In this document: piece after piece, positions 1 to 64,000 of the stretch | Position numbering within the stretch: position 1 is the first letter of the stretch | Layout of the letters: every line of letters begins with the position of its first letter | From: a phage | Sequence record: PZ452611.1 | DNA: 64,000 bases | Direction: 5' to 3' (one strand) | Program-made: the position numbers and the translations under genes | Notes under the pieces: model-generated | What the model was told of the DNA's origin: nothing | The model's input: only the letters and a program-made list of their open reading frames with translations | Databases searched by the model: none

Positions 1-16
1 GAATCCTGTAGGGGTT

Positions 17-361
17 ATGTCCACACTGTGGCGAAAACCTGATTACCGTTTTCATCCTTCGGATTATGGTGGGTATTTACCGGAGGATGATGTAAACCCC
101 TGGTTTCCTGAATTTATAGCTCCACGTGATGCCTATCCAAAAATAACTTGCGGCTGGATAGGCAATGGATTTATAATCCCGGCCACAAAACCTGTCCCGC
201 AAATAGTTGACGCGGTTAGCGGGTATTCCATGCAACACGCCAAGCTGGGTGGAAAGAGTGCAAGAACGAAGATGATCCGAAGCCTCACGCCACGTGGCTG
301 GGCAAAAGCCGTATTCTTAGCAAACGAGCCTGTAGTAAGGAGCAGAATTAATGGGAAGTAA
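17..361 (+). CDS. hypothetical protein
   Basis: 114-aa ORF; ATG at 17 after AGGGG; stop overlaps start of next gene (ATGGGAAGTAA); no motif recognised. Confidence 0.4.
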   Translation: MSTLWRKPDYRFHPSDYGGYLPEDDVNPWFPEFIAPRDAYPKITCGWIGNGFIIPATKPVPQIVDAVSGYSMQHAKLGGKSARTKMIRSLTPRGWAKAVFLANEPVVRSRINGK

Positions 362-2429
362 ATTTATGGCATCTGCATACAACCGTTTCGGTGAGCCAAA
401 CCCGAAAGCAACTAAGTATAAAAGTGGGGGAAGTGTGAAACGAGACTATCGTGATGAAAAAGAGGTTGAAACTGTAGAGACTGTTTTAGAAAATACTAAA
501 ATCGTCCCTGTCCCACAACAAAATATCGGTCTGATGGCTGCACAATATTTTGGTGTGCGATCAGCATTGTCCCAAGAAGACGGTGTGACAGTTACTGCAA
601 CATATTTCCCATATTACGACCGCTACGGGAATCTGTCCGGTTTCAAAAAGCGTGACTGGACGATCCCCAAAGAGCAACGTGGGCACTTTACGACGGTTGG
701 GATCGTAAAGGCTAACTCCCAAATGTTTGGGCAAAAGCTGTGTGCATCTTCTAACAACCGTAAGCAGATTAACGTTTGTGAGGGGGAAGGCGATGTTATT
801 GCAGCATGGCAGGCTGCATATCAGATACAAGTAAAAGGGATTCTCACCAACGCTAAAGCCCCGGCAAAGGTGAAACAGTGGGCTAAAGAGGTCCAGGACG
901 GGATCGATGCAGTTATCAACGGGGGTGATCTGGCAGGAAAACCCTGCCTGCCTTTTGTTGGAATTAACTGTGGATGTGCAAACGCAGTAGATACTTTTGC
1001 AAACAATGAGAAATTTATCCGTAGCTACGGAACAGTGGTCCTTGCAATGGACAACGATGCAGCTAACGAGGTAGAGAAGCAAAAACACGTTATCAAAGGT
1101 GTTGAAGCCACACATAATATCGCGGCATTTTTGATGGCGGATAACGTTTACCACGTGGAATACCCCAGTGAGGTAAACGACCCTGACGGTGTAAAAGATA
1201 TCCGTGACATGCTGAAGGCTAAAAAGCTGGAAGATATTGTCAACATGTTCCGTCACCCAGTCAAATATGTGCCCGATGCTGTATCTGATTTAGAAGACTT
1301 CTCCATTGAATCTCTTCGTAAGAAGACTTCTAATGGCGTAGATATCAGCGCGGAGTTCCCTAAATTGCAGAAGATGCTGAAAGGACTCCACAAAGGCACC
1401 TTGATGATGCTGACAGGCCCATCTGGCGGTGGTAAAACAACTGTAGCCAAGAAACTAGAACACTGCATTGCAAAATACTTGATGGATCCGACATGCCCTA
1501 AAGCCGATGATTATGAAGAGGATGATCGCCTGTGTCTGATTCACCTTGAAGAGGACCCTGAGGAAGCAATTAACTCTCTATACGCCAACCAGTTGGGGTT
1601 TGATGTTAAAGAGTTTGTTGAAGACCCTAGTCAGTTCCTGACTGATCAGGAGCATGCTGAGATTCACCAATCTTGGGCCAAGGCTGGAAAAATCAAAGTG
1701 TTCAAGCATTTTGGGTCTATTCCTGTAGATGAGTTGATCACTAAGCTTAAACAAATGGTGTGTCTGTATCACTGCCGTTACATTGTGCTGGATCACCTGT
1801 CCATGGTAATTTCAGGGCTTAATGTTAAGGATGAGCGCAAAGAACTTGACATGGCTATGACGCAACTAGCCGCGTTCTGCAAGCAGTTTAATGTATTTAT
1901 CTTGGTGATCGCTCACCTGAAACGCATAGAGATTGTGCCTCCAAAGGACAAGGATGGGAATCCGTTACCTTTCTGGTATCCTGTACGAAAAGAGAACCTT
2001 CGGGGTAGTGCCGGATTGGAGCAACTTAGCTGGGTAGTTGTTGGGGTGGAGGCAGAAGAGATGGTGGATCGTTCCCGTGGACGTGTCCGACTGGTAGGTC
2101 TTAAAAACCGCCCAGCAAAAACGTTAGGCATTGCGGATACCTTAGTTATGGATCCCCACACAGGTAAGTTCCATGATGCCAGCAACTGGTACTGGGACAA
2201 AGAAATGCAGATGTTCACAGACGGCGAAGGTGGGGAGGTTGTTTGGAGACCTCAAGCTATGTTTGAGGATCAAGGGCACGCAGTTGTAGAAACACCTGTA
2301 GGTAGGGTTGTGGCTGATAAGGTTGTAACTCCTACTGTTAACCCTGTTGACACACAAGAAGACCTCCCGTATGATGATCCGTCCTCTGACCATGTTCCCG
2401 GTTTTGAGGATGATGAAACACCTTTTTAA
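351..2429 (+). CDS. DNA primase/helicase (TOPRIM primase domain fused to DnaB/T7 gp4-like helicase)
   Basis: RBS AAGGAG 8 nt upstream; TOPRIM motifs VCEGEGD and LAMDNDAANE; Walker A LTGPSGGGKTTVAKK; helicase-type C-terminal half; no N-terminal Cys4 zinc finger seen. Confidence 0.85.
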   Translation: MGSKFMASAYNRFGEPNPKATKYKSGGSVKRDYRDEKEVETVETVLENTKIVPVPQQNIGLMAAQYFGVRSALSQEDGVTVTATYFPYYDRYGNLSGFKKRDWTIPKEQRGHFTTVGIVKANSQMFGQKLCASSNNRKQINVCEGEGDVIAAWQAAYQIQVKGILTNAKAPAKVKQWAKEVQDGIDAVINGGDLAGKPCLPFVGINCGCANAVDTFANNEKFIRSYGTVVLAMDNDAANEVEKQKHVIKGVEATHNIAAFLMADNVYHVEYPSEVNDPDGVKDIRDMLKAKKLEDIVNMFRHPVKYVPDAVSDLEDFSIESLRKKTSNGVDISAEFPKLQKMLKGLHKGTLMMLTGPSGGGKTTVAKKLEHCIAKYLMDPTCPKADDYEEDDRLCLIHLEEDPEEAINSLYANQLGFDVKEFVEDPSQFLTDQEHAEIHQSWAKAGKIKVFKHFGSIPVDELITKLKQMVCLYHCRYIVLDHLSMVISGLNVKDERKELDMAMTQLAAFCKQFNVFILVIAHLKRIEIVPPKDKDGNPLPFWYPVRKENLRGSAGLEQLSWVVVGVEAEEMVDRSRGRVRLVGLKNRPAKTLGIADTLVMDPHTGKFHDASNWYWDKEMQMFTDGEGGEVVWRPQAMFEDQGHAVVETPVGRVVADKVVTPTVNPVDTQEDLPYDDPSSDHVPGFEDDETPF

Positions 2430-2487
2430 TGTTTAACCAAGAGTGGGAGGGGTAGTACAACCGCCTCCCCTTTAAGGAGAACTGTAT

Positions 2488-4911
2488 ATGAGCATGTGGT
2501 CTTTCGATTTTGAGTCATCCGGTTTGCTGGAAGACCCAGATCTTTATTATCACTGCGGCCTGTTTAAAGAGTTGAATAAGAACCGTTTTATGCTGTTCCT
2601 TCCTCTGAATGACCGCACACACTACTCCGAGGAGGATATAGAGAAGGCTAAGAACTTTATTCTGGCAAAGAAAACTCTTTATAAGGATTTTGAAGTTCGC
2701 ATAGCAGATTTTTCAGAGTTGGAAGGTTGGCTTACAGGCAATTCTGACTGGTCACCCACAGCTTTGAACTGCCACAACTGCTACAGCTACGACTTTATGC
2801 TGATGGAGAGATTGTCCGGTATTCATTTTGATATGTTCCGTGATCCTAAGTGCATGGGGACTATCAACGACCACCAGGTTAATCTGTTTGATACGTTGGC
2901 GATGAGCCGAATCTTGTGGCCTGATCGCCCTTTACCAAAAGGTTGTCCGGACTCTGTATTCAACCCGGTTACTAAGAAAATGCAGCCTGTTGGTCCTCAC
3001 GGCCTTATGGCATGGGGCTACGCCCTTGGTAACCAGAAAGTTCAAATTGATGACTGGCGCGATCTTCCGTTGTGGAAGTATGTGGATCGTGTATTCGAGG
3101 ACGTTATCATCCAGGAGCTGCTCTGGAAAGAGCTGGTAGCGGAATCAAAAGGTGTATTCTACGGCAAATCTGACATGCAGAACTTTATGTACGATCCAGC
3201 CAAAGAGAAGCCGAAAGGGTTCAAGAAGATCACCTGGAAGAACGCATTACGTCGAGGCATGCTGCAGCACTTCCTGATGGAGCTGCAGGCCCGTCAGGGT
3301 GTATACTTCGACATAGATGGAGCTATTGCTTTACGTGACCGTTGCGATGCGTGGATGAAAGAAATCGCTGATCGTGTTGAACCACAACTACCTTTAAAAG
3401 AGCTGTCAATGTCTCAGCGGCCCAAGTTCCCTGAAAAGCCGTTTAACCAAGACGGGACAATCTCTAATAATGGTTGGAAATGGTTAAAAGATAAGCTTGG
3501 CTATCCTGTAGACATGAGTGCTTTAGAGTTCAAAGCCCCGCCTAAGCGAGCATTTACCTCTACAGGAGATGTCAGCAAGATGGGGATAAAATGGTGTGAA
3601 GAGATGGGCTGCAAAGACCCCGATAAGATGGCTGATTTCTTGAGAGGCTATATTAAGGGCACCTCCACACCACAACCCTTACCTAAAGAGCTGATGGATC
3701 AGGCAATAAGTGATCTGCAGCAGAAGCGAATGCCTGACTGCAAGATACCTATGAAAATCAGCAATCAGGACGACATCAAGCGATACCTAATCAGTGCTGG
3801 TTGGCTCCCAACAATGTGGAGAACTAAAGATGTAACTAAAGACAGCAAGAAGAAAGCTTTACCTGATGCAGATGTTGATGCACGAGTATATGCATATATG
3901 GACGAGCTTTTGGAGTCAGAGTATTGTGACCTAATTATCAACTTCTGGAACAAAACTGATGCTAAGTTCCAGACAACCGTGCACAAGTTCCGAAGCTTTC
4001 CTAACTCCGAAAGGATTAAAAAGGAAGTATTCGGGAAAATACGTAGAAAAGCCAGGGCACTTATTACTTCTCCGCAACTGAAAGATACGTTTGGACACCT
4101 GTGTCCGAATCTTGAAAAATTGAACGGAGAGATGGCTAAAGATATCGTCTTGTGGTTATCATTGCGAAACCGCAGATCGGTCCTTGATCCAATCAAGGAG
4201 GATAAGGTTGATACTGGTCTTCTTAATCACCCACGTTTGAAGATTGACCATAAGCTTCCTGCTAAAAGCTCTGGATTAACAAACACTTCCAGACAGAAAC
4301 ACAGTATTTGTGCAAACATGCCTAAACCATCTCCTAAAGTGGTTATGGGTAAAGAGATGCGTAGTCTGTGGGGTGTTCCTCCGGGATACTTTGAGATCGG
4401 TATTGACGGGTCCAACTTAGAGCAGCTTATCGGGGCTTGGGGTGCCTTTGAGTTCGACAACGGCTTGTATTATGATGTTGTAAGTAACGGAGACGCACAC
4501 CAAAACAATGCTGAGGCATATACAAAAGTAGCAGGCAGAGAGGTGTCCCGTAACGACGGTAAACCTATCACGTATGGGGTTATGTACGGGGCACAAAAAG
4601 ATAAAGTTGCAGATATGCTGGACATCTCCCCAGAGTTGGGACAAAGGGTAATCGATGCACTCTGGGATGCCAACCCAGGTCTTAAGGGGCGCAAAGAGGA
4701 TCTGGAGAAATTCTGGGAAGCAACAGGTAAGAAGTTTATCTACTCTTTTGATGGTCATGCTATCTGGACCCGATCTAAACACTCTTTACTTAATGCATAC
4801 CAACAAAATGGCGGTGCATCGTTGTGTGACTTAGTTGGAATACTCATGCACCACCAGATGGTGAAGCGTGGGTGGTACGATGAAGGTGTTCGTCGTATTA
4901 TTTATTACCAT
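2488..4911 (+). CDS. DNA polymerase, family A (T7 gp5-like), exon 1: 3'-5' exo domain plus polymerase motifs A and B
   Basis: RBS AAGGAGA; exo I motif FDFESSG; motif A EIGIDGSNLEQL...FEFDNG (T7 GADASGLELR...FDNG); motif B ITYGVMYGAQ; frame stops right after His of motif C (IIYYH-K-stop). Confidence 0.85.
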
Positions 4912-5187
4912 AAATAACATTGTGGCTTCATAGAGTAATCTATGTCGAATAACCTCTTTAACTGCGGGAAGCCTAAACCTTATGGCAAGGTAATCCGCAA
5001 CGAAGCGCTCAAAAGAGCGAACGCTCAGAGGCCATTCCGAAAGGAAGTAGACCAGCAAGTGCGGTCGAAATGGGAGGATTCCTGTGGTTGCTTATCATAG
5101 GAATATGAGATGGTCCGATCCTACGTGAAAACGTATGGCTATGCACGTAATGGTGCGGGGTAGCTTAACGACCTACCTGAACTATTG
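4912..5187 (+). ncRNA. putative group I self-splicing intron (ORF-less) interrupting the DNA polymerase gene
   Basis: 276-nt insert exactly within motif C; follows a U (4911) and ends with G (5187); GUGG 4922-4925 can pair with exon CCAU (P1); P/Q/R/S-like elements aactgcgggaag (4960-4971), aatccgcaac (4992-5001), gtagaccagc, gagatggtcc; stops in polymerase frame. Confidence 0.55.
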
Positions 5188-5541
5188 GATGAGTACCAAC
5201 TTCAAGTGCCTGACACACCGAAGTATAAGACTGTGTACACCTTCGACACAATTGAAGAACTGGAAGCATTTAAGGCAGAGCAGGAAGCCAAACTTCATGT
5301 GTTCGACGGTCATAAGTACAAAAAGGCACGCAAGGATGAGGACGGAAACGAAGTGGTTGACAGAGACGGAAACACGGTGTACGATCCTATCCTGAACGAT
5401 AACGGAAAGCTTGAACTTATCTGGAGCCCTGTGGGTGAAATGGTGGTGCATTGCTTCTGGCAAGCTTCTAAAATGATGGGAGTCCCGTTCCAGATCACAG
5501 GTGAATACTTGTGTGGTAGTAACTGGGGTGATTGTCACTAA
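5188..5541 (+). CDS. DNA polymerase, family A, exon 2: rest of motif C (DEYQLQV) and C-terminus
   Basis: Same frame as exon 1; no ATG/RBS of its own (frame opens after stop at 5161-5163); ends GSNWGDCH, matching Pol I-type C-terminus (E. coli GENWDQAH). Confidence 0.75.
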   Translation, partial: DEYQLQVPDTPKYKTVYTFDTIEELEAFKAEQEAKLHVFDGHKYKKARKDEDGNEVVDRDGNTVYDPILNDNGKLELIWSPVGEMVVHCFWQASKMMGVPFQITGEYLCGSNWGDCH

Positions 5542-5590
5542 TGTAAACTATCAGCACAAGGAGGTGCTGTTGAGCAAAGAGGAGACTTTT

Positions 5591-5875
5591 ATGGTAGTAG
5601 AGCCAACAAAAACATTTACATCCATGACCATTCCTGTTATTATGCAGGTGGAGTGTGTTCAGGTATCTCAAGTGTGGCCTGGCACCAAAATCCCAACAGG
5701 GCCTGATTTCTTTCAGGTTGGGAAAGTGTACAATGTCTGGAAGGCACCAGATTGTTACCCTTTCATTAAAGATGAACGTGGGATGCTGTGGTATCTTGGA
5801 AATGACTTGACACTGCACCTTGGGAATGCTATTATTGCAGTATTCAGATTTAACAAGAAGGAGACCGATCAATGA
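5591..5875 (+). CDS. hypothetical protein
   Basis: ATG with GAGGAG RBS 6 nt upstream; track ORF 5501-5875 trimmed to this start. Confidence 0.45.
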   Translation: MVVEPTKTFTSMTIPVIMQVECVQVSQVWPGTKIPTGPDFFQVGKVYNVWKAPDCYPFIKDERGMLWYLGNDLTLHLGNAIIAVFRFNKKETDQ

Positions 5876-6099
5876 CGACTTTGGTTAAAGCTACCTTTGT
5901 AGAAGAAAAGATGACAGACATGTCATTCTTTAAAGAAGGAAAGACCTACGAGGTTTATTACGATAAAGCTCGTGCAAACAAAATGATTAAAGACGAGGAA
6001 GGGGTTGACTGGTATATCTCTCACCTGGCAAACGGTGAGTATCATATCTACGGAACCACTTTGCTTGCCAAGTTTGTAGTTGTTGAAGAGGACCTATGA
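5872..6099 (+). CDS. hypothetical protein
   Basis: RBS AAGGAGA; ATGA start/stop overlap with upstream gene. Confidence 0.45.
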   Translation: MTTLVKATFVEEKMTDMSFFKEGKTYEVYYDKARANKMIKDEEGVDWYISHLANGEYHIYGTTLLAKFVVVEEDL

Positions 6100-6290
6100 A
6101 AGTAAAGTATCTTGCTGAAGGTATGAATAGGTATTTTACCCTTGGTGAAGAATATTGGCCCTTTACAAACAACGGCGATGTCTACGTGAAAGATAATTTC
6201 GGCACGCCGTGGTTTCTGCACTCTAATGGGCTGGGATACTCCATTTACTGCGGTGCAGTGAACAACACAACTCTTGCAGAGTTCGTTTAG
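6096..6290 (+). CDS. hypothetical protein
   Basis: RBS GAAGAGGA; coupled to upstream gene. Confidence 0.4.
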   Translation: MKVKYLAEGMNRYFTLGEEYWPFTNNGDVYVKDNFGTPWFLHSNGLGYSIYCGAVNNTTLAEFV

Positions 6291-6300
6291 AGGAGGTAGG

Positions 6301-6672
6301 ATGTTAGTAAAAGGTACCCACACAGTCAAACAACGTATTGAAGTTGAGATTGATGATTGTGAGCTGAAGCATATTTTACGGTCATGCTCCAACGTTTTGC
6401 TCCTTAGTATTCTTCAGGAGCGAGCGGAGAATGAGTTCTTAAATGCATTGGCAGGCCGTCCCGGTGACTTCTGTGTGCGTAAGCGTGGTGACAACAAGTC
6501 ATGGTTGTGGGAAATCGATGCCGACTGGGATTACCACAAAAATGAGGGTATAGATGAGCCTATTCGTGAACTGACTGAAAACGAAGTTCAGATGTACGAA
6601 GATGTTTGCCAGTGGGCAAAAAGTCAACAAACCTACCTTGATCCTTGGTGGATGATTGAAAATAGTCGTTGA
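6301..6672 (+). CDS. hypothetical protein
   Basis: ATG 6301 after GAGGAGG; track ORF 6274-6672 trimmed. Confidence 0.45.
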   Translation: MLVKGTHTVKQRIEVEIDDCELKHILRSCSNVLLLSILQERAENEFLNALAGRPGDFCVRKRGDNKSWLWEIDADWDYHKNEGIDEPIRELTENEVQMYEDVCQWAKSQQTYLDPWWMIENSR

Positions 6673-6697
6673 CAAGAAGTAAGGTTAGATGTAAGAT
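6669..6697 (+). promoter_or_regulatory. sigma70-like promoter
   Basis: TTGACA-17-TAAGAT. Confidence 0.45.
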
Positions 6698-6748
6698 ACT
6701 CCTCACAAACAGAGTATTGATTGTTAAATAATTAAGGAGACCTCTAAG

Positions 6749-7003
6749 ATGAAAATCATGTTGAAACCAGAATGCGTTGCAAACGACCGAGCTTTTAAAG
6801 ATTGCACACTTGGCGCTACTTATGAAGCAGAGTTTTGTGAGAACCCTTTGGTAAAAGCCCTTTTGGAAGAAGGGGCCCCTCTATCACAAGAAGAGCTTGA
6901 TGAGCTGGAAAACTCAGCACAGTGCCTTACCTTTAAAGATGATGAAGGAGACTCTGTCTGGTGCACTGTTAACGAAGTAGTTTTTGTAAAAACTGAACAT
7001 TAA
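6749..7003 (+). CDS. hypothetical protein (tandem paralogue 1)
   Basis: RBS TAAGGAGA; shares KPE..NDRAFKDCT and GDSVWCT motifs with 7067-7327. Confidence 0.5.
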   Translation: MKIMLKPECVANDRAFKDCTLGATYEAEFCENPLVKALLEEGAPLSQEELDELENSAQCLTFKDDEGDSVWCTVNEVVFVKTEH

Positions 7004-7006
7004 TAC

Positions 7007-7044
7007 TTGACAACAGCGATAGGACCTAATACAATGGTCCTATC
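7007..7044 (+). promoter_or_regulatory. sigma70-like promoter overlapped by 9-bp inverted repeat (operator-like)
   Basis: TTGACA-17-TACAAT; GATAGGACC (7018-7026) / GGTCCTATC (7036-7044) flank the -10. Confidence 0.45.
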
Positions 7045-7066
7045 AAAACGAAAGGGGACCACAGCA

Positions 7067-7327
7067 ATGACCAAACAATATCAACGAATTAAAGCCAAGG
7101 TTAAGCCAGACTACCTAGAGAAGGACTCTGCTTTTCGGGACTGCACAGCTGACAAAGTTTACACAGGGGCCGTCCTGTTGAACGATGAACTTGAAGTAGA
7201 TATTCTGGGTAAAGAGGCCGTTATCGAGGATGACAACGGTGACTGTGTTTTCTGCACCACACGGGAGCTAGAAGTCTTAGAATACTTCGGTGAAATCTTC
7301 AACTCCTTAGACGACGAGGAAGCGTGA
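7067..7327 (+). CDS. hypothetical protein (tandem paralogue 2)
   Basis: ATG 7067 after AAAGGGGA; KPDYLEKDSAFRDCT and GDCVFCT similar to 6749-7003. Confidence 0.5.
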   Translation: MTKQYQRIKAKVKPDYLEKDSAFRDCTADKVYTGAVLLNDELEVDILGKEAVIEDDNGDCVFCTTRELEVLEYFGEIFNSLDDEEA

Positions 7328-7716
7328 TGAAAAATATTTGGGATATTGATATCTTTGAAGCCTCTAAGCTTGACGGTGCTGATGGAGTGATTATGGTGTC
7401 TGATGGCAAGGCAACACTAACTTCCGGAGACATCATCTATGCCTTGGACGAGCTGGCGCTTCTGAAATCTACCGGTAACACTTTAGAGGAGCGTCTTCAA
7501 GGCTTCGCCTTCAAAGAAGGCACAAATACCGCCATGATGTGCACCACACGGACAGTTCAGGTGGGTAACGGTGTCTATATGATCATTGCTGTGTGTCCTA
7601 AATTCAGCAACGTCAACAAAGATGATACTGACGCTGTCAACGATGTGGTTGTTCTCTTCGTTGGTGACGCTATGGCAGATCTGATGAATGCAGGAGAGGC
7701 AGCAAATGAAGACTGA
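7327..7716 (+). CDS. hypothetical protein
   Basis: ATG overlapping upstream TGA; 129 aa. Confidence 0.4.
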   Translation: MKNIWDIDIFEASKLDGADGVIMVSDGKATLTSGDIIYALDELALLKSTGNTLEERLQGFAFKEGTNTAMMCTTRTVQVGNGVYMIIAVCPKFSNVNKDDTDAVNDVVVLFVGDAMADLMNAGEAANED

Positions 7717-8008
7717 AAACATCACCCCCGCAGGGTTCTTAAAAGTATACCGTGAACTGCTATACACTACAGAGGACAGTGTTCTAGAGTATCCAGAATA
7801 TCTTTTGCTGTATAAGTATCTGCAGGAGGCTGGTGAAAATCTGCCAGTTAGTGCAGAAGGTGGTCCGAACTGGATATACAGCGCATGGAGAAAGGTTGAC
7901 ATTCTCCCAGACCCAGGTAAAGATATGGTAGTTTGGCAGCTTATCAACAACATCGGGATTCCAATCTTTGATGAAGCTGTTAAAATCTATTTTGAACTTG
8001 ACGATTAA
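7706..8008 (+). CDS. hypothetical protein
   Basis: ATG 7706 after GGAGAGG; overlaps 3' end of upstream gene. Confidence 0.4.
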   Translation: MKTENITPAGFLKVYRELLYTTEDSVLEYPEYLLLYKYLQEAGENLPVSAEGGPNWIYSAWRKVDILPDPGKDMVVWQLINNIGIPIFDEAVKIYFELDD

Positions 8009-8025
8009 TATCAGGAGACCTTAAG

Positions 8026-8271
8026 ATGGCTGAAGTAGTTGCTCGCGCAGGACAGAAAGTACGTTGTGTGGAAGTAGGTTTTGGTGGCAAAGGGTGTCAA
8101 AACTTGACTCAAGGTAAGGAATACGCTGTTATTTCTGGTGGTGGCGACGAGAGTATTGTGTTCGAGGGCCACATCCTGGATGCTGAAAACTTTGAAATCT
8201 TTGACGACGATGGAGATCCGATCACCTGCCTGCTGGACGGGAATTGGGGAACTTTCGAAGTGATTGGCTAA
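8026..8271 (+). CDS. hypothetical protein
   Basis: RBS AGGAGA; 81 aa. Confidence 0.45.
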   Translation: MAEVVARAGQKVRCVEVGFGGKGCQNLTQGKEYAVISGGGDESIVFEGHILDAENFEIFDDDGDPITCLLDGNWGTFEVIG

Positions 8272-8354
8272 CAAATACCTATTGTAATTTACAGAAGGGG
8301 ATGCTAAAATAGTGTCTCCTTCTATGTTGTTCAAATAAAATCGGAGATTCCATA

Positions 8355-8720
8355 ATGGAACAAATGAACGATCAAGCGTCGGTTGCGATGAACGAGCAAG
8401 AACAACCTCAAGAATTTTTCTTAGGGTTAAGTAAAGATCAAGTGTCTCTTCTGCTAGTGCTTTCTTCTTTCATGGGAAGACTTCAGGAGCTCACACAACA
8501 GCCAGAGGCTGAACAATTATTCCAAGCTTTGCGTGAAGAAGAAAAATATCGTCGTTTGGACTATGCCTTAGGTTGGGTAGCTCAACAACGGGATATGCTG
8601 ATGGCCCTCTCTGGGACCACAAGTTTTGCAATGGGCCTGTTGGCTCAAGTTCAGGACAAATTAATTCAAGCAGGGTTCGCACACACGGCAAGCACTAACG
8701 AAGAACAAGGAGACAAATAA
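8355..8720 (+). CDS. hypothetical protein
   Basis: RBS GGAGA; 121 aa; stop overlaps next start. Confidence 0.45.
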   Translation: MEQMNDQASVAMNEQEQPQEFFLGLSKDQVSLLLVLSSFMGRLQELTQQPEAEQLFQALREEEKYRRLDYALGWVAQQRDMLMALSGTTSFAMGLLAQVQDKLIQAGFAHTASTNEEQGDK

Positions 8721-9991
8721 TGAGCGTTATTCAACAATTCGCTAACCCAATGAATCCGCGTGAAACTGTTTTACTGGCTCACGGCATGATTAAACGTGTT
8801 AGCATCAAGCCTATCAAAGGTGCTGATCCTACAACAGGTATTAAAACCACTGTGTGGCAAGGTAAGAAAATTGAATCCAGCCACACCATCTCTTTACTGA
8901 TTTCTGAACTGGATTCCTCTGATAACCTGCTTCAAGGTGGTGAAGAGGTCTGGATCAGCATGGGTGATAAGCTGCTTAAACCAGGTCATCAAGACTCTGT
9001 CTCTGTTAAGATTGATGACAAGTGGGAAACCGTAACGCCAGGATGGATCGTAAATATCCCTTTGAAGGCAAACGAGCATAACGGTAAGACCTATTACAAA
9101 GGCTCACTGGCTAAGATGGTTAAGCTGGGCGCAGGAGAGGCTCCAGCAGCGACTCAGCAGCAAAAACAGCAACAAGGTGCACAATCACAAGGCCAGAAGC
9201 AGAAACCTCAGCAGAATGCCAATCAGGACGTTTTACGCATCTATGGCGATGTGACTCAGATTGTTGGCAACGTGGTTACTGTTAATGACCACAAGATTGG
9301 CGAAGGTGCCATGGTTGTCACTGATGAGCAGCTTAAAGACCTGGTGGTAGGTGGTCGTGTTGCAGCCATTGTTGACAAAGACACTGGAAACATTATCAGT
9401 GGTTTCAAAGCCTATCCACCTAAGGCAGAGAACGGCACTCAAGGCTCTGGTGGCAAGCGTAAATCCTCTTACGACCCTATCGGTGTGGAAACGGGGCATA
9501 GCATCAATGCGTTGCAAATCATCCTGGATCGCGGGTTTAAGGTAGACGACCCACTAGGAGTGGCTAAAACACTGCACGTAGTCACCATTGAGCTTAAGAA
9601 AGAGTATGCTCAAGCCACCAACCGAACTGAAGATGAAGTAGGTGCCAGTGTCGGTAATGCGGTGTTGAACGCTTGTCGCCGTATTGACAAGAAAACGAAA
9701 GTTGATGATTTTGCAGCGGCAATTACTGCAGAAGCAAAAGATGTCTTGACTAATCTGGCTGAGCCGTTGTACGATTGGATCAAGAACGGTGCTGGGTCAA
9801 CCGACCATCAAGAACCTCAGGCTGCCAAACAGGAAGCAGCTCCACAGCAAAACACTGTAGACGCTCCTCCTGTAAATGATGAGGAAGATGACCCGATGGA
9901 TCAGAATCCGGCGCAGTATGACTTCTGTGATGACATACCTTTCGCTCCGGTAGGTTTGCAATATGGCAAAAGTAGAATCCACGCATTGTAA
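8720..9991 (+). CDS. putative ssDNA-binding protein (SSB-like acidic tail)
   Basis: RBS AAGGAGA; Gln-rich linker; acidic C-terminal region with DDIPF (E. coli SSB ends DDDIPF), here followed by 15 extra residues; located in replication module. Confidence 0.4.
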
Positions 9992-10586
9992 GAGGTGCAT
10001 CAAGTGCGGGGAGGTGAAAGACCTCTCCGAGTTCTACAAACACCAAAAGATGTCTGACGGTCATCTTAATAAGTGCAAAGAGTGTTGCAAGAAGGCCAGT
10101 AGGGAGGCTGACCAATTTTCCTACGACTCTTCAGAAAAAGGTGTAATACGCGTGCTGTACAAGGCTCAAAAGTGCAACAGCAAGCAAAGAGGTCACCCGC
10201 CTCCGACTTACACCAAAAAAGAGTTTAAGGAGTGGCTATACCTAAACGGTTACAAAGAGTTGTATGATCAATGGGTAGCCAGCGGATACGACAAAAGGAA
10301 AAAGCCTTCTTGTGATAGGATAGATGATTTCAAAGGGTACTCTTTTGATAATATCCGTTTAACTACCTGGGGAGAAAATAAAGACAAGCAGACGGAGGAT
10401 ATTCTGTTGCATAGAAGCACCAGCGGTAGACGGTGTAAAAATGTAAGGAGACTGGACATGAATGGCAACGTTCTTAAAGAATGGGTATCCCACAATTCTT
10501 GTAGAAGAGAAACCGGAATATGTGTTGATTACTACATTCATGAAAAAATTCCAGCTCCCGATGGATACCTCTATGAATACTTTTAG
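9963..10586 (+). CDS. putative HNH-family (homing) endonuclease-like protein, possibly degenerate
   Basis: N-terminal zinc finger [19 protein letters not shown]...[10 protein letters not shown]; C-terminal [20 protein letters not shown] resembles HNH_3-type motif but lacks the His; overlaps 3' end of SSB-like gene. Confidence 0.4.
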
Positions 10587-10648
10587 CACCTAACTGACAT
10601 AGCCCTGCCCGAAAGGGTGGGGCATTTTTGTATAAGGAGATCTGAAAA

Positions 10649-11065
10649 ATGACATTAGAAGATATCATTGTTAAACCTGAGAACTATGACCAATACAACC
10701 TGTCAACTCAATCTGTAGACCTCGGATGCGCCACAGTCAGTGCATGGCTGGTTAACGGAAAAGAGCTTGACGAGTGCCTGGAAGCACACATGTCGGTGAA
10801 TAAATTTCTTGATGAAAATACCCACTGGCTAGAGGGTGCAGGAGTATATGCTTCATGGTTGGAGAGTATGGGATTCGACTACCAATCTGAAGAGGGGTGG
10901 TGGAGCTATTTAGCTATCTGCCCAGAGACGCTGCAATGCTTCATGAAATATTCTGAAGATTTGGAGTACCGGGCGGTGGTTGATAGTGCCATTGCCCGTT
11001 ATAGCCGTAAACCTTTTTCCCACGACATTAAAACTGTGGAAGAGTTTGTTGAAGTTTTCTGTTGA
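10649..11065 (+). CDS. hypothetical protein
   Basis: RBS TAAGGAGA; 138 aa. Confidence 0.45.
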   Translation: MTLEDIIVKPENYDQYNLSTQSVDLGCATVSAWLVNGKELDECLEAHMSVNKFLDENTHWLEGAGVYASWLESMGFDYQSEEGWWSYLAICPETLQCFMKYSEDLEYRAVVDSAIARYSRKPFSHDIKTVEEFVEVFC

Positions 11066-11161
11066 CACAGGTTGAAAGGTGTGCAATTATAACTTCATAG
11101 AACGGGAGGACGTGATGAACGAAGAAAACTGGGATGTATAACTAACAGGAGGCCACTGCCC

Positions 11162-11359
11162 ATGATTTATCGAATCCGTGTAAGAGAAGATGCACCAGGC
11201 TGTTACTTTGACTGGCGTGGGTGGTGGTTTCTCCACCCGATGGATGGACTCACAGATAGAATGCTGGATGCTGCCCTTTATACAGATACCGACATAGAAT
11301 ATAATCTCTATCTGAAGGACGGTATAGATAACGGTCTATTTGAAGCAATTCCTGTGTAA
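11162..11359 (+). CDS. hypothetical protein
   Basis: RBS AGGAGG; promoter-like TTGACA at 11062. Confidence 0.45.
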   Translation: MIYRIRVREDAPGCYFDWRGWWFLHPMDGLTDRMLDAALYTDTDIEYNLYLKDGIDNGLFEAIPV

Positions 11360-11427
11360 GAGACTGTGATAGCCATGTTTTATGATCTTCCTGTAGCACC
11401 ACCACCTGTTGAACCTGGAGAACTAAG

Positions 11428-11853
11428 ATGATCTATGAAATTCCAAAACTGATTCGCGACGATGCCCAAAACGCCCACACCTTTATCATGGGCAAGCGCA
11501 TGGATATTATTTGTCATAAAGATTTCTGGGAAAGTAGTTACTTCACAGAGTATTTTGGTAAACTGGACAATGGTCTGCTGATCCAGTTCTACACCGACGA
11601 GGAAAACAATATCTGCTGGGAGTTCGAAACTGAAGATATCCATAAACTTCTCACCTTCCTCGGTATTAAGGTTGAGGCCAAGTTTGAAGAAGGTGAGTGC
11701 GACGATTGTGGATTCTACGAGGTAACAGATTTCTATCTTCCGAGTGGTGAGAACCTTTACTATGAAAGCCACTTCGGTAACTCCAATATGCCACAGTGCT
11801 GGACTGAGTTTTTTGAAATTGCGGAAGAGGAGCTGGCATACCGTGATTATTGA
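11428..11853 (+). CDS. hypothetical protein
   Basis: RBS GGAGAA; Cys-containing (CDDCG) 141 aa. Confidence 0.45.
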   Translation: MIYEIPKLIRDDAQNAHTFIMGKRMDIICHKDFWESSYFTEYFGKLDNGLLIQFYTDEENNICWEFETEDIHKLLTFLGIKVEAKFEEGECDDCGFYEVTDFYLPSGENLYYESHFGNSNMPQCWTEFFEIAEEELAYRDY

Positions 11854-12301
11854 TACTGTAGAGGGAGATCTAATCTCTCTTTTCAAGAAAGGGTCGGGCC
11901 ACATGATCCACGGTTGTAACTGCTTTCACACAATGGGTGCAGGCATAGCGAAAGATATTGCCCGTGAGTTCCCTCAAGCACTGGCAGCCGACAAAGAGAC
12001 TGCCTATGGTAATCTGGACAAGCTGGGTATGTTTTCTTGTTGGGAGCATTTTGCCAAGAACAGGGTCGTATATGGAATCAACCTGTATACCCAGTTCTAC
12101 CCAGGGCCCAATGCTGAATACTTCTCAATAATGAAAGGTTTTGAGCGAGTCAACGAGGTATTCAAAGGTGTGTCATTGCCGTTCTACATTCCTAAAATTG
12201 GATGCGGTATTGGCGGTCTAAAGTGGGAACATGTAGAAGATGTAATTAATCTTGCAACCACAGATATTGATGTGGTTGTAGTAGAGTACAAAAAGTGTTG
12301 A
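11843..12301 (+). CDS. macro-domain-like protein (ADP-ribose binding/processing family)
   Basis: GDL...HGCNCFHTMGAGIAKDIAREFPQ motif typical of one macro-domain subgroup; probable GTG start 11843 after GAGGAG (start uncertain; longest ORF from 11744). Confidence 0.5.
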   Translation: MIIDTVEGDLISLFKKGSGHMIHGCNCFHTMGAGIAKDIAREFPQALAADKETAYGNLDKLGMFSCWEHFAKNRVVYGINLYTQFYPGPNAEYFSIMKGFERVNEVFKGVSLPFYIPKIGCGIGGLKWEHVEDVINLATTDIDVVVVEYKKC

Positions 12302-12355
12302 CGACCATCTTCTGAGGTGATATAGTTTCCACAACAACTAAGAGAGGAGAGCACT

Positions 12356-12526
12356 GTGGAGACTAAAATCTTAATTCTTGCTGTGGTAGATACAACCGAA
12401 GGAGCTATATTCGAATCTGCAGGAGGGTATTTCTACCTACCCTACGGAAAAAGAACTGCCGAACCGGGTAAAGATTCAATCATCAAAGTGTTCCCGTGTG
12501 CTTTCTGGCTGGAGATTCTGGCATGA
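12356..12526 (+). CDS. hypothetical small protein
   Basis: GTG after AGAGAGGAGAG; 56 aa (below track cutoff); ATGA overlap with next gene; downstream of promoter 12298-12326. Confidence 0.3.
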   Translation: METKILILAVVDTTEGAIFESAGGYFYLPYGKRTAEPGKDSIIKVFPCAFWLEILA

Positions 12527-12735
12527 AAACCTGCATGTGTGTGTCCACGCAATCGGATAATCAAGGGCTGTTTGAAGAATATCCAGTAATAGATGGGCCT
12601 AGCATATCCTTGTGCGACTTCCTGACTGGGACACGTGGTGGCTGTACAAAAGTGATGAATATTCAGGCTATTACTTTGCAAAAACATTTACCGGAGAGTT
12701 GGTATTTGTTCTGGAGGACTGAGGAGGGCTTATGA
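12523..12735 (+). CDS. hypothetical protein
   Basis: ATG overlapping upstream stop; Cys-rich N-terminus. Confidence 0.35.
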   Translation: MKTCMCVSTQSDNQGLFEEYPVIDGPSISLCDFLTGTRGGCTKVMNIQAITLQKHLPESWYLFWRTEEGL

Positions 12736-12926
12736 GAAACAAGAAAGAACTTTACTCTGGCGAGTGGATCAACGATCAACAGATTGGAGAGGTAACCTGC
12801 TTCCGATGTTTTACCAGGTACAATATTAAAACTGCACCAAAAAGTGTTCCAAAGACTGATGGTTATTACATAAAAGAACCTTATTGCCCAAAATGTAAAT
12901 GCCGATTATATTGGAGTAACCTGTAA
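12732..12926 (+). CDS. small zinc-ribbon protein
   Basis: CxxC...CxxC (CFRCF...CPKCKC); ATGA overlap. Confidence 0.4.
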   Translation: MRNKKELYSGEWINDQQIGEVTCFRCFTRYNIKTAPKSVPKTDGYYIKEPYCPKCKCRLYWSNL

Positions 12927-12930
12927 AAGA

Positions 12931-12958
12931 TTGACATCTGAAAACTGCAGTGTATAAT
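12931..12958 (+). promoter_or_regulatory. sigma70-like promoter
   Basis: TTGACA-16-TGTATAAT. Confidence 0.55.
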
Positions 12959-12989
12959 ATATGCATAAACTAACAGAGAGTGATGTATT

Positions 12990-13181
12990 ATGGTAATTTT
13001 TAACCGGGATGGTATCATAGTTAGACAGCACCCGTTCCTTGAATACTATCAAATTGAGCAATGGTGCTACGGGGATTGCAGTCACTCCTATGGGCAAAGT
13101 TGGGGATATCGTACAGTTTTTGAATCCACAGACCTTGACAAAGTAAGACAGAAAGTTTTAGAACTTATTAACAACAAGTGA
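12990..13181 (+). CDS. hypothetical protein
   Basis: downstream of strong promoter 12931-12958. Confidence 0.4.
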   Translation: MVIFNRDGIIVRQHPFLEYYQIEQWCYGDCSHSYGQSWGYRTVFESTDLDKVRQKVLELINNK

Positions 13182-13188
13182 GTATGAT

Positions 13189-13521
13189 ATGGTAACATTA
13201 GAAAGACGTAAAGCTATCGCCGCCACACTGGCAGACATCTTTTGGGAGTGCAATTTAAAAGATACTAGATATTGTGGCGCATCTGTAGATGCATTGTTCC
13301 CACGGCCCACTATTGTTGCAATGGGGAACCTGTTAAACGTAGTGTATGGAGCGTGGGACAAAGAAGGTGGATTTTATATCTGGCAACCTGACTACGGGAC
13401 CTGGAAAGAGGTAAGGGGTGCGGATGACTTTGGGCCTGCAGTTGCTAAGATGGATGGCTGGGAAATCTATGTTGGAAACGACATGAAGCTGAAGGGCGAG
13501 ATTGTTTACTGGTTACCTTAA
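13189..13521 (+). CDS. hypothetical protein
   Basis: RBS GTGAG; 110 aa. Confidence 0.4.
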   Translation: MVTLERRKAIAATLADIFWECNLKDTRYCGASVDALFPRPTIVAMGNLLNVVYGAWDKEGGFYIWQPDYGTWKEVRGADDFGPAVAKMDGWEIYVGNDMKLKGEIVYWLP

Positions 13522-13541
13522 GAAAGTGCAGGAGATAAAGT

Positions 13542-13787
13542 ATGAACAAAGGGTGGACATTTGTAGACGGCGTTAAAAACATGCCTCTAGGAAAGTATAT
13601 TGTAGCCATGGCTGATGAGGATGGCAATGTAGATTTCGGAGCTTGCGAGGTTGTTCTTGCAGGATCTGGTAACTATGTGAGTAAAACCGGGATAATTAAC
13701 GGTCAGTTCTACTTTGATCACAACCCTGTTGTAGCGTATATGGCTATGCCAGAGTTTAAGTTCCCAAAGGAGGATGCAGATGTTTAA
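13542..13787 (+). CDS. hypothetical protein
   Basis: RBS CAGGAGA; 81 aa. Confidence 0.45.
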   Translation: MNKGWTFVDGVKNMPLGKYIVAMADEDGNVDFGACEVVLAGSGNYVSKTGIINGQFYFDHNPVVAYMAMPEFKFPKEDADV

Positions 13788-13977
13788 GCTTAAATCTGCA
13801 TGGAACATCGCTGTGGGTGATGAGATCCGTATCCCCGGTGGGAAGACCATTATGAAGATATCTCGTATTGAGTACGAAGGTGACCGTGTATTCCACATCT
13901 TCGCAGAAGATGGTCGAGAAATTTATATACAGGCAGGTTCTCACATTTATATCCGTAAGAAAGGGGACGACAAATGA
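13780..13977 (+). CDS. hypothetical protein
   Basis: ATG 13780 6 nt after AAGGAGG. Confidence 0.4.
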   Translation: MFKLKSAWNIAVGDEIRIPGGKTIMKISRIEYEGDRVFHIFAEDGREIYIQAGSHIYIRKKGDDK

Positions 13978-14303
13978 CAGAGATCATCATTTCAACTGCA
14001 GGGTATGTGTTCCTGACAATCATTGCACTGACTATTTTGGTGACAGTGTATGGGTTTGTTATCCTTCCTATCCTTGAGACATTTAGTTTGTGTCGGTGTT
14101 GGAGAAAAGCTTACGGTCCACAACCATGGAAGGACTGGCCCCACCTAGTGCGCTTAGCGTTCTCTTATGCTTACGATCACTCCAGCAGTGCATGCATAAC
14201 CGGATACCACGCCCACAACTGGAGCTGGGAAGGGTTGAGGAAATGGAATGTTACAAAGACCATACCTCTGCGCATGTACAAACCTAAAAACAAAGACAGC
14301 TGA
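13974..14303 (+). CDS. hypothetical membrane protein
   Basis: RBS AAAGGGGA; N-terminal hydrophobic helix; last gene before repeat region. Confidence 0.45.
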   Translation: MTEIIISTAGYVFLTIIALTILVTVYGFVILPILETFSLCRCWRKAYGPQPWKDWPHLVRLAFSYAYDHSSSACITGYHAHNWSWEGLRKWNVTKTIPLRMYKPKNKDS

Positions 14304-14610
14304 TACTTGAAAATTCCTGGCATATCAAGTATAAGGGGGATTTCTAAAATGGATTTCCTCCTTTTGATATTTCACCGGGCTGGATATTTTAAAATTCTTA
14401 GAAAATCAGAAAATGGATCGAAAACTAAAATGGATTTTTTCAGCACAGGCGCGGAAAATTGTGCCAATCTATCTAGCCGTTTGCACCATATTCGAGATCA
14501 CCGTTCCAGATTTCCCACACATACACACCTCTCCACCATACCTTTCTCCACTCACTCTTAGTGATTTATGACGGAAAACCCATCGCTATCAGTGAGTTGC
14601 GGTACAATTT

Positions 14611-14795
14611 TTCCAGTACTCGATCTACTTTTCATCTCATGGCTTGGATTTTCTGAAAATTTTTCTCGATAAATTTCTCAGTACTCGATCTGTTTTTCGT
14701 TTTCTGAATCGGATTTTCTGGAAATCGTTCCGGAGCTCGACCTGAAATTTTTGGGGACGAAATCGATTTTTCGTTTTCAGAAATGGATTTTTAAA
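14611..14795. repeat. three imperfect tandem ~60-bp repeats in AT-rich non-coding region
   Basis: cagtactcgatct at 14614 and 14679; ggattttctg recurring; third diverged unit to 14795. Confidence 0.5.
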
Positions 14796-15078
14796 ATTTC
14801 TATATGGGAATATTTTATGGGATACTGTTTTATAGGAAATTGTTACGGAGGGTAATTAGCATGCTAACTAAATTTATGAAATGCGAAAAGTTCTCATTTA
14901 GAATTTTGAATGATAATCATTCTCGTTTGCAGAATAACGGGCACCCCCGGTGATTGTCTCCCGGCCCCTACTGCCCCGGCTTGTTATTATAGTAACACAC
15001 AGGACAAAGAAAGCAAGAAGTTTTTGCATAAATTTTTAGACGATAATGATAATCGTTCTCATTTTATGCAGCGCCCAT

Positions 15079-15114
15079 CCCCGGTGGTTGTCTCCCCCGT
15101 CACCGGTGCCTGCC
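15079..15114. repeat. GC-rich ~36-bp element, copy in forward orientation (partial copy 14944-14962)
   Basis: ccccggtggttgtctcccccgtcaccggtgcctgcc; about 33 of 37 positions match reverse complement of 23739-23786. Confidence 0.55.
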
Positions 15115-15318
15115 GTCCTTTCGATAGGTATATTGTGCCACCTGGCGGGGCCGCTGTCAACACTTTTCAAAAAATTTTTCTAACCTGATGCGCTAACCGC
15201 TGCAACCTGGCGGGGCCAGCCTGGCAGGACCTAACTGACCAGGTAGGAGAGAATGAAGGCTTATAATCTGGTGGGCCTGTGCTATAGGATAGGTAACAAT
15301 TGAAGAGGAGGTACAAAA

Positions 15319-15501
15319 ATGAAAGGTAATATGATCCCCCTGGAAAATGTAGCGATTAATGACGCTGAGGCTATCGCCCTGGTTGAAAAGGCTATGGCGG
15401 GAGCGTTGGAACATAAAGAAGAGTACGAAAAATGGTGGTTAACCTGGCGGGGGCGGCGGCTGGAGAATTCTGCCCAAAAAATAATTTTAACTAATGGTTG
15501 A
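15319..15501 (+). CDS. hypothetical protein
   Basis: perfect RBS GAGGAGG; 60 aa. Confidence 0.45.
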   Translation: MKGNMIPLENVAINDAEAIALVEKAMAGALEHKEEYEKWWLTWRGRRLENSAQKIILTNG

Positions 15502-15580
15502 CAGCTCGGACAGTTCTTGTTATTCTTATCCTCGCAAGGTGAACAACACCACACTAATTAACAGAGAGGATAAAAAAATC

Positions 15581-15778
15581 ATGAACGCCTACGGAATCAA
15601 AGTACGTCGCAGCACTCGCCAGGTGGTCACCGATCAAATGGTTTGCCAGGTGGACGTAACCATCAACAACGGGCAAGGCCTTTATAAATTTCGTCGCGGT
15701 CATAGCTATACCCTGCAACAGCTTAATCGTTGCGCCCTGACAAAAGGTCAGATCAACCACTGGTTTAATAAAAAATAA
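15581..15778 (+). CDS. hypothetical protein
   Basis: ATG after AGAGGATAAAAAAATC; promoter-like TTGACA at 15498. Confidence 0.45.
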   Translation: MNAYGIKVRRSTRQVVTDQMVCQVDVTINNGQGLYKFRRGHSYTLQQLNRCALTKGQINHWFNKK

Positions 15779-15782
15779 GTAT

Positions 15783-15811
15783 TGACATATAGTCCGACAC
15801 CAAATACACTA
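15783..15811 (+). promoter_or_regulatory. sigma70-like promoter
   Basis: TTGACA-17-TACACT. Confidence 0.45.
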
Positions 15812-15842
15812 AAAGCACAAAAGACACTAAGAGGATAAAATC

Positions 15843-16241
15843 ATGAAAACCACTACCTTTAATTTTGATAATGCAGACTTTTCTTTTTCTGATGTCAAGA
15901 ACTGCCGCCGTGATCGTGGATTTTACAAGGCTTATAATCTGGTGGGCCTGGACGATGACAATAATTTGCACGAAGTAGCTGAGATCCGGTATTATGCCGC
16001 CGCCAGTGGGAACACTTACTACTGCGTTTTTTGGATACACGACAACAAGAACAATAAGTACGGCTATACTGGCGGCAAGGCAAGCGGTCACGGTTATGAT
16101 AAAGCTAACGCAGCACTTGAGAGCGCATTAAATGCCATGGGGATCACTGCCGACGGCTGGATCTACGAAGAAGAGTTTTTGTCGGCACTTGCTGACCACC
16201 TAGGCTATAAAAAGCACATTGTAACATGCGCCCACGAATAA
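15843..16241 (+). CDS. hypothetical protein
   Basis: promoter 15783-15811; RBS AAGAGGA; contains 24-nt segment duplicated at 15256-15279. Confidence 0.5.
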   Translation: MKTTTFNFDNADFSFSDVKNCRRDRGFYKAYNLVGLDDDNNLHEVAEIRYYAAASGNTYYCVFWIHDNKNNKYGYTGGKASGHGYDKANAALESALNAMGITADGWIYEEEFLSALADHLGYKKHIVTCAHE

Positions 16242-16323
16242 AAATCATTGACACGCTGCAAAATTTAAGTAAACTAGACACAAAAGGCGGGAATGTTTCC
16301 CGCCAGCACAAAGGAAAAAGATC

Positions 16324-16728
16324 ATGAATAAGAACGTACGCCGCATCATGAACGAGTTGGCAAACGATGAAAAAATTATTGACATGCATTTGATCAACAT
16401 TTGCCGCCGTTGTGTAACATATAACAACCGCGCCGCAAAAGCGCGTGAGATGAACGCAAAAGGCACCTTAAAGCCATTCCAGGTGGTGGTAAAGGCCATT
16501 AAAGATGTAACTAATACGGCAAACCAGGTACAGGGGAACACCAACGAGAGTACCAATATTGATCCGGCTTACATCATGAAACGGATCCGGACCTGCAAGA
16601 ACAAAGAGCAAGTGTATAATGTCATAGACTGGTTGGATTCTATGGGCGATGTGGTTTACAATAGGTTTTCTGCAGCTATCGAGATCCAGCTTGACAGGTT
16701 GGACGGTAAAGTACTAAAAACTTACTAA
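16324..16728 (+). CDS. hypothetical protein
   Basis: TTGACA 16248; 5'-UTR hairpin 16286-16304; RBS AAAGGAAAAAG. Confidence 0.5.
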   Translation: MNKNVRRIMNELANDEKIIDMHLINICRRCVTYNNRAAKAREMNAKGTLKPFQVVVKAIKDVTNTANQVQGNTNESTNIDPAYIMKRIRTCKNKEQVYNVIDWLDSMGDVVYNRFSAAIEIQLDRLDGKVLKTY

Positions 16729-16776
16729 GTTTATTTTTAGATGGCCTTGACTCCAGGGCCATCGATAAAGTAAACT
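16729..16776. repeat. ~48-bp intergenic palindromic element, copy 1
   Basis: tttatttttagatggccttgactccagggccatcgataaagtaaac directly after stop codon. Confidence 0.6.
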
Positions 16777-16808
16777 AATCCCAGTTAAGCGAAAAAGGAG
16801 GCTTGAAG

Positions 16809-16927
16809 ATGAGCACTACACGCCAACACACAAAGGTAACGATTATCGTTTGCATCATTGGTTACATCCTGGCGCAAATGTTGATGGGTAGCGCCAATGA
16901 TTTCGCAAAATTTTTCTTAGACTTTTA
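16809..16927 (+). CDS. small hydrophobic (single-TM) peptide
   Basis: 39-aa ORF after AAAAGGAGG; hydrophobic core VTIIVCIIGYILAQMLMG; below track cutoff. Confidence 0.35.
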
Positions 16928-16928
16928 A

Positions 16929-16956
16929 TTGACAAGCTAACTTAAATCAGTATAAT
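16929..16956 (+). promoter_or_regulatory. sigma70 consensus promoter
   Basis: TTGACA-16-TATAAT. Confidence 0.6.
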
Positions 16957-17008
16957 ACTAAGCACATAAACGGGAAAACTTCCCAGAACACCAAAAGGAG
17001 AAAACATT

Positions 17009-17359
17009 ATGAATACTTCCATCACTATGACCGCCGAAGAAAAAGCCCTGCAGATCGCCGCTCTGAAAAAACAGATTGCAGAACTTGAAGACAAGATCGA
17101 CAATTTTGAAATCGACGAAGACAAATACGACGATAAATATGATGAATGGTTGGACGAGATCTACGGCGAAATTATGATCGGAAACATTTCTTTTCTTCCG
17201 TCGCGTATCCTCAAGGAGCTAGATCCTATCGCTTACCGCTGCGGATTTAGCGACTACATCGACAGCCTGGATATTGAGGACGATGAAGAATACCAGGAAT
17301 TACAGACAGAGCTTGAAGAAGTGAAAGAAGAGCTTGCAGAACTGGAAGAAAACGAGTAA
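17009..17359 (+). CDS. acidic coiled-coil protein
   Basis: consensus promoter 16929-16956; RBS AAAAGGAGAAAACATT; very acidic D/E-rich sequence. Confidence 0.5.
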   Translation: MNTSITMTAEEKALQIAALKKQIAELEDKIDNFEIDEDKYDDKYDEWLDEIYGEIMIGNISFLPSRILKELDPIAYRCGFSDYIDSLDIEDDEEYQELQTELEEVKEELAELEENE

Positions 17360-17408
17360 ATTTATTTTTAGATGGCCTTGACTTCAGGGCCATCAATAAA
17401 GTAAACTT
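17359..17408. repeat. intergenic palindromic element, copy 2
   Basis: aatttatttttagatggccttgacttcagggccatcaataaagtaaac after stop codon. Confidence 0.6.
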
Positions 17409-17448
17409 TAGACTGTTAACACTTAACCAATACAGAGGAGTTAAAACC

Positions 17449-17694
17449 ATGGCCGCACTAATTACCAAATATTATGCCCCTACCAACACCAAAAGCGCCC
17501 GTATCATGGTAAAAGGCTTCGGACGTAAAAAGGTGTACACCTGGGATTATTCCCTAGACATGGAAGACAACTACACCAACGCGATGACAGATTTTATTAA
17601 TGAGCTGAACACGCGGATCTTGACAAATTATAAAATTACCGATATTGCCTATATAGGGGAAGGCGGGATCTGTTTTGTCGGTATCGTCAAATAA
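17449..17694 (+). CDS. hypothetical protein
   Basis: RBS AGAGGAG; 81 aa. Confidence 0.45.
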   Translation: MAALITKYYAPTNTKSARIMVKGFGRKKVYTWDYSLDMEDNYTNAMTDFINELNTRILTNYKITDIAYIGEGGICFVGIVK

Positions 17695-17770
17695 ACTGTT
17701 TTTTCGGTGGTCCTGGTAGCAGGGCCATCTATAAAGATAGTTTATCAGCACAATGAAAGGAGAAAGTAAC

Positions 17771-18124
17771 ATGATCAGCGGGGCAAGTTTTATTATTGGC
17801 GCTATTGCTACGGCTTTAATTGTAAACAAGATCCAATCCAAAAACGAAAAAGAGAGCAACGCGCTTACAGAATACCCATTTTGGGTATTCAACGACAATG
17901 AAGACTACATTATCAAGTACAAGGATGAGAAAGGGGACCAGGTAACACCGAGACCGATCCCAGCTTACAAGATGCAAGAAACATTATACCGCTTAAAGGC
18001 TGGCGGCGCAAAAATCGTAGACTTTTGGGGATATGATTGCAAGGATCAGGAGACTATAAAACGTCGTATCCGGGCGATTCAGGCAAATATTGAGATCAGT
18101 AAAGGGGGCGTTTATGAAAATTAA
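17771..18124 (+). CDS. membrane-anchored hypothetical protein
   Basis: ATG 17771 after AAAGGAGAAAG; N-terminal TM helix. Confidence 0.45.
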   Translation: MISGASFIIGAIATALIVNKIQSKNEKESNALTEYPFWVFNDNEDYIIKYKDEKGDQVTPRPIPAYKMQETLYRLKAGGAKIVDFWGYDCKDQETIKRRIRAIQANIEISKGGVYEN

Positions 18125-18311
18125 TTTCGAAAAAATTGTAAAGCGCCCCCACGATTCCGAAGAGCTGCCGGAACGCCGCCAGCGTAACAATAAACTGAAT
18201 AAACCGAAAAGGTTCGGGAAGATCTGGAGAAATCACTATGATCGCAAATTACCGGGCCTGCTTTTGGAACGTGAACGACAGGCGGAACGATACCGCCACA
18301 AAGACAAATAG
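18114..18311 (+). CDS. small basic protein
   Basis: ATG after AAAGGGGG; Arg/Lys-rich; followed by terminator. Confidence 0.35.
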   Translation: MKINFEKIVKRPHDSEELPERRQRNNKLNKPKRFGKIWRNHYDRKLPGLLLERERQAERYRHKDK

Positions 18312-18319
18312 CAACCAAC

Positions 18320-18348
18320 GCCCCGCCATTGTGCGGGGCTTTTTATTT
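18320..18348 (+). terminator. rho-independent terminator
   Basis: GCCCCGC-cattgt-GCGGGGC followed by TTTTTATTT. Confidence 0.6.
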
Positions 18349-18492
18349 CTATCCCGCCGATAGCGCCCCTGGTTGGCCCTACAAGCGCCATAAAGGCCCC
18401 TACCTATGCAATCCCCTTTCTTAACCTGAAAACAGCGTCTAGGGCCGTTTTATGGCGTTAAAAATATTATTGACAGTAATTCTATTTAAAGC

Positions 18493-18521
18493 TTGACACC
18501 TTGGGATAGTCCGGATATACT
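18493..18521 (+). promoter_or_regulatory. sigma70-like promoter (second TTGACA at 18470)
   Basis: TTGACA-17-TATACT. Confidence 0.5.
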
Positions 18522-18556
18522 AACCACATCAAAGCAAGAAGGAAGGAGTAAACGCC

Positions 18557-18817
18557 ATGCGTAAATTAAAAAATTTTGATAAAGTAGATGTTGTCCTGAA
18601 TAATTTTTACTACTGCAATAATAAAGCCGTTTGGTGGCGTGATAGTTCCACCGATAAAGTTAAAGCGCGCTTTCTCCAAGGGCACTGGCAAGGCCGCCCA
18701 GTGATTAAAATCTCGGGGCAATTGGTAGCGTTTAAAAATTGCCGCCGTGTTGATGACGTTGAAGAGATTCTAAACATTTTACGCCACAATAATTTAAAAA
18801 ATAGTGTTGACAAGTAA
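18557..18817 (+). CDS. hypothetical protein
   Basis: promoter 18493-18521; RBS AAGGAAGGAG. Confidence 0.5.
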   Translation: MRKLKNFDKVDVVLNNFYYCNNKAVWWRDSSTDKVKARFLQGHWQGRPVIKISGQLVAFKNCRRVDDVEEILNILRHNNLKNSVDK

Positions 18818-18834
18818 GTCTCAATAAGTATACT
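18807..18834 (+). promoter_or_regulatory. sigma70-like promoter
   Basis: TTGACA-16-TATACT. Confidence 0.5.
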
Positions 18835-18891
18835 TAAACACACAGGCGGGAAAACTTCCCGCCACTAACAAAGAAAATAGGAGAAAATATC

Positions 18892-19515
18892 ATGACCACC
18901 GTTAACATTACCACAGGTTACAATTTAGCTTTCGACGTGCTGACCGACGAACAAAAAGAAAAAGCCGTTGAAATGGTCCGAGAAAGAGAAGAACACAGCG
19001 GGGATAACTTTTTTGCAGAAAGTGTAATTGAAGACTATAAAGAATATGTCTTTCCAGAGTATGGCCTTGAAGATACCAAGGTACATTGGTCCGGCTTTTG
19101 GTGCCAGGGTGACGGCGCGTCAATCAGTGCGGAAAACGTGGATTTAGAAAAATTCTTGCGTAAAGTAAAGGCCCTGACCAAGTTCCGATCAATTCGTCAC
19201 TTGTTCGGCACAATGCACGATGGCGAGCTATCCGCAAGTGTTGAGCGTGATCCATATAGCCGCTATAGTCACGAAAACACTGTAAGCGGGTACATCGATA
19301 CTACATGGCTAGACCTGACCGCCAAACAAGAAAATAAAGTGGAAGATCTGGAAGAGCTGATCACCGAGACGGTACGGGAGCTATCCCGCAAGGTTTACGT
19401 AGACCTGGAGGAGGCCTATCTAGAACAGTTCACTACCGAAAACCTGATCGGCCTTATTGAGGCCAATGATTGGCGGTTTGATGTGGATGAATATGGAGAG
19501 ATGAGTTTTTCATAA
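18892..19515 (+). CDS. hypothetical protein
   Basis: promoter 18807-18834; 5'-UTR hairpin; RBS; 207 aa acidic. Confidence 0.5.
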   Translation: MTTVNITTGYNLAFDVLTDEQKEKAVEMVREREEHSGDNFFAESVIEDYKEYVFPEYGLEDTKVHWSGFWCQGDGASISAENVDLEKFLRKVKALTKFRSIRHLFGTMHDGELSASVERDPYSRYSHENTVSGYIDTTWLDLTAKQENKVEDLEELITETVRELSRKVYVDLEEAYLEQFTTENLIGLIEANDWRFDVDEYGEMSFS

Positions 19516-19523
19516 ATAAAGTG

Positions 19524-19552
19524 TTGCAATAATCTAAAAACCTGCTATATTA
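19524..19552 (+). promoter_or_regulatory. sigma70-like promoter
   Basis: TTGCAA-16-TATATT. Confidence 0.45.
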
Positions 19553-19604
19553 AAACTCAAGGGGCAAGACGTTTGCCCCCACACAAAACAAAGAGGAAAA
19601 CATC

Positions 19605-19985
19605 ATGAAAAACACTACCAAAGCTATTTACACCGTTATGTTTAACCTGGTTACCTTTCGCGAGGATATGAAAGATCTTCCGCGTGAAACAGTGTGCGAC
19701 CATATCGAAAACTATCGCAAACTAATCAAAGAGTTGCCTTTAAAACGTGATCAGTATGCGGCTAACGCCATGCTTAATGCCATGATCAAAAAGATGATCC
19801 AGTGTGATTTAATTCTAGCCTATGATTATGCGGGTGGTCGTTTTGCAGTATACAATCAGCCCGTGCCCGGTATGGGCACCATCGAAGAATTGCACGCGCT
19901 CAATCTAAAACAAGATGTGTGGGATAGTATGCCCCGCGTGGTGGTGTGGGCAGAAAGCGGGAAGATTTACGGCGATAGTTTTTAA
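19605..19985 (+). CDS. hypothetical protein
   Basis: promoter 19524-19552; hairpin; RBS AAAGAGGAAAACATC. Confidence 0.5.
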   Translation: MKNTTKAIYTVMFNLVTFREDMKDLPRETVCDHIENYRKLIKELPLKRDQYAANAMLNAMIKKMIQCDLILAYDYAGGRFAVYNQPVPGMGTIEELHALNLKQDVWDSMPRVVVWAESGKIYGDSF

Positions 19986-20049
19986 TCAGGTAACAGGCGG
20001 CATATTTGCCGCCTTATTGTTAAACAAAACTGCAAAAGAGGTACATAGA

Positions 20050-20421
20050 ATGGAATTTATTATTTTGGCTGTATTGGTTGCCTTGTTTAACGCCTGGATC
20101 GCTGGCAAGATGGGCAGATCCGCCTTTTTATGGTTTATTATATCTATTTTCCTGGGGGTGGTTGCAACTATTGTATTGGTTATCCTTGCAATTGTTGACA
20201 AGGGGAATAATAGAAAGGGTAAAGTATTTTCAGACCTGTACGACGCTCAAACGTTTGTCAACGCCTATTATAGTGATCTTCCAGTCTCCCTACGCTGCAG
20301 CTTGGCACAACAGGTTTTTGATGAGGCTAAAACCAGAGATCAAGCCCATGAGATATGTTTAACTGAGGCGGATCGCCTATTTGAGAGGAATAGAAAATAT
20401 GTGGGCCAACCGTTTAAATAA
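20050..20421 (+). CDS. hypothetical membrane protein (2 predicted TM helices)
   Basis: ATG after AAAAGAGG; hydrophobic segments. Confidence 0.45.
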   Translation: MEFIILAVLVALFNAWIAGKMGRSAFLWFIISIFLGVVATIVLVILAIVDKGNNRKGKVFSDLYDAQTFVNAYYSDLPVSLRCSLAQQVFDEAKTRDQAHEICLTEADRLFERNRKYVGQPFK

Positions 20422-20531
20422 TGCCACGTTAATTAATCCCTTTAGTGAAGATTTGAAGCCAGCCGCCTGGCGTGACGGATTCAATAACGAACGCTTTATT
20501 TTCAGGCCTGATCTTGAGGAATTTTATAACA

Positions 20532-20657
20532 ATGGATCGAACAACAGCGGAGATAATTTTTCTTGTGGTGTGTGTCGTGATAGGACTCCTGGGGGCCATT
20601 GTAGATCGCGTCACTACTACCAGAAGGAAAGGGGGAGACGATGACAACCAAGGATAA
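20532..20657 (+). CDS. small single-TM peptide
   Basis: 41-aa ORF; competing overlapping frame from 20399 exists. Confidence 0.25.
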   Translation: MDRTTAEIIFLVVCVVIGLLGAIVDRVTTTRRKGGDDDNQG

Positions 20658-20760
20658 GCCATGCACCGATAAGGTGCGCCGCGTTATGGTATGGCTTGAG
20701 ATTATCGCCCTTGAAATATTGCTAGGCGTAGGGATGTACTTTATCGCTGTAAGTAACTAA
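20641..20760 (+). CDS. small single-TM peptide
   Basis: 39-aa ORF after AAAGGGGGAGACG; followed by terminator. Confidence 0.3.
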   Translation: MTTKDKPCTDKVRRVMVWLEIIALEILLGVGMYFIAVSN

Positions 20761-20764
20761 GAAC

Positions 20765-20792
20765 GGCCCCCGATCATGGGGGCCTATCTTTT
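20765..20792. terminator. rho-independent terminator (possibly bidirectional)
   Basis: GGCCCCC-gatcat-GGGGGCC then TATCTTTT; A-run follows. Confidence 0.55.
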
Positions 20793-20816
20793 AAAAAAAA
20801 ATTTTCTTCCGGGGTG

Positions 20817-20845
20817 TTGCAATCCGGTCCGGAATGTGGATAATA
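20817..20845 (+). promoter_or_regulatory. sigma70-like promoter
   Basis: TTGCAA-17-ATAATA. Confidence 0.4.
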
Positions 20846-20900
20846 ACAATCAACGGGGAGCTAATCCCCACCACCACAAAAACCAGAAAGGAGAAACAAA

Positions 20901-21101
20901 ATGAGCAACAATATCCGCGTTATTAACTTCAAAAAAGAAGAAAAAATTGCCGTGCTGATTGACGGTCAAGAAATCTTCAAGGGCGACTATGAAGATCATC
21001 AAACGGCGATTAGTATCACTCGCGTGATTGGTTACCATAATTTCTACCCCCAAGGCGCTGAGGCAGCAGTTAAACGAATCAAAGAGATTGTAGGCCTGTA
21101 A
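20901..21101 (+). CDS. hypothetical protein
   Basis: promoter-like 20817-20845; hairpin; RBS AAAGGAG. Confidence 0.5.
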   Translation: MSNNIRVINFKKEEKIAVLIDGQEIFKGDYEDHQTAISITRVIGYHNFYPQGAEAAVKRIKEIVGL

Positions 21102-21150
21102 AATTTATTTTTAGATGGCCTTGACTTCAGGGCCATCAATAAAGTAAATT
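21100..21150. repeat. intergenic palindromic element, copy 3
   Basis: identical core to copy 2; after stop codon. Confidence 0.6.
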
Positions 21151-21192
21151 TAAACCCTGTTAAAATAATCAGTGCAAAAAGGAGTAATGATC

Positions 21193-21492
21193 ATGTTTAT
21201 ACCCGCCAATAATCTTTATTTCTTTGATGGTCAGATCGTAGACGGTGTGGAAGTGGAGATCACTGGGTGCCCTGGTGGTCAGGCTATGACTTTTCGGAAT
21301 AATGCCTTTGATGATTCTCGTATCGTTATGAGAATGGAAGTTACAAAGCTGGACGACAAGAAAACGCTCATTGACTATTCCGTGAAAGATCATCCAGACT
21401 ACCACATGATCTATGGTGATTTGTGTATTGTTGACCGTGACAAGGTGGGCGGCATTGTGATCGCTATTGTGAACGATGTTTTCTCTGAATAA
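21193..21492 (+). CDS. hypothetical protein
   Basis: ATG 8 nt after AAAAGGAG. Confidence 0.45.
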   Translation: MFIPANNLYFFDGQIVDGVEVEITGCPGGQAMTFRNNAFDDSRIVMRMEVTKLDDKKTLIDYSVKDHPDYHMIYGDLCIVDRDKVGGIVIAIVNDVFSE

Positions 21493-21631
21493 TTCCGGCA
21501 AATGATGCAAAATAAGGCCCCTAGCAGGGCCTGCAGCGATATAATCACATAAAGGCTATGCGGTTGCATGGCCTTTATTATTTTAGCGTTACAGCGTCCC
21601 CAAGGCGCTTAAAAAATTTTTAAAGAAGTAC

Positions 21632-21660
21632 TTGCATCAAGTCCTACAATATGGATAATA
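21632..21660 (+). promoter_or_regulatory. sigma70-like promoter
   Basis: TTGCAT-17-ATAATA. Confidence 0.4.
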
Positions 21661-21716
21661 GGACGTGTCAGGGGGGCGGCCCCCAATCATTAACCGGATA
21701 GATAGGAGTTAAAATC

Positions 21717-22001
21717 ATGGCTATTGTCACCGTTGGCGATGTAGTGGAAATGGAAGCAAAATACTTAAAAGCGGGTATGCATATCCTACGGAATGATCAA
21801 GAATTGTTATTAACGATGGTAGACTATAATCCCGGCCAGGATTATCCAAGCATCGACATACTTTTTGAGTATGTTGATGAAGAATTGAAAGAGGATGAGG
21901 CTTATCAGGGTGAATTCTGCAATTTCTTTTGCCCTGATGAGGTTGTAAAAGTTATCTATCAACCTGGCGTACCTTTCCCGCTGCACGCTATCAATAAATA
22001 A
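21717..22001 (+). CDS. hypothetical protein
   Basis: promoter 21632-21660; hairpin GGGGGCGGCCCCC; RBS ATAGGAG. Confidence 0.5.
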   Translation: MAIVTVGDVVEMEAKYLKAGMHILRNDQELLLTMVDYNPGQDYPSIDILFEYVDEELKEDEAYQGEFCNFFCPDEVVKVIYQPGVPFPLHAINK

Positions 22002-22055
22002 ACCTGGCGGGGCCGAAAAGGCCCCAATTATGAAAATAAAGAGAGGTAAATCATC

Positions 22056-22289
22056 ATGATGGAACAAATTAAACGCGCTGAGGCTATTAATGGCAATGTG
22101 ATCTATTTTGTCAGCAAAAACGAAAAAGGCGTACCATATGCGGCGGTAATAGTACAACCTGACGGCGATTATTGGTTTACTGTATACGGATCTTATTCTT
22201 TCGGGCGTCCGGTTCATGATAGAATTTTGAAAGTAGCGAATCCGACCGGGAAAAATATCACAGCAGAAAAATTTTTTGAAAATAGTTGA
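22056..22289 (+). CDS. hypothetical protein
   Basis: hairpin; RBS AAAGAGAGG. Confidence 0.45.
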   Translation: MMEQIKRAEAINGNVIYFVSKNEKGVPYAAVIVQPDGDYWFTVYGSYSFGRPVHDRILKVANPTGKNITAEKFFENS

Positions 22290-22314
22290 CATGACCATAT
22301 AAGACTGTAATATA
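22286..22314 (+). promoter_or_regulatory. sigma70-like promoter
   Basis: TTGACA-16-TAATAT. Confidence 0.5.
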
Positions 22315-22365
22315 TAAATCAAAGGGGGGCAACAAGCCCCACCAACCACAAAGAGGATAAAAATC

Positions 22366-22545
22366 ATGGCTATTATTGCAAAGACTGAGATCGTAGGCTT
22401 AGATTCTATTCTCCTCGCATATGAGGAAGCTATAGAAATGTATGTGGTTTCCTATGGTGAATATATCCGTGAATATAAATCTATTGATCTGGCTTTTGAA
22501 TGTTATATTCGCCAGGTTAATAAAGCGTACGATGATTATCGTTAA
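22366..22545 (+). CDS. hypothetical protein
   Basis: promoter 22286-22314; hairpin; RBS AAAGAGGA; 59 aa. Confidence 0.4.
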   Translation: MAIIAKTEIVGLDSILLAYEEAIEMYVVSYGEYIREYKSIDLAFECYIRQVNKAYDDYR

Positions 22546-22635
22546 AATAGCTTGACAACAAACAACCATCTAACAAAGCATAATACATAAGGCGGTGGAA
22601 TGGTCCGCCACCTGGAACAAGAAGAGGAAAACAAG

Positions 22636-22740
22636 ATGAAACAGAAATTAATTGATGCGGTGATCCTGGTTATTGCCCTGGGTATTGGCCTGATTGCAAC
22701 CATGTCTAATATGATCTTGTCTTCCAACGGTATCGGGTGA
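22636..22740 (+). CDS. small single-TM peptide
   Basis: 34-aa ORF after hairpin and AAGAAGAGGAAAACAAG. Confidence 0.3.
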   Translation: MKQKLIDAVILVIALGIGLIATMSNMILSSNGIG

Positions 22741-22749
22741 GGTTGGCAA

Positions 22750-22965
22750 ATGATCACTAACAAAACAGGCAAAACAGAATTTTTACGCAACTTACAGATC
22801 GGCAAGCCTGAGATCTGGTATTGCACTAAAACACCACGTGACGAAATGAAAGACTTCACCGCCACGCTGCAACGGGTAAAGATATCCATCACGCAGAAAA
22901 AGGCCTTATTAGTGGTGGAAGGTGAGATCCCCCAAACCGTTGTTATAGTTGAGCGTACAGCATAG
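22750..22965 (+). CDS. hypothetical protein
   Basis: ATG after GAGG; 71 aa. Confidence 0.4.
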   Translation: MITNKTGKTEFLRNLQIGKPEIWYCTKTPRDEMKDFTATLQRVKISITQKKALLVVEGEIPQTVVIVERTA

Positions 22966-23056
22966 TTTAATTTATACCGATACCCGAAAATTAACCAACA
23001 AAGCATAAACAGGCGGTTACCGCCGCCTTAAACGTAGCAGAAAGAGGATAGACACA

Positions 23057-23341
23057 ATGAAAAAGATGATCGCAGTGGTTGCCCTGGTTGTTGGACTTAA
23101 TGCGCCTGTAATGGCTAAAGAGCTGGCAAAAGAGGTTAATCTAACGGATATTCATGCCGTCAATCAAATCGGGGTTACTTATCGCTTATGCCTTGCCGCT
23201 AAAACTTTTAATGACGGTACAACAGAGTACTACGGATTCGAGGGTATCCGGTGCGGTGAGCTTGCTCGCGACCTTAAGGAAGATTCAGACCTGGAGGATC
23301 TGCCCATAACCGTGAACGGGAAAACTTACGTGAACCGTTAA
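23057..23341 (+). CDS. secreted/periplasmic small protein
   Basis: Sec-type signal peptide MKKMIAVVALVVGLNAPVMA; RBS AAAGAGGA. Confidence 0.5.
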   Translation: MKKMIAVVALVVGLNAPVMAKELAKEVNLTDIHAVNQIGVTYRLCLAAKTFNDGTTEYYGFEGIRCGELARDLKEDSDLEDLPITVNGKTYVNR

Positions 23342-23343
23342 CC

Positions 23344-23478
23344 ATGAAAAAGATAATCATCACCTTGGGGATTGTGGTGGCAATATTGGCGCTCTTCCCC
23401 CTTATGGTTAGGTATGTGCTGATCAGTGTTATTCTAGTGGTCAGCGATCTGGTGTTATATATTAACTCATTGTTTTAG
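23344..23478 (+). CDS. small membrane protein
   Basis: 44-aa hydrophobic ORF right after upstream stop. Confidence 0.3.
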   Translation: MKKIIITLGIVVAILALFPLMVRYVLISVILVVSDLVLYINSLF

Positions 23479-23486
23479 GTGCGATA

Positions 23487-23678
23487 ATGACCACTGATGA
23501 AGCTGTAAAAGTGTTGGCGGTATTGAGATATCATAATCAAACAAAGGTTATAAACGATCCTGATTATGTTGACTCAAAGCGTGAAGATGAGACATTGACC
23601 GCAATATGGATTATTCAAGAATTGCTAAAGCGCATGACAGAGAAAAACCGACCGGACTACATAGGCGAAAAAATATAA
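23487..23678 (+). CDS. hypothetical protein
   Basis: 63 aa; followed by terminator-like hairpin. Confidence 0.4.
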   Translation: MTTDEAVKVLAVLRYHNQTKVINDPDYVDSKREDETLTAIWIIQELLKRMTEKNRPDYIGEKI

Positions 23679-23738
23679 TATTTATAAACTACAAAACAGG
23701 GCTTGCAATGGTCCTGTTTTTTGTTATACTTATTCCAC

Positions 23739-23786
23739 GGCAGGCACCTGGCGACGGGGGGAGACAATCACCGGGGGGTGCCTGTC
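23739..23786. repeat. GC-rich element, inverted copy with internal 8-bp stem
   Basis: ggcaggcacctggcgacggggggagacaatcaccggggggtgcctgtc. Confidence 0.55.
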
Positions 23787-23807
23787 ATATAAGAACTATA
23801 AAAACCG

Positions 23808-23836
23808 TTGACATCTGCCAGGGGGTGGGGTAACAT
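23808..23836 (+). promoter_or_regulatory. sigma70-like promoter
   Basis: TTGACA-17-TAACAT. Confidence 0.45.
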
Positions 23837-23890
23837 TTATCTTGAAGGGGCAAAAGTGCCCACACAACAACCAGAAGAGAGGAAAACATT

Positions 23891-24163
23891 ATGTCAAGCT
23901 GGATTAATCAAGAAGTCGAATCACGTTTTAATGCTATTTGGGATCTCATCGAAAAAGAGGACGGAACATCAAGCCCTTACCTCAATAATCTTGAATTCCA
24001 TTTTGTGGAAGCGATGAACGCAGAACATGATCACGAAGGTGGTGCGGACGAGTTCGCTAAAAGGTATGGCTTCAACAATGCCAACGAAATGATCGAGGCG
24101 GTTGTACTCCAGGCTGAGGAAGATTATCAATTAAAAACGCTTGAATTCTGCCGCCGCAAGTAA
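23891..24163 (+). CDS. hypothetical protein
   Basis: promoter 23808-23836; hairpin; RBS GAGAGGAAAACATT. Confidence 0.5.
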   Translation: MSSWINQEVESRFNAIWDLIEKEDGTSSPYLNNLEFHFVEAMNAEHDHEGGADEFAKRYGFNNANEMIEAVVLQAEEDYQLKTLEFCRRK

Positions 24164-24223
24164 TAAGATAATGACACGGGCCAAAAGGCCCACTAATCAG
24201 AACCACACAAAGAGAGAAAGAAA

Positions 24224-24442
24224 ATGACAACCCGTAAAATTAAAGTTGTTTGCATTGAATCTACTGGGGGCGCTTTTGTAGTTGGTCAGGAATATAATGC
24301 GGTTTTAATGGGTACGGATTGGAAGGTTAAAGGCCTTAATGGTTACGAGTACGGCACTACTTGCGGCTTGCGTGGTCGAATCGGATACGTGAGTTTAGAC
24401 AATAAAGAAAAATTTGTTTTCGACACCCTTGTGAGTAAATAG
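24224..24442 (+). CDS. hypothetical protein
   Basis: hairpin GGGCCAAAAGGCCC; RBS. Confidence 0.45.
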   Translation: MTTRKIKVVCIESTGGAFVVGQEYNAVLMGTDWKVKGLNGYEYGTTCGLRGRIGYVSLDNKEKFVFDTLVSK

Positions 24443-24519
24443 CATGAATTGCTAAAGACTGATCTGCGAACTGCTGTATTATCAACTAATCAAAACGAAC
24501 CACATAAAGAGGAAACATC

Positions 24520-24783
24520 ATGAAACGTCTGGATCAGCTTAAATTAGTTCAGTACATGGCCTACAGAATTCTTGAAGTCCAAAAAGGTAGCAAAAAAGAG
24601 GTTTGCGAGAAAGCTTATAAGATCTTTACCCGCAAAAAAGATGACTGGATGCTACGCCAGACCAAAAAGGCTGACATCTTGGGGTACCTGGAAGAAGAGA
24701 TCCGACTTGAAGAGCAAGAAGAGATCCGCCGCAGTGAGGCAGATTATCAGGCAGCTTGGGAAAACTGGATGAGTAACAAATAA
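24520..24783 (+). CDS. hypothetical protein
   Basis: RBS AAAGAGGAAACATC. Confidence 0.45.
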   Translation: MKRLDQLKLVQYMAYRILEVQKGSKKEVCEKAYKIFTRKKDDWMLRQTKKADILGYLEEEIRLEEQEEIRRSEADYQAAWENWMSNK

Positions 24784-24851
24784 TACAACAAGTTGCACGA
24801 TCAGGGGGGCAATAAAGCCCCTTGATCACATAAAAATTATGCTATCCTTGG

Positions 24852-24880
24852 TTGACAAGGATCGGCAGTTTTGCTATATT
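24852..24880 (+). promoter_or_regulatory. sigma70-like promoter
   Basis: TTGACA-17-TATATT. Confidence 0.55.
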
Positions 24881-24929
24881 CTTTTTTGAAGGGAAGTTGT
24901 AAGAAAATTAACTAAGAGGTAAAAACACC

Positions 24930-25349
24930 ATGAACATTAAATCTAATAATCCGGCATATAGCTTTGATAACGCTTTTTGTCACGGTCCGGCGGCGAAAGG
25001 ATTCGAAATCGATGGTAAACTAATTATTGTCAATGTTGACGGGGAAGAGGTTGCAGTATATCCGGTGGCAGACGTTAAAAGCCGTTTGCAATGCCGCATG
25101 GATGTTACCGCCTACCAGCTTGATCCGGTCCGCATAGTTGCCCTGGTCCTGGAGGAAGAGATCAAAGCCATGCATCATAGCAATAAGTTTATCGGTGACG
25201 CGCAAGATAATATGAAGGTATGCCGCTATAAAGTTAATGAAGTGCTTAAAGAATACGGCTTCAAAGATCTGATGATCAAGCGTGATGAAAAATTCCGTTA
25301 TCGTAACGACCTGGCAAATCGAATCTATGAAATATACGAATCATTATAA
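24930..25349 (+). CDS. hypothetical protein
   Basis: promoter 24852-24880; RBS AAGAGG; last plus-strand gene, followed by terminator. Confidence 0.5.
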   Translation: MNIKSNNPAYSFDNAFCHGPAAKGFEIDGKLIIVNVDGEEVAVYPVADVKSRLQCRMDVTAYQLDPVRIVALVLEEEIKAMHHSNKFIGDAQDNMKVCRYKVNEVLKEYGFKDLMIKRDEKFRYRNDLANRIYEIYESL

Positions 25350-25367
25350 TTTCTTAACTAAACTATC

Positions 25368-25395
25368 AGGGGCTTTAAAAGGCCCCTTTCTTTTG
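25368..25395 (+). terminator. rho-independent terminator ending plus-strand arm
   Basis: AGGGGC-tttaaaag-GCCCCT then TTCTTTTG. Confidence 0.55.
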
Positions 25396-26347
25396 TCTGT
25401 ATTTCTCCTACCACAAACGGCCCAGCCTGGCAAGTGGAATAATTGACTAGCCAGCAATTACCAACACTGTACAAATATACATATAAAATAACTATTGCAT
25501 AATCTTTCATCTTGTGGTAGCAGGGCCATTTTTACACGTTTTCCTTCCAAAATTGCACGTAATGCAGCTATTGCATAAAATTTAACCTGATGCACATCTT
25601 CAATAGCTTGTCAACAACTAAAAATCTTTATAAGTCATACACTTACATAACCACAAAAGCGTGTTCTACGTGAAAAATCGAGTATAACTATAGCCGCCAG
25701 ATCTCAGAATTTACGTACGCTCACCATTCTATAGTCTGCTAAGTATTTATTCCAACCATAGAATAACAGAATAGTCAATACCTGCATAAAATAATTATTC
25801 GTGTAAACTGCATAACATAAATCAGCCGGGGTGTCAACATTTTTCGTAAACGGCTCGAAATTATCACTGTGAGCTATCATAAACAGAGAAATCTTTAGTC
25901 GTCTAATGTTTACTGTACGTTACTATACTAACTGGAATCATTAGATGACTAATAAAAAGATAAGAAATCATTAACAATGCAATTGTTTTATTCATAACAA
26001 TAAGGCAACTATGCAAACGAATGGCATGGCGCGACGGAGTCGCGACATAATATAAAAGCAGTAACCATCACCCCCGTGATAGTTTGTCTGCAAACTATTA
26101 ATCAGATCATAGTTGCCTTGTATTTAGTTAATCATGACATAAACTCAGGCATAGCCTTCGTCTCGAGGATGTTAACAAGCAAGGCAACTATAGATCTTCT
26201 AATAGTTGCCCTGCTTTTATATTATGTCATAGAAACACCCGAAGGGGTGACCAAAGGTCACCTGGCATAGCCAGTGAAATATTGTAAACAAGTTAATTAT
26301 TATCATGCAAACGAATGGCATGGCTTATCATCTCTGTGTAAATAGTT

Positions 26348-26511
26348 TGTTTGTAAACAGTTTATACGTGAACAGTTAGCTGTGTAAACTATCAGGCATG
26401 TAAGCTATTGAGCATGTAAACAGTAAAGGTCGTGAACAGTAAGCGAGCGAATAGTAATGGCGTGAACAATGACAGCGTAAACAGTCAGGCATGTCAATTA
26501 TGTTCAGTGTG
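26348..26511. repeat. tandem array of 11 units, 15-16 bp period, consensus n6-GTRAACAGT (iteron-like)
   Basis: 9-mers start at 26348, 26363, 26378, 26394, 26410, 26426, 26442, 26457, 26472, 26487, 26503. Confidence 0.7.
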
Positions 26512-27953
26512 TCACCATTATGTCATATTGTGTCAGACAAGTTTTTCTCCTCTTTGTCAAGTGCTGCATGAAAAATTTACAATCTGGTATGGTAGCATTT
26601 TTGCGGCCCTGTTTACATTCAGTACTGTATGTATAAGCCTTGTTGTGTGGGCGCTTAGACGTCTAGACGGTTGGAAGTCTGCAGGTCAATATCTAATCTA
26701 TTGGTTGCTAACTATATCCCACACAAATAGTAAGAAATGCAATTGTTATATGCGTAAACTGTAACTCATGTTATCAATCCCTGTATGGATCGCCAGTGGT
26801 GCGCATAATAGGTATTATGTTAAATTGCCAGTAATGATAACTATTCTCACAGTGATAGGTATTCTCATTCAACCCCACAAGATAGGTTGCAAATGTTGTG
26901 CCACTGTGTGAACGGCCTCGCCTATTAATTTGCCTCACTGCCTCGATATTTGAGAATTATTATAAGAATGAGAAGTATTCCCATTTCGTCCGCCTGGCAG
27001 CACTCCTGTAGGTCAGGTCAAAATCGGGAGAGAACTGGACCTGTTCAGATATTTCTGGCTGGCTCTTCAGGTCTGTGTGGGAAAAGCCGACCCCTCCGGC
27101 GGCGGGGAGGGGGTCAATTAAAAAATTTACGGGGCATATGAAGCGCTCTTCAGGTAAGGCATGTATTATGGGATGAAACCCTCTTCAGGAAATGATATTT
27201 GTGGGTGTGATATTTGCTGGAAAGCTAGATATGACTGGACTCCTGGCGGGGCAGGGGTAGTACAGACAGGGGAAATATGGGGGATGTAGTTGGGTAAATT
27301 GATCAGGCAGGTAGAGTATGGAATATGTTACGAGTATGTTAAATATGGAGGGTGAATATCTGCAGGATTTGTGTGTAAAATCAAAGACTTAAGTGGTGTT
27401 GTGGTATTTTCTATAAATAATTCAAGTTTAATAGGTGATATTTGTCCCTATCCACTTTGTGTGGTAAACAGATTCAGATGAGATTGGTTTACGAGTGTAT
27501 ACATAATATACAAATTAAAGATACAAGAAACCCCCCTCCCCCTTCGGCTACCATTCACCTTTTCCTCTGACTGGTACTTAAACACTTATTCAGACTCTTC
27601 AGGTTATCACCCATATATCATATGGCAGTGACTGGTGTCCTCCGGCCCCTCTTTCGTCACCCGTCCGCTTCGCCATGCTAATGCCATAGCCAATGGTTCG
27701 GTTGTTCACCCTGTTCACTCAGGTGTATCTCCATACCCCTTCAAACCGAAGAGAACAGAAAACCCGAATTACTCGGTAAAAGAAAAGAGAAGAACTTAAT
27801 TTTATCAGGATAAGCAAGAATGTCAAGGCATGACTGCTCACTAAACAAGCAAACAGTCATGTGTGGGAGGTAAGTGATTGTGGTGGTAGGAAATTTAGTT
27901 GAAAGATGTGTTATAGGTGCTCCCAGCACTTTAGCCGGGTAGCTAATTGTGTG

Positions 27954-28169
27954 TCAGTCCAGCGGTTCATCCTCTACTTCACTGAAATCAATGTTCATGG
28001 TCTCTTCCCAACCATCGATCTCAGCACAAGAGTGAAGTTCTTTAGGGTTTACTCCCAAAGCCTCAGCAACAGAGTCTATATTTAACACCTCTGGCAGGTA
28101 TGATTCATCGAATTCAAGGTAAATCAGGCCACGAGTGTTGTCAGCCCCACCAAATATTTCTATCTTCAT
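27954..28169 (-). CDS. hypothetical protein
   Basis: ATG (MKIEIFGG) 5 nt after GAGGAG; track ORF trimmed. Confidence 0.4.
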   Translation of the reverse strand: MKIEIFGGADNTRGLIYLEFDESYLPEVLNIDSVAEALGVNPKELHSCAEIDGWEETMNIDFSEVEDEPLD

Positions 28170-28289
28170 GAAATCTCCTCTGGAAATGAGAGTGTGAACA
28201 GGGTTTATACGTTCCAATGCACTGGAATTATGCACGTTTGCCTCTTCAGGCCATGCTTTAGCATGAGGAACCTGTGTGGGCTCGGTGCT

Positions 28290-28595
28290 TCATAGTCTAC
28301 CACCCCTGAACTCTTCGTGCTCAGGCATAATAGAGAACCAGATATCTACGATGTCCTCCCACGTCAGGTCATCAGCCTCAGGATCTATCTGGAGCGAAGA
28401 TGGAGAATCTTCAGAATCGAAGTTTTCCTCTTTCGCTGGCTCAGCCAAGGGACATATAGTCACTCCTTTGGATGTCTCTTCAGATGCATGTGTGTTTATC
28501 ATGTTCCACCCGTGAGTATTCCTGCAACAGCTGCTATGGACGTAATGATCATCAGGATCACCACCAAAACTTCGGACAATGTTTTCATTGTGCAC
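28290..28595 (-). CDS. hypothetical protein
   Basis: ORF only; start uncertain. Confidence 0.35.
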   Translation of the reverse strand: MHNENIVRSFGGDPDDHYVHSSCCRNTHGWNMINTHASEETSKGVTICPLAEPAKEENFDSEDSPSSLQIDPEADDLTWEDIVDIWFSIMPEHEEFRGGRL

Positions 28596-28862
28596 TCCAT
28601 ATTCTCTAGACTATGTGTTGATACTATCACTGGAGCGGTAATGTGTCAACAGAAACGCCGCGAGGGTTTGGTTAAAATCCGAGCGTATGGTGATTTGGGT
28701 CAAAACGGACGTGCGTTCTCGCTACGCTCGAAAGAGAGATTTGTTTGTAGACCGTCCTTAAACGCTCTGTAACGAGATTATCTGTCCAAGGTATGCAATC
28801 GTGCACCAGATAAAGAAAAGGACGCCACAGAGCGTCCTAGGTGTCTTAAATTTGATATTTTG

Positions 28863-29174
28863 CTATACCCATGAGGGTTTATCAAGGTTGGAGTAGCTGA
28901 AAGGTGTCAAAAGGTGATTGTCAAAATCTCTCAAACTATCCAGATCTTTTTCCTCGTCCTGGCACCATCTGTGCCTACATTTATTGTTGTAGTGCATAGA
29001 ATGCATAGCGTTCTGCAACTTAACAGGTACAAGTGATTCAGGAGTAGATAGTATTGTTGGGTATGCCAGAACCACCTCAAACAGTGGAAACACATCGAAA
29101 CTAAAGTCTACCTCTGCAGAGGTTGATGGCATATAGGAGTATTTAGCCGCCTTTGTAGACATAATCCACCTCAC
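28863..29174 (-). CDS. hypothetical protein
   Basis: ORF; coupled to upstream gene. Confidence 0.4.
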   Translation of the reverse strand: MRWIMSTKAAKYSYMPSTSAEVDFSFDVFPLFEVVLAYPTILSTPESLVPVKLQNAMHSMHYNNKCRHRWCQDEEKDLDSLRDFDNHLLTPFSYSNLDKPSWV

Positions 29175-29503
29175 ACAGGTTTGATAATACCTTTACCGAA
29201 TAACTCTTCGTATCTAATCCTATCCGGATCCCACTCCTGGATAATTTCGAAGACAATATCCAACCCTGGGATGATCACTTCTCCAGTGTCAAGCTTAGCA
29301 AGAACAAAACCGGAAGGTTGAATGGTTTCCCAGTTACGGCGATCAGAGTAGAGTACTTCGAAAATATCACCAACCTCAACCCGTTTCTGTTGCTCAAGAT
29401 GCTCCAGGTTCTCTTTCATGCGGATGCAGCGGATTTTTCGTGCAGGCCATAGACCGCCTGCATCACGTTCATTTAGCTCTTTTACAGTAATCGGTATACC
29501 CAT
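29171..29503 (-). CDS. hypothetical protein
   Basis: RBS GAAGGAG; preceded by terminator hairpin. Confidence 0.45.
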   Translation of the reverse strand: MGIPITVKELNERDAGGLWPARKIRCIRMKENLEHLEQQKRVEVGDIFEVLYSDRRNWETIQPSGFVLAKLDTGEVIIPGLDIVFEIIQEWDPDRIRYEELFGKGIIKPV

Positions 29504-29523
29504 CCCAAATCTCCTTCATAGAT

Positions 29524-29552
29524 AGTAAAAAGAGGGGCCCAAGCCCCCCTCT
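29524..29552 (-). terminator. rho-independent terminator (minus strand)
   Basis: AGAGGGG/CCCCTCT stem; T-run on minus strand. Confidence 0.5.
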
Positions 29553-29558
29553 TTGTCA

Positions 29559-29864
29559 TTATTCTACAGAGCGTTTGAACAGAATGTCTGCCTCGGACAT
29601 GTGCTCAACCTCTTCTTCGATTTTAGCTCGACGTTTTTCAGCCTCATAGCGAATATCGAACTCAGTAGCCACCAGAGATTTGATGAATTTAGGAGAATAC
29701 AGATGATCCTGCTTCTCAACGAGAATGATATCCTTAATGGCATCTTTCAGATCTTTAATCTGAAGTTGGAGTTCCACCAGTTCTTCGATTGTTTTGCGAA
29801 GGCGATCACGCTCTGCAGTGTCAGAAGGAAGAGAGGTGAACAGTTCAACTTTAGATTTAGCCAT
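29559..29864 (-). CDS. coiled-coil protein
   Basis: charged helical sequence; terminator downstream. Confidence 0.45.
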   Translation of the reverse strand: MAKSKVELFTSLPSDTAERDRLRKTIEELVELQLQIKDLKDAIKDIILVEKQDHLYSPKFIKSLVATEFDIRYEAEKRRAKIEEEVEHMSEADILFKRSVE

Positions 29865-29892
29865 AGTAAGAGTCTCCTTATGTTGTTTTAAA

Positions 29893-30144
29893 TTAACGTT
29901 CTACAAAAATACCGTTCAGTTCAATAACCAGGAATTTCTGGTCTTCACTATCGTCTCGTGCCAGCACCTCACAGACGTATCGGTCATCTCCATCATCATC
30001 GCAGTCAAATACAAGACTGAGAACTTTATCATGATAAACCTTCGCCACTACCGCCTCGTAAGTATTGCCGATTGTGAATCCAAGATAATCTCCAATGCAT
30101 TTGACAACAACATGATCGCCAGCATTCAAGTCAATCTTCGTCAT
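29893..30144 (-). CDS. hypothetical protein
   Basis: ATG (MTKIDL) 7 nt after AAGGAG; track ORF trimmed. Confidence 0.4.
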   Translation of the reverse strand: MTKIDLNAGDHVVVKCIGDYLGFTIGNTYEAVVAKVYHDKVLSLVFDCDDDGDDRYVCEVLARDDSEDQKFLVIELNGIFVER

Positions 30145-30299
30145 TACTGCGCTCCTTGGGTAATAATATTGTATGTAAAACTTTAACCAGAGATGTGAAT
30201 AACGCCCCAAAACACACCGATAGCGCTAAAACAGACAAGGCCATCATTAAAGCTTCAGTAAAATCAGTCACTCCTCACCTCTTGTTAGTCACTATACTG

Positions 30300-30563
30300 T
30301 CATTTATCCTTGCCGTCAAGAACTTTTTTAAATCTTTCAGGGATATCGCCTGTTCTTAGATAGCTCATGACCTCACAAGGTTCCCACTTGAATTTCTTAC
30401 AAAGCAGGGCGGCTGAGATTGTTTCATTGCGAAAAGAAAGGATATTAATATCCCATTCTGAGAACCCCAACTTCCGAAGGGTAGCTACAGAAATCCTCAC
30501 CGCAACCCAGCAGCAAAAACATGCAACAAACGCCACTGCTATAACCCACATCAGGATGTTCAT
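30300..30563 (-). CDS. membrane protein
   Basis: N-terminal TM helix. Confidence 0.4.
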   Translation of the reverse strand: MNILMWVIAVAFVACFCCWVAVRISVATLRKLGFSEWDINILSFRNETISAALLCKKFKWEPCEVMSYLRTGDIPERFKKVLDGKDK

Positions 30564-30652
30564 ATAAGCACCTTACTGAAATACAAGACACAGTGTTAAG
30601 GTTACTGACCAGCAAATAATTAATAGTGCCGTTGCAACCTTGGCAAGATTTA

Positions 30653-30940
30653 TCATAGTGCCTCTAAGATTTCATATCCTTCTGGTCGGAATACAAGCCA
30701 CTCCGTGGCTCCGTTTGGTCGATACGCTTTATACAGAACAACCTGATCTCGGCACATGCACATGGCTACATAGTTTTCATCCACACCTGCAGCCTGCATT
30801 GCATCTTCTTCTCCGGCAACTGCTTTGCTTACAACTTCCTTGGTAGGCAGGTGTGCGATCAGCTCGTCACCATCATTAATTCCAAAATGGCGGAGTTCTC
30901 CATTGGTATCTTTAATCTTAATCTTAACCAGATCTTTCAT
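30653..30940 (-). CDS. hypothetical protein
   Basis: ORF in tightly packed array. Confidence 0.4.
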   Translation of the reverse strand: MKDLVKIKIKDTNGELRHFGINDGDELIAHLPTKEVVSKAVAGEEDAMQAAGVDENYVAMCMCRDQVVLYKAYRPNGATEWLVFRPEGYEILEAL

Positions 30941-31269
30941 TAGTCTTCCTCCAGGTTCAAAGGCCCTAAGATTTCATATGCCAGATTAGAAGTTACCAGA
31001 GGGTCTTCTGCATCTTTAGTATTATACCACCCGTGGATAACTAGAGCTCCACCACGCTGCATGTCAAACTGGAACTGTTTTGCCATGTACTCATCAATCT
31101 CTAGGATTTCCATGAGGTATTTAATGTTTGGAAGATACGCAGTCACTACAGTTCCTTCCACCAATCCTTCAGGCCAACCCACGTCCGGATGACAATCTGG
31201 AACTAGAGTGGTCAGCTTAATGGTGTACGCTTTTTCTGCACGAGCCTTCAGTAACGGGTCAATCTTCAT
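30940..31269 (-). CDS. hypothetical protein
   Basis: ORF; start/stop overlaps. Confidence 0.4.
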   Translation of the reverse strand: MKIDPLLKARAEKAYTIKLTTLVPDCHPDVGWPEGLVEGTVVTAYLPNIKYLMEILEIDEYMAKQFQFDMQRGGALVIHGWYNTKDAEDPLVTSNLAYEILGPLNLEED

Positions 31270-31619
31270 TATTCGTCCTCCTCTTCGGTGCCTGCTTCCA
31301 GTAATAAGTTAAGAATATCTTCTGCACAAGGCTCATAGAACTCTTGACCTTCATTATCGATGATTTTGTAGTCATCCCCGCGAATAATCAGAGGATCACT
31401 CTCAAAATTATCGAGACCTTTAACAACGACAACACGATCGATTGCCATCATTGTAAGAACTTTATCGACATCTTCCTCTGCTACACCATACTGCAGTAGA
31501 ATGTCTTTGGTAGGAGGAACAGCATCTACCACAACACCGTTACCAAAACCTTCCGGCAAGTTAGCTAAAATATCTTCCGGAACCACACTAACATCAAAAC
31601 CAGTAATTTCTACTTTCAT
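31269..31619 (-). CDS. hypothetical acidic protein
   Basis: ORF; acidic. Confidence 0.4.
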   Translation of the reverse strand: MKVEITGFDVSVVPEDILANLPEGFGNGVVVDAVPPTKDILLQYGVAEEDVDKVLTMMAIDRVVVVKGLDNFESDPLIIRGDDYKIIDNEGQEFYEPCAEDILNLLLEAGTEEEDE

Positions 31620-31880
31620 TTACAGCACCTCTTCGTCAACTACTTCATAAAAATGGCCTGGGATTGCAATAGCGTTCTCACCTTCACCTACAAACACAGT
31701 TCCGTCAAGAATCAACATCATAAGAATTTCTGGAATATCCTCTTCCGGAACGTTGCCAAAACCTTTAATCAGTGTGTAGGTTGGAAGATTTACCTCTAAG
31801 ATGTCACCATCTTTAGAGCGGAAATCAACACCATCCTGAATCTCTGCCATTTCAAGGTTTTTCAGTTTAATCTTCATCAA
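31620..31880 (-). CDS. hypothetical protein
   Basis: ORF. Confidence 0.4.
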   Translation of the reverse strand: MMKIKLKNLEMAEIQDGVDFRSKDGDILEVNLPTYTLIKGFGNVPEEDIPEILMMLILDGTVFVGEGENAIAIPGHFYEVVDEEVL

Positions 31881-31956
31881 TCAGTCTCCCGTCTTGTTAA
31901 GATGAAGGTATTATTTCACACAGGGTTGGTGTTGTCAACACCTGTGTGCAAGAAAA

Positions 31957-32352
31957 TTACTGAAACAGTGCAGATAAATTACCTTCTGGTGGGAACTTAT
32001 CTGCCAAAAACGGTGTTAGCACAGTAGCCTTCTGAAGATCTGGGGTCCACTCGTTGTTCAGAACATCCCAGTAGTACGCAATGTTGCTGTGTGGGTGCCG
32101 CATTACGAACTTTTTCCCTTCGTAGTCATCTGAAACCTCTACAGAAGAAATAACAACAGAATCTTCAAGGGTTTCTTCATAGAAAGATCCGCCTTCAAAT
32201 TTCCAACGAGATGCAAGAGCCCCTGCCTTGAACGCTGCAGATAACGGACTGTCGGCAAGAACATACATTTCTTGCACTCTGTCGCTGCGATCTTTGCTTC
32301 TTACGTTGTACACAGTATCTGAGCTATACTCAACACGGTATAGGCTTACCAT
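31957..32352 (-). CDS. hypothetical protein (paralogue of 34159-34557)
   Basis: shares HP.S...YW....N.WTP......PL motif with 34159-34557. Confidence 0.45.
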   Translation of the reverse strand: MVSLYRVEYSSDTVYNVRSKDRSDRVQEMYVLADSPLSAAFKAGALASRWKFEGGSFYEETLEDSVVISSVEVSDDYEGKKFVMRHPHSNIAYYWDVLNNEWTPDLQKATVLTPFLADKFPPEGNLSALFQ

Positions 32353-32684
32353 TACCGCACCTCCTCAATAACTTCCACATCTGAACCCACCACAAATGCA
32401 AAAGGACAGGTTTCATGAAAGACATCCGGATCGCCGCCAAGCTTGCTAACAATTTCTCCACCACTAATAAACACAAGCTCACCGATATTCATCAGATTGC
32501 TGAAATAGTATCCATAATGATTAAAGAATGCAGCAGGGTCAGGTAGACTAGTAGCCTCAAGTTCTACATCGGTTGAGATTACTTTCTTATCATAACCTCT
32601 CGCCTTCTGAGATGCAAGATCTGCAGAATCTTCAGGCGACCGGAGATGCACAGGAATTGTTTCACCAATAAAGCGTACTTTCAT
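32352..32684 (-). CDS. hypothetical protein
   Basis: ATG (MKVRFIGE); track ORF trimmed. Confidence 0.35.
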   Translation of the reverse strand: MKVRFIGETIPVHLRSPEDSADLASQKARGYDKKVISTDVELEATSLPDPAAFFNHYGYYFSNLMNIGELVFISGGEIVSKLGGDPDVFHETCPFAFVVGSDVEVIEEVR

Positions 32685-32688
32685 ATTA

Positions 32689-32952
32689 TCACCCAACAAC
32701 CATAGCTTCAAAAGGGGTCATGAACGAATAAACGGCATCATCATCTGCTTCAGGGAATGCTCCCAAAGACTTCATGTCCGAGCCCTTGACAAATACAAGG
32801 TTTTGATCAAAAGCTTCTTGGGGGTCAATCCGATACATATTTCGTAGAATATCACCTACCTCTTCATCAAGAGGTGAGTATGCTGTGCACGTTTTTCCGA
32901 TCAAGCTTTGAGAATCAGGGTATCCACCTGAAGTTTTAAAATAAACAATCAT
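32689..32952 (-). CDS. hypothetical protein
   Basis: ORF. Confidence 0.35.
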   Translation of the reverse strand: MIVYFKTSGGYPDSQSLIGKTCTAYSPLDEEVGDILRNMYRIDPQEAFDQNLVFVKGSDMKSLGAFPEADDDAVYSFMTPFEAMVVG

Positions 32953-33043
32953 ATAGTATCACCTCTGGTAAGAGATTGGGATTCCTTTCCCACAAATAAT
33001 TACAAATCTTCCTTATCGAGGAAGTATGCTAATCCAAGCAGGA

Positions 33044-33313
33044 TTATTCCTCTACAATCTCATACACATCAGGAGTTACAATCAACTCTTCTCCGTTACC
33101 CGGTGCAACAAACACCACCAAACCTTCAGGTGTGTGCTTTTTAGCCATCTCGATAACATCTTCGCGCAGAGCTGGCTCCATCAGATCAAAACCTTCACCC
33201 AGGGCATCACGAACCACCTTCATATAGTCCACTGGTTGTGCTTCAACAATCATGCCTTCAACCAGTCCACAGTTTTTGTCTGCCAGCTCAGTTTTGAATA
33301 ATTTAATTTTCAT
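33044..33313 (-). CDS. hypothetical protein
   Basis: ORF. Confidence 0.4.
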   Translation of the reverse strand: MKIKLFKTELADKNCGLVEGMIVEAQPVDYMKVVRDALGEGFDLMEPALREDVIEMAKKHTPEGLVVFVAPGNGEELIVTPDVYEIVEE

Positions 33314-33450
33314 TTAGAGGTCTCCTCAATTATTTGATATTAATAGCCGTAACCTAACACATTAACTACAATTGCGATTGCAAACATAATTTCAAAGCAT
33401 GCAATCTCTACATTTGGGACTAATTTCTTAATCACACCCATTGTAGCACC

Positions 33451-33768
33451 TCATTCTCCAAAGTCAATCTTTACTTTGCCTTTCCCCTTACCTTTCTTTC
33501 CACCACATTTAGCCAGCTGACGTGCTGCAACATCTACCATACGGTCAGTTGCCTCGTAAGCATCACTGCCTTTAGCTTTGGCAATAACTTCTTTTCCAGA
33601 ATTGTCAAAAATGAACGCCATAACTTCCTGGTGATCATTTTCAACTTTTACACTCACACGTGCATAGTTGGCAGAGGGGTGCAAACGCTCCAGCTTAGAC
33701 ATTTTGTGGGAAATGAAAGACACCATACCTTCAGTGATTTCTACGTTGCCAGTGATTTCAATTTGCAT
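33451..33768 (-). CDS. hpf: ribosome hibernation promoting factor / RaiA (YfiA) family homologue
   Basis: MQIEITGNVEITEGM...KLERL...VKVEN...GKEVIAKAKGSDAYEATDRMVDVAARQLAK aligns along its length with E. coli HPF (MQLNITGNNVEITEA...KLEQY...KVEK...GGEIHASAEGQDMYAAIDGLIDKLARQLTK); own promoter 33816-33844 and 5'-UTR hairpin. Confidence 0.7.
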   Translation of the reverse strand: MQIEITGNVEITEGMVSFISHKMSKLERLHPSANYARVSVKVENDHQEVMAFIFDNSGKEVIAKAKGSDAYEATDRMVDVAARQLAKCGGKKGKGKGKVKIDFGE

Positions 33769-33815
33769 AACGTGTTCCTTTTAAAGAAGAGGGAACCAAA
33801 CCCTCTTTGAAAACA

Positions 33816-33844
33816 ATGATACTAAATCTGAAGCGTTGTGTCAA
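33816..33844 (-). promoter_or_regulatory. sigma70-like promoter upstream of hpf-like gene
   Basis: minus strand TTGACA-17-TATCAT, then hairpin AAAGAGGG...CCCTCTTT and RBS. Confidence 0.5.
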
Positions 33845-33850
33845 CAGTTT

Positions 33851-34141
33851 TTACAGCTTGTTGTCGATAGTTTTTAAAATATCTACAGCAAGATCTGCCA
33901 TTTTTCGAACATACTCTGCAAACTCAACAGGATCCTTGATCAAAGAATTCACAGGGTCGTACCCTAGAGCGTTCAAAATGGCTGCAGCATCTACAACCTT
34001 CTCATCATTTGCGAAGATCTCTCCGTCAAACTTGTAGGTCCATTTTGAGTCAACCTTAGCAGAGCAGGGTTTGTCCATGCTTGTTACACCATCGTCTTTA
34101 AACTCTCCTGCGTTATCAATATTCAGAACTAAATCCATCAT
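33851..34141 (-). CDS. hypothetical protein
   Basis: ORF. Confidence 0.4.
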   Translation of the reverse strand: MMDLVLNIDNAGEFKDDGVTSMDKPCSAKVDSKWTYKFDGEIFANDEKVVDAAAILNALGYDPVNSLIKDPVEFAEYVRKMADLAVDILKTIDNKL

Positions 34142-34158
34142 AGTGGTACCTCACTGTT

Positions 34159-34557
34159 TCAGTTTAGCTTTTCTTCAACAACCCCATAGCTTGGGACAGA
34201 ATCAAGAGCTTTCTGGTTTAAAAGTGGTGTAGCAGAATCTGCAAACGGTGTCCAAGTTTTTGTTCTGGAATTCCAGTAATGCTTCACTCTGGAATCTGGA
34301 TGCACTATAACAAAAACTTTTTCACTTGTCAACACATTAATTTCTTCTACACCCTTGCTGATAATTTCTCCGTCATAGCCCCCAGTCTGGTATCCTTCGT
34401 ACCAGGTTCTTGCATAGGCATAGCCAGCCTGCCAGCATGCAGCCTCCTCCGAGGTGGAGATTACGTAGAAGTCCTTCTCAAATTCCGGAATACGCCCTTG
34501 CTTTACGCTCCAAGCTCCGCGAATTTTCATTGTAACTTTGAACAGTTTATTTTTCAC
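34159..34557 (-). CDS. hypothetical protein (paralogue of 31957-32352)
   Basis: sequence similarity to 31957-32352. Confidence 0.45.
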   Translation of the reverse strand: MKNKLFKVTMKIRGAWSVKQGRIPEFEKDFYVISTSEEAACWQAGYAYARTWYEGYQTGGYDGEIISKGVEEINVLTSEKVFVIVHPDSRVKHYWNSRTKTWTPFADSATPLLNQKALDSVPSYGVVEEKLN

Positions 34558-34569
34558 AACGGTTACCCA

Positions 34570-34824
34570 TCACAGCTCTGCAATATCTGCATCTGACCCT
34601 ACCCCAAAGGCATAATAGGACTCTTCCCCGAAATAATATTCAGGTGCACCAGCGGTGATCAGGTCTGATCCTAAGATAAACACCACGTTGTGGCCTACAT
34701 AACTGTGATGTTGCCGCACAGGATCATCCCACGGCAACCCTTCAAAGTATACCGCAGGAACGACCTTTCCCTTCAGGAAGGATTGTCCCAAGTAGACGTT
34801 AGAATCAAGAATTTTAACCTTCAT
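34570..34824 (-). CDS. hypothetical protein (MKVK.LD family paralogue)
   Basis: MKVKILDSNVYLGQ...DLITAGAPE shared with 34814-35041 and 38469-38702. Confidence 0.45.
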   Translation of the reverse strand: MKVKILDSNVYLGQSFLKGKVVPAVYFEGLPWDDPVRQHHSYVGHNVVFILGSDLITAGAPEYYFGEESYYAFGVGSDADIAEL

Positions 34825-35041
34825 GATCGTCCTCCACTACCTCTACATCCTCGCCTAGGGCAAAGTTGTAGGTCCACTGACTGTCAAAGCAGTCCTGAGG
34901 TGCACCAGCGGCAATAAGATCTGCTCCTTTTATTTTTAAAAGGTCAGGGTAATCTTCGTTAGGGACAGCAGTAAACACTTTTCCTACTAAAGGCTCCTGA
35001 CCAATATAGAAGCTTGAATCTAAAACTTTAACTTTCATCAA
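34814..35041 (-). CDS. hypothetical protein (MKVK.LD family paralogue)
   Basis: MKVKVLDSSFYIGQ...DLIAAGAPQ. Confidence 0.45.
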   Translation of the reverse strand: MMKVKVLDSSFYIGQEPLVGKVFTAVPNEDYPDLLKIKGADLIAAGAPQDCFDSQWTYNFALGEDVEVVEDDHEG

Positions 35042-35325
35042 CGGTCTCCATCAGGTGGTTGTGGGACGTAAACACTGTTACGAATATCGTCCGCAGTATA
35101 GTAATAAGTGTCTCCAACCCTATCTCTGGCTGCAATGTACTCTGCTATGCCAATAAGTGCCATTGATTTGGTGGCGTATCTTCCCAACTCGTTAGCTCCC
35201 CAGTAGAATTTAGACCAATAGGGAATAAGACCGAACAAATATACCTTTTGACGAACTTCCCAGTAAGTGCCTTTCCCGACAAGTTTAAACTCGACTTCAC
35301 CACTGTTAATCTTTTTCATTATCAA
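35038..35325 (-). CDS. hypothetical protein
   Basis: ORF. Confidence 0.4.
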   Translation of the reverse strand: MIMKKINSGEVEFKLVGKGTYWEVRQKVYLFGLIPYWSKFYWGANELGRYATKSMALIGIAEYIAARDRVGDTYYYTADDIRNSVYVPQPPDGDR

Positions 35326-35618
35326 TCTCCCTCCACCGTGGTCGGATTGTCAGTAAGAAATTGAGCATTAGCTGGAGGCACACCTGACATTTTCCACACA
35401 ACCATAAGTTTGTAACCAGGCACTCTATTAAGTGCAGATCGAGTAGAGTTTGTGCACGTATATTTTCGCTTTCCAAACCCGTTCTCAAGCATGATCCAGT
35501 ATCCCGTGTCTTTATCACCTGGAATTGGTAATCCCTCATCGTCCACCCATTGAATGGACCATGGCACGATGGCTACAGCTTTATATTTAAACTTTTTAAA
35601 CCACTCAAAAAGTTTCAT
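35322..35618 (-). CDS. hypothetical protein
   Basis: ORF. Confidence 0.4.
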   Translation of the reverse strand: MKLFEWFKKFKYKAVAIVPWSIQWVDDEGLPIPGDKDTGYWIMLENGFGKRKYTCTNSTRSALNRVPGYKLMVVWKMSGVPPANAQFLTDNPTTVEGD

Positions 35619-35713
35619 AATTCAGCCTCGCATAGACATAATCACTATAAACAGGCAAACAATGAATCCGAATGCCACGCCACCCATAAACGTTAATATT
35701 GATGCAATCATAG

Positions 35714-35899
35714 TCAATCAGCCTCGCTTGGCAACTCTTCCACCTTAACATGCCGAAAAGTGTTACCGTAATGGTTGATCCATGACATCAGCTCACTTTC
35801 TTGCTCTTCCTCTGGGATGAACTCTCGAATACTGACAAGTTTTAAGAAAACCCAATCACAATCTGCACCCATTCTACCAGACAGACAATAGTGCTTCAT
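35714..35899 (-). CDS. hypothetical protein
   Basis: ORF. Confidence 0.3.
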   Translation of the reverse strand: MKHYCLSGRMGADCDWVFLKLVSIREFIPEEEQESELMSWINHYGNTFRHVKVEELPSEAD

Positions 35900-35918
35900 A
35901 AAAACCCTCCATCCTGGT

Positions 35919-36119
35919 TTAGAATACTGCCTCTTTTAATGATCCAAGGAGCAGCAGGTGTGAAATCTGATCCACATCCATGGTAGATTCAATCTCCTCT
36001 TTTTTGAAAGGTTCTCGGCAAAACAGTACTACATTTGGGTTTTCGCTACGCACTATATAATACAGATCGTTCAAATCATTCTCATAGTAGGTATTAAATT
36101 TAAGAATTTTGTCACTCAT
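35919..36119 (-). CDS. hypothetical protein
   Basis: ORF. Confidence 0.35.
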   Translation of the reverse strand: MSDKILKFNTYYENDLNDLYYIVRSENPNVVLFCREPFKKEEIESTMDVDQISHLLLLGSLKEAVF

Positions 36120-36403
36120 TTTCTAATCCTCTTCTTAGATTTTTGTGCAGAAACGCTTTCTGCAATACGAGACAGGCGTTCTTCTGAAGCTTTACCTACC
36201 CCAGGTTTCTTGAGCGGGTTATCTTTATGACCGCAATCCAATTGGATGCTAGATACCTCCCCAACCTTGTAAGTCAATTCTAACAAAAGGTTGTCGTCCT
36301 TGTCAAATGTTTTTACGATAAATTTTTTATCGTCCTCCTGAACTTCATACCTAGTACCTGCAGTATACAGCATGGTGCCATCAGTGTAGGATATCCAAAT
36401 CAT
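36116..36403 (-). CDS. hypothetical protein
   Basis: ORF. Confidence 0.4.
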   Translation of the reverse strand: MIWISYTDGTMLYTAGTRYEVQEDDKKFIVKTFDKDDNLLLELTYKVGEVSSIQLDCGHKDNPLKKPGVGKASEERLSRIAESVSAQKSKKRIRK

Positions 36404-36747
36404 TGCACCTCCTTCTGCTGCAACAGCATTAACTCTTTGTTGGAAATCTTTACTGCTGTCTTTATTGTTCCATCTTCACGGAACCACGACCAGAATTCTA
36501 CAGTGTCACCACTATCAAGCAAGGCATGACCATGGTAAAAATCCTTGTCCTTAGACAGTTTCTCATCTATATCTGCATCGACACATTCGTGATCCATAGC
36601 ATTTTGCCTGAATGCATCGGTTATGCCAATGCATGCCTTGCTCTCAAGACTGGTATATCCGATATCTTTTAATTCAGTTTCCCAAGTCCAGTATCCTACA
36701 AAAGCCACAACAGCTACCCACATTAATATCGATTTAATCTTTGACAT
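36400..36747 (-). CDS. membrane-anchored/secreted protein
   Basis: N-terminal hydrophobic segment MSKIKSILMWVAVVAFVGYWTW. Confidence 0.4.
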   Translation of the reverse strand: MSKIKSILMWVAVVAFVGYWTWETELKDIGYTSLESKACIGITDAFRQNAMDHECVDADIDEKLSKDKDFYHGHALLDSGDTVEFWSWFREDGTIKTAVKISNKELMLLQQKEVQ

Positions 36748-36807
36748 TCTCTCTACCTCTTTCTTAATTTGTTTAATTATGGCACATCCTTTGTGCCTTG
36801 TTGCACA

Positions 36808-37269
36808 CTACTTAAACAACAGTTCAAAATAGTGCAAAATTAACAGAAGTTGAATTACGCCTAGCACAACAGCAAGTATGTTAATCTTAGAATCAAAAAA
36901 CTTCTTAACTTTTACCCTAAAAGGTTCCTTAATGTCCTTTACGATCCTATCTATAGATGACCTCATATCCCTGATTACCATCCTGAACATTAAAGACGGA
37001 TGATCCCTCTCTGTAACGGAATCGAAAACATACTCTCTTTGATCACAAGGGCCGCCAGCTCTGCGTATTAACCTCTCCACAGAGACCTCGTACGACACAC
37101 CTGTAACGTAATCATCTATGACAAGGAGTGACGGGTCTTTATCGTCCAAGGGTATCAAAGTTATCTTTCCAGATTTTGTTAAAATTTCTCCTTTTTCAAG
37201 TAAGGTGTACCAATGCTCTCTGCCAAGACTGTTGAGGCACGTTTTTACATATTTAACAAACATCGTCAC
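36808..37269 (-). CDS. hypothetical protein
   Basis: ORF; C-terminal hydrophobic segment. Confidence 0.4.
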   Translation of the reverse strand: MTMFVKYVKTCLNSLGREHWYTLLEKGEILTKSGKITLIPLDDKDPSLLVIDDYVTGVSYEVSVERLIRRAGGPCDQREYVFDSVTERDHPSLMFRMVIRDMRSSIDRIVKDIKEPFRVKVKKFFDSKINILAVVLGVIQLLLILHYFELLFK

Positions 37270-37469
37270 CCCTCATCGCACGTCTGATATAACCACTCTA
37301 TAAAATCTTGATACCATTCGCCCTCTGAGCGCTCCGTAGGCCAATAATCTTCACCCTCTCGTGCATTAAAATCTGAGTATTCAACTTTCCACTCCTTTAC
37401 CAGCTCGTGGAGAAGGTTTTCAGCCTGCTCTAAAGATTTATTTTTTGCCATTGCTGTCTCCTTTTTCAA
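37266..37469 (-). CDS. hypothetical protein
   Basis: ORF. Confidence 0.35.
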   Translation of the reverse strand: MKKETAMAKNKSLEQAENLLHELVKEWKVEYSDFNAREGEDYWPTERSEGEWYQDFIEWLYQTCDEG

Positions 37470-37670
37470 GATAGTTATACATCAGAACTGCACCACCTAA
37501 GATGGCTACCAGTAACAATACCCCAGATAGCATCTCAATAAACATGGCTTGAAACACTGGAAGGTCTCCCTAAATTAACGCACCATTTTAAATACATGCT
37601 CTTTTCCCATAAAGGTGCCTGGCTAAGATCTGCGTAGAACGCAATCTCTTTAAGAACAGTATAAACAGTT

Positions 37671-37907
37671 TTAGGTGCGGTCTCCATCCCTACTCTCCTT
37701 TTTCTCCTTACGGATATTCTTGTAGTAATCAACTAGGCACATTATTACAATGAAGATAACAATAGGCCAAAAAGGTGCAGCAGTGATGATGGTGATAAAA
37801 TCATCAAACTTCACCTTTCGTCTAGCTACGATGCATACACCTGTCAAGAATACCGCTGTTATAACGGCTATTACCAGGTAACCTATTAGCACAGCATTTA
37901 TACTCAT
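37671..37907 (-). CDS. membrane protein (2 TM)
   Basis: two hydrophobic helices. Confidence 0.4.
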   Translation of the reverse strand: MSINAVLIGYLVIAVITAVFLTGVCIVARRKVKFDDFITIITAAPFWPIVIFIVIMCLVDYYKNIRKEKKESRDGDRT

Positions 37908-37938
37908 TAGTCCTCCCTTTTGTAGGTTAAATTATATA

Positions 37939-38472
37939 CTACAGATGGTTGCTTATGGTGTCAAGAAAATTATCTCGTTCTTTCTCGGAGTTTTCACAGG
38001 TGTAGCTGAAAAACATATCTAGAATAACCTTATTGATATATTCCAGCTCCTCTGTGTTCAGGTACTTAGCAGGATCTACAATGACATCCCAAATATCATA
38101 CAGACCACACTCATGATATCCATAACGCCACTCAATTGTCAAGCTGAGCGGCAAATCTTTACCGTCACAAACAACCTTCCATCTACATATGTTGGTATCT
38201 GGGCGTATCTGTGCACGGTATACCTGTACAAAATCCAATTTGAATTTGAGGTATTCGTCATGCAATTTAAGCACAAAGCTCTCGATTTGTGGAGACACTT
38301 TTGCAGCAAACTGTGCGTATTTGTATTTGCACTGGATGATCTTTCTGCGTTTTGCAGTTAAATTTTTTGCCGCCAGTTGTTCTTCAGTGTATCTCCACCT
38401 ACGATCAACAAACGCAACAGGGTCTTTGTCCCCATAGAGGTCTTCCCAGTTAATCAGAAGCATACCTGTCAC
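37939..38472 (-). CDS. hypothetical protein
   Basis: 177-aa ORF. Confidence 0.45.
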   Translation of the reverse strand: MTGMLLINWEDLYGDKDPVAFVDRRWRYTEEQLAAKNLTAKRRKIIQCKYKYAQFAAKVSPQIESFVLKLHDEYLKFKLDFVQVYRAQIRPDTNICRWKVVCDGKDLPLSLTIEWRYGYHECGLYDIWDVIVDPAKYLNTEELEYINKVILDMFFSYTCENSEKERDNFLDTISNHL

Positions 38473-38702
38473 TCCTCCACAACTTCAAGGCCTTTGCCGC
38501 CTCGTTCTGGTAGATTACTTAAAGACAGGTAATACGTATAGTCAGGAGAGATCCTGCCAGACTCTGCACCTGCAGCTAATAAATCTTTTCCCTTAACCAT
38601 GACAACATTATCGTTTGCAGATAACCGTTTTGCTTCCACAATTTTACCAATGCAGTCAACCAAGGAAGGGTATCCTAAATCTGTAAGAAATTTAACTTTC
38701 AT
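38469..38702 (-). CDS. hypothetical protein (MKVK.LD family paralogue)
   Basis: MKVKFLTDLGY...DLLAAGAESG. Confidence 0.45.
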   Translation of the reverse strand: MKVKFLTDLGYPSLVDCIGKIVEAKRLSANDNVVMVKGKDLLAAGAESGRISPDYTYYLSLSNLPERGGKGLEVVEE

Positions 38703-38741
38703 GCTACCTCCTACTTCTACCGTCCCTGGTAAGATAAATTA

Positions 38742-39140
38742 TTACTGAACAGAGCGCGGAGCTGGGAAGGATAACTCTTCTAAAGAGAAGATTTCATTTC
38801 CCACAATCCATGTTGCCGGATCATCTGGGTTGACTGGATAGATAATCATCACCTCGTCCGTGTTACATACCCGCTTTTTACCTGTGAGGTTATCAGCAAC
38901 CCGCATGCGCGGTTCTTCAGAAATACACAGGTAGCCTCCTCGGCCCACTGTTCCTTCCACAGGATCCTGCCCTTTGATTACAATGATTATCTTCTCCCCT
39001 GTGGCGATATTGCCTTGCACACTAACAGTTTGACCAACTTTAGATGTGCCGAACTTGGTGGTTTCAAACATTAAATCTCGAATTACTGTTGCATAGTCTC
39101 CAGACACTTTCTTACCTTCTTTAGTGATCTCAATCTTCAT
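38742..39140 (-). CDS. hypothetical protein
   Basis: ORF. Confidence 0.4.
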   Translation of the reverse strand: MKIEITKEGKKVSGDYATVIRDLMFETTKFGTSKVGQTVSVQGNIATGEKIIIVIKGQDPVEGTVGRGGYLCISEEPRMRVADNLTGKKRVCNTDEVMIIYPVNPDDPATWIVGNEIFSLEELSFPAPRSVQ

Positions 39141-39409
39141 ACACTGGGCTCCTTAAATGAATCTATGTAATCAATTAAATCCCAAGCATCCCTATGACCT
39201 GTCAGAGGGTATACTTCTCCAAGAGGGATCATAGCAATAAGTCTATCAAAAACCCAATCTGGACGCAACATTTTATGGTGATACTCCCACTCACCTTCTA
39301 CAGACTTTTTCTGAGTGATCAGGATCTCTGTGTAGTGTTTCGCCTGTCTTGAGTAGATTGAGAATGACTTGTACATAAATGACCCCCTCTTGTTGAAAAC
39401 AAAATACAC
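39137..39409 (-). CDS. hypothetical protein
   Basis: ORF. Confidence 0.4.
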   Translation of the reverse strand: MYFVFNKRGSFMYKSFSIYSRQAKHYTEILITQKKSVEGEWEYHHKMLRPDWVFDRLIAMIPLGEVYPLTGHRDAWDLIDYIDSFKEPSV

Positions 39410-39411
39410 TA

Positions 39412-39726
39412 CTACCAGGTCACTGTCAAGTAGGCAACTGTGTTATTTTTCTCCGGAGAGATGCCAACAACATCCACCTGCAGACCTCCTGCCCTCAAAT
39501 CCCCAACAATGTGCGGGAAGTAATCTGAGAGATGCGAGGGTAGATTTATCGAAAATCCGCATCCCAGAAAGCCTGCTAACGCTTTATTTTGTATCTCCCC
39601 TACAATCGCATCATAAATGGAGTTAAGCTCGTCAGGGAGCGTTACAGGACGTTTTAGCGCTAACTGGTGTAATTTGTCCTTAGCACTCATTTTCATTTCA
39701 GGTCTACCTCTGGTGGTGCCAACCAC
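39412..39726 (-). CDS. hypothetical protein
   Basis: ORF; overlaps methyltransferase 3' end. Confidence 0.35.
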   Translation of the reverse strand: MVGTTRGRPEMKMSAKDKLHQLALKRPVTLPDELNSIYDAIVGEIQNKALAGFLGCGFSINLPSHLSDYFPHIVGDLRAGGLQVDVVGISPEKNNTVAYLTVTW

Positions 39727-40226
39727 ATAAATGGCGGCAAGCCTAAACGGTTTTTCTTATCCCACACAAAATATGCATATGCTTGCCCGTCAGTTCTGCC
39801 ATTTGATTGAAATGACGGACGCTTAGATATTGTGATCACAGTGGTAGGTGCATTATCAAGCCACCATTCAAATCTGGCTTTGCTTTCCAGAAAATTAAGA
39901 CGTAAAAGCATAATAACTACGTCAGCATCTTTCAACGCCTTGTCTACAAACTCACGAGCCAAGCTGTATGGTGGGTTGGTGATAATACAGTCAACATGGT
40001 TGTATTCTGTATTCAGATAGTCAACACCTTCTTGGATTTCTCCCCATGCAGATCCTAACGGCATACGGGAGTAGAACACACCTGAGGCACTATTCCTGCA
40101 AGGCTCTAAGTAGGTCCAGTCTTCTGGGAACGGAATAAGGTCATACAGCCCTTCTGCACACCACTCCGGTGTCACATACTCATCGTAGGCGTTACGTTGT
40201 TCATCAGGTTTTCTAGCACAAGTCAT
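39693..40226 (-). CDS. N6-adenine methyltransferase-like protein (probably DNA)
   Basis: motif IV DCIITNPPY; 177 aa. Confidence 0.6.
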   Translation of the reverse strand: MTCARKPDEQRNAYDEYVTPEWCAEGLYDLIPFPEDWTYLEPCRNSASGVFYSRMPLGSAWGEIQEGVDYLNTEYNHVDCIITNPPYSLAREFVDKALKDADVVIMLLRLNFLESKARFEWWLDNAPTTVITISKRPSFQSNGRTDGQAYAYFVWDKKNRLGLPPFMWLAPPEVDLK

Positions 40227-40277
40227 GCAAATCTCCAGATCATAAAAGCCCTCCGAAGAGGGCTTTAGAATTAATGT

Positions 40278-41327
40278 TTAAACTTCTTCGACAATTCCTG
40301 CACCCAGGATTTTTTCATTGAGCTCTTTTGCTGTTTTAATAATATTATCTACCAGACGCTTGCGAGTCTTATCTTTCACCTTAACCTCTTCACCGCCGTT
40401 CAGAGTAGTCTTCAATTGAGACAGAATATCCTGAAGTTCAACGACAGAGAATCTCTGCAGATCTTCTGAAGTAATCTCACCCAGGGCAATTCGGACGGTC
40501 TCGCCACTTTCCATCTGCAGATTCAGGAACACAGTGTGAACATCACCTTTCGAACCACCCGCTTTTGCAGATTCAACAGCATGAACTAACTCATCTAAAG
40601 ATGTGCACTGGTGAATCTCCGGAAGACCTGCTTCACCTAACACGCCTTCTTCATCACCTTTTGCCAGAAGCTTTTTCGGTTTTTGTCCGTTCTGGATGCG
40701 TTGTATGTTGCCTTCATCCAGAATAATAGCTCCAGTGCGTGCTGCCAGCTCTTCTCCGTCCAACCACACTTCGCCACCAGCTGTGATGGATGCGATCTCA
40801 TCTTCTGTCAGCACCCCACCGTAGTATTTTTCGATTAAGCGTTCGAAACGTTTTTTCCAGTAGCTGACCTGAGTATTCATGTTCACACCGTTACCATAAG
40901 TGCCACCTTGGTAGTAGTGGAACATAAACTCTGTGTCCGGAGCCACAGTGCGTTCTTTGCAACCCAGCCATAAGATTGTTCCCGCAGAGCAGCACATCCC
41001 TTCAGCATGTGCAACAACGCTTGCCTGAGACTCGCGGAATGCCTGCAGATAAGCCATTGCAATGTGCACGCAACCCCCAGGACTATTGATGATCACCCGA
41101 ATGCTTTCTTCCGGCTGAGCCATACGGATCGTCTGCAGACGAGACATATGATCTTGTAAGTCTTCCAAATCGTCGATATAAAGAACGTGGTCAACAACTG
41201 GTGTTGGGTAGCTGTATGTTTCCATAATACCACCCGGCATACCGAACATTTTATTACTCATAGGTTCGAAACCGTTCTGTTTTTCTTTCATGCCGTGTAC
41301 CATGGTGCTACGAGGTGTTAAATTCAT
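40278..41327 (-). CDS. ClpP-like serine protease (S14 family) with ~150-aa C-terminal extension
   Basis: VIINSPGGCV...GMCCSAGTILWLGC...FMFHYYQGG parallels ClpP YINSPGG...GQAASMGAFLL...VMIHQPLGG (catalytic Ser/His context). Confidence 0.6.
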   Translation of the reverse strand: MNLTPRSTMVHGMKEKQNGFEPMSNKMFGMPGGIMETYSYPTPVVDHVLYIDDLEDLQDHMSRLQTIRMAQPEESIRVIINSPGGCVHIAMAYLQAFRESQASVVAHAEGMCCSAGTILWLGCKERTVAPDTEFMFHYYQGGTYGNGVNMNTQVSYWKKRFERLIEKYYGGVLTEDEIASITAGGEVWLDGEELAARTGAIILDEGNIQRIQNGQKPKKLLAKGDEEGVLGEAGLPEIHQCTSLDELVHAVESAKAGGSKGDVHTVFLNLQMESGETVRIALGEITSEDLQRFSVVELQDILSQLKTTLNGGEEVKVKDKTRKRLVDNIIKTAKELNEKILGAGIVEEV

Positions 41328-41387
41328 GAGAAATCCTTAATATTGGAAGTTGAAAGCTATTTATTTAAACCTGATTCACATTTACCT

Positions 41388-41699
41388 TTATTTAGCAATC
41401 ACTATAGAGTACTTACGATTGTCAGAAGCATCGCAGCTCAATGATTGCCAGTCTACCACATACCACGTATCATTGTCAACAATCACTTTATCGCCTGTTC
41501 TGTAGCAGGTGCTGCTTTCAATAATCCGAGACTCGATAAAGAATCTGTGTCGGCGCTCACGTAGCAACGCTAAGTTGATTATATTGCCACCACTGTCCTT
41601 GATCCATACATTCTTGGATCCTTTATATGCCAGAATTGTCTCGCCGTTATAGACAAACAGGCAGTATATTTTATTTAGTTTCTCTTGTATTGTGGCCAT
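41388..41699 (-). CDS. hypothetical protein
   Basis: ORF. Confidence 0.4.
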   Translation of the reverse strand: MATIQEKLNKIYCLFVYNGETILAYKGSKNVWIKDSGGNIINLALLRERRHRFFIESRIIESSTCYRTGDKVIVDNDTWYVVDWQSLSCDASDNRKYSIVIAK

Positions 41700-41802
41700 A
41701 CTATCTCCTTCTCCTTGTCTTGTCCGATAATAATATCTAAAGCTTACCTGTTTGTCAACAACTGTTTTAGATATTTAAGGGTGGAATAACCACCCTTCTG
41801 TA

Positions 41803-42591
41803 TTACTCGGAAACAGGGGTCCAAATATGATTTGCACGATCCTCTATAAGATTGAGAGCAATCTGACGACCCAACCCGGAACGAACGACATCGTCTGGAC
41901 TATCAAAGCTGATCATTCCAACCTCGGGATCTGGATGACGAGTAAAGAAATCCGTCACCCATGCAAGGCCAGATTTACCAGGGATGTCACGTTGACTATT
42001 ATCGCCCATAATTACAAGGGTGGCCTGATCAGAGATCCTTGTAATAATTGACAACATTTCTTCAGGGTTAGTTTGCTGTGCCTCGTCAATCAGGACAAAG
42101 CATCGCTCATCGAAACTACGACCACGAATGCTTTCAACTTCACAAATCTCGATACGGCTGTTCTGACCATCTCCCAGCATTGCGGCAAAAGCACCTTTGC
42201 CAACACGACGACAAATAGTGTCCATCATGCTTCGAAGATAGGGCCACAGTTTTTGCATTGCATTCCCTGGTTTAAATCCTGAAGTCTTTCCTGTCTGAAC
42301 GTAAGGACGTGCAACAATGATCTTATCAATCTCGTTCTTACGCAGAAGATCACCTGCATATGCAGATGCCATGAATGTCTTACCGGATCCAAACACACCG
42401 TTTACAATAATAATCTTACGTGACCCTAGATAATCAAGATACTTTTGCTGCTTCTTATTCATTGGTCGGAGAGCTGGAGCAGTGTGCTCTCTTTCGTCAG
42501 CAAATTTCTCAGCAGCCTTACGCAGGCGATCAGATTTGCGAGCCTCTCTAGCTTCATCACGCATGCGTTTTGTTTCTTTAGCTCGACCCAT
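41803..42591 (-). CDS. phoH: PhoH-like ATPase
   Basis: Walker A GVFGSGKTFMASAYA; PhoH-like length and layout. Confidence 0.7.
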   Translation of the reverse strand: MGRAKETKRMRDEAREARKSDRLRKAAEKFADEREHTAPALRPMNKKQQKYLDYLGSRKIIIVNGVFGSGKTFMASAYAGDLLRKNEIDKIIVARPYVQTGKTSGFKPGNAMQKLWPYLRSMMDTICRRVGKGAFAAMLGDGQNSRIEICEVESIRGRSFDERCFVLIDEAQQTNPEEMLSIITRISDQATLVIMGDNSQRDIPGKSGLAWVTDFFTRHPDPEVGMISFDSPDDVVRSGLGRQIALNLIEDRANHIWTPVSE

Positions 42592-42629
42592 GTTGGGACT
42601 CCTTTCAGATTGAGATGTGCCAAGTACTT

Positions 42630-42980
42630 TTACTGCAACAGTTTTTCAATAGCCGCTTCCATGCTGCTTGCAACAGCCTGAACTCGGATATTCATCTCTT
42701 CTTGGTGGATCAGCTCCTTAAGCTCTTTAACGGTAAATTCTTTAGAGAAACCTTCCACCATGATCTTGTGCAAGGCTTCTTGCGTGTCCACTTGCAAGAA
42801 CTTTTCCAGTTTGTTGGCAGAGGCTTCTAAATCAGCCCGAATACGAGGGTCATCTGTGCGATTCAGCATTAGACGTAAGCCATCAAGATTAGTAGAAATA
42901 GCATCTGCATGTTGAGTAACTAACCGTGGCAAAATGAGATCTACAAACTTATTAGCCAAATCGATACGTTCTTGTGTCAC
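42630..42980 (-). CDS. hypothetical protein
   Basis: GTG start overlapping stop of a 37-aa Lys-rich ORF (42977-43090). Confidence 0.35.
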   Translation of the reverse strand: MTQERIDLANKFVDLILPRLVTQHADAISTNLDGLRLMLNRTDDPRIRADLEASANKLEKFLQVDTQEALHKIMVEGFSKEFTVKELKELIHQEEMNIRVQAVASSMEAAIEKLLQ

Positions 42981-43152
42981 TGTTGCACCCCCTCTTCATC
43001 CTCATGATATTTCTTTTCACGCTTGTGTTTTTTCTTAAGCTCAAGCGCAATCTCTTTTTTGTACGCCTTCTTCAAGGCTTTTTTAGCCATTTGGCACCTC
43101 CTCTGCTTTCATTACGACAATTATAACCAACTTAACAAAGCTTTGTCAACGA

Positions 43153-43626
43153 TTAGTCAACCTGAACCCAACCACCTGCTACCTTTTTAAACATTCTTTG
43201 GTTATCACTGCCTCTAAAGGGTTTTTTGGTGGGGTTATCTTTTTCGTACTTACCATCCATAATGTAATCAACACTATCTTTAATGTGATCAGGGACTTCT
43301 TCAAACAAATACCCTGTGTACACCCAGATAGTTTTTGTGTTGCCGAAGCGTTCACGGATAGCACAAATGATTGAATACATACCATCAATATTGTAAGGCG
43401 CTAAAGGCTCGCCACCGCATAATGTAACGCCGGTAATATGGTTTGGTTCTATAGAGCTAAGTATGCTCTCAATTGTGTCATTTGTTAACGGTTCCCCTTT
43501 AGCTGGGGACCAAACACTTTTGTTTTGGCAACCTACGCAGTGATGTGGACAACCAGAACAGAACACTGTTGTCCTAATACCTGGGCCGTCAACCATGCTA
43601 CACTCTATAATATTAACAACATTCAT
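43153..43626 (-). CDS. nrdG: anaerobic ribonucleotide reductase activating protein (radical SAM)
   Basis: CSGCPHHCVGC radical-SAM cluster motif; adjacent to nrdD. Confidence 0.8.
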   Translation of the reverse strand: MNVVNIIECSMVDGPGIRTTVFCSGCPHHCVGCQNKSVWSPAKGEPLTNDTIESILSSIEPNHITGVTLCGGEPLAPYNIDGMYSIICAIRERFGNTKTIWVYTGYLFEEVPDHIKDSVDYIMDGKYEKDNPTKKPFRGSDNQRMFKKVAGGWVQVD

Positions 43627-43859
43627 TCCTTGCCCTCTTTGAGGTAGGGATATTCAGGCCCACAATAATCTCTATCTAAGAAAACAGCTTCTTCCCCTCT
43701 GGAATCAGTAGATTTATAATACCCATCACCCTGGTAACTAACGAACCAGTAGCACCCATCATCGCTTTCTACTGTTGTGGCTCTGTCCGAATGAAAGATA
43801 ATTTCGTAATCCTTACCGAATGTAAACCATCTGTTAGCTTTTACACAGACACCTATCAT
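43623..43859 (-). CDS. hypothetical protein
   Basis: ORF coupled to nrdG. Confidence 0.4.
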   Translation of the reverse strand: MIGVCVKANRWFTFGKDYEIIFHSDRATTVESDDGCYWFVSYQGDGYYKSTDSRGEEAVFLDRDYCGPEYPYLKEGKE

Positions 43860-44188
43860 AAGGAACCTCTCTTCTGTGGTGTGCTTCTATTCAAGATAAG
43901 CTTATAAAAGTCCATTTGATGAAGCCGTATAACTTTTTATACTTACGCTTCAATGCTAACAATTTTATCTTGATTTTCTTGATAGATTTCCGCATTTCGA
44001 CCCCTTATGCTTATAAGTACTCCGCGTCGCATTCAGGACAATGCCAAATAAAATCGTCCAGTGCCTTGCACCAACGAAGATTGCAACGACAACCACACTT
44101 GCAAATTTTATAAATACCTTTAGACATACTGTACCTCCTAGTTCACTGTGCCAACAATATGCCACATCCTTGTGGCTTTTGTCAAGTA

Positions 44189-46312
44189 TCAGCAACCACA
44201 ACTTCCGTAGTGCTTAACCCGTTCTATAACTTCCGCTTGCTTACCTTTATTGTAAGGACGGGAGTTAGGACTGGAAAGGTATCCAGACACACGTCGAATT
44301 ACGCTGATCGTTCCCTCTTCATGGTTTCCACACTCTGGACATACAAAGCCTTTAGCTGTTGCACTGAACTCACCAGAGAAACCACACTTGAGACATTTAT
44401 CCACAGGCTGGTTGATACCAAAATACATAATGTGTTTATATCCGAAATCAACAAGAGCTTCCAAAGCATCTAAGTTGTTTTTCAGATTTGGTGTCTCTAC
44501 GTATCCGATGTTGCCACCAGAAGAGATCATAGCAAAACCTTCCTCATACTCCCACTTATCAAAAGGAGAGCTATTGATCCATACTGGCTGATGGAAACTG
44601 TTGGTGAGATATTCATGCTCGTGCTTCAACACTTCAGGATATTCACGATCCAGACAGGTTGCAGCTTTATAGCATAGACTCTCAGAAGGGGTGCCGTACA
44701 AGCTAAACGCTAGTCTACTTTCCTTCTTGTATCGCTCACAAGCATCTCTCATGTGCTGAAGTATTCCAAGAGCTAAAGCCTTGTCACCCTCCCTGCCCAA
44801 AATCTGACAGGTTTCATACACACCAATATACCCAATACTGATGGAAGCGTACCCGTCATAGAAGAGTTTATCAATACTCTCTTCAGGATCCAGGCGAGCA
44901 AGAGCGCCTTCACACCACATGATAGGGTTCTGCCCTGCCTTTGTTCCTTTTAGACGGTTAACCCTTACAAGGTGAGCTTCATACGCCAAATCCAGATACT
45001 CGTCAAGAACTGCAAAGAAATCAACACCTTCCGTTTTAGCTTTTGCCGCAATCATTGGCAGGTTAAGGCTAACAACGCCTAAGTTAAATCTGCCAAGGTA
45101 TTTCTCCTCGCCTGTTTCCAAGTCATTGTATTTGCTAAGAAAACTCCGGCAACCCATGCTCGTTACTTTACCATCTGTCGAGCCTGTCACTTTACGATTT
45201 AGTGGAACAGAAACAAAGTCAGGATAAATCCGCTCTGCAGAGCATTCCAGAGCTAATCGTTTCAAATCATAGTTAGGATCTCCAGGGTTCATGTTGACAC
45301 CCTCTTCTAGGAAGAACAGCACTTTAGGGAACACAGGTGTGATACGTTCTTCACCAAGACCCATTTTGTGGACTTTCAAGTAGTTTTTGGTAATCATTCT
45401 ACCAAAGACCGAGGTATCCAGTCCTAAACTTAATGTTATGAATGGAGTTTGCCCGTTGACAGAAGTTAACGTATTGATTTGATAGAGCAAAGTCTGCATG
45501 CTGTCAAATACGTCTTTATCTGTCATTTGCATTGCAACAGTCTCAGCATCTGGCAACCAATGTTCCTGGCAAAATTTAAGGTTCTTCTCATAGGTCGCTT
45601 CAGCATACTGTGCCAGATAATGATCAATATGGCTCATAGTCTGACCCCCATATTGAGCACTAGCTACTGCACTAGAGATTTGGCTAAGGATTGTTGTTGC
45701 AACCCCTATTGACTTAGGCTTACTGACATGGGCGTTACCAATGTTGAATCCGTTTTCCAACATATCTGGATAATTTACCAAACAACAGTTTGTTAACGGA
45801 CTGATCAAGTAGTCAAGATCATGCACATGGATGAAGCCTCTATTGTGCTCTTCTGAGACACGGTCTGGCAGGATCTGTGTTGATGCAAGGTGTTTGCTAA
45901 GGATGCCTGCAAGCAGGTCACGATGAGTGTGTACATGATTGGTAGGCTTATTTGCGTTTTCTTTTGTAAATTCATCACAAGTGCGATCCAAGAAGCCACT
46001 AATATCTGCAAGCAGTTTTCCACCTGCCTCTCTGTTATTATCTCTTGTCTGCCTATACTGGATGTATTCTCTGGCTGCACATTTTAAACCCATATCCATA
46101 AGAGCGTCTTCAACAAGGATATGGATATTTTTTACAGAGATCGTGCACTGGTCGGTTGGTAGATTGTTAGCAACAACTTCATTAACCGCGCAGGCGATCC
46201 GGTAAGCTTCTTCTTCAGTATGTCCAGACTCAAGTAAGGCGGACTCTGCCGCCTTGATCACCTTAATTCCGTTATAGAACTCTTCTCTACCGTCCCGTTT
46301 TACAACTTTCAC
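44189..46312 (-). CDS. nrdD: anaerobic ribonucleoside-triphosphate reductase (class III)
   Basis: 707 aa; C-terminal zinc ribbon CLKCG...CPECG and glycyl-radical region RRVSGYL. Confidence 0.8.
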   Translation of the reverse strand: MKVVKRDGREEFYNGIKVIKAAESALLESGHTEEEAYRIACAVNEVVANNLPTDQCTISVKNIHILVEDALMDMGLKCAAREYIQYRQTRDNNREAGGKLLADISGFLDRTCDEFTKENANKPTNHVHTHRDLLAGILSKHLASTQILPDRVSEEHNRGFIHVHDLDYLISPLTNCCLVNYPDMLENGFNIGNAHVSKPKSIGVATTILSQISSAVASAQYGGQTMSHIDHYLAQYAEATYEKNLKFCQEHWLPDAETVAMQMTDKDVFDSMQTLLYQINTLTSVNGQTPFITLSLGLDTSVFGRMITKNYLKVHKMGLGEERITPVFPKVLFFLEEGVNMNPGDPNYDLKRLALECSAERIYPDFVSVPLNRKVTGSTDGKVTSMGCRSFLSKYNDLETGEEKYLGRFNLGVVSLNLPMIAAKAKTEGVDFFAVLDEYLDLAYEAHLVRVNRLKGTKAGQNPIMWCEGALARLDPEESIDKLFYDGYASISIGYIGVYETCQILGREGDKALALGILQHMRDACERYKKESRLAFSLYGTPSESLCYKAATCLDREYPEVLKHEHEYLTNSFHQPVWINSSPFDKWEYEEGFAMISSGGNIGYVETPNLKNNLDALEALVDFGYKHIMYFGINQPVDKCLKCGFSGEFSATAKGFVCPECGNHEEGTISVIRRVSGYLSSPNSRPYNKGKQAEVIERVKHYGSCGC

Positions 46313-46587
46313 TTTTTCTCTCCAAAACCATTTTTAACAAAAGAGATGAAATCGTCGGCACCGCCTATATGGACACTTTCAAGATTGCTTTCTAAGAAGA
46401 TCTGCGGCAACGTTCTGGGTACGATTGGACTGCACTTCTCAATAAGCTCTTCTTTTGTGTAACCCTCGCCAAGTGTCTTATATACAAAAGGCAGACCTTT
46501 ACTGACTGCAAATTCTTTTGCTCTTACACAATGTGGGCAGTTATCTTTACCGTAAATAATAAAGAAAAAAGATTTTTCACAGCTCAT
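46309..46587 (-). CDS. glutaredoxin-like protein
   Basis: CPHC active site, TLPQIF, IGGADD; between nrdB and nrdD. Confidence 0.75.
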   Translation of the reverse strand: MSCEKSFFFIIYGKDNCPHCVRAKEFAVSKGLPFVYKTLGEGYTKEELIEKCSPIVPRTLPQIFLESNLESVHIGGADDFISFVKNGFGEKK

Positions 46588-46590
46588 GTA

Positions 46591-47679
46591 TTAAAACTCC
46601 CAAATTTCTTCTTCAGCGTCGTTAACAGTTGTGTTGACGCGGTAGTCAGTGTTCGACATTTCTTGGTTCGCCGTCTGTTGCAATGAAGGTTTCATCCACA
46701 CCTGCATAAACGGTAGAGGGTCCTTTGTTGGCGGCACAAAGTCTTTGTCGATGCCATAGTAATCATAAATTGGTGAGCAGTTATAGTCAACCCATTCTTT
46801 AAGCAACGGTGAGTTAAGACCTATAATCGCTCTTCCCTCGCTGAAAATATAGTCACTCCAACCGTACTCTTTGGTTCGTACTTCATCAAGAATCTCTTTT
46901 AACTCCCCTTTTATCTCAAGGAAGCTTTTCTCCCATGCCGGATCATTAAGCAGGATATCAATGATGGCAAAATCACCTTTCGAGTGTAGCATTTCGTCAA
47001 GCATGATTTTTTGAACAAGCTGCGCCACCTGAACAAAAATACCCTGTTCAGCTACTGCGAAAGTGCATGCAAAACTTGCAATAAACTCAATACTTTCCAG
47101 GGCTAAAAGTGCAAAAAGCGCTCTAAGAATGCATTTCCGCACAATATCTTCTTTAACACTAGAAGGATCCAGTCGGTATTTTGCACCAATAACCTCAAGC
47201 TCTTGCATGTATTTGACAATAACGCCAGATCTGCTCAGAACGTTTTGGTTTTCCTGAATCTCTTCTATAATCTCACGGGCATTGGGGAGGCATTGTCTAA
47301 CAATCTCTGAGTAAGTTAGTGCGTGAAGAACTTCAATCTCTGACTGTTTCATCAATAGAGTGAAAAGCTCACTATTAGTGATGAATGGTGAAAAGAGGCA
47401 GATGATCGATCTTGCCGCAACGCTATCAGCCTCCCATTGCCACATCAAGGTCTGCACCATCACATCATAAGTTGACTTGGAGCATGTTACAAAATCTGAA
47501 ATAGATTGCGACAAATCAACTTCATCCTCTGCCCAGTCTTGTTCTTTTTGTTTTTTGTATAGTTCAAACAGTTGTGGATATTTTTTGTTGATAGAGTCGT
47601 ACATACCCATTTGCTGTCCTAGAAACAGCGGATAGTCACCAGTTTTATGAGCGGTGTTCTCAGCATTAAATACAGCCAT
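46591..47679 (-). CDS. nrdB: ribonucleotide reductase class Ia beta subunit
   Basis: 362 aa immediately downstream of nrdA; R2-like helical protein. Confidence 0.75.
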   Translation of the reverse strand: MAVFNAENTAHKTGDYPLFLGQQMGMYDSINKKYPQLFELYKKQKEQDWAEDEVDLSQSISDFVTCSKSTYDVMVQTLMWQWEADSVAARSIICLFSPFITNSELFTLLMKQSEIEVLHALTYSEIVRQCLPNAREIIEEIQENQNVLSRSGVIVKYMQELEVIGAKYRLDPSSVKEDIVRKCILRALFALLALESIEFIASFACTFAVAEQGIFVQVAQLVQKIMLDEMLHSKGDFAIIDILLNDPAWEKSFLEIKGELKEILDEVRTKEYGWSDYIFSEGRAIIGLNSPLLKEWVDYNCSPIYDYYGIDKDFVPPTKDPLPFMQVWMKPSLQQTANQEMSNTDYRVNTTVNDAEEEIWEF

Positions 47680-47718
47680 TATTCTAACCTCTAAAATGGG
47701 GCCGAAGCCCCTTTAAAA

Positions 47719-50034
47719 TTATAGTGCACAACTTTCGCAATACGGATCTTCAACTGAACTATCTGCAATCAAAGGATAGTTCTTTCTGGTTTCATCTTCA
47801 GCCTGCTTCTTGGCATGAAGTTCCTCTGCCAAGGAGTCACCAGCACCAACCCTGGAGTTTAAATAATACCATGTCTTCATCCCGAATTTAGTGGCACGGA
47901 TAAGGTACCCTAGCTGCTCCTTCATTGAAATTTTACCATCTTTCAACTTGGTGTAGTCTATGTATAAATCCGCGCTGATTGCCTGACCTGTGAATTTTTG
48001 AATCACAGCATACATATCGATCATGTCGTTAGTATCAACGTCCCAAGCCGAGGTGTAATACTCTTTCAACTCATCATAGTCAGGAACGATAAACAGCACC
48101 TGCCCTTGTGGCGATTTTTTAAAGATAATGTGCTCACGGACAGGATAAACCCCATTAGTGGTGTTTGTTGCCAGCGAAGAGCTTTCATTAGGCATATATG
48201 CTTCAAGAACGCTATTACGTAGCCCACCATTTTCAATGATTTCTTTACGTAACCCTTCCCAATCCTGTTTAAGAGAAGGATCTTTCACCACGCTATCGAC
48301 CTCTTTGTTATAGGTGTCGATTGGTAACCAACCTTCTGGATATTTTGTTTTATGCATCCACTCGCAGACACCACGCTCTTTTGCCAACCGTAAACTTGCC
48401 TTATGCAAGCTGTAGCTGTGAAGTTCTGCAAGATCGTGAACAAGCTGTTTACTTTCAGGAGATCCGTAAGTAACCTTGTGGCTGGCAATAAAATGTGCAA
48501 CATTGGTAAGGCCAACTCCGATGGATCTGCGTTTTTTAACAGTGCTCTCCATATTTTCATACGGATATGTCATGATTTCCATAACATTGTCAATCATAAG
48601 CACCGTGTAATATGCAACATCCTCATACTCCTCTGGGGTAACCCTTCCAGCTACAAGTGATGACAGGAAGCACAATGCAACTTCGCCATCATCAACATCG
48701 TGCTTGAAGATATTACGCATATCTGAATAGCCTTTTGTCGGGAGGGCTATTTCTGCACACAGGTTACTTGAATAGATCACATCTTTAAAAGGTGTATGTC
48801 TATTCATCTCGTCTGTCCAGTATACGAACAGCCTTCCAACCTCAATACGCTGCGTGAGCAGTTCAACAGCAAGATCTCTAGCTCGGATCCATGTTTTAGG
48901 AATACTGTCATCTTTAGCGATACGATCAACCTCTGCATCAAACTCCTCCATAGACATGGTGAAGATACCTTCATGCAGTTGAGGCGCGTGCTTATAAGAA
49001 ACAAGCATCCAATCTAAATTCTTAGCCACACGGTTGATAAACGACCTATTAATACCTATAGAGTAGTCCATGGTGTTGATTCTTTTTGAAGCAACAGTCA
49101 TAGGGTTTCTCAAACGGATTAGCTCATCAATCTGCGGGTCTAGTGCAAGGAATGATACTGTTGCAGAACCGCCACGTGATTGTTGTCTGTTCTCCTTAAC
49201 CCCAGCATCAATACCTCGATAATATGGAATCTTACCCATGTGTTTAATAGTGTTACCACGAACACCATCGCCTGCAGATCTTGATGATAAATAGTAGCCG
49301 ATACCTGCTTGGTTAACCGTCATTGTGTACGCAACTTCACGTGCCACACCAATAGATTTTGCTGTATCATCAGCTTTTATTACACAACAAGATGCATACC
49401 CTGTCTTACCTGTGCGCAGCCCGTTTAAGTACGGTGTCGGGGCATTGATCTTTAAGTCGGACAGATAAGTGTATAATTTTACAACATCGTTGATACGACG
49501 TTCTTTCGGCATATTCTTCATGACAGCCATTGCTATCCCCATAAACATCATCTGGGGAGATTCAAACAAGGTGTCTTTAAGAGTATCCTTGATCCCGTAT
49601 TTGTCGCGAAACTGTTTAAGGACTGCATAGCCATAACCGAGATCTTTACTGTGGTCAATAACAGCGTCTAAAGTGTTTAGCTCGGTAAAGCTATAGCCCA
49701 TATCCTCCCAATACCCTTTCTCAACCATGGTATTGTAAAATGATGGTAAGGAAGGGATCTTTGTAAACCCTCCAAAAGCCTCTTTATAAATCTGACCAAT
49801 AAGAACACGACCAGCCATACGGGAATGTTCTTCGTCTTTACGGCTAACACAGGAGTCTATGATAGCTTGGTTAACTTCTTTGGTTGTACATCCATCATAC
49901 AGTCGTTTGTATGCATCCAGTGCAATATGTGACCAATTGCCGTTACCGTCGTCACCGAAAATAGCTGCCTTATTTAAACGTTCTGGATCGAATGCCACTT
50001 CACATCCGTTGCTTTTAATTACCTTGGTGATCAA
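47719..50034 (-). CDS. nrdA: ribonucleotide reductase class Ia alpha subunit
   Basis: 771 aa; N-terminal ATP-cone; NLCAEI active-site motif; C-terminal CESC tail. Confidence 0.9.
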   Translation of the reverse strand: MITKVIKSNGCEVAFDPERLNKAAIFGDDGNGNWSHIALDAYKRLYDGCTTKEVNQAIIDSCVSRKDEEHSRMAGRVLIGQIYKEAFGGFTKIPSLPSFYNTMVEKGYWEDMGYSFTELNTLDAVIDHSKDLGYGYAVLKQFRDKYGIKDTLKDTLFESPQMMFMGIAMAVMKNMPKERRINDVVKLYTYLSDLKINAPTPYLNGLRTGKTGYASCCVIKADDTAKSIGVAREVAYTMTVNQAGIGYYLSSRSAGDGVRGNTIKHMGKIPYYRGIDAGVKENRQQSRGGSATVSFLALDPQIDELIRLRNPMTVASKRINTMDYSIGINRSFINRVAKNLDWMLVSYKHAPQLHEGIFTMSMEEFDAEVDRIAKDDSIPKTWIRARDLAVELLTQRIEVGRLFVYWTDEMNRHTPFKDVIYSSNLCAEIALPTKGYSDMRNIFKHDVDDGEVALCFLSSLVAGRVTPEEYEDVAYYTVLMIDNVMEIMTYPYENMESTVKKRRSIGVGLTNVAHFIASHKVTYGSPESKQLVHDLAELHSYSLHKASLRLAKERGVCEWMHKTKYPEGWLPIDTYNKEVDSVVKDPSLKQDWEGLRKEIIENGGLRNSVLEAYMPNESSSLATNTTNGVYPVREHIIFKKSPQGQVLFIVPDYDELKEYYTSAWDVDTNDMIDMYAVIQKFTGQAISADLYIDYTKLKDGKISMKEQLGYLIRATKFGMKTWYYLNSRVGAGDSLAEELHAKKQAEDETRKNYPLIADSSVEDPYCESCAL

Positions 50035-50282
50035 TTTGCTTCCTCCACTTCATTAACGTATTTATCAAGGCAGGTATCAGTATCTTGCTGGATAAAGGTA
50101 TCCTCTTCTACAGAGATATTTATAATTTTACCTGTATACTCGTCATAATAAACATCATCATACATTTTAATATCGTTTGTCAGGCCGTTGAACCAAAGCC
50201 AGCCAACATATTCTGCCCGACTTGCAAAACCAAGATCCTTCCACTTGGAGTTATGACTCATCTTCACCACCTTAGCTTTCAA
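50031..50282 (-). CDS. hypothetical protein
   Basis: ORF coupled to nrdA. Confidence 0.4.
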   Translation of the reverse strand: MKAKVVKMSHNSKWKDLGFASRAEYVGWLWFNGLTNDIKMYDDVYYDEYTGKIINISVEEDTFIQQDTDTCLDKYVNEVEEAN

Positions 50283-50772
50283 TACCGAATAATTTTTCTA
50301 GGCGATGCAGATCTTCAAAATTGAAAGGTTCATCAACAATATGAATATCTTCAGCCTTTTCAGATTGTTTTGTATATTTTCTTACATTAACACGATCCTC
50401 TACAGGGATATCATACGGAAGATCTTGAACAAGCATTGCCTCACCAGGTGCTTTATCTACATCTAAAATATCTACACCGTTATACATTTGTGGGTATCTA
50501 AAGTCTGCACGCATGACACCAGCAAATACATCTGCCTTTCGATAATGGGTTGGCTTATTTTTGCATCTAACGTTTTTTCCACGAAGAACATCAATATTTT
50601 TTAAATCAAACCCTACGGCGAAGAGTGCAGCTCGGAGACCGTTTCGTGTGCGAACGTTAAACCCAGGTACGGTAGCTAGGAAATCTAAAGTAACTGAAAT
50701 AAATGTCTTTTTAGGAATCATAACATTACTCATATCTGTCTCCATTTCTGGCTCACCAACAAAGTGAGCCAT
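50272..50772 (-). CDS. hypothetical protein
   Basis: 166-aa ORF. Confidence 0.4.
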   Translation of the reverse strand: MAHFVGEPEMETDMSNVMIPKKTFISVTLDFLATVPGFNVRTRNGLRAALFAVGFDLKNIDVLRGKNVRCKNKPTHYRKADVFAGVMRADFRYPQMYNGVDILDVDKAPGEAMLVQDLPYDIPVEDRVNVRKYTKQSEKAEDIHIVDEPFNFEDLHRLEKLFGIES

Positions 50773-50831
50773 TATTATAGATTATCTGATACTATTAGTC
50801 AACACAAAAGTTACCTATCGCTGTGATAGGA

Positions 50832-51815
50832 TTAACCTTTCACGAAGTGGTTATTAAGCAGTTGTCTGTGCTGAACCCACCCACAAAAGTTGGCAGACCA
50901 GAATTTACCATCACGGTCTTGATGGGTTACACCTTCCTGCCAAGTACTAATGTCTTGTGTGATTTCACATGAAGACAGGTAGTAGTTTAAACGTTCCATT
51001 GCGTTATCGTGATCCATAGGTGTTGCCTGGTGTTCGTAAGGGCTTGCATGAATACGATCCCCACCAATCAATTTTTTAGCCACACTGTCTGCCTTTTCAA
51101 ACGTACTGTCAATATTTCGATAAGATACTTGTGCACAGCAACTAGCACTAATAGACAGAGCTTCTTTAGTATCAAGAATGCAGAGCTTTCCTTCTGTGTC
51201 ACGTACAGCGTAGTTAAACTCTCCGTCCAAATAAACGTGCTCTACATATGGAGTGTGCCATTGACCTGGTTTAAGGATTTCAGGAGTGCTATTCACAAGA
51301 GCTTCCCACATACAATTAGCCAACATCTGAATCGTAGGATCCGCATCGTGCCAGCAACGGAGATGGAAAAAATTATTCCACTCTGTGCTTGTTACAACTG
51401 TTTTCATGCGTTGGAACGGCTCTACTAAGCGGTTACATACTTGTTTATGGTAACCAGCAAGGGCGAACTTCTCTGCATGCCAAGCGGCGTTTTTTGCAGC
51501 TTCTTTCCAAAACTCTTCAGGGGTTAGCTCCATGTCAGTGTACTCTACACGGATCTTTTGATCGTGTTCCCCACCATCTTCCATCCCTTGCTTATTTACA
51601 CCGAAGCGAACTGGCATTGCCGGATTCTCCACAATCTGCTGCAGCATCTTGCCGACAGGCACTGCACGGGAAGACATGGCGTTTCGGCTGAATACTCGAT
51701 GCGTCATAAGCTCTGAGTGAATAATTCGAGGATACTCTAGCTCAAAAGTGGTGATGCGCTTACCTTTCTCGGAAATGCTGTCAGCAATGATCTTTGCAGT
51801 GCACAGTTTTAGCAT
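50832..51815 (-). CDS. thyX: flavin-dependent thymidylate synthase
   Basis: ThyX motif in ELEYPRIIHSELMTHRVFSRNAMSSRA; 327 aa. Confidence 0.8.
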   Translation of the reverse strand: MLKLCTAKIIADSISEKGKRITTFELEYPRIIHSELMTHRVFSRNAMSSRAVPVGKMLQQIVENPAMPVRFGVNKQGMEDGGEHDQKIRVEYTDMELTPEEFWKEAAKNAAWHAEKFALAGYHKQVCNRLVEPFQRMKTVVTSTEWNNFFHLRCWHDADPTIQMLANCMWEALVNSTPEILKPGQWHTPYVEHVYLDGEFNYAVRDTEGKLCILDTKEALSISASCCAQVSYRNIDSTFEKADSVAKKLIGGDRIHASPYEHQATPMDHDNAMERLNYYLSSCEITQDISTWQEGVTHQDRDGKFWSANFCGWVQHRQLLNNHFVKG

Positions 51816-52015
51816 TATTTAGCTCTCCTTGTTTTAATTTTGGAAATTTCGTCTGGGTTTATATTGGCCTTAAATGCAAGGTATCTGTTAAACATATCAG
51901 AGCACATGTCTTGGGTGATCCTGGAGGCATACACTAGCTTACCCCCCAGATCATATACCTCCAGCCAGTCACCGTATCTGACTACAGGATCTCCACCTTT
52001 AGAACATCTGCCCAT
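51815..52015 (-). CDS. hypothetical protein
   Basis: 66-aa ORF. Confidence 0.35.
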   Translation of the reverse strand: MGRCSKGGDPVVRYGDWLEVYDLGGKLVYASRITQDMCSDMFNRYLAFKANINPDEISKIKTRRAK

Positions 52016-52016
52016 T

Positions 52017-52610
52017 TCAAATACCTTCTAAAAACTTTCCTATTTTATACCAACTATTAGCGGTATAGTCAACACTGACCTTTAACTCCTCGAATTGCTC
52101 ATAAGGCGTATCTTTTAGGATTTTAATAACTTCAGGTCGTGAAGCGAATTGGTTAAGGTATTCATGCCTGTCGTCAATTATAACATCTACAGCCACATTT
52201 CCTTTGAAATGTGTGGCGTAGAAGCCGTGACCCTGGGTGTGATCGTCCAGATCCATAAAATCACTGGTCCAACGCTTTAAGAACCTTGATTTAGATGCAA
52301 GGTGACCTTTCTTGCATACCGAGATAAATGCAAGCTTGTGACCACGAGCCACCAAATCTTTCATAACCTCAATAGCCCCCTCTTCAGGCTTAAGAAAGTC
52401 GTAGAGGAATGGGTCACTCCAGAAATCAAAAGGCCCTATGATGTTTTCTTTGGGGCGATCAGGCCAATACTTTGGCAGATCGTAATACATCAGCCCATTA
52501 GAAGGTTTAACGACTGTCTTACTGGCTGGACCATACAAACGCTCCAACCACTCCCACCATGCTGTTCCTGAATCTACCAGTGTCAAATCTACATCAATTC
52601 CGATTAACAT
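52017..52610 (-). CDS. HAD-superfamily phosphatase (putative 5'-deoxyribonucleotidase)
   Basis: motif I GIDVDLTLVD (DxDxT); DD in DVIIDDRHEY. Confidence 0.55.
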   Translation of the reverse strand: MLIGIDVDLTLVDSGTAWWEWLERLYGPASKTVVKPSNGLMYYDLPKYWPDRPKENIIGPFDFWSDPFLYDFLKPEEGAIEVMKDLVARGHKLAFISVCKKGHLASKSRFLKRWTSDFMDLDDHTQGHGFYATHFKGNVAVDVIIDDRHEYLNQFASRPEVIKILKDTPYEQFEELKVSVDYTANSWYKIGKFLEGI

Positions 52611-53221
52611 TCTTCTTGGGCCTCTTTAGCATCAATATACTTGCACACAATCTCCGATGCACATTCCCAAGGTGCACCTTCAGGATTTACAACATCGAAC
52701 TCAATCCCTTTTATTCCGTTCTTTTCCAGACTTAGATAGGTTCTGGAATCATTTCCCCAGTCATATCCGACACGGTGAATACGGAACAACAACAGATCTC
52801 CACCTGTGCTGTATGCGTACTCACTAAGGCATGCCAGCTCCTCTTTGAATCCACCATCGGAGTAAACAACAACCCCTTTACCTTTAGGGAAATCTTTCTT
52901 CAAGGATGTGACTGCGGCCTTACCGAAAGCATCTTCACCAAAGATAGGTTTAATCAGATTTTCACTACAATGGATCATCCATTCTCGCGGAGAAACATGC
53001 TTGCCGTCTATCATTAAGAAAGGGCAAGGCTCTTCTTTGTAGTGGCGGTCATAAAGTGCATTCCAGAGTTGAGGAGTTACACCAGCTGCCTTAATTGCCA
53101 CGCTGAAGAGCATCTCCTTAACCTCACGGTGGTGTGAGTTAGGAATAGCTTCCAACAAGAGATCTGCAATGTGATCCTTACCACTGCTGGGTGGGGCGTT
53201 AAGAACAATAATATCCATCAA
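52604..53221 (-). CDS. deoxynucleoside monophosphate kinase-like protein
   Basis: N-terminus MMDIIVLNAPPSSGKDHIAD resembles T4 gp1 dNMP kinase (MKLIFLSGVKRSGKDTTADF). Confidence 0.55.
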   Translation of the reverse strand: MMDIIVLNAPPSSGKDHIADLLLEAIPNSHHREVKEMLFSVAIKAAGVTPQLWNALYDRHYKEEPCPFLMIDGKHVSPREWMIHCSENLIKPIFGEDAFGKAAVTSLKKDFPKGKGVVVYSDGGFKEELACLSEYAYSTGGDLLLFRIHRVGYDWGNDSRTYLSLEKNGIKGIEFDVVNPEGAPWECASEIVCKYIDAKEAQEEC

Positions 53222-53421
53222 AAACCTCCGTGGTATTCTTCAACTGCATCAATAATACTTTTACACTTATCTACCAGCTCGTTAGCCACTACAGCATCGT
53301 CTTCCCAAACAGCTTCCTCAATCTGATCAAGCAATGATCGCATCTTGCCCATCATTTCTGGGATAAAGTTTTCTGAAAAGCTGTCTGGAATTGTTAACTT
53401 TAGTGTCATTGCGGTCTCCAA
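53218..53421 (-). CDS. hypothetical protein
   Basis: 67-aa acidic ORF. Confidence 0.35.
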   Translation of the reverse strand: METAMTLKLTIPDSFSENFIPEMMGKMRSLLDQIEEAVWEDDAVVANELVDKCKSIIDAVEEYHGGF

Positions 53422-53436
53422 CCATACTATGCGTTA

Positions 53437-53895
53437 TTAGAAGTTTGTTTTTACACGTCCCTTTTCATCGACCTCGTTATTAGCTAAAAGCGTTACAAAG
53501 TCTGTGAAACGGACATGAAGAACTCTTTTCTTATCAAGGTATCCTAAAGCCACCCCTGAGAAATTTAGCATCAAAGGGGCTAAAGAAGCTCTGGCACTGA
53601 AATGCTGTTGTTCTACCCTTCCAACACCCTTAGTGTAGGATGGGTTAAGATTGTAAGTTCTGAATCCTAGTTTTGTTGGAGCTTTAGAATTAAAAACAAC
53701 TTTATAGCGTTTCTTACTCAACTTATGCTCCAGGATAAGCATTCCCTTATCACCCTTGATAAGTTGAAAATCTGTAAAGTGCTCTTTTAAGACGAAAGGT
53801 AGTGCCAGCCCCATCGCCTGCCCCCTTTGTACCGCTGTCTCACCAAAAGCTTTTGCATCAGTAAGTTCTTTGGTCAAGTCTATGCTTTTGATCAT
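53437..53895 (-). CDS. hypothetical protein
   Basis: 152-aa ORF. Confidence 0.4.
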   Translation of the reverse strand: MIKSIDLTKELTDAKAFGETAVQRGQAMGLALPFVLKEHFTDFQLIKGDKGMLILEHKLSKKRYKVVFNSKAPTKLGFRTYNLNPSYTKGVGRVEQQHFSARASLAPLMLNFSGVALGYLDKKRVLHVRFTDFVTLLANNEVDEKGRVKTNF

Positions 53896-54706
53896 ACCTA
53901 GTCTCCAAAATGTATTGTAGTTCTTTCTTACCTATACTCTTCATTCCGGCAGTCTTACCTGCTTCTTCTTGAAAAGAAGAATAGCATTCAGCAAACACTC
54001 TGTCAACACCGTCAACTAAAGATTTTATGAAATATGTTGATTCTTCAGATTTTGGGTCATCATCCCCCAATACTTTTCCAGCATTATACCCAACACGTCT
54101 TACACAGAAGTCGTAGTCATCTGGTGTGCTAAAAGAAAATAACTTATTCTCTCCAATCTTTACAGGATCCCTATTGCACTCCTTTTTCTCCCAAATTTGG
54201 AAAACACATGGCACGTCATAAGGTTTGCCATTAAGTAAAAACGAGTTCTTAGGGCACCTTTCGCTGTAGACAAGGTGCATCGACATGTCCAATTTGTTTG
54301 CAAAAAATATTTTTTCAAATGTCCTCGGCAAGATGAAGGCTATGGCCCCTCCAAGCTCTAGCAATGATGCACAATGGTTGAAGAATTTGCAAGCTAAAGA
54401 TGAATTCTTGCCAAATGGTGGGTTACCTATGAAGACATCTGCCTTGGGGTGCACCTCCAAGAAGTTTGCCTGAATGCACGGTGTTGGCCCTTCAAATTCA
54501 GGATCTGGTACTAAATCGTACGACAGTATCTCTGAAAATAGTTTTGAAAAAGAACCCCTTCCAGCAGAGGGCTCAACGTATGCACAATTCCCATACTTAT
54601 CTTTTACTTTACCAACAAGATATTCTGCATACTCAGGGTTTGTGTAATATTTGTCGTTGGACTCTTTCTTGCTCAAAGTGCCTCCAAAAGGAAAAGGGAG
54701 GCGCAA
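53858..54706 (-). CDS. N6-adenine methyltransferase-like protein
   Basis: AdoMet motif I VEPSAGRGSF and motif IV FIGNPPFG. Confidence 0.6.
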   Translation of the reverse strand: MRLPFPFGGTLSKKESNDKYYTNPEYAEYLVGKVKDKYGNCAYVEPSAGRGSFSKLFSEILSYDLVPDPEFEGPTPCIQANFLEVHPKADVFIGNPPFGKNSSLACKFFNHCASLLELGGAIAFILPRTFEKIFFANKLDMSMHLVYSERCPKNSFLLNGKPYDVPCVFQIWEKKECNRDPVKIGENKLFSFSTPDDYDFCVRRVGYNAGKVLGDDDPKSEESTYFIKSLVDGVDRVFAECYSSFQEEAGKTAGMKSIGKKELQYILETRYDQKHRLDQRTY

Positions 54707-54721
54707 GCCTCCCCATAATTG

Positions 54722-55711
54722 TTAGATTATCTGAATCAGGGTGTTTTTCATTTCTTCTCTGGTACGGATGTTGTTACGGTCACGAACAACAGATCCACAA
54801 CCTTCGCAGCGGTATGTTTTAAATGCACTCAGCTGAGTATATGCCAAAGCTTCTTCCTCGTGAAGGTGTTCTCCACCACAGCGTGGGCAACGAACCTTTG
54901 GCTCCTCGTCCTGGTAGTACAATGACATGTTTGGGTGCTGCTTAGCAAACGGGCGAGCCAGCAAATACAGTCCTTCCAGAGACAGGATATCACCAACATT
55001 ATACTCCCGCATCTGTTTAAATGCCTCAAGATCGCCATGGACACACTTGATCCACATTTCAAATGTGTGGTCAATCAGTTTCTGCCGGGCTAGTTGGAAG
55101 TATTTGCATGCATACTCCAAAGTGTTTGCATTCAAACGAAATGCCTTCTTGATCATTTTAAGGGTGTCAACCTCTTTGTAGGGGCTTGTTGGAGGCAACC
55201 CGTGAAATGCAAATCGTTGGTTGGCCCACCCGCAGTCAAAACCTGAATTGTGGGCTACTGCGACATCGCATTTATCCAGATAATACCACAAATCCTGAAT
55301 CAATTCGAGATCATTGTGAATATCCTCATCCCACATTTTGTAATCGGGAAGAGCGCAGTCAACCACACTAGGGCTGTCTAACCACTTACCTGCGAAAGTT
55401 AGCATATAAGGCATAACTTCAATACCACAGGTTTGAATGTTGGTCTTATAGTGCCCAAAGAACCAGCCGTTTGTTGGGGATGTCTCTGTATCATACACCC
55501 AAACTTTAGCGCCTTTGTGCTCTTCAAGGAAGCGCTCCGTTGCTTCTCCTACAATCTCTGACATATTCTCTTGTGCACGTTTAAGCTGTAGTCGGATCCA
55601 ACTCTCACGTGACTCACGGCCTAAAAATTCACGAGCGATTTGTCTATTAGTGTATCCTTGTTGCTTTAGTGTTAAAATTTGCTCAAGAGTTAACTTTGTC
55701 ATCATCGTCAA
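54722..55711 (-). CDS. DnaQ-like 3'-5' exonuclease (DEDDy) with N-terminal HTH and C-terminal zinc ribbon
   Basis: Exo I VYDTETS, Exo II AHNSGFDCGW, Exo III YNVGD; HTH GYTNRQIAREF; CPRCG...CEGCG. Confidence 0.55.
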   Translation of the reverse strand: MTMMTKLTLEQILTLKQQGYTNRQIAREFLGRESRESWIRLQLKRAQENMSEIVGEATERFLEEHKGAKVWVYDTETSPTNGWFFGHYKTNIQTCGIEVMPYMLTFAGKWLDSPSVVDCALPDYKMWDEDIHNDLELIQDLWYYLDKCDVAVAHNSGFDCGWANQRFAFHGLPPTSPYKEVDTLKMIKKAFRLNANTLEYACKYFQLARQKLIDHTFEMWIKCVHGDLEAFKQMREYNVGDILSLEGLYLLARPFAKQHPNMSLYYQDEEPKVRCPRCGGEHLHEEEALAYTQLSAFKTYRCEGCGSVVRDRNNIRTREEMKNTLIQII

Positions 55712-55717
55712 GATTCC

Positions 55718-55939
55718 TTAGTAAAACTGAAGAATGTCTTTTAAAGCGAAGTCACGATATTCGCCCTTGTCTACATCGAAGGCATGCATCAACCACTGCT
55801 CTTCTTTATGATATTCTGTAGAGCCAAACCATAAATTAGGCTCAGTAACGCAGCGATCTGCAACAACACCTTTCCAGTTACGGTATTTCATCCTGATCAG
55901 AACTGAATCGCAAGGATTGAATACCTTTTTCATCCCCAT
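55718..55939 (-). CDS. hypothetical protein
   Basis: ORF; start uncertain (overlaps upstream gene). Confidence 0.3.
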   Translation of the reverse strand: MGMKKVFNPCDSVLIRMKYRNWKGVVADRCVTEPNLWFGSTEYHKEEQWLMHAFDVDKGEYRDFALKDILQFY

Positions 55940-56483
55940 AGAAATCTCTCTCCTCAGTTTTCTTTATAAACTCCTGCATGTAGAACTCAATAGCCTCATG
56001 CTTGGTGCACTCTGGATTAATGACAAGATTGAGATCTGATTCTGCTCGTGCAATGATCGTAGCTTTAGAGCATCTCCTCAAGAACTTTGTCATATCATCT
56101 CTGTAGTTTTTGTGGAGCGGGAAGTCGCTGTAGTCTTTCTCCAGATAGTCAGCCATCCGGCGCAACGCCTCTGATAAACTGCAATCTGTATACTCGTTAC
56201 AGTATTTCATCCAGTATTTAAGCACATACCCCTCAAAGGTATTAGTGCACTGAGACAAAACACCCCTGCAACGACCAGTCAGATGATCATGATCTAGACA
56301 AGGCTTACGAAGTGGCTCGCACAAGATAGGATCAAGACCATCCTGCTCCTCTGACAATTCTTTTCGAAAGTTGGCTATGTCTTTAGAATCTTTTAGCCAC
56401 CCGTTATGAACGGGTGCTTTGACAGCTTTCTTTCTTATTTTACGCTTTGCGATAATCCCTCCAGATGCGCCCTGCCTATCCAA
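55878..56483 (-). CDS. endonuclease VII-like (T4 gp49-type) nuclease
   Basis: LDHDHLTGRCRGVLSQCTN motif (DHDH.TG..RG.LC..CN). Confidence 0.6.
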   Translation of the reverse strand: MDRQGASGGIIAKRKIRKKAVKAPVHNGWLKDSKDIANFRKELSEEQDGLDPILCEPLRKPCLDHDHLTGRCRGVLSQCTNTFEGYVLKYWMKYCNEYTDCSLSEALRRMADYLEKDYSDFPLHKNYRDDMTKFLRRCSKATIIARAESDLNLVINPECTKHEAIEFYMQEFIKKTEERDFYGDEKGIQSLRFSSDQDEIP

Positions 56484-57064
56484 TAAGCATCTGCAAGATC
56501 GGCCTTACCTTGTACCAAATTGATCCCATCTAGGAACCCAGGTTCAGATACTTCACAGGCCTTAACCATCAACTTTTTATCCATCGTAACAGGTTTCTTC
56601 ACAGTATGCTCTTTACCTGTCTTTTTGTCAAGCTTTTTCTTCTCCTCGAAAGCAAGTTCCTCAGGAAGATGACTACGAGCAAACTTTTTGGCAGTTGTTG
56701 GTGTCACTGTGTGGACCTTAAATAGGCCGTCATTTTCACAATCAGCTAAAGCATCCCAAAGCATAACTTCAAGACCGTAAAACAATCCAGCCAGTTCACG
56801 TGTGGCATCCCCGCGTGATCCAAAGGAAAGCCCTTCCATAACTACGGTGTCAACGCCGTGCGTGTGGATATAATATCTGACCTGTTTGCAGATCCAGTCA
56901 ATACGCTCAGCAGCTGTTGCAAAAGAAACCGTCCCTGGTTTCTTCTCTTTTGCAGATGAGCTTTGAGTTCGTAACACAACCTTATGAACAGGCTTTCCAT
57001 CGTCCCATACAACGCAAGCTGTGTGTGTCAACGACTGGTCTATGGATAATAGACGCTCTCTCAT
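56435..57064 (-). CDS. RuvC-like Holliday junction resolvase
   Basis: LLSIDQSLTHTACVV (RuvC ILGIDPGSRVTGYGV-like), VVMEG, DLADAYWIGRAHL acidic residues. Confidence 0.5.
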   Translation of the reverse strand: MRERLLSIDQSLTHTACVVWDDGKPVHKVVLRTQSSSAKEKKPGTVSFATAAERIDWICKQVRYYIHTHGVDTVVMEGLSFGSRGDATRELAGLFYGLEVMLWDALADCENDGLFKVHTVTPTTAKKFARSHLPEELAFEEKKKLDKKTGKEHTVKKPVTMDKKLMVKACEVSEPGFLDGINLVQGKADLADAYWIGRAHLEGLSQSVK

Positions 57065-57393
57065 ACTTCCTCATCCTCCTCTCCTTCATCAGGAGCATAA
57101 GCCTTATCTTTGAACAAGACGAGAGAGCAAAGCTTAACATCTGTTTCCACACTGGTGAACATGCATAACCGCTCGCCCTCAATCAGTTCACAATCCTCTT
57201 TTAAAACAGCAGACCATACACGGTCATCTGCGTAATCATCCGTGTACAGGATGTATGAAATGGTGTCATCTTCATACAACCGCCACATACCTGTGGCAAC
57301 AACGAATGTATTTTTTGTTTTAAGTGTCCCTGTTGTATGATCATCCTCAAAAACAGCTTCCATAATTGCGTTATCTACAGCATTTTTAGTCAT
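57061..57393 (-). CDS. hypothetical protein
   Basis: 110-aa ORF. Confidence 0.4.
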   Translation of the reverse strand: MTKNAVDNAIMEAVFEDDHTTGTLKTKNTFVVATGMWRLYEDDTISYILYTDDYADDRVWSAVLKEDCELIEGERLCMFTSVETDVKLCSLVLFKDKAYAPDEGEEDEEV

Positions 57394-58532
57394 CAGATTG
57401 CTCCAACATTTCTAAGAACGTTAACAAGTTTTGTCTGGTCATTAAATGTCCGCTTCATATACAAACAGTCAAAAATTATACTCATCCATTGACCTACGGA
57501 AATTCTACGATCAATACCATTGAAGTCAGTATACTTAACAACACCTTTCGGGAACCACTTCTTGTACTGATCAATAATAGCCACCCACATCTCCTTTGGA
57601 GTGCTGCACTGAGACAGTAGGTAGAATGCTGAGGCATCCCCAAACTTACCCTTACCGATAAGTCCTTGATACGGCTTGATGTTGTCAGCAGAGTCACCAC
57701 ACAGCATTTGGTATCCGAAGAACAGCATTCCGTAACCACCAACCTCTCCATTAGGCTTCATGAAGATGTTACCCATACCGTTATCGATCAGCATAGGGGT
57801 TTCCCTTACAAAATCTCCCTTATCGTTTCGCATAGGATCGAACACAAGCCCTGGTAGTGTTCTTTGGTCCTTATCAATAGAGATAATAAACTTGTTGAAC
57901 TTACCTGTTTTTTGGTAGTGGTTCCAACCTTCAAATTGCTGGATAGCTAACCAGTCGTCAGCCTCGATACCGTTGATCACTTGAGCATTATACTGCTTTT
58001 GGAGATACTGTCTTGCATCTCCAAGCAGCAGTGGTCGAAGAGTATTGTTACGGTTGGCTTTATATCTTTCCGGCATTGGAAGATCTAGCCTGAAGTTACC
58101 TGTGCCTCCAAGTACCCCAACGCACCGATCTTCCGGAATACCGAGATAATTAAGGACTGCATTAGCTTTACACTTAATTGTGTGCAAGCAGTTCTCTACA
58201 GGATCAGGGGTTTGGATATCCAAGACATCGAAATCCTCTCGTGTCCACGGAATAAACTCCTTGCCAGCCTTTTTACATGCAGCTTCACGGTTGGTATTCT
58301 CAGCTTTTAACCAACCACCAACGGTGTTCTTCTGCCGCCCCCAGAACTCTGTTCGTGTTTTAAACATCTTCTTACGTCCGGAGGCTTTGTGTGTTACCTC
58401 AATTGTCCTTTTTTCACAACTTGCTGCAGCTTGATATGCAACCTGATCGAAGTCATAATAAACTATAGCGTCAGGTTCAAGAAGATCAGCCAGACAATCT
58501 ATGGACTCAATAAGTGGATATTCTCTACTCAA
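57393..58532 (-). CDS. 5'-3' exonuclease / flap endonuclease (T5 D15 / RNase H family)
   Basis: GIEADDWLA motif (FEN G.EADD); 379 aa. Confidence 0.6.
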   Translation of the reverse strand: MSREYPLIESIDCLADLLEPDAIVYYDFDQVAYQAAASCEKRTIEVTHKASGRKKMFKTRTEFWGRQKNTVGGWLKAENTNREAACKKAGKEFIPWTREDFDVLDIQTPDPVENCLHTIKCKANAVLNYLGIPEDRCVGVLGGTGNFRLDLPMPERYKANRNNTLRPLLLGDARQYLQKQYNAQVINGIEADDWLAIQQFEGWNHYQKTGKFNKFIISIDKDQRTLPGLVFDPMRNDKGDFVRETPMLIDNGMGNIFMKPNGEVGGYGMLFFGYQMLCGDSADNIKPYQGLIGKGKFGDASAFYLLSQCSTPKEMWVAIIDQYKKWFPKGVVKYTDFNGIDRRISVGQWMSIIFDCLYMKRTFNDQTKLVNVLRNVGAI

Positions 58533-58833
58533 AGACCCTCCTGTTAGTTATTCTGCAAGATGGTTGGATGCTGTAATGGAATGCATCATCACTTTCTGCA
58601 ATAAGTGACTCAACATCCCAATACTTTTCAAAAAGGAACGGATTAGAACCCCAGTGATGAGTTATTTTCATCAAGGAGTCTGGTATCAGATAACCAGAGA
58701 TCTTAACTACATCGCCAGGTTGAATTGTGTTTTCATGAAGGTTGCTTGCCTTCTTCAGGATCATACCTTTATGATTCTCGTTTGCATACAACTGGACAAT
58801 ATCTTTATCTTCAACAATAAAAATTTTAAGCAT
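58525..58833 (-). CDS. hypothetical protein
   Basis: ORF. Confidence 0.4.
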   Translation of the reverse strand: MLKIFIVEDKDIVQLYANENHKGMILKKASNLHENTIQPGDVVKISGYLIPDSLMKITHHWGSNPFLFEKYWDVESLIAESDDAFHYSIQPSCRITNRRVFE

Positions 58834-58892
58834 ATCTAGTTCTCCTGGTTTATAAATATCTGAACGATAATATCAGATTAATAACACTTTTG

Positions 58893-59186
58893 TCAAGACT
58901 TTTTAGTCTTTCTTGGAGAGCTTTTTGTTGATCTTTTCCTTTTGTGGTAGATTCCAAGTGCAGCGTTTTCTTGGGCGCACGTTTTAACAGTTCTCAGACA
59001 AGAACTTTCAGCTTTAGGCAGGTTTAACTCCCACCAACCAAGCCAGTAAAGTTCTGATTCAGACAACTGCTCAGATTCAGCCTTCCGATACAAGGTTCGC
59101 ATACCTCTGATGATATCGTCCAGAGGTGTATCGAATACAAAAGCTGTCTTATCGAATTTCTCTTTTACAGGTCTCTTAGCCATCAA
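58893..59186 (-). CDS. hypothetical protein
   Basis: ORF; basic C-terminus. Confidence 0.4.
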   Translation of the reverse strand: MMAKRPVKEKFDKTAFVFDTPLDDIIRGMRTLYRKAESEQLSESELYWLGWWELNLPKAESSCLRTVKTCAQENAALGIYHKRKRSTKSSPRKTKKS

Positions 59187-59640
59187 GGTAACCCTCTATC
59201 CACGAAAAGTCAGTCTTCCATTCTGGAACTTTACTAAGCTCACGCCACTCTGCAAAGCAGTCTCGGTAATACGCCTCTGCCATACCTTTGGTGATCTTAT
59301 TCACCTTAGCCAACTGATTAACTGCCTGAGCATACTTTCCACGGATATTTGCTAACCCAGGATGCACCGATGTGTGACAATCTGGGCACAACGCTATCAG
59401 TCCGACAAGCCGGATCACTCCCTCTTCGAAAGTGTAAAGTTCATGGCACTCCACTGGATGTTTGCTACCTTTACCGCCGCACACCTCACAAGTGTAGTTG
59501 GCTTCTCTATAGCACTTCTTACGGATCTTATCCCACTCACTCTTCTTCACAGCGTTTCGGAGGTTATTATACCAAGCTGTTTCTGGGATCAGTTGCACAA
59601 TAAGCCTGCGTTCAGACTTCATTAAACGTCCGTCTTCCAC
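59176..59640 (-). CDS. zinc-finger HNH-like nuclease-domain protein
   Basis: CEVCG...HPVECHELY...CPDCH pattern. Confidence 0.35.
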   Translation of the reverse strand: MEDGRLMKSERRLIVQLIPETAWYNNLRNAVKKSEWDKIRKKCYREANYTCEVCGGKGSKHPVECHELYTFEEGVIRLVGLIALCPDCHTSVHPGLANIRGKYAQAVNQLAKVNKITKGMAEAYYRDCFAEWRELSKVPEWKTDFSWIEGYLDG

Positions 59641-59649
59641 GTATCCTCC

Positions 59650-59856
59650 TCATTCAAAGAAATGGGTGCGAGGGCAGGAACCTGCCTCACCTTGTTTCAC
59701 AAGTTCGTAGAGCTCACCTTGGCTTGTCTCATAAAGGCAAATACGTTTACCATTGTCCCGATATACATCGACAAGATACGCTGTTTCACCTGCAAACACG
59801 ACACCACAGGCCAGACATGCTGCCATGAACAAAATTGCCAACAGAAAATCTTTCAT
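59650..59856 (-). CDS. small secreted protein, possible lipoprotein/spanin-like
   Basis: N-terminal signal-like MKDFLLAILFMAACLACG (imperfect lipobox); immediately downstream of endolysin. Confidence 0.35.
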   Translation of the reverse strand: MKDFLLAILFMAACLACGVVFAGETAYLVDVYRDNGKRICLYETSQGELYELVKQGEAGSCPRTHFFE

Positions 59857-59919
59857 GGTTAAACCCTCCTAAACATTTTATGAGGTAAAAATACCACGTC
59901 CGTGTGGTTATGTCAATGA

Positions 59920-60390
59920 TCAATCAAGGACAACACCGCCTGCCTTTTTAAACACCTCGATCAACTTCTCAATCTTCTGTTCATGCTGACCATATCCAGC
60001 ACCAGGTAACGAAGCCCAGCGGGAACGGCATTTATGGATAGCCTCGTGGATACGCCCTTCGTCAATGTCAGCGAGAGCCTTGCACTCACGGATCAGTTGC
60101 AACGCAATCTTGTCCTGACTGGCAGGGCCAAAATCTGGTAATCCTAACTGTTTCATATAGTGTTTAGCAAACTTCTCCAAAACCTGGTAACGCCCAGCAG
60201 CGGAGGAGGTAAGTTTAGCATTTAGCTTAACGTAAACACCGGGGTGCTTGCTGTAATCGCTGAACAGCTTGCCGCCGACTATGACATCGTACCCCCGATC
60301 CTTGGTAGGTTGTCTACCATTATCTGTGCCTTCCGAATATGCGATCATATCCAAGAAAGCTTTTCGTTGAACATTTTTATCAAGTTTCAT
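59920..60390 (-). CDS. endolysin, lambda R-like lytic transglycosylase
   Basis: NVQRKAFLDMIAYSEGTDNGRQPTKDRGYDVIVGG...WASLPGAGYGQ nearly co-linear with lambda R (NQRKAFLDMLAWSEGTDNGRQ...GYDVIVGG...WASLPGAGYGQ). Confidence 0.85.
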   Translation of the reverse strand: MKLDKNVQRKAFLDMIAYSEGTDNGRQPTKDRGYDVIVGGKLFSDYSKHPGVYVKLNAKLTSSAAGRYQVLEKFAKHYMKQLGLPDFGPASQDKIALQLIRECKALADIDEGRIHEAIHKCRSRWASLPGAGYGQHEQKIEKLIEVFKKAGGVVLD

Positions 60391-60513
60391 TTTTCATACT
60401 CTCCAGTTTACTCATAACTAACCCGATCAACAACACTGCATAGTGTGGTTATGTAGGTGCCAATTGAAAACCATCATTCAATTGGTTACCGTTACCTACT
60501 AGACCTTCCTACA

Positions 60514-61779
60514 TTATTCCAGCACCTCCCAAGTTTCTGGATTAAGATTGCGGAATGCGATACCCACAGGGAATTGAGGCACACCGTCCACCGTACGCTG
60601 TTGGAATTTTATCGTGATAAATTTGCCAACATATGAGCAGCATTTTTCGTAGTTCCTTACGGCAAAAGTGCCTTTCATTTTGCATTTGCATTGTGTCCCA
60701 TCTTTCTCTTCGCAGATAAGAACACCTTCCCCGTTTTTATCTTTTTCAACACCGATCACTTTTGCTTCAACATCGGTGAACAGTTTCCACTTGAGCAGAT
60801 CAGTAGAGCGTTGACCGTATTCGTAGGTGCCACGGAAGTTACGAATAATAGATCCTTCATAACCTTCCTGCATGTACTGTCCGATGGAGTTGCGAACCTC
60901 TTCCTCGTTGTAGGAGATCTTGAAAGGAACACCCTCGACGTTGGTGAGATGGTTAACTTCACAATAATCAATAACTTCCTGAAGATTTGTGGCCCGATCT
61001 TCCCAGCGATGGATGCAATCAGGAACATCGAACACCATCAGTTTCAGGTCATAAGAGCAGTAACCTCCATACCGATCAGAATCACGGACAGGTTCTTCAT
61101 AAACCGGATGATCAACCTTGTTGAAGTCTTTCCATGTCTCCTCTCCGGCCTTGATCGCTTTCTCACGGCGTTTTATGTCTGCCATGAAATCCTTATCAAT
61201 TTCTTTCTCAATGTCTTCCAGACTACGCCATTTCTTAACGAGGGAGGTTATTTTCTGCAACGGTAAACCGTGAATGTAGAACTCCCCATCAAATTCATCA
61301 AAGCCTGTTTCTTCATGCAGGTCTTGTAGCTCACGGAGGATGTTACCTTTCGGCTCATACACTTTGTTACCGCGAGAGATGAATTTAGGTACACCGTCTA
61401 CGAATTTGACAAAGCAACGGTTCCCGTCAAGTTTGTGTTGCAGGTGGCATGGATACACAATAGCGTGTGGTTTTTTCGAAGCATCTTGCGCCAGCATAGG
61501 TGAAATGTCAATGGCCTCAAGGTCTTCGACATTTTCTTTGTAACCCAGCCGGACTTGCTTTTCCCATTTAGACTGCGCCTCTAAAACAGCTTGTTCTTCT
61601 GCTGTAGTTTCGTTGGATCGCCCGATGTTTTTGGCTTCACATTTTGTGGTTTTTGATTGTACAGCGCCACCAACCCTGCCGAACACAACAATAACCTCGT
61701 TGCCGCTTGTATCTACTTTCCACATCTGGATGGACCCGTCTTTATTGCGAGCATAAAGTGTTGTTTTGAATTGATGCAT
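60514..61779 (-). CDS. ATP-dependent DNA ligase
   Basis: motif I KLDGNR; 421 aa. Confidence 0.8.
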   Translation of the reverse strand: MHQFKTTLYARNKDGSIQMWKVDTSGNEVIVVFGRVGGAVQSKTTKCEAKNIGRSNETTAEEQAVLEAQSKWEKQVRLGYKENVEDLEAIDISPMLAQDASKKPHAIVYPCHLQHKLDGNRCFVKFVDGVPKFISRGNKVYEPKGNILRELQDLHEETGFDEFDGEFYIHGLPLQKITSLVKKWRSLEDIEKEIDKDFMADIKRREKAIKAGEETWKDFNKVDHPVYEEPVRDSDRYGGYCSYDLKLMVFDVPDCIHRWEDRATNLQEVIDYCEVNHLTNVEGVPFKISYNEEEVRNSIGQYMQEGYEGSIIRNFRGTYEYGQRSTDLLKWKLFTDVEAKVIGVEKDKNGEGVLICEEKDGTQCKCKMKGTFAVRNYEKCCSYVGKFITIKFQQRTVDGVPQFPVGIAFRNLNPETWEVLE

Positions 61780-62048
61780 TACTCTACCTCTTCCTTAAAA
61801 ATTTTAAACATCTCTTCTTTACTCATTACCAACCAGTCACCCATAAAATCAACAAGCCAATCACCCTGGTACAAGACTAGGTTACCAAACGGCTCTACAA
61901 GCTCACACATACGACGAAGATCTCTGGTCCGAACAGGTGACGATGTAAACACACCTGTATCAATCCACCGTTGCAGATCAGATACTGATGAAGAGCTTCC
62001 GTCAAACTGGTGTGCTTCTACAGGTTTAGCAAGATTAAATAACGGCAT
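61779..62048 (-). CDS. hypothetical protein
   Basis: ORF coupled to ligase. Confidence 0.4.
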   Translation of the reverse strand: MPLFNLAKPVEAHQFDGSSSSVSDLQRWIDTGVFTSSPVRTRDLRRMCELVEPFGNLVLYQGDWLVDFMGDWLVMSKEEMFKIFKEEVE

Positions 62049-62343
62049 TGCAGTCCTCCTTCTCTAATAGGTCTTTTATCGGGTAAACAAGCAGGTGTGG
62101 ATCGTAATAATTTATAGTTTTATTCTGCCACACTATGAACTTAATTACAACTAAATTTACCACATCTTTATCTCCATGTAGTCCAACACACAGATTTGTC
62201 CATATTTTGTGGTTGAATACTTTGCTGTCGATGTAGATCTTAGTGTCAAACTTATCCTCTATCCTACCTATAAGTTTAACCAATTCTTTCATCTGATCTC
62301 CAAACACAGCATCGTTTTCAAGATCTCTGGAGTGCTTGTACAT
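62035..62343 (-). CDS. hypothetical protein
   Basis: ORF. Confidence 0.4.
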   Translation of the reverse strand: MYKHSRDLENDAVFGDQMKELVKLIGRIEDKFDTKIYIDSKVFNHKIWTNLCVGLHGDKDVVNLVVIKFIVWQNKTINYYDPHLLVYPIKDLLEKEDCNAVI

Positions 62344-62406
62344 AACTTTCTACCTCACTTGCATACTTTCCGAAACAAGTAAAGCCGGGTAATCCCGGCT
62401 ATGTTG

Positions 62407-63120
62407 TTAAATATACTCTGTTACATCCTTGAAGCTCGAAGGCTTCATGATCTTACCTTTACTGTCAAGGAATATGATAACTTTATTACCGTTGTAGAAT
62501 TCTTCCTTGGCAACAAAACCTTCATATCGACCATCAAAGCGTCGTTCAAGATCTTTAATCTCCAACTCGATTAGTTGTTCAGCAGGCATATCTGCACTGG
62601 CACCGTGTGAATACCGTAGATGGTTGACCCGTGCAAACTTGCTGTCATTCGATTTGAGAACCTTACGCATCATCCCGCACACATCGCCGCGAAGCTGGAA
62701 CAGCAAAGCTGTTGACAACTCTGCTAAGCGGTAAGCAGACGCTCTTTGCTTAGAGGTGTTTTTCGCAGCGATCAGTGTATCATAGAACTCGCCGATCTTG
62801 AACTTAAGACCTCGCGGATTATCAAACAGGTTTGACCACTTTTCGTGATTATCATTAACAAGATAAGCGGCATAACTTGTGACAACGTGAAGATCGCAGG
62901 CCTCTTTTAGCAGGTGATCTCCACCATCACCTTTCTCCAGCTCTTCCAAAACCTCATTGAACTCTTCCTCAATGAAGCTAAGCTGTAATTCGAATGGTGT
63001 GTATGATTTTTTCACTTTAGCTGCCACACGGTTCCAGTTTTCCACCCAATTGGCAGACCAAAGGTAGTTTTCAGGCTGAGACAGTTTTTCCAGGTTGTCG
63101 ATCAGTTTAGTATTCAGCAT
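62407..63120 (-). CDS. MazG-like nucleotide pyrophosphohydrolase domain protein
   Basis: FIEEEFNEVLEELEKGD...LLKEACDLHVV resembles MazG E..E..E...D motif. Confidence 0.4.
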   Translation of the reverse strand: MLNTKLIDNLEKLSQPENYLWSANWVENWNRVAAKVKKSYTPFELQLSFIEEEFNEVLEELEKGDGGDHLLKEACDLHVVTSYAAYLVNDNHEKWSNLFDNPRGLKFKIGEFYDTLIAAKNTSKQRASAYRLAELSTALLFQLRGDVCGMMRKVLKSNDSKFARVNHLRYSHGASADMPAEQLIELEIKDLERRFDGRYEGFVAKEEFYNGNKVIIFLDSKGKIMKPSSFKDVTEYI

Positions 63121-63133
63121 TAAAGGTCTCCTT

Positions 63134-63895
63134 TTAAAGTTCCATAAAGTTTTCTACAGTTTCAATAAATGCTTTATCAGAGAAAGCGTCAACAGCACCG
63201 TTAAACCATACAGGGATCCCGCGATCCTCATATTGATAAAGGTCGCTACGTGAAATGCCACTTCCATCTGCACTCTGCGAATCATACTTGTTTACAATCA
63301 GCAGTTTTGTTCCTTTACAAGTAGCAGGAAACAATTCCCAGTTAAAATTAATAACTGTGTTAGAACAACCCACTAGGATCACCATATCATTGCTGGTGAG
63401 AGATGTCAACAGGTCATACATGTCTGTATACTTAGGAGCAACCTCGCCGAAGAACACTACATTGGGCTTAACCCAGGTATACTTGCCTGTATCTACCTCC
63501 GTGTATCCGATATTTTTAATTACATCATTACCTTCAGCATCTTCGTAGGTGATTTCAGGCAAATACCCGTGGACATGTAAAATATCTTCATGTTTTACAC
63601 CAGCACGCTCCAGCAAATCATCTACATTGGTGGTAAGGTTGATCACACGACCAGACCAGCGGGAATACCACTCAGCGATCCGAAGATGTGCAAGGTTAGG
63701 ATCAACACTGCCCAGAGCTACACGACGTGCATTGTAAAAGTCATGCACCTTATAGTAGTTCTTGGCAAAGGTGTGGATGTTGCACACCTCATCGATGCTG
63801 AAATTCTCCCACATTGCAGTGCTACCAGATCGGAAGGTGGGAATACCAGATTCTGCGCTCAAACCAGCACCAGAAATAACAATAAGTCGTCGCAT
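63134..63895 (-). CDS. Sir2-family NAD-dependent deacylase/ADP-ribosyltransferase-like protein
   Basis: GAGLSAESGIPTFR, TTNVDDLLERAG, HG, VVFFGE, VGCSNTV motifs; no Zn-ribbon cysteines. Confidence 0.7.
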   Translation of the reverse strand: MRRLIVISGAGLSAESGIPTFRSGSTAMWENFSIDEVCNIHTFAKNYYKVHDFYNARRVALGSVDPNLAHLRIAEWYSRWSGRVINLTTNVDDLLERAGVKHEDILHVHGYLPEITYEDAEGNDVIKNIGYTEVDTGKYTWVKPNVVFFGEVAPKYTDMYDLLTSLTSNDMVILVGCSNTVINFNWELFPATCKGTKLLIVNKYDSQSADGSGISRSDLYQYEDRGIPVWFNGAVDAFSDKAFIETVENFMEL

Positions 63896-63904
63896 AAATG
63901 TCCT

Positions 63905-64000
63905 TAGTAGATGTTTTGTTTGATCTCTATTCCAAACTTCTTGAATGAGTCAGCAGCAAGCATAAATTTACGAGCTGCCGATGGATTAGAAGTATGCACG
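63905..64000 (-). CDS. hypothetical protein, 3' end only (gene continues beyond window)
   Basis: open frame to window edge ending ...FKKFGIEIKQNIY-stop; AAGGAC RBS of Sir2 follows. Confidence 0.35.

Follow-up and report, generated by a model that had tools for sequence, protein, structure and literature searches.

A 13-nt GC-rich element, ACCTGGCGGGGCC, has been kept essentially unchanged, and on one strand, at three places in the ORFan-rich early region of Vequintavirus phages. We favor, tentatively and with clearly less than even confidence, reading it as a sequence-specific cis-regulatory element, probably recognized on DNA, that lies in promoter/stem-loop cassettes. The decamer at its core, CCTGGCGGGG, recurs far above chance.

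Distribution of the Repeat

The window, i.e., the whole stretch of 64,000 nucleotides analyzed, is the reverse complement of the genome sequence of rV5, an E. coli phage of the genus Vequintavirus. Five exact copies of the decamer occur in it, each on the + strand, and three of them share the identical 13-mer:

Site 1, 15140..15152, + strand: 13-mer ACCTGGCGGGGCC, decamer at 15141-15150; exact in 9 of 11 relatives
Site 2, 15205..15217, + strand: 13-mer ACCTGGCGGGGCC, decamer at 15206-15215; exact in 10 of 11 relatives
Site 3, 15443..15452, + strand: decamer within ORF197 (codons T-W-R-G); private to rV5
Site 4, 22002..22014, + strand: 13-mer ACCTGGCGGGGCC, decamer from 22003; exact decamer in 8 of 8 relatives
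Site 5, 27242..27251, + strand: decamer in a 2.6-kb non-coding box between convergent transcription units; private to rV5

The sequence-only reading had claimed five copies where fewer than one is expected, and this was borne out. About 0.08 copies are expected in the window, none of 100 dinucleotide-preserving shuffles gave five (the maximum was one), and the k-mer statistics that had been proposed as a check place the decamer as the commonest 10-mer of the window, though its G+C content is 90% against 43% for the window. Two of the positions given at that time (15141 and 22003) were right, and the other three (15207, 15447 and 27243) were off by 1 to 4 bases. The AT-rich intergenic context ascribed to the copies applies to four of them and fails for the one at 15443, whose location inside a gene had already been mentioned.

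A one-mismatch search of the window added a single site, on the - strand, and the complete rV5 genome (137,947 bp) contains no further exact copy and four one-mismatch sites, a number close to the chance level for near-matches. All exact copies lie on one strand, inside 12 kb of the 138-kb genome. That a GC-rich word recurred by coincidence is extremely improbable. Two of the five copies are indeed lineage-specific, and the near-matches they arose from are no commoner than chance predicts, but the shuffles, the 10-mer ranking and the retention of three copies throughout the genus effectively refute this explanation, and the threefold presence of a 13-mer and the confinement to one strand of a short segment also speak against it.

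Two Classes of Copy

The comparison covered a small sample of 12 genomes, with per-site counts from 8 to 11 relatives, and one of the records (Alma) is error-prone. The copies split into two classes, as sites 1, 2 and 4 are essentially invariant genus-wide and sites 3 and 5 are private to rV5. At site 3 the relatives have one mismatch to the decamer, CCTGGCAGGG, the exact word occurring otherwise only in the Alma record; at site 5 nine of the 11 relatives, the closest ones included, carry CCCGGCGGGG, and C9 and Alma have other inexact variants. Private transitions in rV5 made both sites exact (A>G at 15449 and C>T at 27244), the second standing among four private changes grouped at 27226-27272. 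Taking 1.07% as the rate of private substitution, the neutral probability of both exact gains is about 3.5e-4, a post hoc estimate that is only suggestive of non-neutral gains. Gene conversion was rejected as the origin of these copies, because only single bases were altered and the flanks were not. Judging from the relatives, sites 3 and 5 are recent one-base gains outside the conserved system. The earlier proposal of a regulator site or conserved leader fits sites 1, 2 and 4, where the 13-mer is fixed and its neighbors vary, and not sites 3 and 5.

The 13-mer is invariant across about 10% sequence divergence while its flanks drift, and the unpaired ACCT prefix is kept at sites 1, 2 and 4. 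As would be expected of an operator, sites 2 and 4 are conserved above the neighboring non-coding bases among the 12 genomes. Of the two arms of a hairpin at site 4, the 5′ one, within the motif, is fixed and the 3′ one is variable, which points to a constraint on the sequence itself, beyond base pairing. However, most of the surroundings of site 1 hardly vary in any case, so that the conservation of this site is not motif-specific, which argues against the recognition reading. The two relatives without an exact site 1 are A147, which has CCTGGTGGGG, and Alma.

The Region Upstream of ORF197 and Its Predicted Antisense Promoter

Sites 1 and 2 are located in a long, very conserved non-coding region upstream of ORF197, and the conserved leader suggested by the sequence-only reading survives to this extent, as a regulatory region. 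Site 1 falls within ORF198, an annotated but questionable gene, and 104 nt separate site 2 from the start codon of ORF197. A predicted promoter lies on the opposite strand:

Sigma70-type promoter, 15132..15160, - strand: TTGACA, 17-bp spacer GCGGCCCCGCCAGGTGG, and CACAAT with a TG before it
UP-element-like A/T-rich tract, 15162..15181, - strand: between sites 1 and 2, with a length that varies among relatives

This promoter has 10 of 12 consensus positions and an extended -10, is conserved in relatives (D1 has CAAAAT, still 10 of 12), and is presumably active. The complement of site 1 sits in its 17-bp spacer, and site 2 lies beyond the UP element, 46-55 bp upstream of the -35 box, which puts it near -81 to -90 relative to the predicted start. 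Together the two sites bracket the -35 box and the UP element. This promoter, the only strong one linked to the motif, would fire against the sense leader that had been pictured. We infer that a phage or host protein would bind the 13-mer as an operator-like site on DNA, rather than on RNA, and would modulate the antisense promoter and the surrounding early transcription.

Some features of the two sites are at odds with an operator. They are repeated in the same orientation, where inverted copies would be expected of a divergent promoter pair, and their spacing in relatives ranges from 65 to 69 bp, without helical phase being kept. In rV5 they match at 16 of 17 bases, 65 bp apart; local duplication, named beforehand as the explanation that would undo the claim, can account for this pair and cannot account for site 4. 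Between the two sites, on the left flank of site 2, up to 9 of 24 bases differ (slur16), a 48-bp indel occurs among relatives on its right side, and in Alma a 14-bp deletion between CCTGGC repeats adjoins it.

Similar promoters elsewhere lend some support to the operator reading. In Pectobacterium phage POP15 the promoter is TTGACG-17-CATAAT and CCAGG again occupies spacer positions 10-14, and in similar non-coding regions of other genera the spacers of the minus-strand promoters are GC-rich and contain CCWGG, in different sequences. Several other promoter assignments were rejected. A second minus-strand promoter by site 2 (TTGCAG-17-TAGAAA, with TAGAAT in some relatives) was too weak for the scan; of the 29 occurrences of GCCAGG, just 2 fall in the spacer of a strong promoter (site 1, and P168 at 23811-23839), which does not make it a general spacer element; inspection gave inconsistent distances from the motif to downstream -10-like hexamers, contrary to a role as -35 box substitute; and, by inspection, none of the listed CCTGGC-containing sites has GC ten bases past GG, as a sigma54 promoter (TGGCAC-N5-TTGCW, GG-N10-GC) would. 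Scan and inspection found no strong sigma70-like promoter with an upstream A/T-rich tract at sites 2-5, and a scan of 14400-15700 (sites 1-3) found no intrinsic terminator at the decamer copies.

Site 4 and Its Hairpin

Site 4 starts right after the ORF176 stop codon (21999-22001) and ends 42 nt before the ORF175 start (22056). It provides the foot and the 5′ arm of a conserved hairpin between the two genes:

Hairpin GGGGCC-GAAAA-GGCCCC, 22009..22025, + strand: conserved, its 5′ arm made up of the four G that end the decamer, followed by CC

In relatives the 5′ arm and the loop are invariant. FV3 has a loop of 6 nt and an A>G change at the base preceding the decamer. The 3′ arm occurs as GGCCCCC, GGCCCCCC, GGCCTCCGCC (D1) or GGCCCCTCC (FV3), the stem in D1 and FV3 would lengthen across GGCGGGGCC, and variable insertions follow the hairpin. 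The hairpin is GC-rich and at a gene end, like rho-independent terminators, but unlike them it has no U-tract on the + strand, where AAUUAUGAAAA follows, as judged from the letters alone; on the - strand UUUAUUUAUU begins only past an intervening GCCAGG. Scan and inspection revealed no recognizable promoter at site 4 on either strand. Sites 1 and 2 overlap or adjoin a promoter core and site 4 is away from any, which counts against an operator role there.

Three copies had also been described as lying just upstream of 5′-UTR hairpins or RBSs, but the copies share no common 5′-UTR hairpin and keep no fixed distance to an RBS.

RNA Function or Cassette Ancestry

All five copies are on the strand transcribed by the early genes, which fits a role in RNA equally well and counts against a reading confined to DNA. 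The element might act in the sense-strand transcripts, namely in the ORF197 leader (sites 1 and 2) and between ORF176 and ORF175 (site 4), either as a hairpin arm whose unpaired flank helps to determine the processing, stability or attenuation of the mRNA, or as the target of an RNA-binding protein or of a C-rich RNA segment complementary to it; we consider this somewhat unlikely. Support comes from site 4, which follows a stop codon, precedes the next RBS and contributes the 5′ arm of the conserved hairpin, from about a dozen similar intergenic GC hairpins in the early region, and from the predicted fold of the + strand leader, in which site 1 pairs with the C-rich segment 15072-15084. In addition, both site-1 substitutions of A147 are C>U and would preserve a small hairpin (UGGCGG/CUGUCA) via G-U pairs. 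However, folding both strands around each of the five copies gave no common structure, and a shared RNA structure was rejected on this basis; the fold z-scores at sites 1, 2, 3 and 5 are unremarkable, the CCTGGC prefix is absent from the other intergenic hairpins, the 3′ arm at site 4 is less conserved than the 5′ arm, and the substitutions are too few for a covariation test. No Rfam family matched the element: with Rfam 15 the only match in the window at the gathering score was a group I intron (4902-5137), and 14400-15600 gave matches at chance level only.

The copies might also lack a dedicated recognition. They would then be fragments of GC-rich stem-loop/promoter cassettes that duplication and recombination had scattered through a hyperplastic early region, in the manner of PeSLs (see below), and would persist through their location in otherwise constrained elements (a promoter spacer, an attenuator hairpin), with the extra rV5 copies due to chance. 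This, too, has a rather low probability in our judgment. It agrees with the near identity of sites 1 and 2, which stand beside other ~65-bp repeats, with another promoter/stem-loop cassette of 51 nt present in four copies in the genome, with the indels that adjoin sites 2 and 4 in relatives (including the Alma deletion), with the RB49 homologues of several early ORFs, RB49 and phi1 being phages with documented PeSLs, and with the chance rate of one-mismatch copies. Against it, the shared stretch is 13 nt only and not ~50-100 bp, no promoter half accompanies site 4 and no convincing stem-loop accompanies sites 1 and 2, the unpaired prefix is conserved at three sites, the motif is invariant where its flanks drift, and the two independent gains in rV5 would be unlikely if neutral.

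Comparison with Known Systems

The element recognized on DNA that we favor would be set in cassettes of the same general kind as the promoter-early stem-loops (PeSLs) of T4-type phages (Arbiol et al. 2010, PMC2839356; Comeau et al. 2014, PMC4122927). For RB49 and phi1, PeSLs with polyG-loop-polyC stems have been documented in or near sigma70 promoters (PMC2839356, PMC4122927). The rV5 sites partly resemble them, in the short GC-rich dyads of polyG/polyC type in or next to a strong sigma70-like promoter with an A/T-rich upstream tract, in the AT-rich setting dense in small ORFans, some with RB49 homologues, in the intergenic stem-loops without a U-tract, and in the indels beside the elements in close relatives (the 48-bp indel and 14-bp deletion by site 2, and the insertions past the site-4 hairpin). 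Unlike PeSLs, rV5 has three conserved copies, compared with about 50, sharing 13 nt; its one clear promoter, that at site 1, is on the minus strand, antisense to the flanking genes; and site 4 is a stem-loop without a promoter, whereas sites 1 and 2 have the promoter context without a convincing stem-loop, the site-1 spacer containing only a 4-2-4 dyad (GCGG-GG-CCGC) and site 2 CTGGC-GGG-GCCAG. Many 50-100-bp copies ahead of ORFans were not found, and site 4 is the one conserved copy that has an RBS and start codon right after it.

Bacterial and phage repressors and activators can pair an operator over the promoter core with an upstream auxiliary site. The rV5 arrangement is similar in having one copy in the -35/-10 spacer and an identical one upstream, at about -85, with variable flanks, and differs in the direct orientation, the spacing without phase, and a third copy off any promoter. 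The boxB of the lambda nut site is a hairpin with a GAAAA pentaloop. Site 4 is like it in its short GC stem, conserved GAAAA loop and intercistronic position in an early operon, but no boxA-like sequence and no N-like protein were identified in rV5, sites 1 and 2 are without such a hairpin, and the FV3 loop is longer.

Every copy contains the Dcm site CCWGG, as CCTGG, a trivial fact without bearing on function; the window shows no avoidance of CCWGG, with 120 sites versus ~78 expected from a rough base-composition estimate. For the eight neighboring ORFs, Pfam gave no match and no functional clue, and PHROG only families of unknown function. A scan of IMG/VR with AACCTGGCGGGGCC returned 120 matches, mostly unrelated singles, of which only two were Vequintavirus contigs, and a second scan with a conserved 25-mer returned one contig. 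Literature searches found only unrelated papers for the decamer, no Vequintavirinae transcriptome study and nothing on Fur boxes in lytic phages. The rV5 genome paper describes only sigma70-like promoters and a T4-late-like motif, leaves large non-coding regions unexplained and does not mention the motif (PMC3606486).

Wider Control Regions and Significance

The non-coding regions around the copies contain Fur-box-like operators and repeated promoter-plus-hairpin modules, and these may matter more than the decamer. A broader reading, which we regard as improbable, joins them with the element. The 13-mer and the other GC-rich spacers with CCWGG would mark a special class of antisense promoters of the early region, located in a regulatory hub. 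This hub brings together Fur-box-like operator arrays, repeated modules of a promoter plus a hairpin, which are candidate small RNAs, and phased A/T repeats; it is conserved throughout Vequintavirinae and is present in Stephanstirmvirinae as well. If true, a strictly lytic myovirus would use Fur to tie its early program, or the initiation of replication, to host iron status, with the 13-mer serving a phage-specific second factor or a Dcm-methylation-sensitive switch between incoming and newly replicated DNA.

The rV5-like phages are widely used in typing and biocontrol of E. coli O157, and to our knowledge essentially nothing is known about the regulation of their transcription. The analysis highlights two candidate control regions, one intergenic (14.56-15.32 kb) and the other the non-coding box at 25.35-27.96 kb. 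A conserved, strand-specific element at an antisense promoter would be a concrete, mutable handle on early regulation in these phages, and so would the Fur-like operator array.

The decamer and its genome

Read as its reverse complement, Escherichia phage rV5 (DQ832317.1, Vequintavirus) matches window positions 14500-22500 at 99.9% identity; subtracting an rV5 record position from 131,970 gives the approximate window coordinate. The region with the decamer belongs to the early transcription unit "genes 238-164", of which it forms the distal portion, and consists of small plus-strand ORFs of unknown function. It ends at a 2.6-kb stretch (25350-27957) between convergent units, termed "non-coding" in the rV5 genome paper (PMC3606486) and called the non-coding box here.

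The decamer CCTGGCGGGG occurs exactly five times in the window, always on the plus strand, at 15141, 15206, 15443, 22003 and 27242 (sites 1-5). The sequence-only reading had counted five copies and expected fewer than one by chance; both statements were borne out, as shuffled sequence contained one copy at most and a mean of 0.08, while three of its five coordinates were wrong by 1-4 bases. Chance is excluded as the source of the recurrence, and the decamer is the most frequent of all 10-mers in the window, even though its G+C content is 90% against 43% for the sequence. Allowing one mismatch added a single minus-strand site in the window; the whole rV5 genome holds the same five exact copies only, and its four one-mismatch sites are as many as chance would give.

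The hexamer CCTGGC is biased by strand (20 plus-strand versus 9 minus-strand copies) and by region, with 15 of the 20 plus-strand copies within the 14.6 kb of 14316-28958, where a rough base-composition estimate gives fewer than two. It is possible that a looser motif exists, with the decamer as its strongest form.

Anatomy of the sites

Site 1 occupies the spacer of a predicted minus-strand promoter:

15160-15132, minus strand: promoter TTGACA (15160-15155), 17-bp spacer GCGGCCCCGCCAGGTGG, TG-CACAAT (to 15132), 10/12 consensus
15162-15181, minus strand: A/T-rich UP-like tract of this promoter

The promoter is retained in relatives, and the D1 variant CAAAAT also scores 10/12. Beyond the UP tract comes site 2. 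It is separated from site 1 by 65-69 bp, a spacing that follows the length of the A/T homopolymer run at 15169-15180; this run varies in length and composition (AAAAAATTTTT versus up to A13), and with it changes the final base of a weak -10-like hexamer on the minus strand (TAGAAA versus TAGAAT). Site 4 starts directly 3' of the ORF176 stop codon, about 44 nt upstream of the ORF175 start, and supplies the 5' arm of the hairpin GGGGCC-GAAAA-GGCCCC. Between genes of the early region there are roughly twelve further perfect GC hairpins, mostly lacking U-tracts, and the CCTGGC prefix is absent from all of them. No fold common to the five decamer copies was found.

Conservation of the copies

Twelve relatives were compared (slur16, navn, Mangalyan, Alma, FV3, D1, A142, A12a, A147, C9, O157 typing phage 4/WalterGehring and two IMG/VR contigs), Alma being discounted for a record with many split genes and homopolymer errors. 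Sites 1, 2 and 4 share the 13-mer ACCTGGCGGGGCC, which is exact in 9/11, 10/11 and 8/8 relatives, respectively, the exceptions being A147 (one transition, site 1) and Alma. Site 3, inside ORF197, reads CCTGGCAGGG in other relatives, with other single-base variants in IMG54 and A12a, and outside rV5 is exact in Alma only. Site 5, in the non-coding box, is CCCGGCGGGG in 9/11 relatives, the closest ones among them, with other inexact variants in C9 and Alma.

Sites 3 and 5 owe their exactness in rV5 to private transitions (A>G at 15449, C>T at 27244). Private substitutions of rV5 amount to 1.07% over 14-28.4 kb, 71% being transitions, which gives a post hoc probability of about 3.5e-4 for two such conversions among four near-matches needing a transition. 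This is only suggestive of selection for extra exact copies in rV5, since the figure is post hoc and site 5 falls among four private changes clustered at 27226-27272.

The whole region around site 1 (14860-15200) is nearly invariant among relatives, indicating that the region matters and being uninformative on the motif itself. To the left of site 2, up to 9 of 24 bases have changed (slur16, A147, IMG54) while the 13-mer has not, and a 48-bp indel lies to its right. Site 4 keeps its decamer, 5' arm and GAAAA loop unchanged throughout, whereas the 3' arm and the sequence downstream vary (GGCCCCC, GGCCCCCC, GGCCTCCGCC, GGCCCCTCC, and also insertions). Where it can be judged, at sites 2 and 4, conservation is motif-specific, and the asymmetry of the arms suggests that the sequence as such is recognized, because a plain hairpin should hold both arms equally.

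The name "Campylobacter phage" is misleading for about 20 GenBank records (MG0656xx, UNVERIFIED). Classified as Vequintavirus and with 90-95% identity to rV5, they evidently represent E. coli phages.

The regulatory hub

The intergenic region 14562-15318 is a conserved regulatory hub, and some of its elements recur elsewhere in the window:

14606-14791: tandem array of three ~65-74-bp repeats, which end in phased A/T tracts (AAAATTTTTC)
14911-14925: Fur-box-like palindrome, 7-1-7 core at 14911
15042-15060: Fur-box-like palindrome, 17/19 positions of the E. coli Fur consensus, 7-1-7 core at 15047
26835-26849, 26853-26867, 26951-26965, 26969-26983: Fur-box-like palindromes of 7-1-7 pattern in the non-coding box
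14945-14962 and 15079-15096 (minus strand), 23759-23776 (plus strand): core GGGAGACAAYCACCGGGG, three copies for 0.09 expected

4MG and Seu621 have equivalent triple repeats (GGGTTCTCGATCG...AAAAAATTTTTC) in the corresponding position. Conservation of a 60-90-nt part of the hub (14877-14964) extends to Seunavirus, Mydovirus, Certrevirus and further Vequintavirinae (80-88%) and to Phapecoctavirus of the Stephanstirmvirinae (about 70%).

Six of the nine window matches to the Fur-like palindrome (TGAKAAT-N-ATTMTCA) are within the two large non-coding regions. Palindromes also occur in loci of relatives (L130 577-649, L131 1155-1256, L133 and L134 803-846, L135 815-858), and arrays with exactly 29-bp spacing are present in POP15, Mt1B1_P17, 4MG, Seu621 and KE22, spanning Certrevirus, Seunavirus, Mydovirus and Phapecoctavirus; the 4MG array includes the perfect Fur core TGATAATCATTATCA. 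These patterns suggest host Fur, or a Fur-like phage repressor, as a controller in strictly lytic phages; a literature search found nothing on Fur boxes in lytic phages.

Each GGGAGACAAYCACCGGGG copy sits in a hairpin loop, just 3' of a sigma70-like promoter-like site. Because the copies are on opposite strands, plus-strand segments 14944-14962 and 15079-15098 are perfect 19-20-nt complements of plus-strand 23757-23777. Homologous elements were found in inny, POP15, 4MG, Seu621 and Mt1B1_P17 (locus L132 ~205-245, L130 ~660-690); judged from sequence alone, inny (Justusliebigvirus, phi92-like, Stephanstirmvirinae) has the same hairpin element upstream of its ORF175 homologue. No Rfam family matches these hairpins, which are candidate small RNAs or antisense pairs.

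Minus-strand sigma70-like promoters recur in the non-coding region of those relatives, with GC-rich spacers that contain CCWGG and differ in sequence:

POP15, minus strand: TTGACG-CCCGGCGGGCCAGGGTC-CATAAT, CCAGG placed within the spacer exactly as in rV5
Seu621, minus strand: TTGCAA-ACGGCCCCGGCCTGGGT-TATATT

The site-1 context, an antisense promoter with a GC-rich CCWGG spacer, is therefore an old feature of the group, the exact 13-mer being its Vequintavirus version.

Site 1, both hairpin modules and the Fur-like boxes overlap the annotated ORF198 (92 aa, 14910-15188). Most annotations of relatives leave this stretch non-coding, as it also is in other genera, and the variable A/T run falls inside its 3' end; ORF198 is probably not a gene.

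Other repeats

The non-coding box is dense with repeats: GTRAACWRT eight times at 26353-26762, TGATATTTG three times, and CTCTTCAGG five times at 27063-28250 (eight in the whole window, all plus strand, versus 0.55 expected). It also has four Fur-like palindromes and a strong hairpin (27091-27112), and several relatives' GenBank assemblies start or end nearby; such a make-up would suit an origin, a packaging region or a control region. Immediately after site 5, four plus-strand G4-5 tracts (27245-27285, GGGGCAGGGGTAGTACAGACAGGGGAAATATGGGGG) could form a G-quadruplex.

A further family was found in the early region:

16727-16777, 17358-17408, 17693-17743, 21101-21151: 51-nt repeat, 69-98% identity

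It forms a hairpin, GATGGCC-TTGACTTCA-GGGCCATC, with a -35 box in the loop, followed by a -10-like TAAACT, and as a promoter/stem-loop cassette resembles the promoter-early stem-loops (PeSLs) of the T4-type phages RB49/phi1. PeSLs combine a sigma70 promoter with a polyG-loop-polyC stem-loop in ORFan-rich hyperplastic regions and are associated with indels (PMC2839356, PMC4122927).

At 4902-5137 (plus strand), Rfam matched a group I intron (64.7 bits, E=4e-14). This stretch is ORF227, next to the DNA polymerase gene ORF228, and no intron is annotated in the rV5 record; the polymerase region of relatives is interrupted by HNH endonuclease genes.

What the 13-mer may be

Ranked first, tentatively and short of even confidence, is an operator-like DNA site recognized by a putative factor, favored by conservation at the sequence level, by copies placed within a promoter core and upstream of it, and by what may be selection for additional copies in rV5. 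Site 4, the direct repeat orientation and the non-phased spacing are left unexplained by it. The strand bias and the intercistronic place of site 4 would fit an RNA element of sense-strand early transcripts, which we regard as rather unlikely; the copies have neither shared structure nor covariation.

Just as doubtful is that the copies are remnants of recombining, PeSL-like promoter/stem-loop cassettes. The indels near the copies, the identity of sites 1 and 2 at 16 of 17 bases and the presence of the 51-nt family in the same region agree with such an origin, but the shared stretch is just 13 nt long and no single site has the defining promoter and stem-loop pair.

A literature search found no paper mentioning the decamer motif. 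The decamer element, whether operator or not, is conserved and uncharacterised; cis-elements of its kind are familiar, and the phage is well known. More surprising are its neighbors, the arrays of Fur-like operators and the recurring promoter-hairpin modules common to two phage subfamilies.

Follow-up and report, generated by a model that had tools for sequence, protein, structure and literature searches.

A repeated intergenic stem-loop in the early region of an rV5-type coliphage: a recombination joint and candidate RNase III site with a promoter-like sequence

Among its early small ORFs, an rV5-type coliphage carries a repeated intergenic module of about 50 bases, best explained, at roughly even odds, as an RNase III processing site with an embedded promoter that also acts as a recombination joint, analogous to the promoter-early stem-loops (PeSLs) of the T4-type phages RB49/phi1, T4/PST and KVP40/nt-1 (PMC2839356, PMC4122927). 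The DNA analysed (the window, 64,000 nucleotides) is phage rV5 (99.9% to DQ832317). With a covariance model, exactly four members were found in the whole rV5 genome, confined to 16.7–21.2 kb of the window and scoring 73–83 bits on the + strand versus 30–43 bits on the − strand. The module has no match in Rfam and no entry in the rV5 annotation. Three near-identical elements placed right after stop codons had been predicted, and this was confirmed. The 24-nt core GATGGCCTTGACTTCAGGGCCATC is exact at 17371–17394 and 21114–21137 and differs by a single loop T>C at 16740–16763, all on the + strand, versus no match in 100 shuffles; the full 45-mer is exact at 17361–17405 and 21104–21148 and carries two mismatches at 16730–16774. 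The upstream ORFs end in TAA at 16726–28, 17357–59 and 21099–101, and copies 1–3 begin at or inside these codons.

The sense transcript of each copy folds into an interrupted, two-tier hairpin of about 22 bp, in which a 10–13 bp A/U lower stem (holding the stop codon of the upstream gene) is separated by a 2-nt/3-nt (2x3) internal loop from a 10-bp G/C-rich upper stem with G.U pairs, capped by a tetraloop. The stem originally described, 7 bp around a 10-nt loop, is actually this 10-bp stem (a U.G pair included) with its tetraloop, standing on the A/U stem. That description contained neither the lower stem nor the PeSL precedent, nor did it read the sequence as a sigma70-type promoter, with TTGACT in the loop and TAAACT after an 18-bp spacer. 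Copy 1, after ORF194 (16728–16776, 83 bits), has its lower stem at 16728–37/16767–76, internal loop at 16738–39/16764–66, upper stem at 16740–49/16754–63 and tetraloop ACTC at 16750–53; it folds with −26.1 kcal/mol (z −7.0) on the + strand and −16.4 on the − strand. Copy 2, after ORF192 (17357–17410, 82 bits; −20.9 kcal/mol, z −4.6), pairs at 17357–68/17398–410 and 17371–80/17385–94 around an internal loop at 17369–70/17395–97, with the tetraloop ACTT at 17381–84. The same tetraloop caps copy 3, after ORF179 (21101–21151, 81 bits; −23.6 kcal/mol, z −6.6), with stems at 21101–11/21141–51 and 21114–23/21128–37 and internal loop at 21112–13/21138–40.

A relative suspected at about 17705–17745 proved to be a true, diverged fourth copy, located after ORF191 (17691–17745, + strand, 73 bits). 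Its lower stem (17691–703/17733–45) is unlike that of copies 1–3 in sequence and identical in architecture; above it lie the internal loop (17704–05/17730–32), the upper stem GGTGGTCCTG/CAGGGCCATC (17706–15/17720–29) and a GTAG tetraloop. Three of the ten bases of one half-site and the entire lower stem are changed in this copy, with the fold kept (−28.2 kcal/mol, z −7.9). The other suspected relative, at about 25500–25530, is no member: this 15-mer, TGGTAGCAGGGCCAT (25512–25526, + strand), is identical to copy 4 across the loop and 3′ arm and lacks the 5′ arm, a fold and a covariance-model match. Relatives keep the same half form.

The fold works on the sense strand only, with −21 to −28 kcal/mol (z −4.6 to −7.9) on the + strand and −12 to −16 on the − strand, a loss of about 8–16 kcal/mol, and the copies rank among the most stable 60-nt folds of the window. 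Beyond sequence, this fold is maintained across paralogues and Vequintavirus genomes. Pairing is kept in 98.8% of pair cells among 28 distinct variants, drawn from 12 genomes, against 93.9% in shuffles, and the covariation score is 0.203, against 0.117 (0 of 500 shuffles reach either value); the compared sequences are closely related (∼84–95% DNA identity) and include paralogues, so these shuffle statistics overstate independence. Sliding the partners reduces the paired cells to 35–58%. Double, compensatory changes occur at four lower-stem pairs (for example G-C/A-U and U-A/C-G), and every upper-stem change in the 28 aligned variants preserves pairing by wobble on the + strand. The exceptions, decayed and outside the alignment, are Gotham copy 1 (5 nt deleted) and Alma copy 4 (an insertion); since some have decayed, individual copies are dispensable. 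Copy 4 and a copy-1 variant from IMG retain the hairpin and have lost the promoter geometry. Conservation is higher in the 3′ arm, CAGGGCCATC-N-ATAAAG, than in the 5′ arm.

Like rho-independent terminators, the module places a GC-rich hairpin right behind a stop codon. By contrast, its T-run lies upstream of the stem and an A-run downstream, and none of copies 1–3 has a U-tract 3′ of the stem on either strand. A terminator scan that called canonical terminators nearby did not list the copies, and neighbouring genes end in canonical U-tract terminators. These observations support the initial view that the copies are not canonical rho-independent terminators. Copies 2 and 4 sit between promoter P192 (16929–56) and the first U-tract terminator (18320–39), and are therefore internal to one transcription unit.

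The geometry of the element matches that of T7 RNase III sites, and on this ground we propose processing by host RNase III. The T7 signals (R0.3, R0.5, R1, R1.1, R1.3, R4.7, R18.5) are likewise intercistronic hairpins of an early polycistronic mRNA. When R0.3, R1.1, R4.7 and R18.5 were folded, at coordinates attributed to Dunn and Studier 1983 and not drawn from the annotation table, they gave the module's layout: an upper stem of 9–10 bp, a loop of 3–4 nt, a 3-nt internal loop on the 3′ side that holds the cleavage position (UAU in T7, NAU in the module) and a lower stem of about 10 bp. Promoters adjoin or overlap several T7 sites (E. coli promoters C and E, at 3113 and 36836, and phi1.1A). 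There is no sequence homology, and the module's covariance model finds nothing in T7. Under published distal- and proximal-box rules (PMC1540722), the U-A/U-G beneath the loop-closing pair, shared with R1.1, is a canonical distal box, and no G-C stands at proximal-box positions 2 and 4. Against this reading, R1.1 carries the optimal G-C and A-U at proximal-box positions 1 and 3, where the module has U-A and G-C, and the U-G pair of the distal box is missing from copy 4. Cleavage of the module is a prediction; our literature search found no transcript-end or cleavage mapping for any Vequintavirus. From the T7 analogy we infer that host RNase III would process the polycistronic early mRNA and stabilise its 3′ ends.

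Copies 1–3 also contain, after a T-rich tract, the sequence TTGACW-N18-TAAAYT (9/12 consensus match in a consensus scan), making them plausible candidates for a moderate sigma70 promoter. In copy 1 the T-rich, UP-like tract (16730–38) precedes a −35 TTGACT (16747–52), an 18-bp spacer and a −10 TAAACT (16771–76), with the next start codon at 16809. The scan placed TTGACT-N18-TAAACT in copy 2 (17378–17407), ahead of ORF191 (start 17449), and TTGACT-N18-TAAATT in copy 3 (21121–21150), ahead of a gene starting at 21193, all on the + strand. The −35 falls within the apical loop and the −10 within the lower stem. PhagePromoter independently called the orthologues of the copy 2 and copy 3 sites in phage Gotham. 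Against a promoter, the spacer is long at 18 bp, the match is only 9/12, the AT-rich surroundings hold many such matches (45, with 31 expected), and the site is out of register in one copy-1 variant and missing in copy 4, where no credible promoter was found. The −10 block of copy 2, AATAAAGTAAACT, recurs with the T-rich upstream tract at equal spacing upstream of gene 235 of phi92 (Justusliebigvirus), in a sequence that likewise follows a stop codon and precedes the 5′-UTR hairpin and Shine-Dalgarno of the next gene. The phi92 sequence differs in its lack of a significant hairpin (−4.5 kcal/mol, z near 0), and looks like the module's promoter half without its RNA half.

The copies served as recombination joints for the gain and loss of small genes. 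They occupy orthologous positions in about 120 genomes, and four relatives (magaca, ECP32, phiWec189 and one IMG/VR contig) lack 631 bp and have a single chimeric copy instead. In magaca, a single 47-nt element is shared by the alignments of window positions 14398–16776 and 17361–21500. A facultative ∼631-bp ORF193–ORF192 cassette, whose part between the copies (16777–17360, + strand) includes ORF193, P192 and ORF192, was removed or added by recombination between copies 1 and 2. In addition, the segment comprising P192, ORF192 and copy 2 (16928–17405, + strand) is found at 89.8% identity in KKE7M, a phi92-like phage of a different subfamily, in place of the phi92 gene-234 cassette. This promoter–ORF192–element cassette crossed into KKE7M with one crossover inside the element.

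Could the module be a PeSL-type promoter plus attenuator that works without RNase III, its hairpin slowing or terminating read-through or simply blocking 3′-to-5′ exonucleases at RNA ends that arise elsewhere, while the promoter restarts transcription of the next cassette? PeSL stem-loops lowered the expression of a lacZ gene placed behind them to about the same extent as the rrnB T1 terminator (PMC2839356), the rV5 element, like a PeSL, fills the interval between the stop codon and the following Shine-Dalgarno, and both a GC-rich 10-bp stem and a promoter-like site are there. We regard this as possible but doubtful: a U-tract is lacking in a region whose genes use one, copy 4 has no promoter for the restart, and the A/U lower stem and fixed 2x3 internal loop, needless for a terminator or exonuclease block, are under selection. 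A phage-encoded RNA-binding protein, regulating translation or stability of early genes in place of host RNase III, would suit the conserved mRNA-strand structure and a 3′ arm and NAU-AAAG tail conserved more than pairing demands. It is nevertheless unlikely, as the hairpin ends 25–40 nt upstream of the next Shine-Dalgarno, which is therefore not occluded, and the flanking proteins, all from families of unknown function, have no recognisable RNA-binding domain.

At the DNA level, the 48-bp imperfect palindrome with a −35-like hexamer at its centre, the better-conserved 3′ arm and the recombination points at the copies could suggest that a phage regulator has its operator across the −35, or that a phage endonuclease recognises or nicks the site or acts on it as a cruciform. 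This role, raised in the original prediction as a regulator or nicking/homing enzyme site, is disfavoured and very unlikely: the aligned arm substitutions (A>G and C>T giving G.U) pair on the + strand only and would leave A.C mismatches in the opposite strand of duplex or cruciform DNA, where the fold is also weaker, copy 4 keeps its fold despite its altered half-site and lower stem, and plain homology accounts for the crossovers. Of the third role raised then, a small mobile repeat, the part that stood is mobility of cassettes by homologous recombination at the copies. An autonomous, MITE-like element inserting after stop codons is highly improbable, even for a multi-copy palindromic unit with one copy in another phage subfamily: the orthologous copies always have a single orientation and no visible target-site duplications, there are no further copies in the rV5 genome, 5,426 E. 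coli genomes or unrelated phages, and the transfer between subfamilies took the neighbouring gene along and has homologous crossover points. Among the three proposed roles, RNA processing is the best supported, by the sense-only fold, the compensatory and wobble changes and the T7-like geometry.

By analogy, the module would be of a kind already known, the T4-type PeSL cassettes. Both are repeated intergenic motifs (∼50–100 bp) that lie among small early ORFans in a hyperplastic region, combine an AT-rich tract, sigma70-like −35/−10 hexamers and a stem-loop with G.T pairs, and coincide with indels and replacements between close relatives. The rV5 module differs in belonging to the Vequintavirinae, in its unrelated sequence and in having just four copies, within 4.4 kb. 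Its two-tier hairpin contains the whole putative promoter, whereas the polyG/polyC hairpin of PeSLs stands beside or between the hexamers; this candidate promoter falls short of the consensus, and one copy does not have it. In the RNase III model that we favour, the host enzyme would cut the polycistronic early RNA where NAU meets AAAG, on the 3′ side of the internal loop, with predicted + strand cuts after 16766, 17397, 21140 and 17732 in copies 1, 2, 3 and 4, respectively. Each cut would leave a protective 3′ hairpin on the upstream message and set the downstream message free. The DNA of copies 1–3 may double as a moderate sigma70 promoter (T-rich tract, TTGACW, 18 bp, TAAAYT), so that each downstream cassette could be transcribed separately as well. 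Hairpin, promoter and recombination joint together would make the module a functional analogue of T4-type PeSL cassettes.

The window interval 16000-22000 matches phage rV5 (DQ832317/NC_011041) over its full length in reverse-complement orientation, with five single-base indels relative to GenBank DQ832317 in 8 kb of the window, none of which lies within the elements described here. These indels are at 15383, 15455, 20793, 21243 and 21280. The last two fuse GenBank ORF178 and ORF177 into a single 99-aa ORF (21193-21492) and, because this merged ORF matches phrog_7366 as well as a 300-nt gene of the relatives, the split in GenBank is probably a sequencing or frameshift artefact. The leftward early region, in which the elements are located, is composed of small ORFs without an assigned function, ORF194 to ORF177, together with numerous consensus sigma70 promoters and several canonical terminators with U-tracts.

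Four copies of the element, ~50 bases each, lie at 16.7-21.2 kb between small ORFs of unknown function, in a region whose gene content differs among relatives: copy 1 (16728-16776) follows ORF194, copy 2 (17357-17410) ORF192, copy 4 (17691-17745) ORF191 and copy 3 (21101-21151) ORF179. In line with the original prediction of near-identical repeats placed after stop codons, the TAA of the upstream ORF is the start of each copy, and a 24-nt core, GATGGCCTTGACTTCAGGGCCATC, is found exactly at 17371-94 and 21114-37 and with one loop mismatch at 16740-63, all three on the + strand (0 matches in 100 shuffles). A 45-mer is exact at 17361-17405 and 21104-21148, with two mismatches at 16730-16774. Two diverged relatives had also been proposed. 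The one at ~17705-45 (copy 4) is a genuine family member according to the covariance model. The other, at ~25520, does not stand: it has only a 15-mer in common with copy 4, with no 5′ arm, no fold and no covariance-model match, and relatives keep the same half form. This 15-mer, TGGTAGCAGGGCCAT (25512-25526), is identical to the loop and 3′ arm of copy 4, is conserved in relatives and lies just beyond the terminator closing the early cluster (25368-87). About 0.005 chance matches with the copy 4 element are expected by our estimate, and the 15-mer could be the relic of a fifth copy or a coincidence.

The covariance model detected exactly four members in the complete rV5 genome, with + strand scores of 73-83 bits and - strand scores of 30-43 bits, and no member in T7 or phi92. 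A BLAST search with a 61-nt copy located 349 places, usually three to a genome, in 121 phage records; among the records listed, all but one were annotated as Vequintavirus or were unclassified records ~91-97% identical to Vequintavirus. Scans of IMG/VR with a 3′-arm pattern and with the ORF191 protein yielded two Vequintavirus contigs, the remaining pattern matches being single. A metagenome scan with the A/U lower stem as its anchor (TTATTTTTA-N22-28-ATAAAGTAAA), a pattern swamped by random AT-rich matches, gave no covariance-model member among the 80 loci listed. At a permissive E-value no Rfam family was found, the best overlapping matches scoring 17.6-23.5 bits against gathering scores of 50-70. 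The element is unannotated in rV5 and is not described in the literature on rV5 promoters and terminators.

Two further observations concern the records and genes involved. Seventeen GenBank MG0656xx 'Campylobacter phage' records, including MG065644 (UNVERIFIED), are ~93% identical to rV5-type coliphages here, and their Campylobacter host label looks doubtful. ORF191 (17449-17694; 81 aa, phrog_3199), with copies 2 and 4 on either side, is an early ORFan that has travelled widely: homologues 35-46% identical occur in unrelated phages, among them CAjan/Greed-type siphoviruses, Pseudomonas KIL-type myoviruses and Klebsiella phage records of ~40 kb.

Folded as + strand RNA, all four copies adopt one two-tier hairpin architecture. 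An A/U lower stem of 10-13 bp, with the stop codon within its 5′ arm, is separated by a 2-nt/3-nt internal loop from an upper stem of 10 bp (GAUGGCCUUG/CAGGGCCAUC, one U.G pair) capped by a tetraloop. Fold energies range from -20.9 to -28.2 kcal/mol (z -4.6 to -7.9) on the + strand versus only -12 to -16 kcal/mol on the - strand. When successive 60-nt segments were folded along both strands of the entire window, three of the four copies ranked within the 22 most stable, and a whole-window scan for other two-tier A/U plus G/C hairpins found none beyond these four. In copy 4 the lower-stem sequence differs and the upper 5′ arm carries three transitions (GGUGGUCCUG), with pairing kept via G.U or C-G on the + strand only.

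The element is a real, conserved, sense-strand RNA structure. We aligned 28 distinct variants from 12 genomes (rV5, nine further GenBank relatives and two IMG/VR contigs), while three additional GenBank relatives were screened by pattern and fold only. RNAalifold returned the same structure, with 20 pairs. Standard pairs filled 98.8% of pair cells versus 93.9% in shuffled alignments (reached by 0/500), and 35-58% when partners were slid by 1-3 columns; the covariation score was 0.203 versus 0.117 shuffled (0/500). Double changes occur at four lower-stem pairs (G-C/A-U/G-U, U-A/C-G, U-A/G-U/A-U and A-U/U-A), one covarying pair consisting of position 5 of the putative -10 (TAAACT versus TAAATT) and a G/A partner 48 nt upstream. 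Apart from two decayed copies (below), every upper-stem substitution seen preserves + strand pairing: in copy 4 these are A>G, C>T and T>C, in copy 3 of Alma and phiWec189 C>T, and in copy 3 of Mangalyan G>A. Three of these five would make A.C mismatches on the - strand. These statistics overstate independence, since the sequences are close relatives and paralogues; the direction of the structural evidence, as judged from the aligned variants, is consistent despite this kinship. Individual copies can decay. In copy 1 of Gotham (1721-1779 of locus L002) a 5-nt deletion takes GGGCC out of the 3′ arm, destroying the upper stem and reducing the promoter spacer to 13 bp, and in copy 4 of Alma (6335-6400 of locus L029) a 1-nt insertion and a G>T change leave the hairpin bulged yet stable.

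Several readings of this hairpin were rejected. It is not an intrinsic (rho-independent) terminator: as anticipated from the sequence, there is no T-run after the stem on either strand. The stem is followed by AATAAAGTAAA on the + strand and TAAAAATAAA on the - strand, a T-run lies upstream and an A-run downstream, and a terminator scan omits the element sites. True hairpin-plus-U-tract terminators are present after other genes nearby (18320-39, 19995-20014 and 20765-84). The minus strand (GCCCTGAAG...) resembles lambda boxB; the genes, however, are read from the other strand, and relatives differ in the loop (ACTT, ACTC, ACAC, ACGC, ATAAC), which led us to discard this reading. Scanning the flanking proteins for nucleases, regulators and RNA-binding domains gave only PHROGs of unknown function, and Pfam gave only sub-threshold coiled-coil noise. 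A MITE-like mobile repeat is made unlikely by the orthologous positions of the element in ~120 genomes and by the lack of other copies in the genome; no occurrence at non-orthologous sites with target-site duplications was seen. Host origin was rejected as well, no copy being found in 5,426 E. coli genomes.

By analogy with T7, RNase III processing is the best-supported candidate mechanism for the hairpin. The T7 RNase III sites R0.3, R1.1, R4.7 and R18.5 were folded in this analysis for comparison with the element, using the site coordinates attributed to Dunn and Studier 1983; each fell in a 3′-side internal loop, which supports them. The folded sites have an upper stem of 9-10 bp, a loop of 3-4 nt and a lower stem of ~10 bp, and a 3-nt 3′ bulge (UAU) carries the cut. 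The rV5 element has the same layout, with NAU as its bulge. In a T7-type signal two coaxial stems, parted by an internal loop 10-11 bp below the apical loop, together make up roughly two turns of dsRNA helix, and this geometry is present in the element (10-13 bp, 2x3 loop, 10 bp, tetraloop). The intercistronic position is also that of T7-type signals: all copies lie between same-strand ORFs, and copies 2 and 4 lie between the promoter P192 (16929-56) and the first U-tract terminator (18320-39), within what would be a polycistronic early transcript.

The reactivity epitopes of RNase III described by Pertzev and Nicholson (PMC1540722) are a distal box UA/UG and a proximal box with the optimum G-C, A-U/U-A, A-U, A-U/U-A and no G-C at positions 2 and 4. 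By inspection, copies 1-3 have a canonical distal box, U-A/U-G below the loop-closing pair. Their proximal box has A-U at position 2 and an A.A mismatch at position 4, and hence no antideterminants, positions 1 (U-A) and 3 (G-C) being non-optimal. The distal box of copy 4 is U-A/C-G, without the U-G pair. Selection for the second, A/U stem and for the fixed 2x3 loop 10 bp below the tetraloop fits an RNase III substrate, which requires both; an exonuclease block or a terminator needs neither. By analogy, the predicted cut falls between NAU and AAAG, 13 nt 3′ of the loop. At copies 2 and 4 it would yield separate messages for ORF192, ORF191 and ORF190-189 from the P192 unit, with a protective hairpin at the end of each upstream one. 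No Vequintavirus transcriptome or transcript-end mapping was found in the literature.

Copies 1-3 also contain a promoter-like site, TTGACT-N18-TAAACT/TAAATT (9/12 consensus match), preceded by a T-rich tract (TTTATTTTT), which resembles a distal UP subsite, and followed 30-45 nt later by a Shine-Dalgarno sequence and start codon. Orthologous sites were called independently in Gotham by PhagePromoter; the copies' sites are not listed under the stringent criteria of the rV5 authors. The hexamer is TTGACT, TTGACA, TTGACG or TTGATA among relatives, and the free variation of the last two loop positions fits the -35 reading and the loop reading alike. Both AATAAAGTAAACT and the T-rich tract, equally spaced, recur in the phi92 intergenic sequence before gene 235, which also has TTGCAA 16 bp upstream; tested as a hairpin, it gave no significant fold (-4.5 kcal/mol, z about 0). 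The sharing of the -10 block with this hairpin-less sequence is evidence that the block is a real regulatory piece. The promoter-like site is absent from copy 4, and in an IMG copy-1 variant with a 5-nt loop and an altered tail the promoter is out of register. Because both retain the hairpin without the promoter geometry, the module looks like two superimposed signals, of which the RNA hairpin appears the more constrained. Equally good promoter matches are frequent in the region (45 found versus 31 expected), so the site is at most a probable promoter; in copies 1-3 the RNA structure is superimposed on it.

A second repeat family in the region consists of GC-rich hairpins, (G)GCGGGAA-N3-4-TTCCCGC(C), at 16286-16304, 16971-16985 and 18845-18863, and also at 5306-5328 and 6066-6087 of locus L024 of the phi92-like phage KKE7M. 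Strong sigma70 early promoters lie a few bases upstream of them, and they fall within the 5′ UTR, before the Shine-Dalgarno sequence. Analogous post-promoter hairpins are present in KKE7M and phi92, and such hairpins may be 5′-end stabilisers.

The element has served as a recombination joint. Four genomes (magaca, ECP32, phiWec189 and IMG/VR contig 2051223002_000007) have the ORF191 homologue immediately after the ORF194 homologue, and the single element between them joins the left flank of copy 1 to the right flank of copy 2; in the alignment to magaca, window 14398-16776 and window 17361-21500 share one 47-nt element. Homologous exchange between copies 1 and 2, as direct repeats, would be expected to produce such a chimeric element; the exchange removes or adds 631 bp (ORF193, P192 and ORF192). 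Loop variants are often common to copies 1 and 2 within a genome and different between genomes (ACAC in slur16, HdK5 and Alma, ACTT in APCEc02, ACTC in A147), a pattern that suggests gene conversion.

Exchange at the element also extends to another subfamily. KKE7M, a Justusliebigvirus of the Stephanstirmvirinae, carries window 16928-17405 at 89.8% identity, and this segment (P192, ORF192 and copy 2) stands in place of the phi92 gene-234 cassette. The left crossover lies within a promoter common to both lineages (TTGACAAGnTAACTnAAAT) and the right crossover within the shared ATAAAGTAAAYT, the end of the element. Other Justusliebigvirus matches cover only ~77% of the query, consistent with genomes without the insert. 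More short patches of 74-93% identity between rV5 and KKE7M, at 22354-22547, 22685-22963 and 19638-19971, suggest additional early-gene cassettes exchanged between the two subfamilies. Another cassette indel, not bounded by the element, is found at ~21500-21505, where most relatives have an extra ~350 bp (a 351-nt gene, e.g. magaca_202) missing from rV5; it adjoins terminator-like hairpins at 21515-21532 and 21549-21578.

The closest concept for the module is PeSL, the promoter-early stem-loop cassette of T4-type phages: a repeated module that spans the interval from one stop codon to the following start codon, combines an AT-rich tract with a sigma70 promoter and a G.T-containing stem-loop, and mediates ORFan insertion, deletion and replacement (PMC2839356, PMC4122927). 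Its stem-loop terminates or attenuates transcription, and mini-circles arise by recombination between motifs. The rV5 module matches PeSL in architecture and recombination, being a repeated intergenic motif of a hyperplastic early-gene region, with a stable, covariation-supported stem-loop inside it and with indels and replacements between close relatives mapping to it. It differs from PeSL in its genome (Vequintavirinae, genus Vequintavirus, not a T4-like myovirus), its unrelated sequence, its sub-consensus putative promoter, its only four copies, and a hairpin that has no U-tract and encloses the whole promoter-like site. The hairpin is closest to the T7 RNase III signals, several of which also lie on or beside promoters. 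Since the host genome belongs to the Vequintavirinae, the element is an analogue of PeSL and not a member; by comparison of layouts we regard it as an analogue of both PeSL and the T7 signals, membership not being claimed.

The most far-reaching reading, to which we assign a probability of roughly one in four, is that one ~50-bp sequence would serve as a host RNase III processing hairpin in RNA, a sigma70 promoter in DNA and, as a repeat, a homologous recombination joint for ORFan cassettes. In this reading the UP tract, -35 and -10 would coincide with the hairpin's two arms and loop, and cassettes would be deleted, inserted and exchanged through the joint, including between Vequintavirinae and Stephanstirmvirinae.

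Phages of the rV5 type are widely isolated and are under development against pathogenic E. coli, and the annotation of their early region comprises almost only hypothetical genes, beside which just consensus promoters and terminators are marked. For the partitioning of polycistronic early RNA in these phages the module offers a first specific prediction, with cleavage positions at the nucleotide level. In practice, it marks sites that naturally tolerate engineered insertions or deletions, and its repeats could destabilise engineered genomes. A concrete cassette transfer between two phage subfamilies is documented, with both crossovers mapped to shared regulatory sequence, and the notion, known from PeSL, that regulatory cassettes also act as recombination joints is extended beyond T4-type phages. 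If the reading is true, large virulent phages in general would use PeSL-like modular shuffling as a strategy, and the stem-loop in modules of this kind would be a processing site, not a terminator.

What the first reader, a model, noticed from the sequence alone, without database searches (positions are those of the whole stretch)
16809..23478. Cluster of very small hydrophobic peptides (34-44 aa) missed by the 60-aa ORF cutoff
Candidates with good RBSs are 16809-16927 (39 aa), 20532-20657 (41 aa), 20641-20760 (39 aa), 22636-22740 (34 aa) and 23344-23478 (44 aa), each with one predicted TM helix. A similar one overlaps 37266-37469 on the minus strand (about 37455-37562). Such peptides often act as holins or antiholins, membrane toxins or modulators of host membrane proteins.
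Basis: partly seen in the sequence, partly recalled or inferred. Interest (0 to 1): 0.4.

Follow-up and report, generated by a model that had tools for sequence, protein, structure and literature searches.

The report
Tiny membrane-peptide genes of phage rV5
The six very small hydrophobic reading frames are real, conserved genes of E. coli phage rV5 for 34-44-residue membrane peptides, but five were already published as "membrane protein, 1 TMD" in 2013; only one (c2) is a generally overlooked gene, and what any of them does is still unknown.

Summary
The window is Escherichia phage rV5 (DQ832317). All six ORFs exist and each has one strong hydrophobic segment. They stay intact in relatives and show purifying selection in their own frame only (pN/pS 0.06-0.52). 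Such ORFs are far above chance: 4-6 observed against 0.0-0.1 in shuffles.

They were not missed by annotators. Five are annotated CDSs (gp193, gp181, gp173, gp170, gp131), are listed as "membrane protein, 1 TMD" in the 2013 rV5 paper, and have PHROG families of unknown function.

- c6 lies at 37438-37557 (-), with a GTG start.
- c5 has no RBS and is coupled to the upstream gene.

The one new item is c2 (20532-20657). It is unannotated in rV5 and overlaps the 3' tail of annotated ORF182. In the overlap the c2 frame is the constrained one (0.46 against 1.25), and it is intact in 117 of 117 Vequintavirus genomes.

A holin or antiholin role is not supported. Each peptide has one TMD, none matches a holin family, and the lysin is 22-43 kb away. 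The most likely role is accessory inner-membrane peptides acting through specific helix contacts, which is inferred and untested. Overall this is ordinary and largely known.

The parts
16809..16928 (+). c1 = rV5 gp193 (ORF193), 39 aa, predicted N-in single-pass peptide with an AAGGAGG SD
   Evidence: Annotated CDS and listed as '1 TMD' in Table S3. Belongs to phrog_16391. Intact in 14 relatives with pN/pS 0.24, permutation P 1/500. Deleted together with ORF192 in phage ECP26.
16929..16956 (+). Perfect sigma70 consensus promoter (TTGACA-16-TATAAT), P192 of the record, starting 1 nt after the c1 stop
   Evidence: Promoter scan scored 12/12 and the record annotates it.
20050..20421 (+). ORF183 (gp183), 123 aa, 1-2 TMD membrane protein. 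It heads the ORF183-ORF182/c2-c3 string and is labelled 'putative holin' in BASEL phages.
   Evidence: Belongs to phrog_13090, unknown function; no Pfam family reaches its cut-off.
20399..20644 (+). ORF182 (gp182), the annotated 81-aa frame. Only its first 44 codons look constrained; its 3' tail overlaps c2.
   Evidence: N-part pN/pS 0.36 (P 52/1000). In the overlap pN/pS is 1.25 (P 975/1000), and a premature stop (Y74*) is present in 14 of 22 genomes.
20532..20657 (+). c2, 41 aa, predicted N-out/C-in single-pass peptide. It is unannotated in rV5 and lies in the +1 frame over the ORF182 tail.
   Evidence: The ATG and a GAGGA/AAGGA motif are invariant in 21 unique sequences. pN/pS is 0.46-0.49 (P 26-39/1000), with 17 synonymous and 24 non-synonymous changes, against 8 and 32 in the ORF182 frame. 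tblastn finds it at full length in 117 of 117 records. It has been called as a gene only 4 times in 5.8 billion clusters. It is annotated in phage Gotham as F10B_0188. It has no PHROG or Pfam family.
20641..20760 (+). c3 = gp181, 39 aa, predicted N-in and tail-anchored. Its TM helix carries two Glu residues and is invariant.
   Evidence: Belongs to phrog_13629. pN/pS 0.23 (P 1/500 and 2/1000). Residues 16-35 are invariant in 19 sequences despite synonymous changes.
20765..20784 (+). Intrinsic-terminator hairpin (8 pairs, 7 G-C, followed by a T-run) directly after c3
   Evidence: Terminator scan. A G+C-rich hairpin is present at this position in relatives.
22636..22740 (+). c4 = gp173 read from the conserved start, 34 aa, N-in. 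The record's 46-aa start at 22600 is not conserved.
   Evidence: The phrog_14631 profile is 34 aa long. The 34-aa form is annotated in JES2013, JeffSchatz, Mangalyan and EP57. pN/pS 0.38 (P 0/500). It is 50-59% identical in Stephanstirmvirinae and always lies directly upstream of the ORF172 homolog.
23057..23341 (+). ORF171 (gp171), 94 aa with an N-terminal signal-peptide-like sequence. It is the upstream partner to which c5 is translationally coupled.
   Evidence: Sequence read. The ORF171+c5 pair is syntenic in PD06 and EP57. Belongs to phrog_9845, unknown function.
23344..23478 (+). c5 = gp170, 44 aa, with one strong TM segment plus a weaker hydrophobic C-terminal half. It has no SD.
   Evidence: Belongs to phrog_16005. 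pN/pS 0.48 (P 8/500). Intact in 16 relatives, including two Stephanstirmvirinae at 59-61% aa identity. Often left unannotated in relatives.
37438..37557 (-). c6 = gp131, 39 aa, predicted N-out/C-in, GTG start. It overlaps gp130 by 23 nt and gp132 by 14 nt.
   Evidence: Belongs to phrog_15251. pN/pS 0.06 (P 0/500), with a GTG/ATG start swap among relatives and 35 of 39 residues invariant. At least 90% aa identity in 117 of 117 records. One 40-aa relative at 61% identity.
37671..37907 (-). gp129, 78 aa, 2 TMD. The rV5 authors proposed it as the holin; it lies two genes upstream of c6.
   Evidence: Belongs to phrog_10061, unknown function.

Best explanation
The six ORFs are six unrelated, genuine genes of phage rV5. 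Each encodes a 34-44-residue single-pass inner-membrane peptide.

c1-c5 sit in the leftward small-ORF arm of the genome (transcription unit genes 10-1-238-164), which carries sigma70-type promoters. From this layout I infer that they are made early by host RNA polymerase. c6 sits in a string of overlapping tiny genes in unit 82-163.

The peptides are kept by purifying selection across the genus Vequintavirus, and c4 and c5 also in the subfamily Stephanstirmvirinae. Selection falls on the membrane helix itself in c3, c6 and c1, and on a short extramembrane tail in c4.

The mechanism I think most likely is this. After insertion into the E. coli inner membrane, each peptide binds a particular host or phage membrane protein through helix-helix contacts and changes its activity. 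That could mean host takeover, exclusion of superinfecting phage, or tuning of envelope functions. This is how bacterial small membrane proteins such as AcrZ and MgrB work. On this view the peptides are not the lysis holin.

c2 is a real seventh member of this class of gene in the region. It is translated from its own ATG in the +1 frame over the unconstrained 3' tail of ORF182.

Shown: existence, conservation, frame-specific constraint, hydrophobic segment, genomic setting.
Inferred: membrane insertion, topology, early expression, binding to a partner.
For: Existence and conservation:
- The window is rV5 and five of the ORFs are annotated.
- The rV5 paper lists five as '1 TMD'.
- The ORFs are intact in 6-21 relatives each.
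- Own-frame pN/pS is c1 0.24, c2 0.49, c3 0.23, c4 0.38, c5 0.48 and c6 0.06, against 0.66-2.8 in the shifted frames. Column-permutation P ranges from 0/500 to 39/1000.
- Counts are far above shuffled expectation.

Where selection acts:
- c3 residues 16-35 and 35 of 39 residues of c6 are invariant while synonymous sites vary. In c4 the C-terminal tail is the conserved part.
- c4+ORF172 and ORF171+c5 are syntenic across two subfamilies.
- The peptides are not similar to each other, so this is not one expanded family.

Setting:
- Sigma70 promoters and terminators bracket the genes, and the transcription units are described in the paper.
- Natural loss of c1+ORF192 in ECP26 shows accessory status.

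c2 specifically:
- Its frame is constrained while the ORF182 tail is not.
- It is intact in 117 of 117 genomes.
Against: - I found no transcript, ribosome-profiling or peptide evidence for any of them. The rV5 mass spectrometry covered virions only.
- No partner is known, and all neighbouring genes are of unknown function.
- Constraint on c2 (P about 0.03) and c5 (P about 0.02) is modest.
- The relatives are closely related, so the permutation P values overstate independence.
- An invariant TM helix would also be expected for a self-assembling channel or toxin.
- Early timing is inferred from promoter type and genome layout, not measured. The rV5 paper notes that sigma70-like promoters occur all over the genome.
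Confidence: 0.6

Rival explanations
1. Lysis control. One or more of the peptides are holins, antiholins or holin partners that set the time of lysis. The main candidates are c6, next to the proposed holin gp129, and c2/c3, downstream of ORF183, which BASEL annotators call 'putative holin'.
For: - rV5 has no identified holin. Its lysis genes are dispersed and gp129 was proposed from TMD prediction only.
- c6 lies two genes downstream of gp129 in a tightly overlapping string and is the most constrained peptide.
- ORF183, c2 and c3 form one unit that ends in a terminator.
- Vequintavirinae in general lack a classic lysis cassette.
Against: - Each peptide has a single TMD and only 34-44 aa. By my own knowledge of holin classes, holins usually have 2-3 TMDs, and single-TMD holins such as T4 T are much larger.
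- None hits a holin or antiholin family in Pfam or PHROGs.
- The lysin gp89 is 22-43 kb away.
- c1-c5 lie in the small-ORF arm with sigma70 promoters.
- Both 'holin' labels on the neighbours are untested predictions, and they contradict each other.
- ORF128, labelled 'putative glycosidase', shows no hydrolase signature.
Confidence: 0.1
2. Membrane toxins or viroporin-like peptides. The peptides oligomerise in the inner membrane and dissipate the proton-motive force or leak ions, contributing to host shut-off. This resembles type I toxins such as Hok and TisB.
For: - Size, hydrophobicity and single helix match.
- c3 has two conserved Glu residues inside the helix, and c6 has conserved small-residue motifs (SG, GGA) that could line or pack an oligomer.
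- An invariant helix is compatible with self-assembly.
Against: - A non-specific membrane-damaging peptide should tolerate conservative hydrophobic substitutions, yet c3 and c6 tolerate almost none.
- Six different toxins in one lytic phage would be redundant.
- Early collapse of membrane potential would harm phage DNA replication and packaging (inference).
- No antisense-RNA or translation-blocking leader of the type I kind is evident, and the SDs are strong and exposed. This is read from the sequence and not tested by folding.
Confidence: 0.12
3. c2 is not a gene. The only product of 20399-20644 is ORF182, and the c2 frame is open and looks constrained by accident of the overlapping ORF182 and the c3 ribosome-binding site.
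For: - Gene finders almost never call c2: 4 calls against a 235-member ORF182 cluster.
- The SD spacer is long, at 11 nt.
- The last 6-7 codons of c2 overlap the c3 SD and start codon, which would conserve them anyway.
- The permutation P is only 0.026-0.039.
Against: - In the overlap the ORF182 frame behaves as non-coding: pN/pS 1.25, 32 of 40 changes non-synonymous, and a nonsense mutation in 14 of 22 genomes.
- In the same overlap the c2 frame has pN/pS 0.46 and no stop in any sequence.
- The ATG is invariant, although T20533C would be silent in ORF182.
- c2 is at full length in 117 of 117 genomes down to 73% aa identity.
- Its hydrophobic segment is the strongest of the set on the Hessa scale, at -4.5 kcal/mol.
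Confidence: 0.25
4. ORF182-N and c2 are two halves of one protein. A programmed +1 frameshift at the conserved GAGGAA-TTTT site (about 20517-20525) would join them into an 85-aa bitopic membrane protein.
For: - Constraint switches from the ORF182 frame to the c2 frame near 20532.
- The c2 frame is open from 20472.
- An SD-like GAGGA/AAGGA followed by TTTT is invariant in 21 sequences.
Against: - No slow or stop codon follows the TTTT.
- The nearby rare AGG codon is not conserved.
- An invariant ATG with an SD explains the data more simply.
- No phage encodes the two halves in one frame: all 119 hits have the two-frame layout.
Confidence: 0.04

Closest known systems
rV5 gp193, gp181, gp173, gp170 and gp131, listed as 'membrane protein, 1 TMD' (Kropinski et al. 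2013, Virol J 10:76, Table S3), and PHROGs 16391, 13629, 14631, 16005 and 15251
   Same: These are the same genes as c1, c3, c4, c5 and c6: same coordinates, same TMD prediction, function unknown.
   Different: c2 is absent from the record, from the table and from PHROGs. The record starts gp173 twelve codons too early, judged by conservation. The paper gave no comparative or selection analysis.
Bacterial small inner-membrane regulators (AcrZ 49 aa, MgrB 47 aa, MgtS 31 aa, KdpF 29 aa) and the 44-aa papillomavirus E5 protein (from my own knowledge)
   Same: They share the size range, a single helix, short charged tails, and conservation centred on the helix. This is the pattern seen in c3 and c6.
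   Different: There is no sequence similarity, no known partner, and the genes are phage-encoded. This is a resemblance in likely mode of action only.
Phage holins and antiholins (lambda S105/S107, phage 21 pinholin, T4 T/RI, P1 LydA/LydB; from my own knowledge)
   Same: They are small phage-encoded inner-membrane proteins. c6 lies near the candidate holin gp129.
   Different: The peptides have one TMD and 34-44 aa, against the usual 2-3 TMDs and 70-220 aa. They are not next to the lysin, have no dual-start motif and have no family match.
Type I toxin peptides (Hok, TisB, Ldr, Ibs, ShoB; from my own knowledge)
   Same: They are hydrophobic single-helix peptides of 19-50 aa.
   Different: Those are chromosomal or plasmid genes repressed by antisense RNAs. 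Here there are strong SDs, phage promoters, operon context, and a helix sequence that is nearly invariant.
T4 Imm (83 aa) and Sp (97 aa) superinfection-exclusion proteins, and single-gene lysis peptides such as the 37-aa LysM of levivirus M that blocks MurJ (from my own knowledge)
   Same: They are small membrane peptides of lytic phages that act by binding a specific envelope component.
   Different: There is no homology. Imm and Sp are larger. Single-gene lysis peptides occur in phages without an endolysin, whereas rV5 has a lysin and spanins.

Membership tests
PHROG families 16391 / 13629 / 14631 / 16005 / 15251 (unknown function) | Full-length profile match | tested here: met
   c1, c3, c4 (34 aa), c5 and c6 match end to end with E from 8e-23 to 2e-32. 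c2 matches no family.
Holin (classes I-III, pinholin) | Sequence membership of a described holin family | tested here: not met
   No Pfam or PHROG holin or lysis family hit for any peptide.
Holin (classes I-III, pinholin) | Usual architecture: 2-3 TMDs (or one TMD with a large periplasmic domain) plus a charged C-terminus | tested here: not met
   Each has one strong hydrophobic segment and a total length of 34-44 aa (Table S3 '1 TMD'). c3 and c4 have uncharged C-termini.
Holin (classes I-III, pinholin) | Gene adjacent to or co-transcribed with the endolysin, expressed late | tested here: not met
   The lysin gp89 is at 59920-60390 (-). c6 is 22 kb away, and c1-c5 are 36-43 kb away in another unit. 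Expression timing is not measurable here.
Holin (classes I-III, pinholin) | Triggered lethal hole formation that releases endolysin | not testable with these tools
   Needs expression and lysis assays.
Type I toxin-antitoxin peptide | Small hydrophobic toxic peptide | tested here: inconclusive
   Size and hydrophobicity fit. Toxicity was not tested.
Type I toxin-antitoxin peptide | Cognate antisense or overlapping small RNA and a known toxin family | tested here: not met
   No Pfam toxin family hit. No dedicated RNA search was done. The genes sit in sense-strand operons with strong SDs.
Small membrane-protein regulators (AcrZ/MgrB-like mode of action) | Single TM helix, 50 aa or fewer, with conservation centred on the helix or a short tail | tested here: met
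   Conservation profiles and hydrophobic segments. This is a functional analogy, not a homologous family.
Small membrane-protein regulators (AcrZ/MgrB-like mode of action) | Demonstrated binding to and modulation of a larger membrane protein | not testable with these tools
   Needs two-hybrid, pull-down or phenotype data.
Overlapping (overprinted) gene pair: ORF182/c2 | Both frames open in all relatives | tested here: inconclusive
   c2 is open in all 19 unique sequences and in 117 of 117 records. ORF182 is open but truncated by Y74* in 14 of 22.
Overlapping (overprinted) gene pair: ORF182/c2 | Purifying selection detectable in each frame | tested here: inconclusive
   In the overlap only c2 is constrained (0.46 against 1.25). 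ORF182 is constrained only upstream of the overlap (0.36, P 0.05).

The most novel reading that the evidence does not exclude
rV5-like phages carry a battery of at least seven, and possibly nine or more, unrelated 27-46-aa 'designer helices'. Each would be tuned to dock onto a different E. coli inner-membrane protein. c3 and c6, with almost invariant helices, are the clearest cases.

One of the set, c2, is a genus-wide gene that standard gene finders suppress because it is overprinted on the tail of ORF182. If this is true, the set would be a ready-made library of natural transmembrane inhibitors or modulators of bacterial envelope proteins.

A still more exotic sub-case, at about 4%, is a +1 frameshift fusion of ORF182-N with c2.
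Probability: 0.25. Interest if true: 0.55.

Novelty: already known. Interest (0 to 1): 0.22.

Why it matters
Small membrane peptides are a large, mostly uncharacterised part of phage genomes, and a few known examples are potent, specific inhibitors of envelope enzymes or receptors. For this finding the practical value is modest:

2. It corrects two annotation points in the rV5 reference: the start of gp173, and the missing c2 gene over the unconstrained tail of ORF182.
3. It ranks c6 and c3 as the best candidates for functional work, because their helices are almost invariant.

It opens no new kind of biology. The genes and their TMD predictions have been in the literature since 2013.

Tried and rejected
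- **Wider relatives.** IMG/VR and metagenome scans with ORF185 and ORF183 returned only 2 and 5 close relatives, so the conservation tests rest on GenBank Vequintavirus genomes fetched one at a time.
- **Family searches.** Pfam gave nothing above noise for any peptide or for ten neighbouring genes. PHROGs gave only 'unknown function' families.
- **Lysis cassette around c6.** ORF128, which BASEL labels 'putative glycosidase', has no signal peptide, no Pfam family and no PDB relative. The real lysin is 22 kb away. I rejected this idea.
- **The 'putative holin' label in BASEL phages.** It belongs to the ORF183 homolog, not to any of the peptides.
- **Paralogy among the six peptides.** Only composition-level similarity was found. 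Rejected.
- **Frameshift fusion of ORF182-N and c2.** No single-frame homolog exists in 119 records, and the nearby AGG codon is not conserved. I kept it only as a 4% rival.
- **Large-database searches.** They found no relatives with a known function: c2 had 4 hits, c5 had 7, and c6 had its own family plus one 40-aa relative.
- **Literature.** I found no transcriptome, ribosome-profiling or infected-cell proteome for a Vequintavirus that covers these genes.
- **Technical failures.** A Pfam scan of lysin gp89 returned nothing at E<=0.001, although PHROG_90 endolysin matched at 2e-56.
- **Not attempted.** I did not run structure prediction, because a helix model of a 40-aa peptide would not discriminate between the hypotheses.

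Full report
**Identity of the window.** Window 16000-24000 is 100% identical to Escherichia phage rV5 (DQ832317 / NC_011041, Vequintavirus V5), in reverse complement. About 200 related phage records match, most at 90-95% identity. GC skew and ORF layout show that the + strand is the coding strand up to about 28 kb and the - strand beyond that.

**The observation.** All six ORFs exist. Their peptides are:
- c1: MSTTRQHTKVTIIVCIIGYILAQMLMGSANDFAKFFLDF
- c2: MDRTTAEIIFLVVCVVIGLLGAIVDRVTTTRRKGGDDDNQG
- c3: MTTKDKPCTDKVRRVMVWLEIIALEILLGVGMYFIAVSN
- c4: MKQKLIDAVILVIALGIGLIATMSNMILSSNGIG
- c5: MKKIIITLGIVVAILALFPLMVRYVLISVILVVSDLVLYINSLF
- c6: MFQAMFIEMLSGVLLLVAILGGAVLMYNYLEKGDSNGKK

c6 runs from a GTG at 37557 down to 37438 on the - strand, not at 37455-37562. 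Each peptide has a 17-19-residue segment with a Kyte-Doolittle mean of 2.1-2.9 and a summed Hessa-scale dG of -4.5 to 0 kcal/mol. The scale values are from memory.

On the coding strand of 14000-28000, ORFs of 30-60 aa with such a segment and an SD-like motif number 4, against 0.0+/-0.2 in shuffles. Without the SD filter they number 6, against 0.1+/-0.3. The antisense strand is at background.

**They were not missed by annotators.** The GenBank record annotates ORF193 (c1), ORF181 (c3), ORF173 (c4, with a longer start), ORF170 (c5) and ORF131 (c6). The rV5 paper scanned the proteome with TMHMM and Phobius. PHROGs has a family for each of the five, all of unknown function, and the c4 profile is 34 aa long. 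Pfam has nothing. Only c2 is absent from the record, the paper and PHROGs.

**Are they genes?** I fetched the homologous DNA from the following sources:
- 13 to 21 Vequintavirus genomes and metagenome contigs;
- three Stephanstirmvirinae (PD06, EP57, ESCO9);
- one Certrevirus.

Every candidate keeps its start, stop and frame in every relative that has the segment. Nei-Gojobori pN/pS in the proposed frame, compared with the two shifted frames, is shown below. The permutation test re-deals the observed column patterns among columns that share the same reference base.

| Peptide | Own-frame pN/pS | Shifted frames | Permutation P |
|---|---|---|---|
| c1 | 0.24 | 0.74, 2.8 | 1/500 |
| c3 | 0.23 | 1.0, 1.5 | 1/500 and 2/1000 |
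| c4 (34 aa) | 0.38 | 0.88, 2.6 | 0/500 |
| c5 | 0.48 | 0.66, 1.1 | 8/500 |
| c6 | 0.06 | 1.6, 2.3 | 0/500 |

The sequences are related, so these P values are indicative only.

Further points on each peptide:
- c6 uses GTG in rV5 and ATG in four relatives, which pins down the start codon. It is at least 90% identical in 117 of 117 records.
- c3 residues 16-35 (MVWLEIIALEILLGVGMYFI) are invariant in 19 sequences although synonymous sites vary.
The record's ATG at 22600 is missing in Mangalyan, YN3, PD06, EP57 and ESCO9, and many annotators use the 34-aa form.
- c4 and c5 are 50-61% identical in Stephanstirmvirinae. There they keep their positions directly upstream of the ORF172 homolog and directly downstream of the ORF171 homolog, and those neighbours are 79-88% identical.
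- c1 is dispensable. Phage ECP26 lacks c1 and ORF192, and its junction is a single copy of a roughly 47-bp repeat that flanks this segment in rV5.

**c2 and ORF182.** The record annotates ORF182 (20399-20644, 81 aa). c2 lies in the +1 frame over its last 113 nt. Annotators disagree here. Most copy ORF182, I29 annotates the opposite strand, and only Gotham annotates c2.

With 19-21 unique sequences the results are as follows:
- In the overlap the c2 frame has pN/pS 0.46 (P 26/1000), 17 synonymous and 24 non-synonymous changes, and no stop codon.
- In the same overlap the ORF182 frame has pN/pS 1.25 (P 975/1000), 8 synonymous and 32 non-synonymous changes, and a nonsense change (Y74*) in 14 of 22 genomes.
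- Upstream of c2 the ORF182 frame is the constrained one (0.36, P 52/1000).

The c2 ATG and a GAGGA/AAGGA motif 11 nt upstream are invariant. tblastn finds c2 at full length in 117 of 117 Vequintavirus records, down to 73% identity. Even so, c2-like peptides were called only 4 times among 5.8 billion protein clusters, against a 235-member cluster for ORF182.

I conclude, at about 0.7, that c2 is a real gene that gene finders suppress in favour of the longer overlapping ORF. ORF182 is probably real only in its first 44 codons or so, followed by an unconstrained tail.

A +1 frameshift fusion would give the same switch of constraint. However, there is no slow codon at the candidate TTTT site, the nearby AGG codon is not conserved, and no phage encodes the two halves in one frame.

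**Setting.** The rV5 authors describe 88 mainly small ORFs between record positions 92269 and 121323, and four transcription units. c1-c5 are in unit 10-1-238-164 and c6 is in unit 82-163. The local signals are these:
- A perfect sigma70 consensus promoter starts 1 nt after c1 (16929-16956).
- c1 itself follows a hairpin/TTGACT-18-TAAACT repeat.
- ORF183 (1-2 TMD), ORF182/c2 and c3 form a string closed by a strong terminator at 20765-20784.
- c5 has no SD and starts 2 nt after the stop of ORF171, which has a signal-peptide-like N-terminus.
- c6 overlaps both of its neighbours within gp129-gp130-gp131-gp132-gp133.
- All neighbours are of unknown function, except gp133, which is a virion protein.

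**Function.** Nothing here identifies a function, so what follows is inference. A holin or antiholin role is unlikely for these reasons:
- Each peptide has one TMD and only 34-44 aa.
- None belongs to a holin family.
- The lysin gp89 (59920-60390, PHROG endolysin at 2e-56) is 22-43 kb away.
- According to the literature, the spanins sit beside the terminase.

The only lysis link is that c6 lies near gp129, which was called a holin from TMD prediction alone. BASEL annotators instead label the ORF183 homolog as holin. The 'glycosidase' label on ORF128 has no support.

A non-specific toxin should tolerate hydrophobic substitutions, yet c3 and c6 tolerate almost none. The six peptides are unrelated to each other, and c1 can be lost.

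The best-fitting picture is a set of accessory inner-membrane peptides that each contact a specific membrane partner through the helix (c3, c6, c1) or a short tail (c4). This is how bacterial small membrane proteins act. The outcome could be host takeover, exclusion of other phages, or tuning of the envelope. By the positive-inside rule, c1, c3 and c4 would be N-in and c2 and c6 N-out.

**Verdict.** The 'missed' framing and the holin idea are not supported. Five of the six peptides are already published, and c2 is a small annotation gain. Interest is low to moderate.

Noticed in passing
window 35622-35711 (-): An unannotated 29-aa hydrophobic ORF (MIASILTFMGGVAFGFIVCLFIVIMSMRG) exactly fills the 95-nt gap between gp137 and gp138. 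tblastn finds it at full length in 91 Vequintavirus records, mostly unannotated there.
   Followed up: partly
window 30573-30656 (-): A 27-aa hydrophobic ORF (MINLAKVATALLIICWSVTLTLCLVFQ) lies in the 108-nt gap between gp154 and gp155. It is absent from rV5 Table S3 and is at full length in 118 records, some of which annotate a CDS there.
   Followed up: partly
   Followed up: partly
window 16730-16776, 17361-17407, and about 21104-21150 (+): A repeat of about 47 bp, TTTATTTTTAGATGGCCTTGACTyCAGGGCCATCrATAAAGTAAACT, has a 7-bp-stem hairpin whose loop carries a TTGACT -35-like hexamer, with TAAACT/TAAATT 18 nt downstream. Its core occurs 3 times against 0.02 expected. It may be a regulated promoter. 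Its antisense strand produces the recurrent spurious 'MALKSRPSKNKF' ORFs.
   Followed up: partly
L020 (ECP26) 985-1085 compared with window 16700-17431: Phage ECP26 lacks the 631-bp segment carrying c1 and ORF192. Its junction is one copy of the repeat above, which points to recombination between the two copies, or to insertion of a cassette in the other phages.
   Followed up: yes
window 22600-22635: The rV5 record starts gp173 at 22600 (46 aa). That start is not conserved, and in JLBYU08, FFH2 and JES2013 an extra 246-bp gene sits just upstream of the 34-aa c4.
   Followed up: yes
window 18238-18461, 20776-20904 and about 21195-21293 (+): Several other very small ORFs annotated in the rV5 record (ORF188, ORF187, ORF180, ORF178) are not annotated by most relatives. 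Some overlap terminator or promoter signals (for example the hairpin at 18320-18339), so they may be spurious.
   Followed up: no
phage records MG0656xx (for example H4, H16, H20): About 20 records named 'Campylobacter phage', with host given as Campylobacter jejuni, are 92-99% identical to this E. coli phage over the whole region. That is odd for phages of such a different host and suggests mislabelling or contaminating coliphages.
   Followed up: no
window 16000-24000 and 30000-37600 compared with DQ832317: The window is '100%' identical to the record but differs by small length changes: 8001 against 8004 bases, and the coordinate offset shifts by 2-3 nt. It may therefore come from a slightly different version or isolate of rV5.
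   Followed up: no
window 59920-60390 (-): The lysin gp89 matches PHROG_90 'endolysin' at 2e-56, but the Pfam scan returned no family at E<=0.001, although the 2013 paper reports PF00959.
   Followed up: partly
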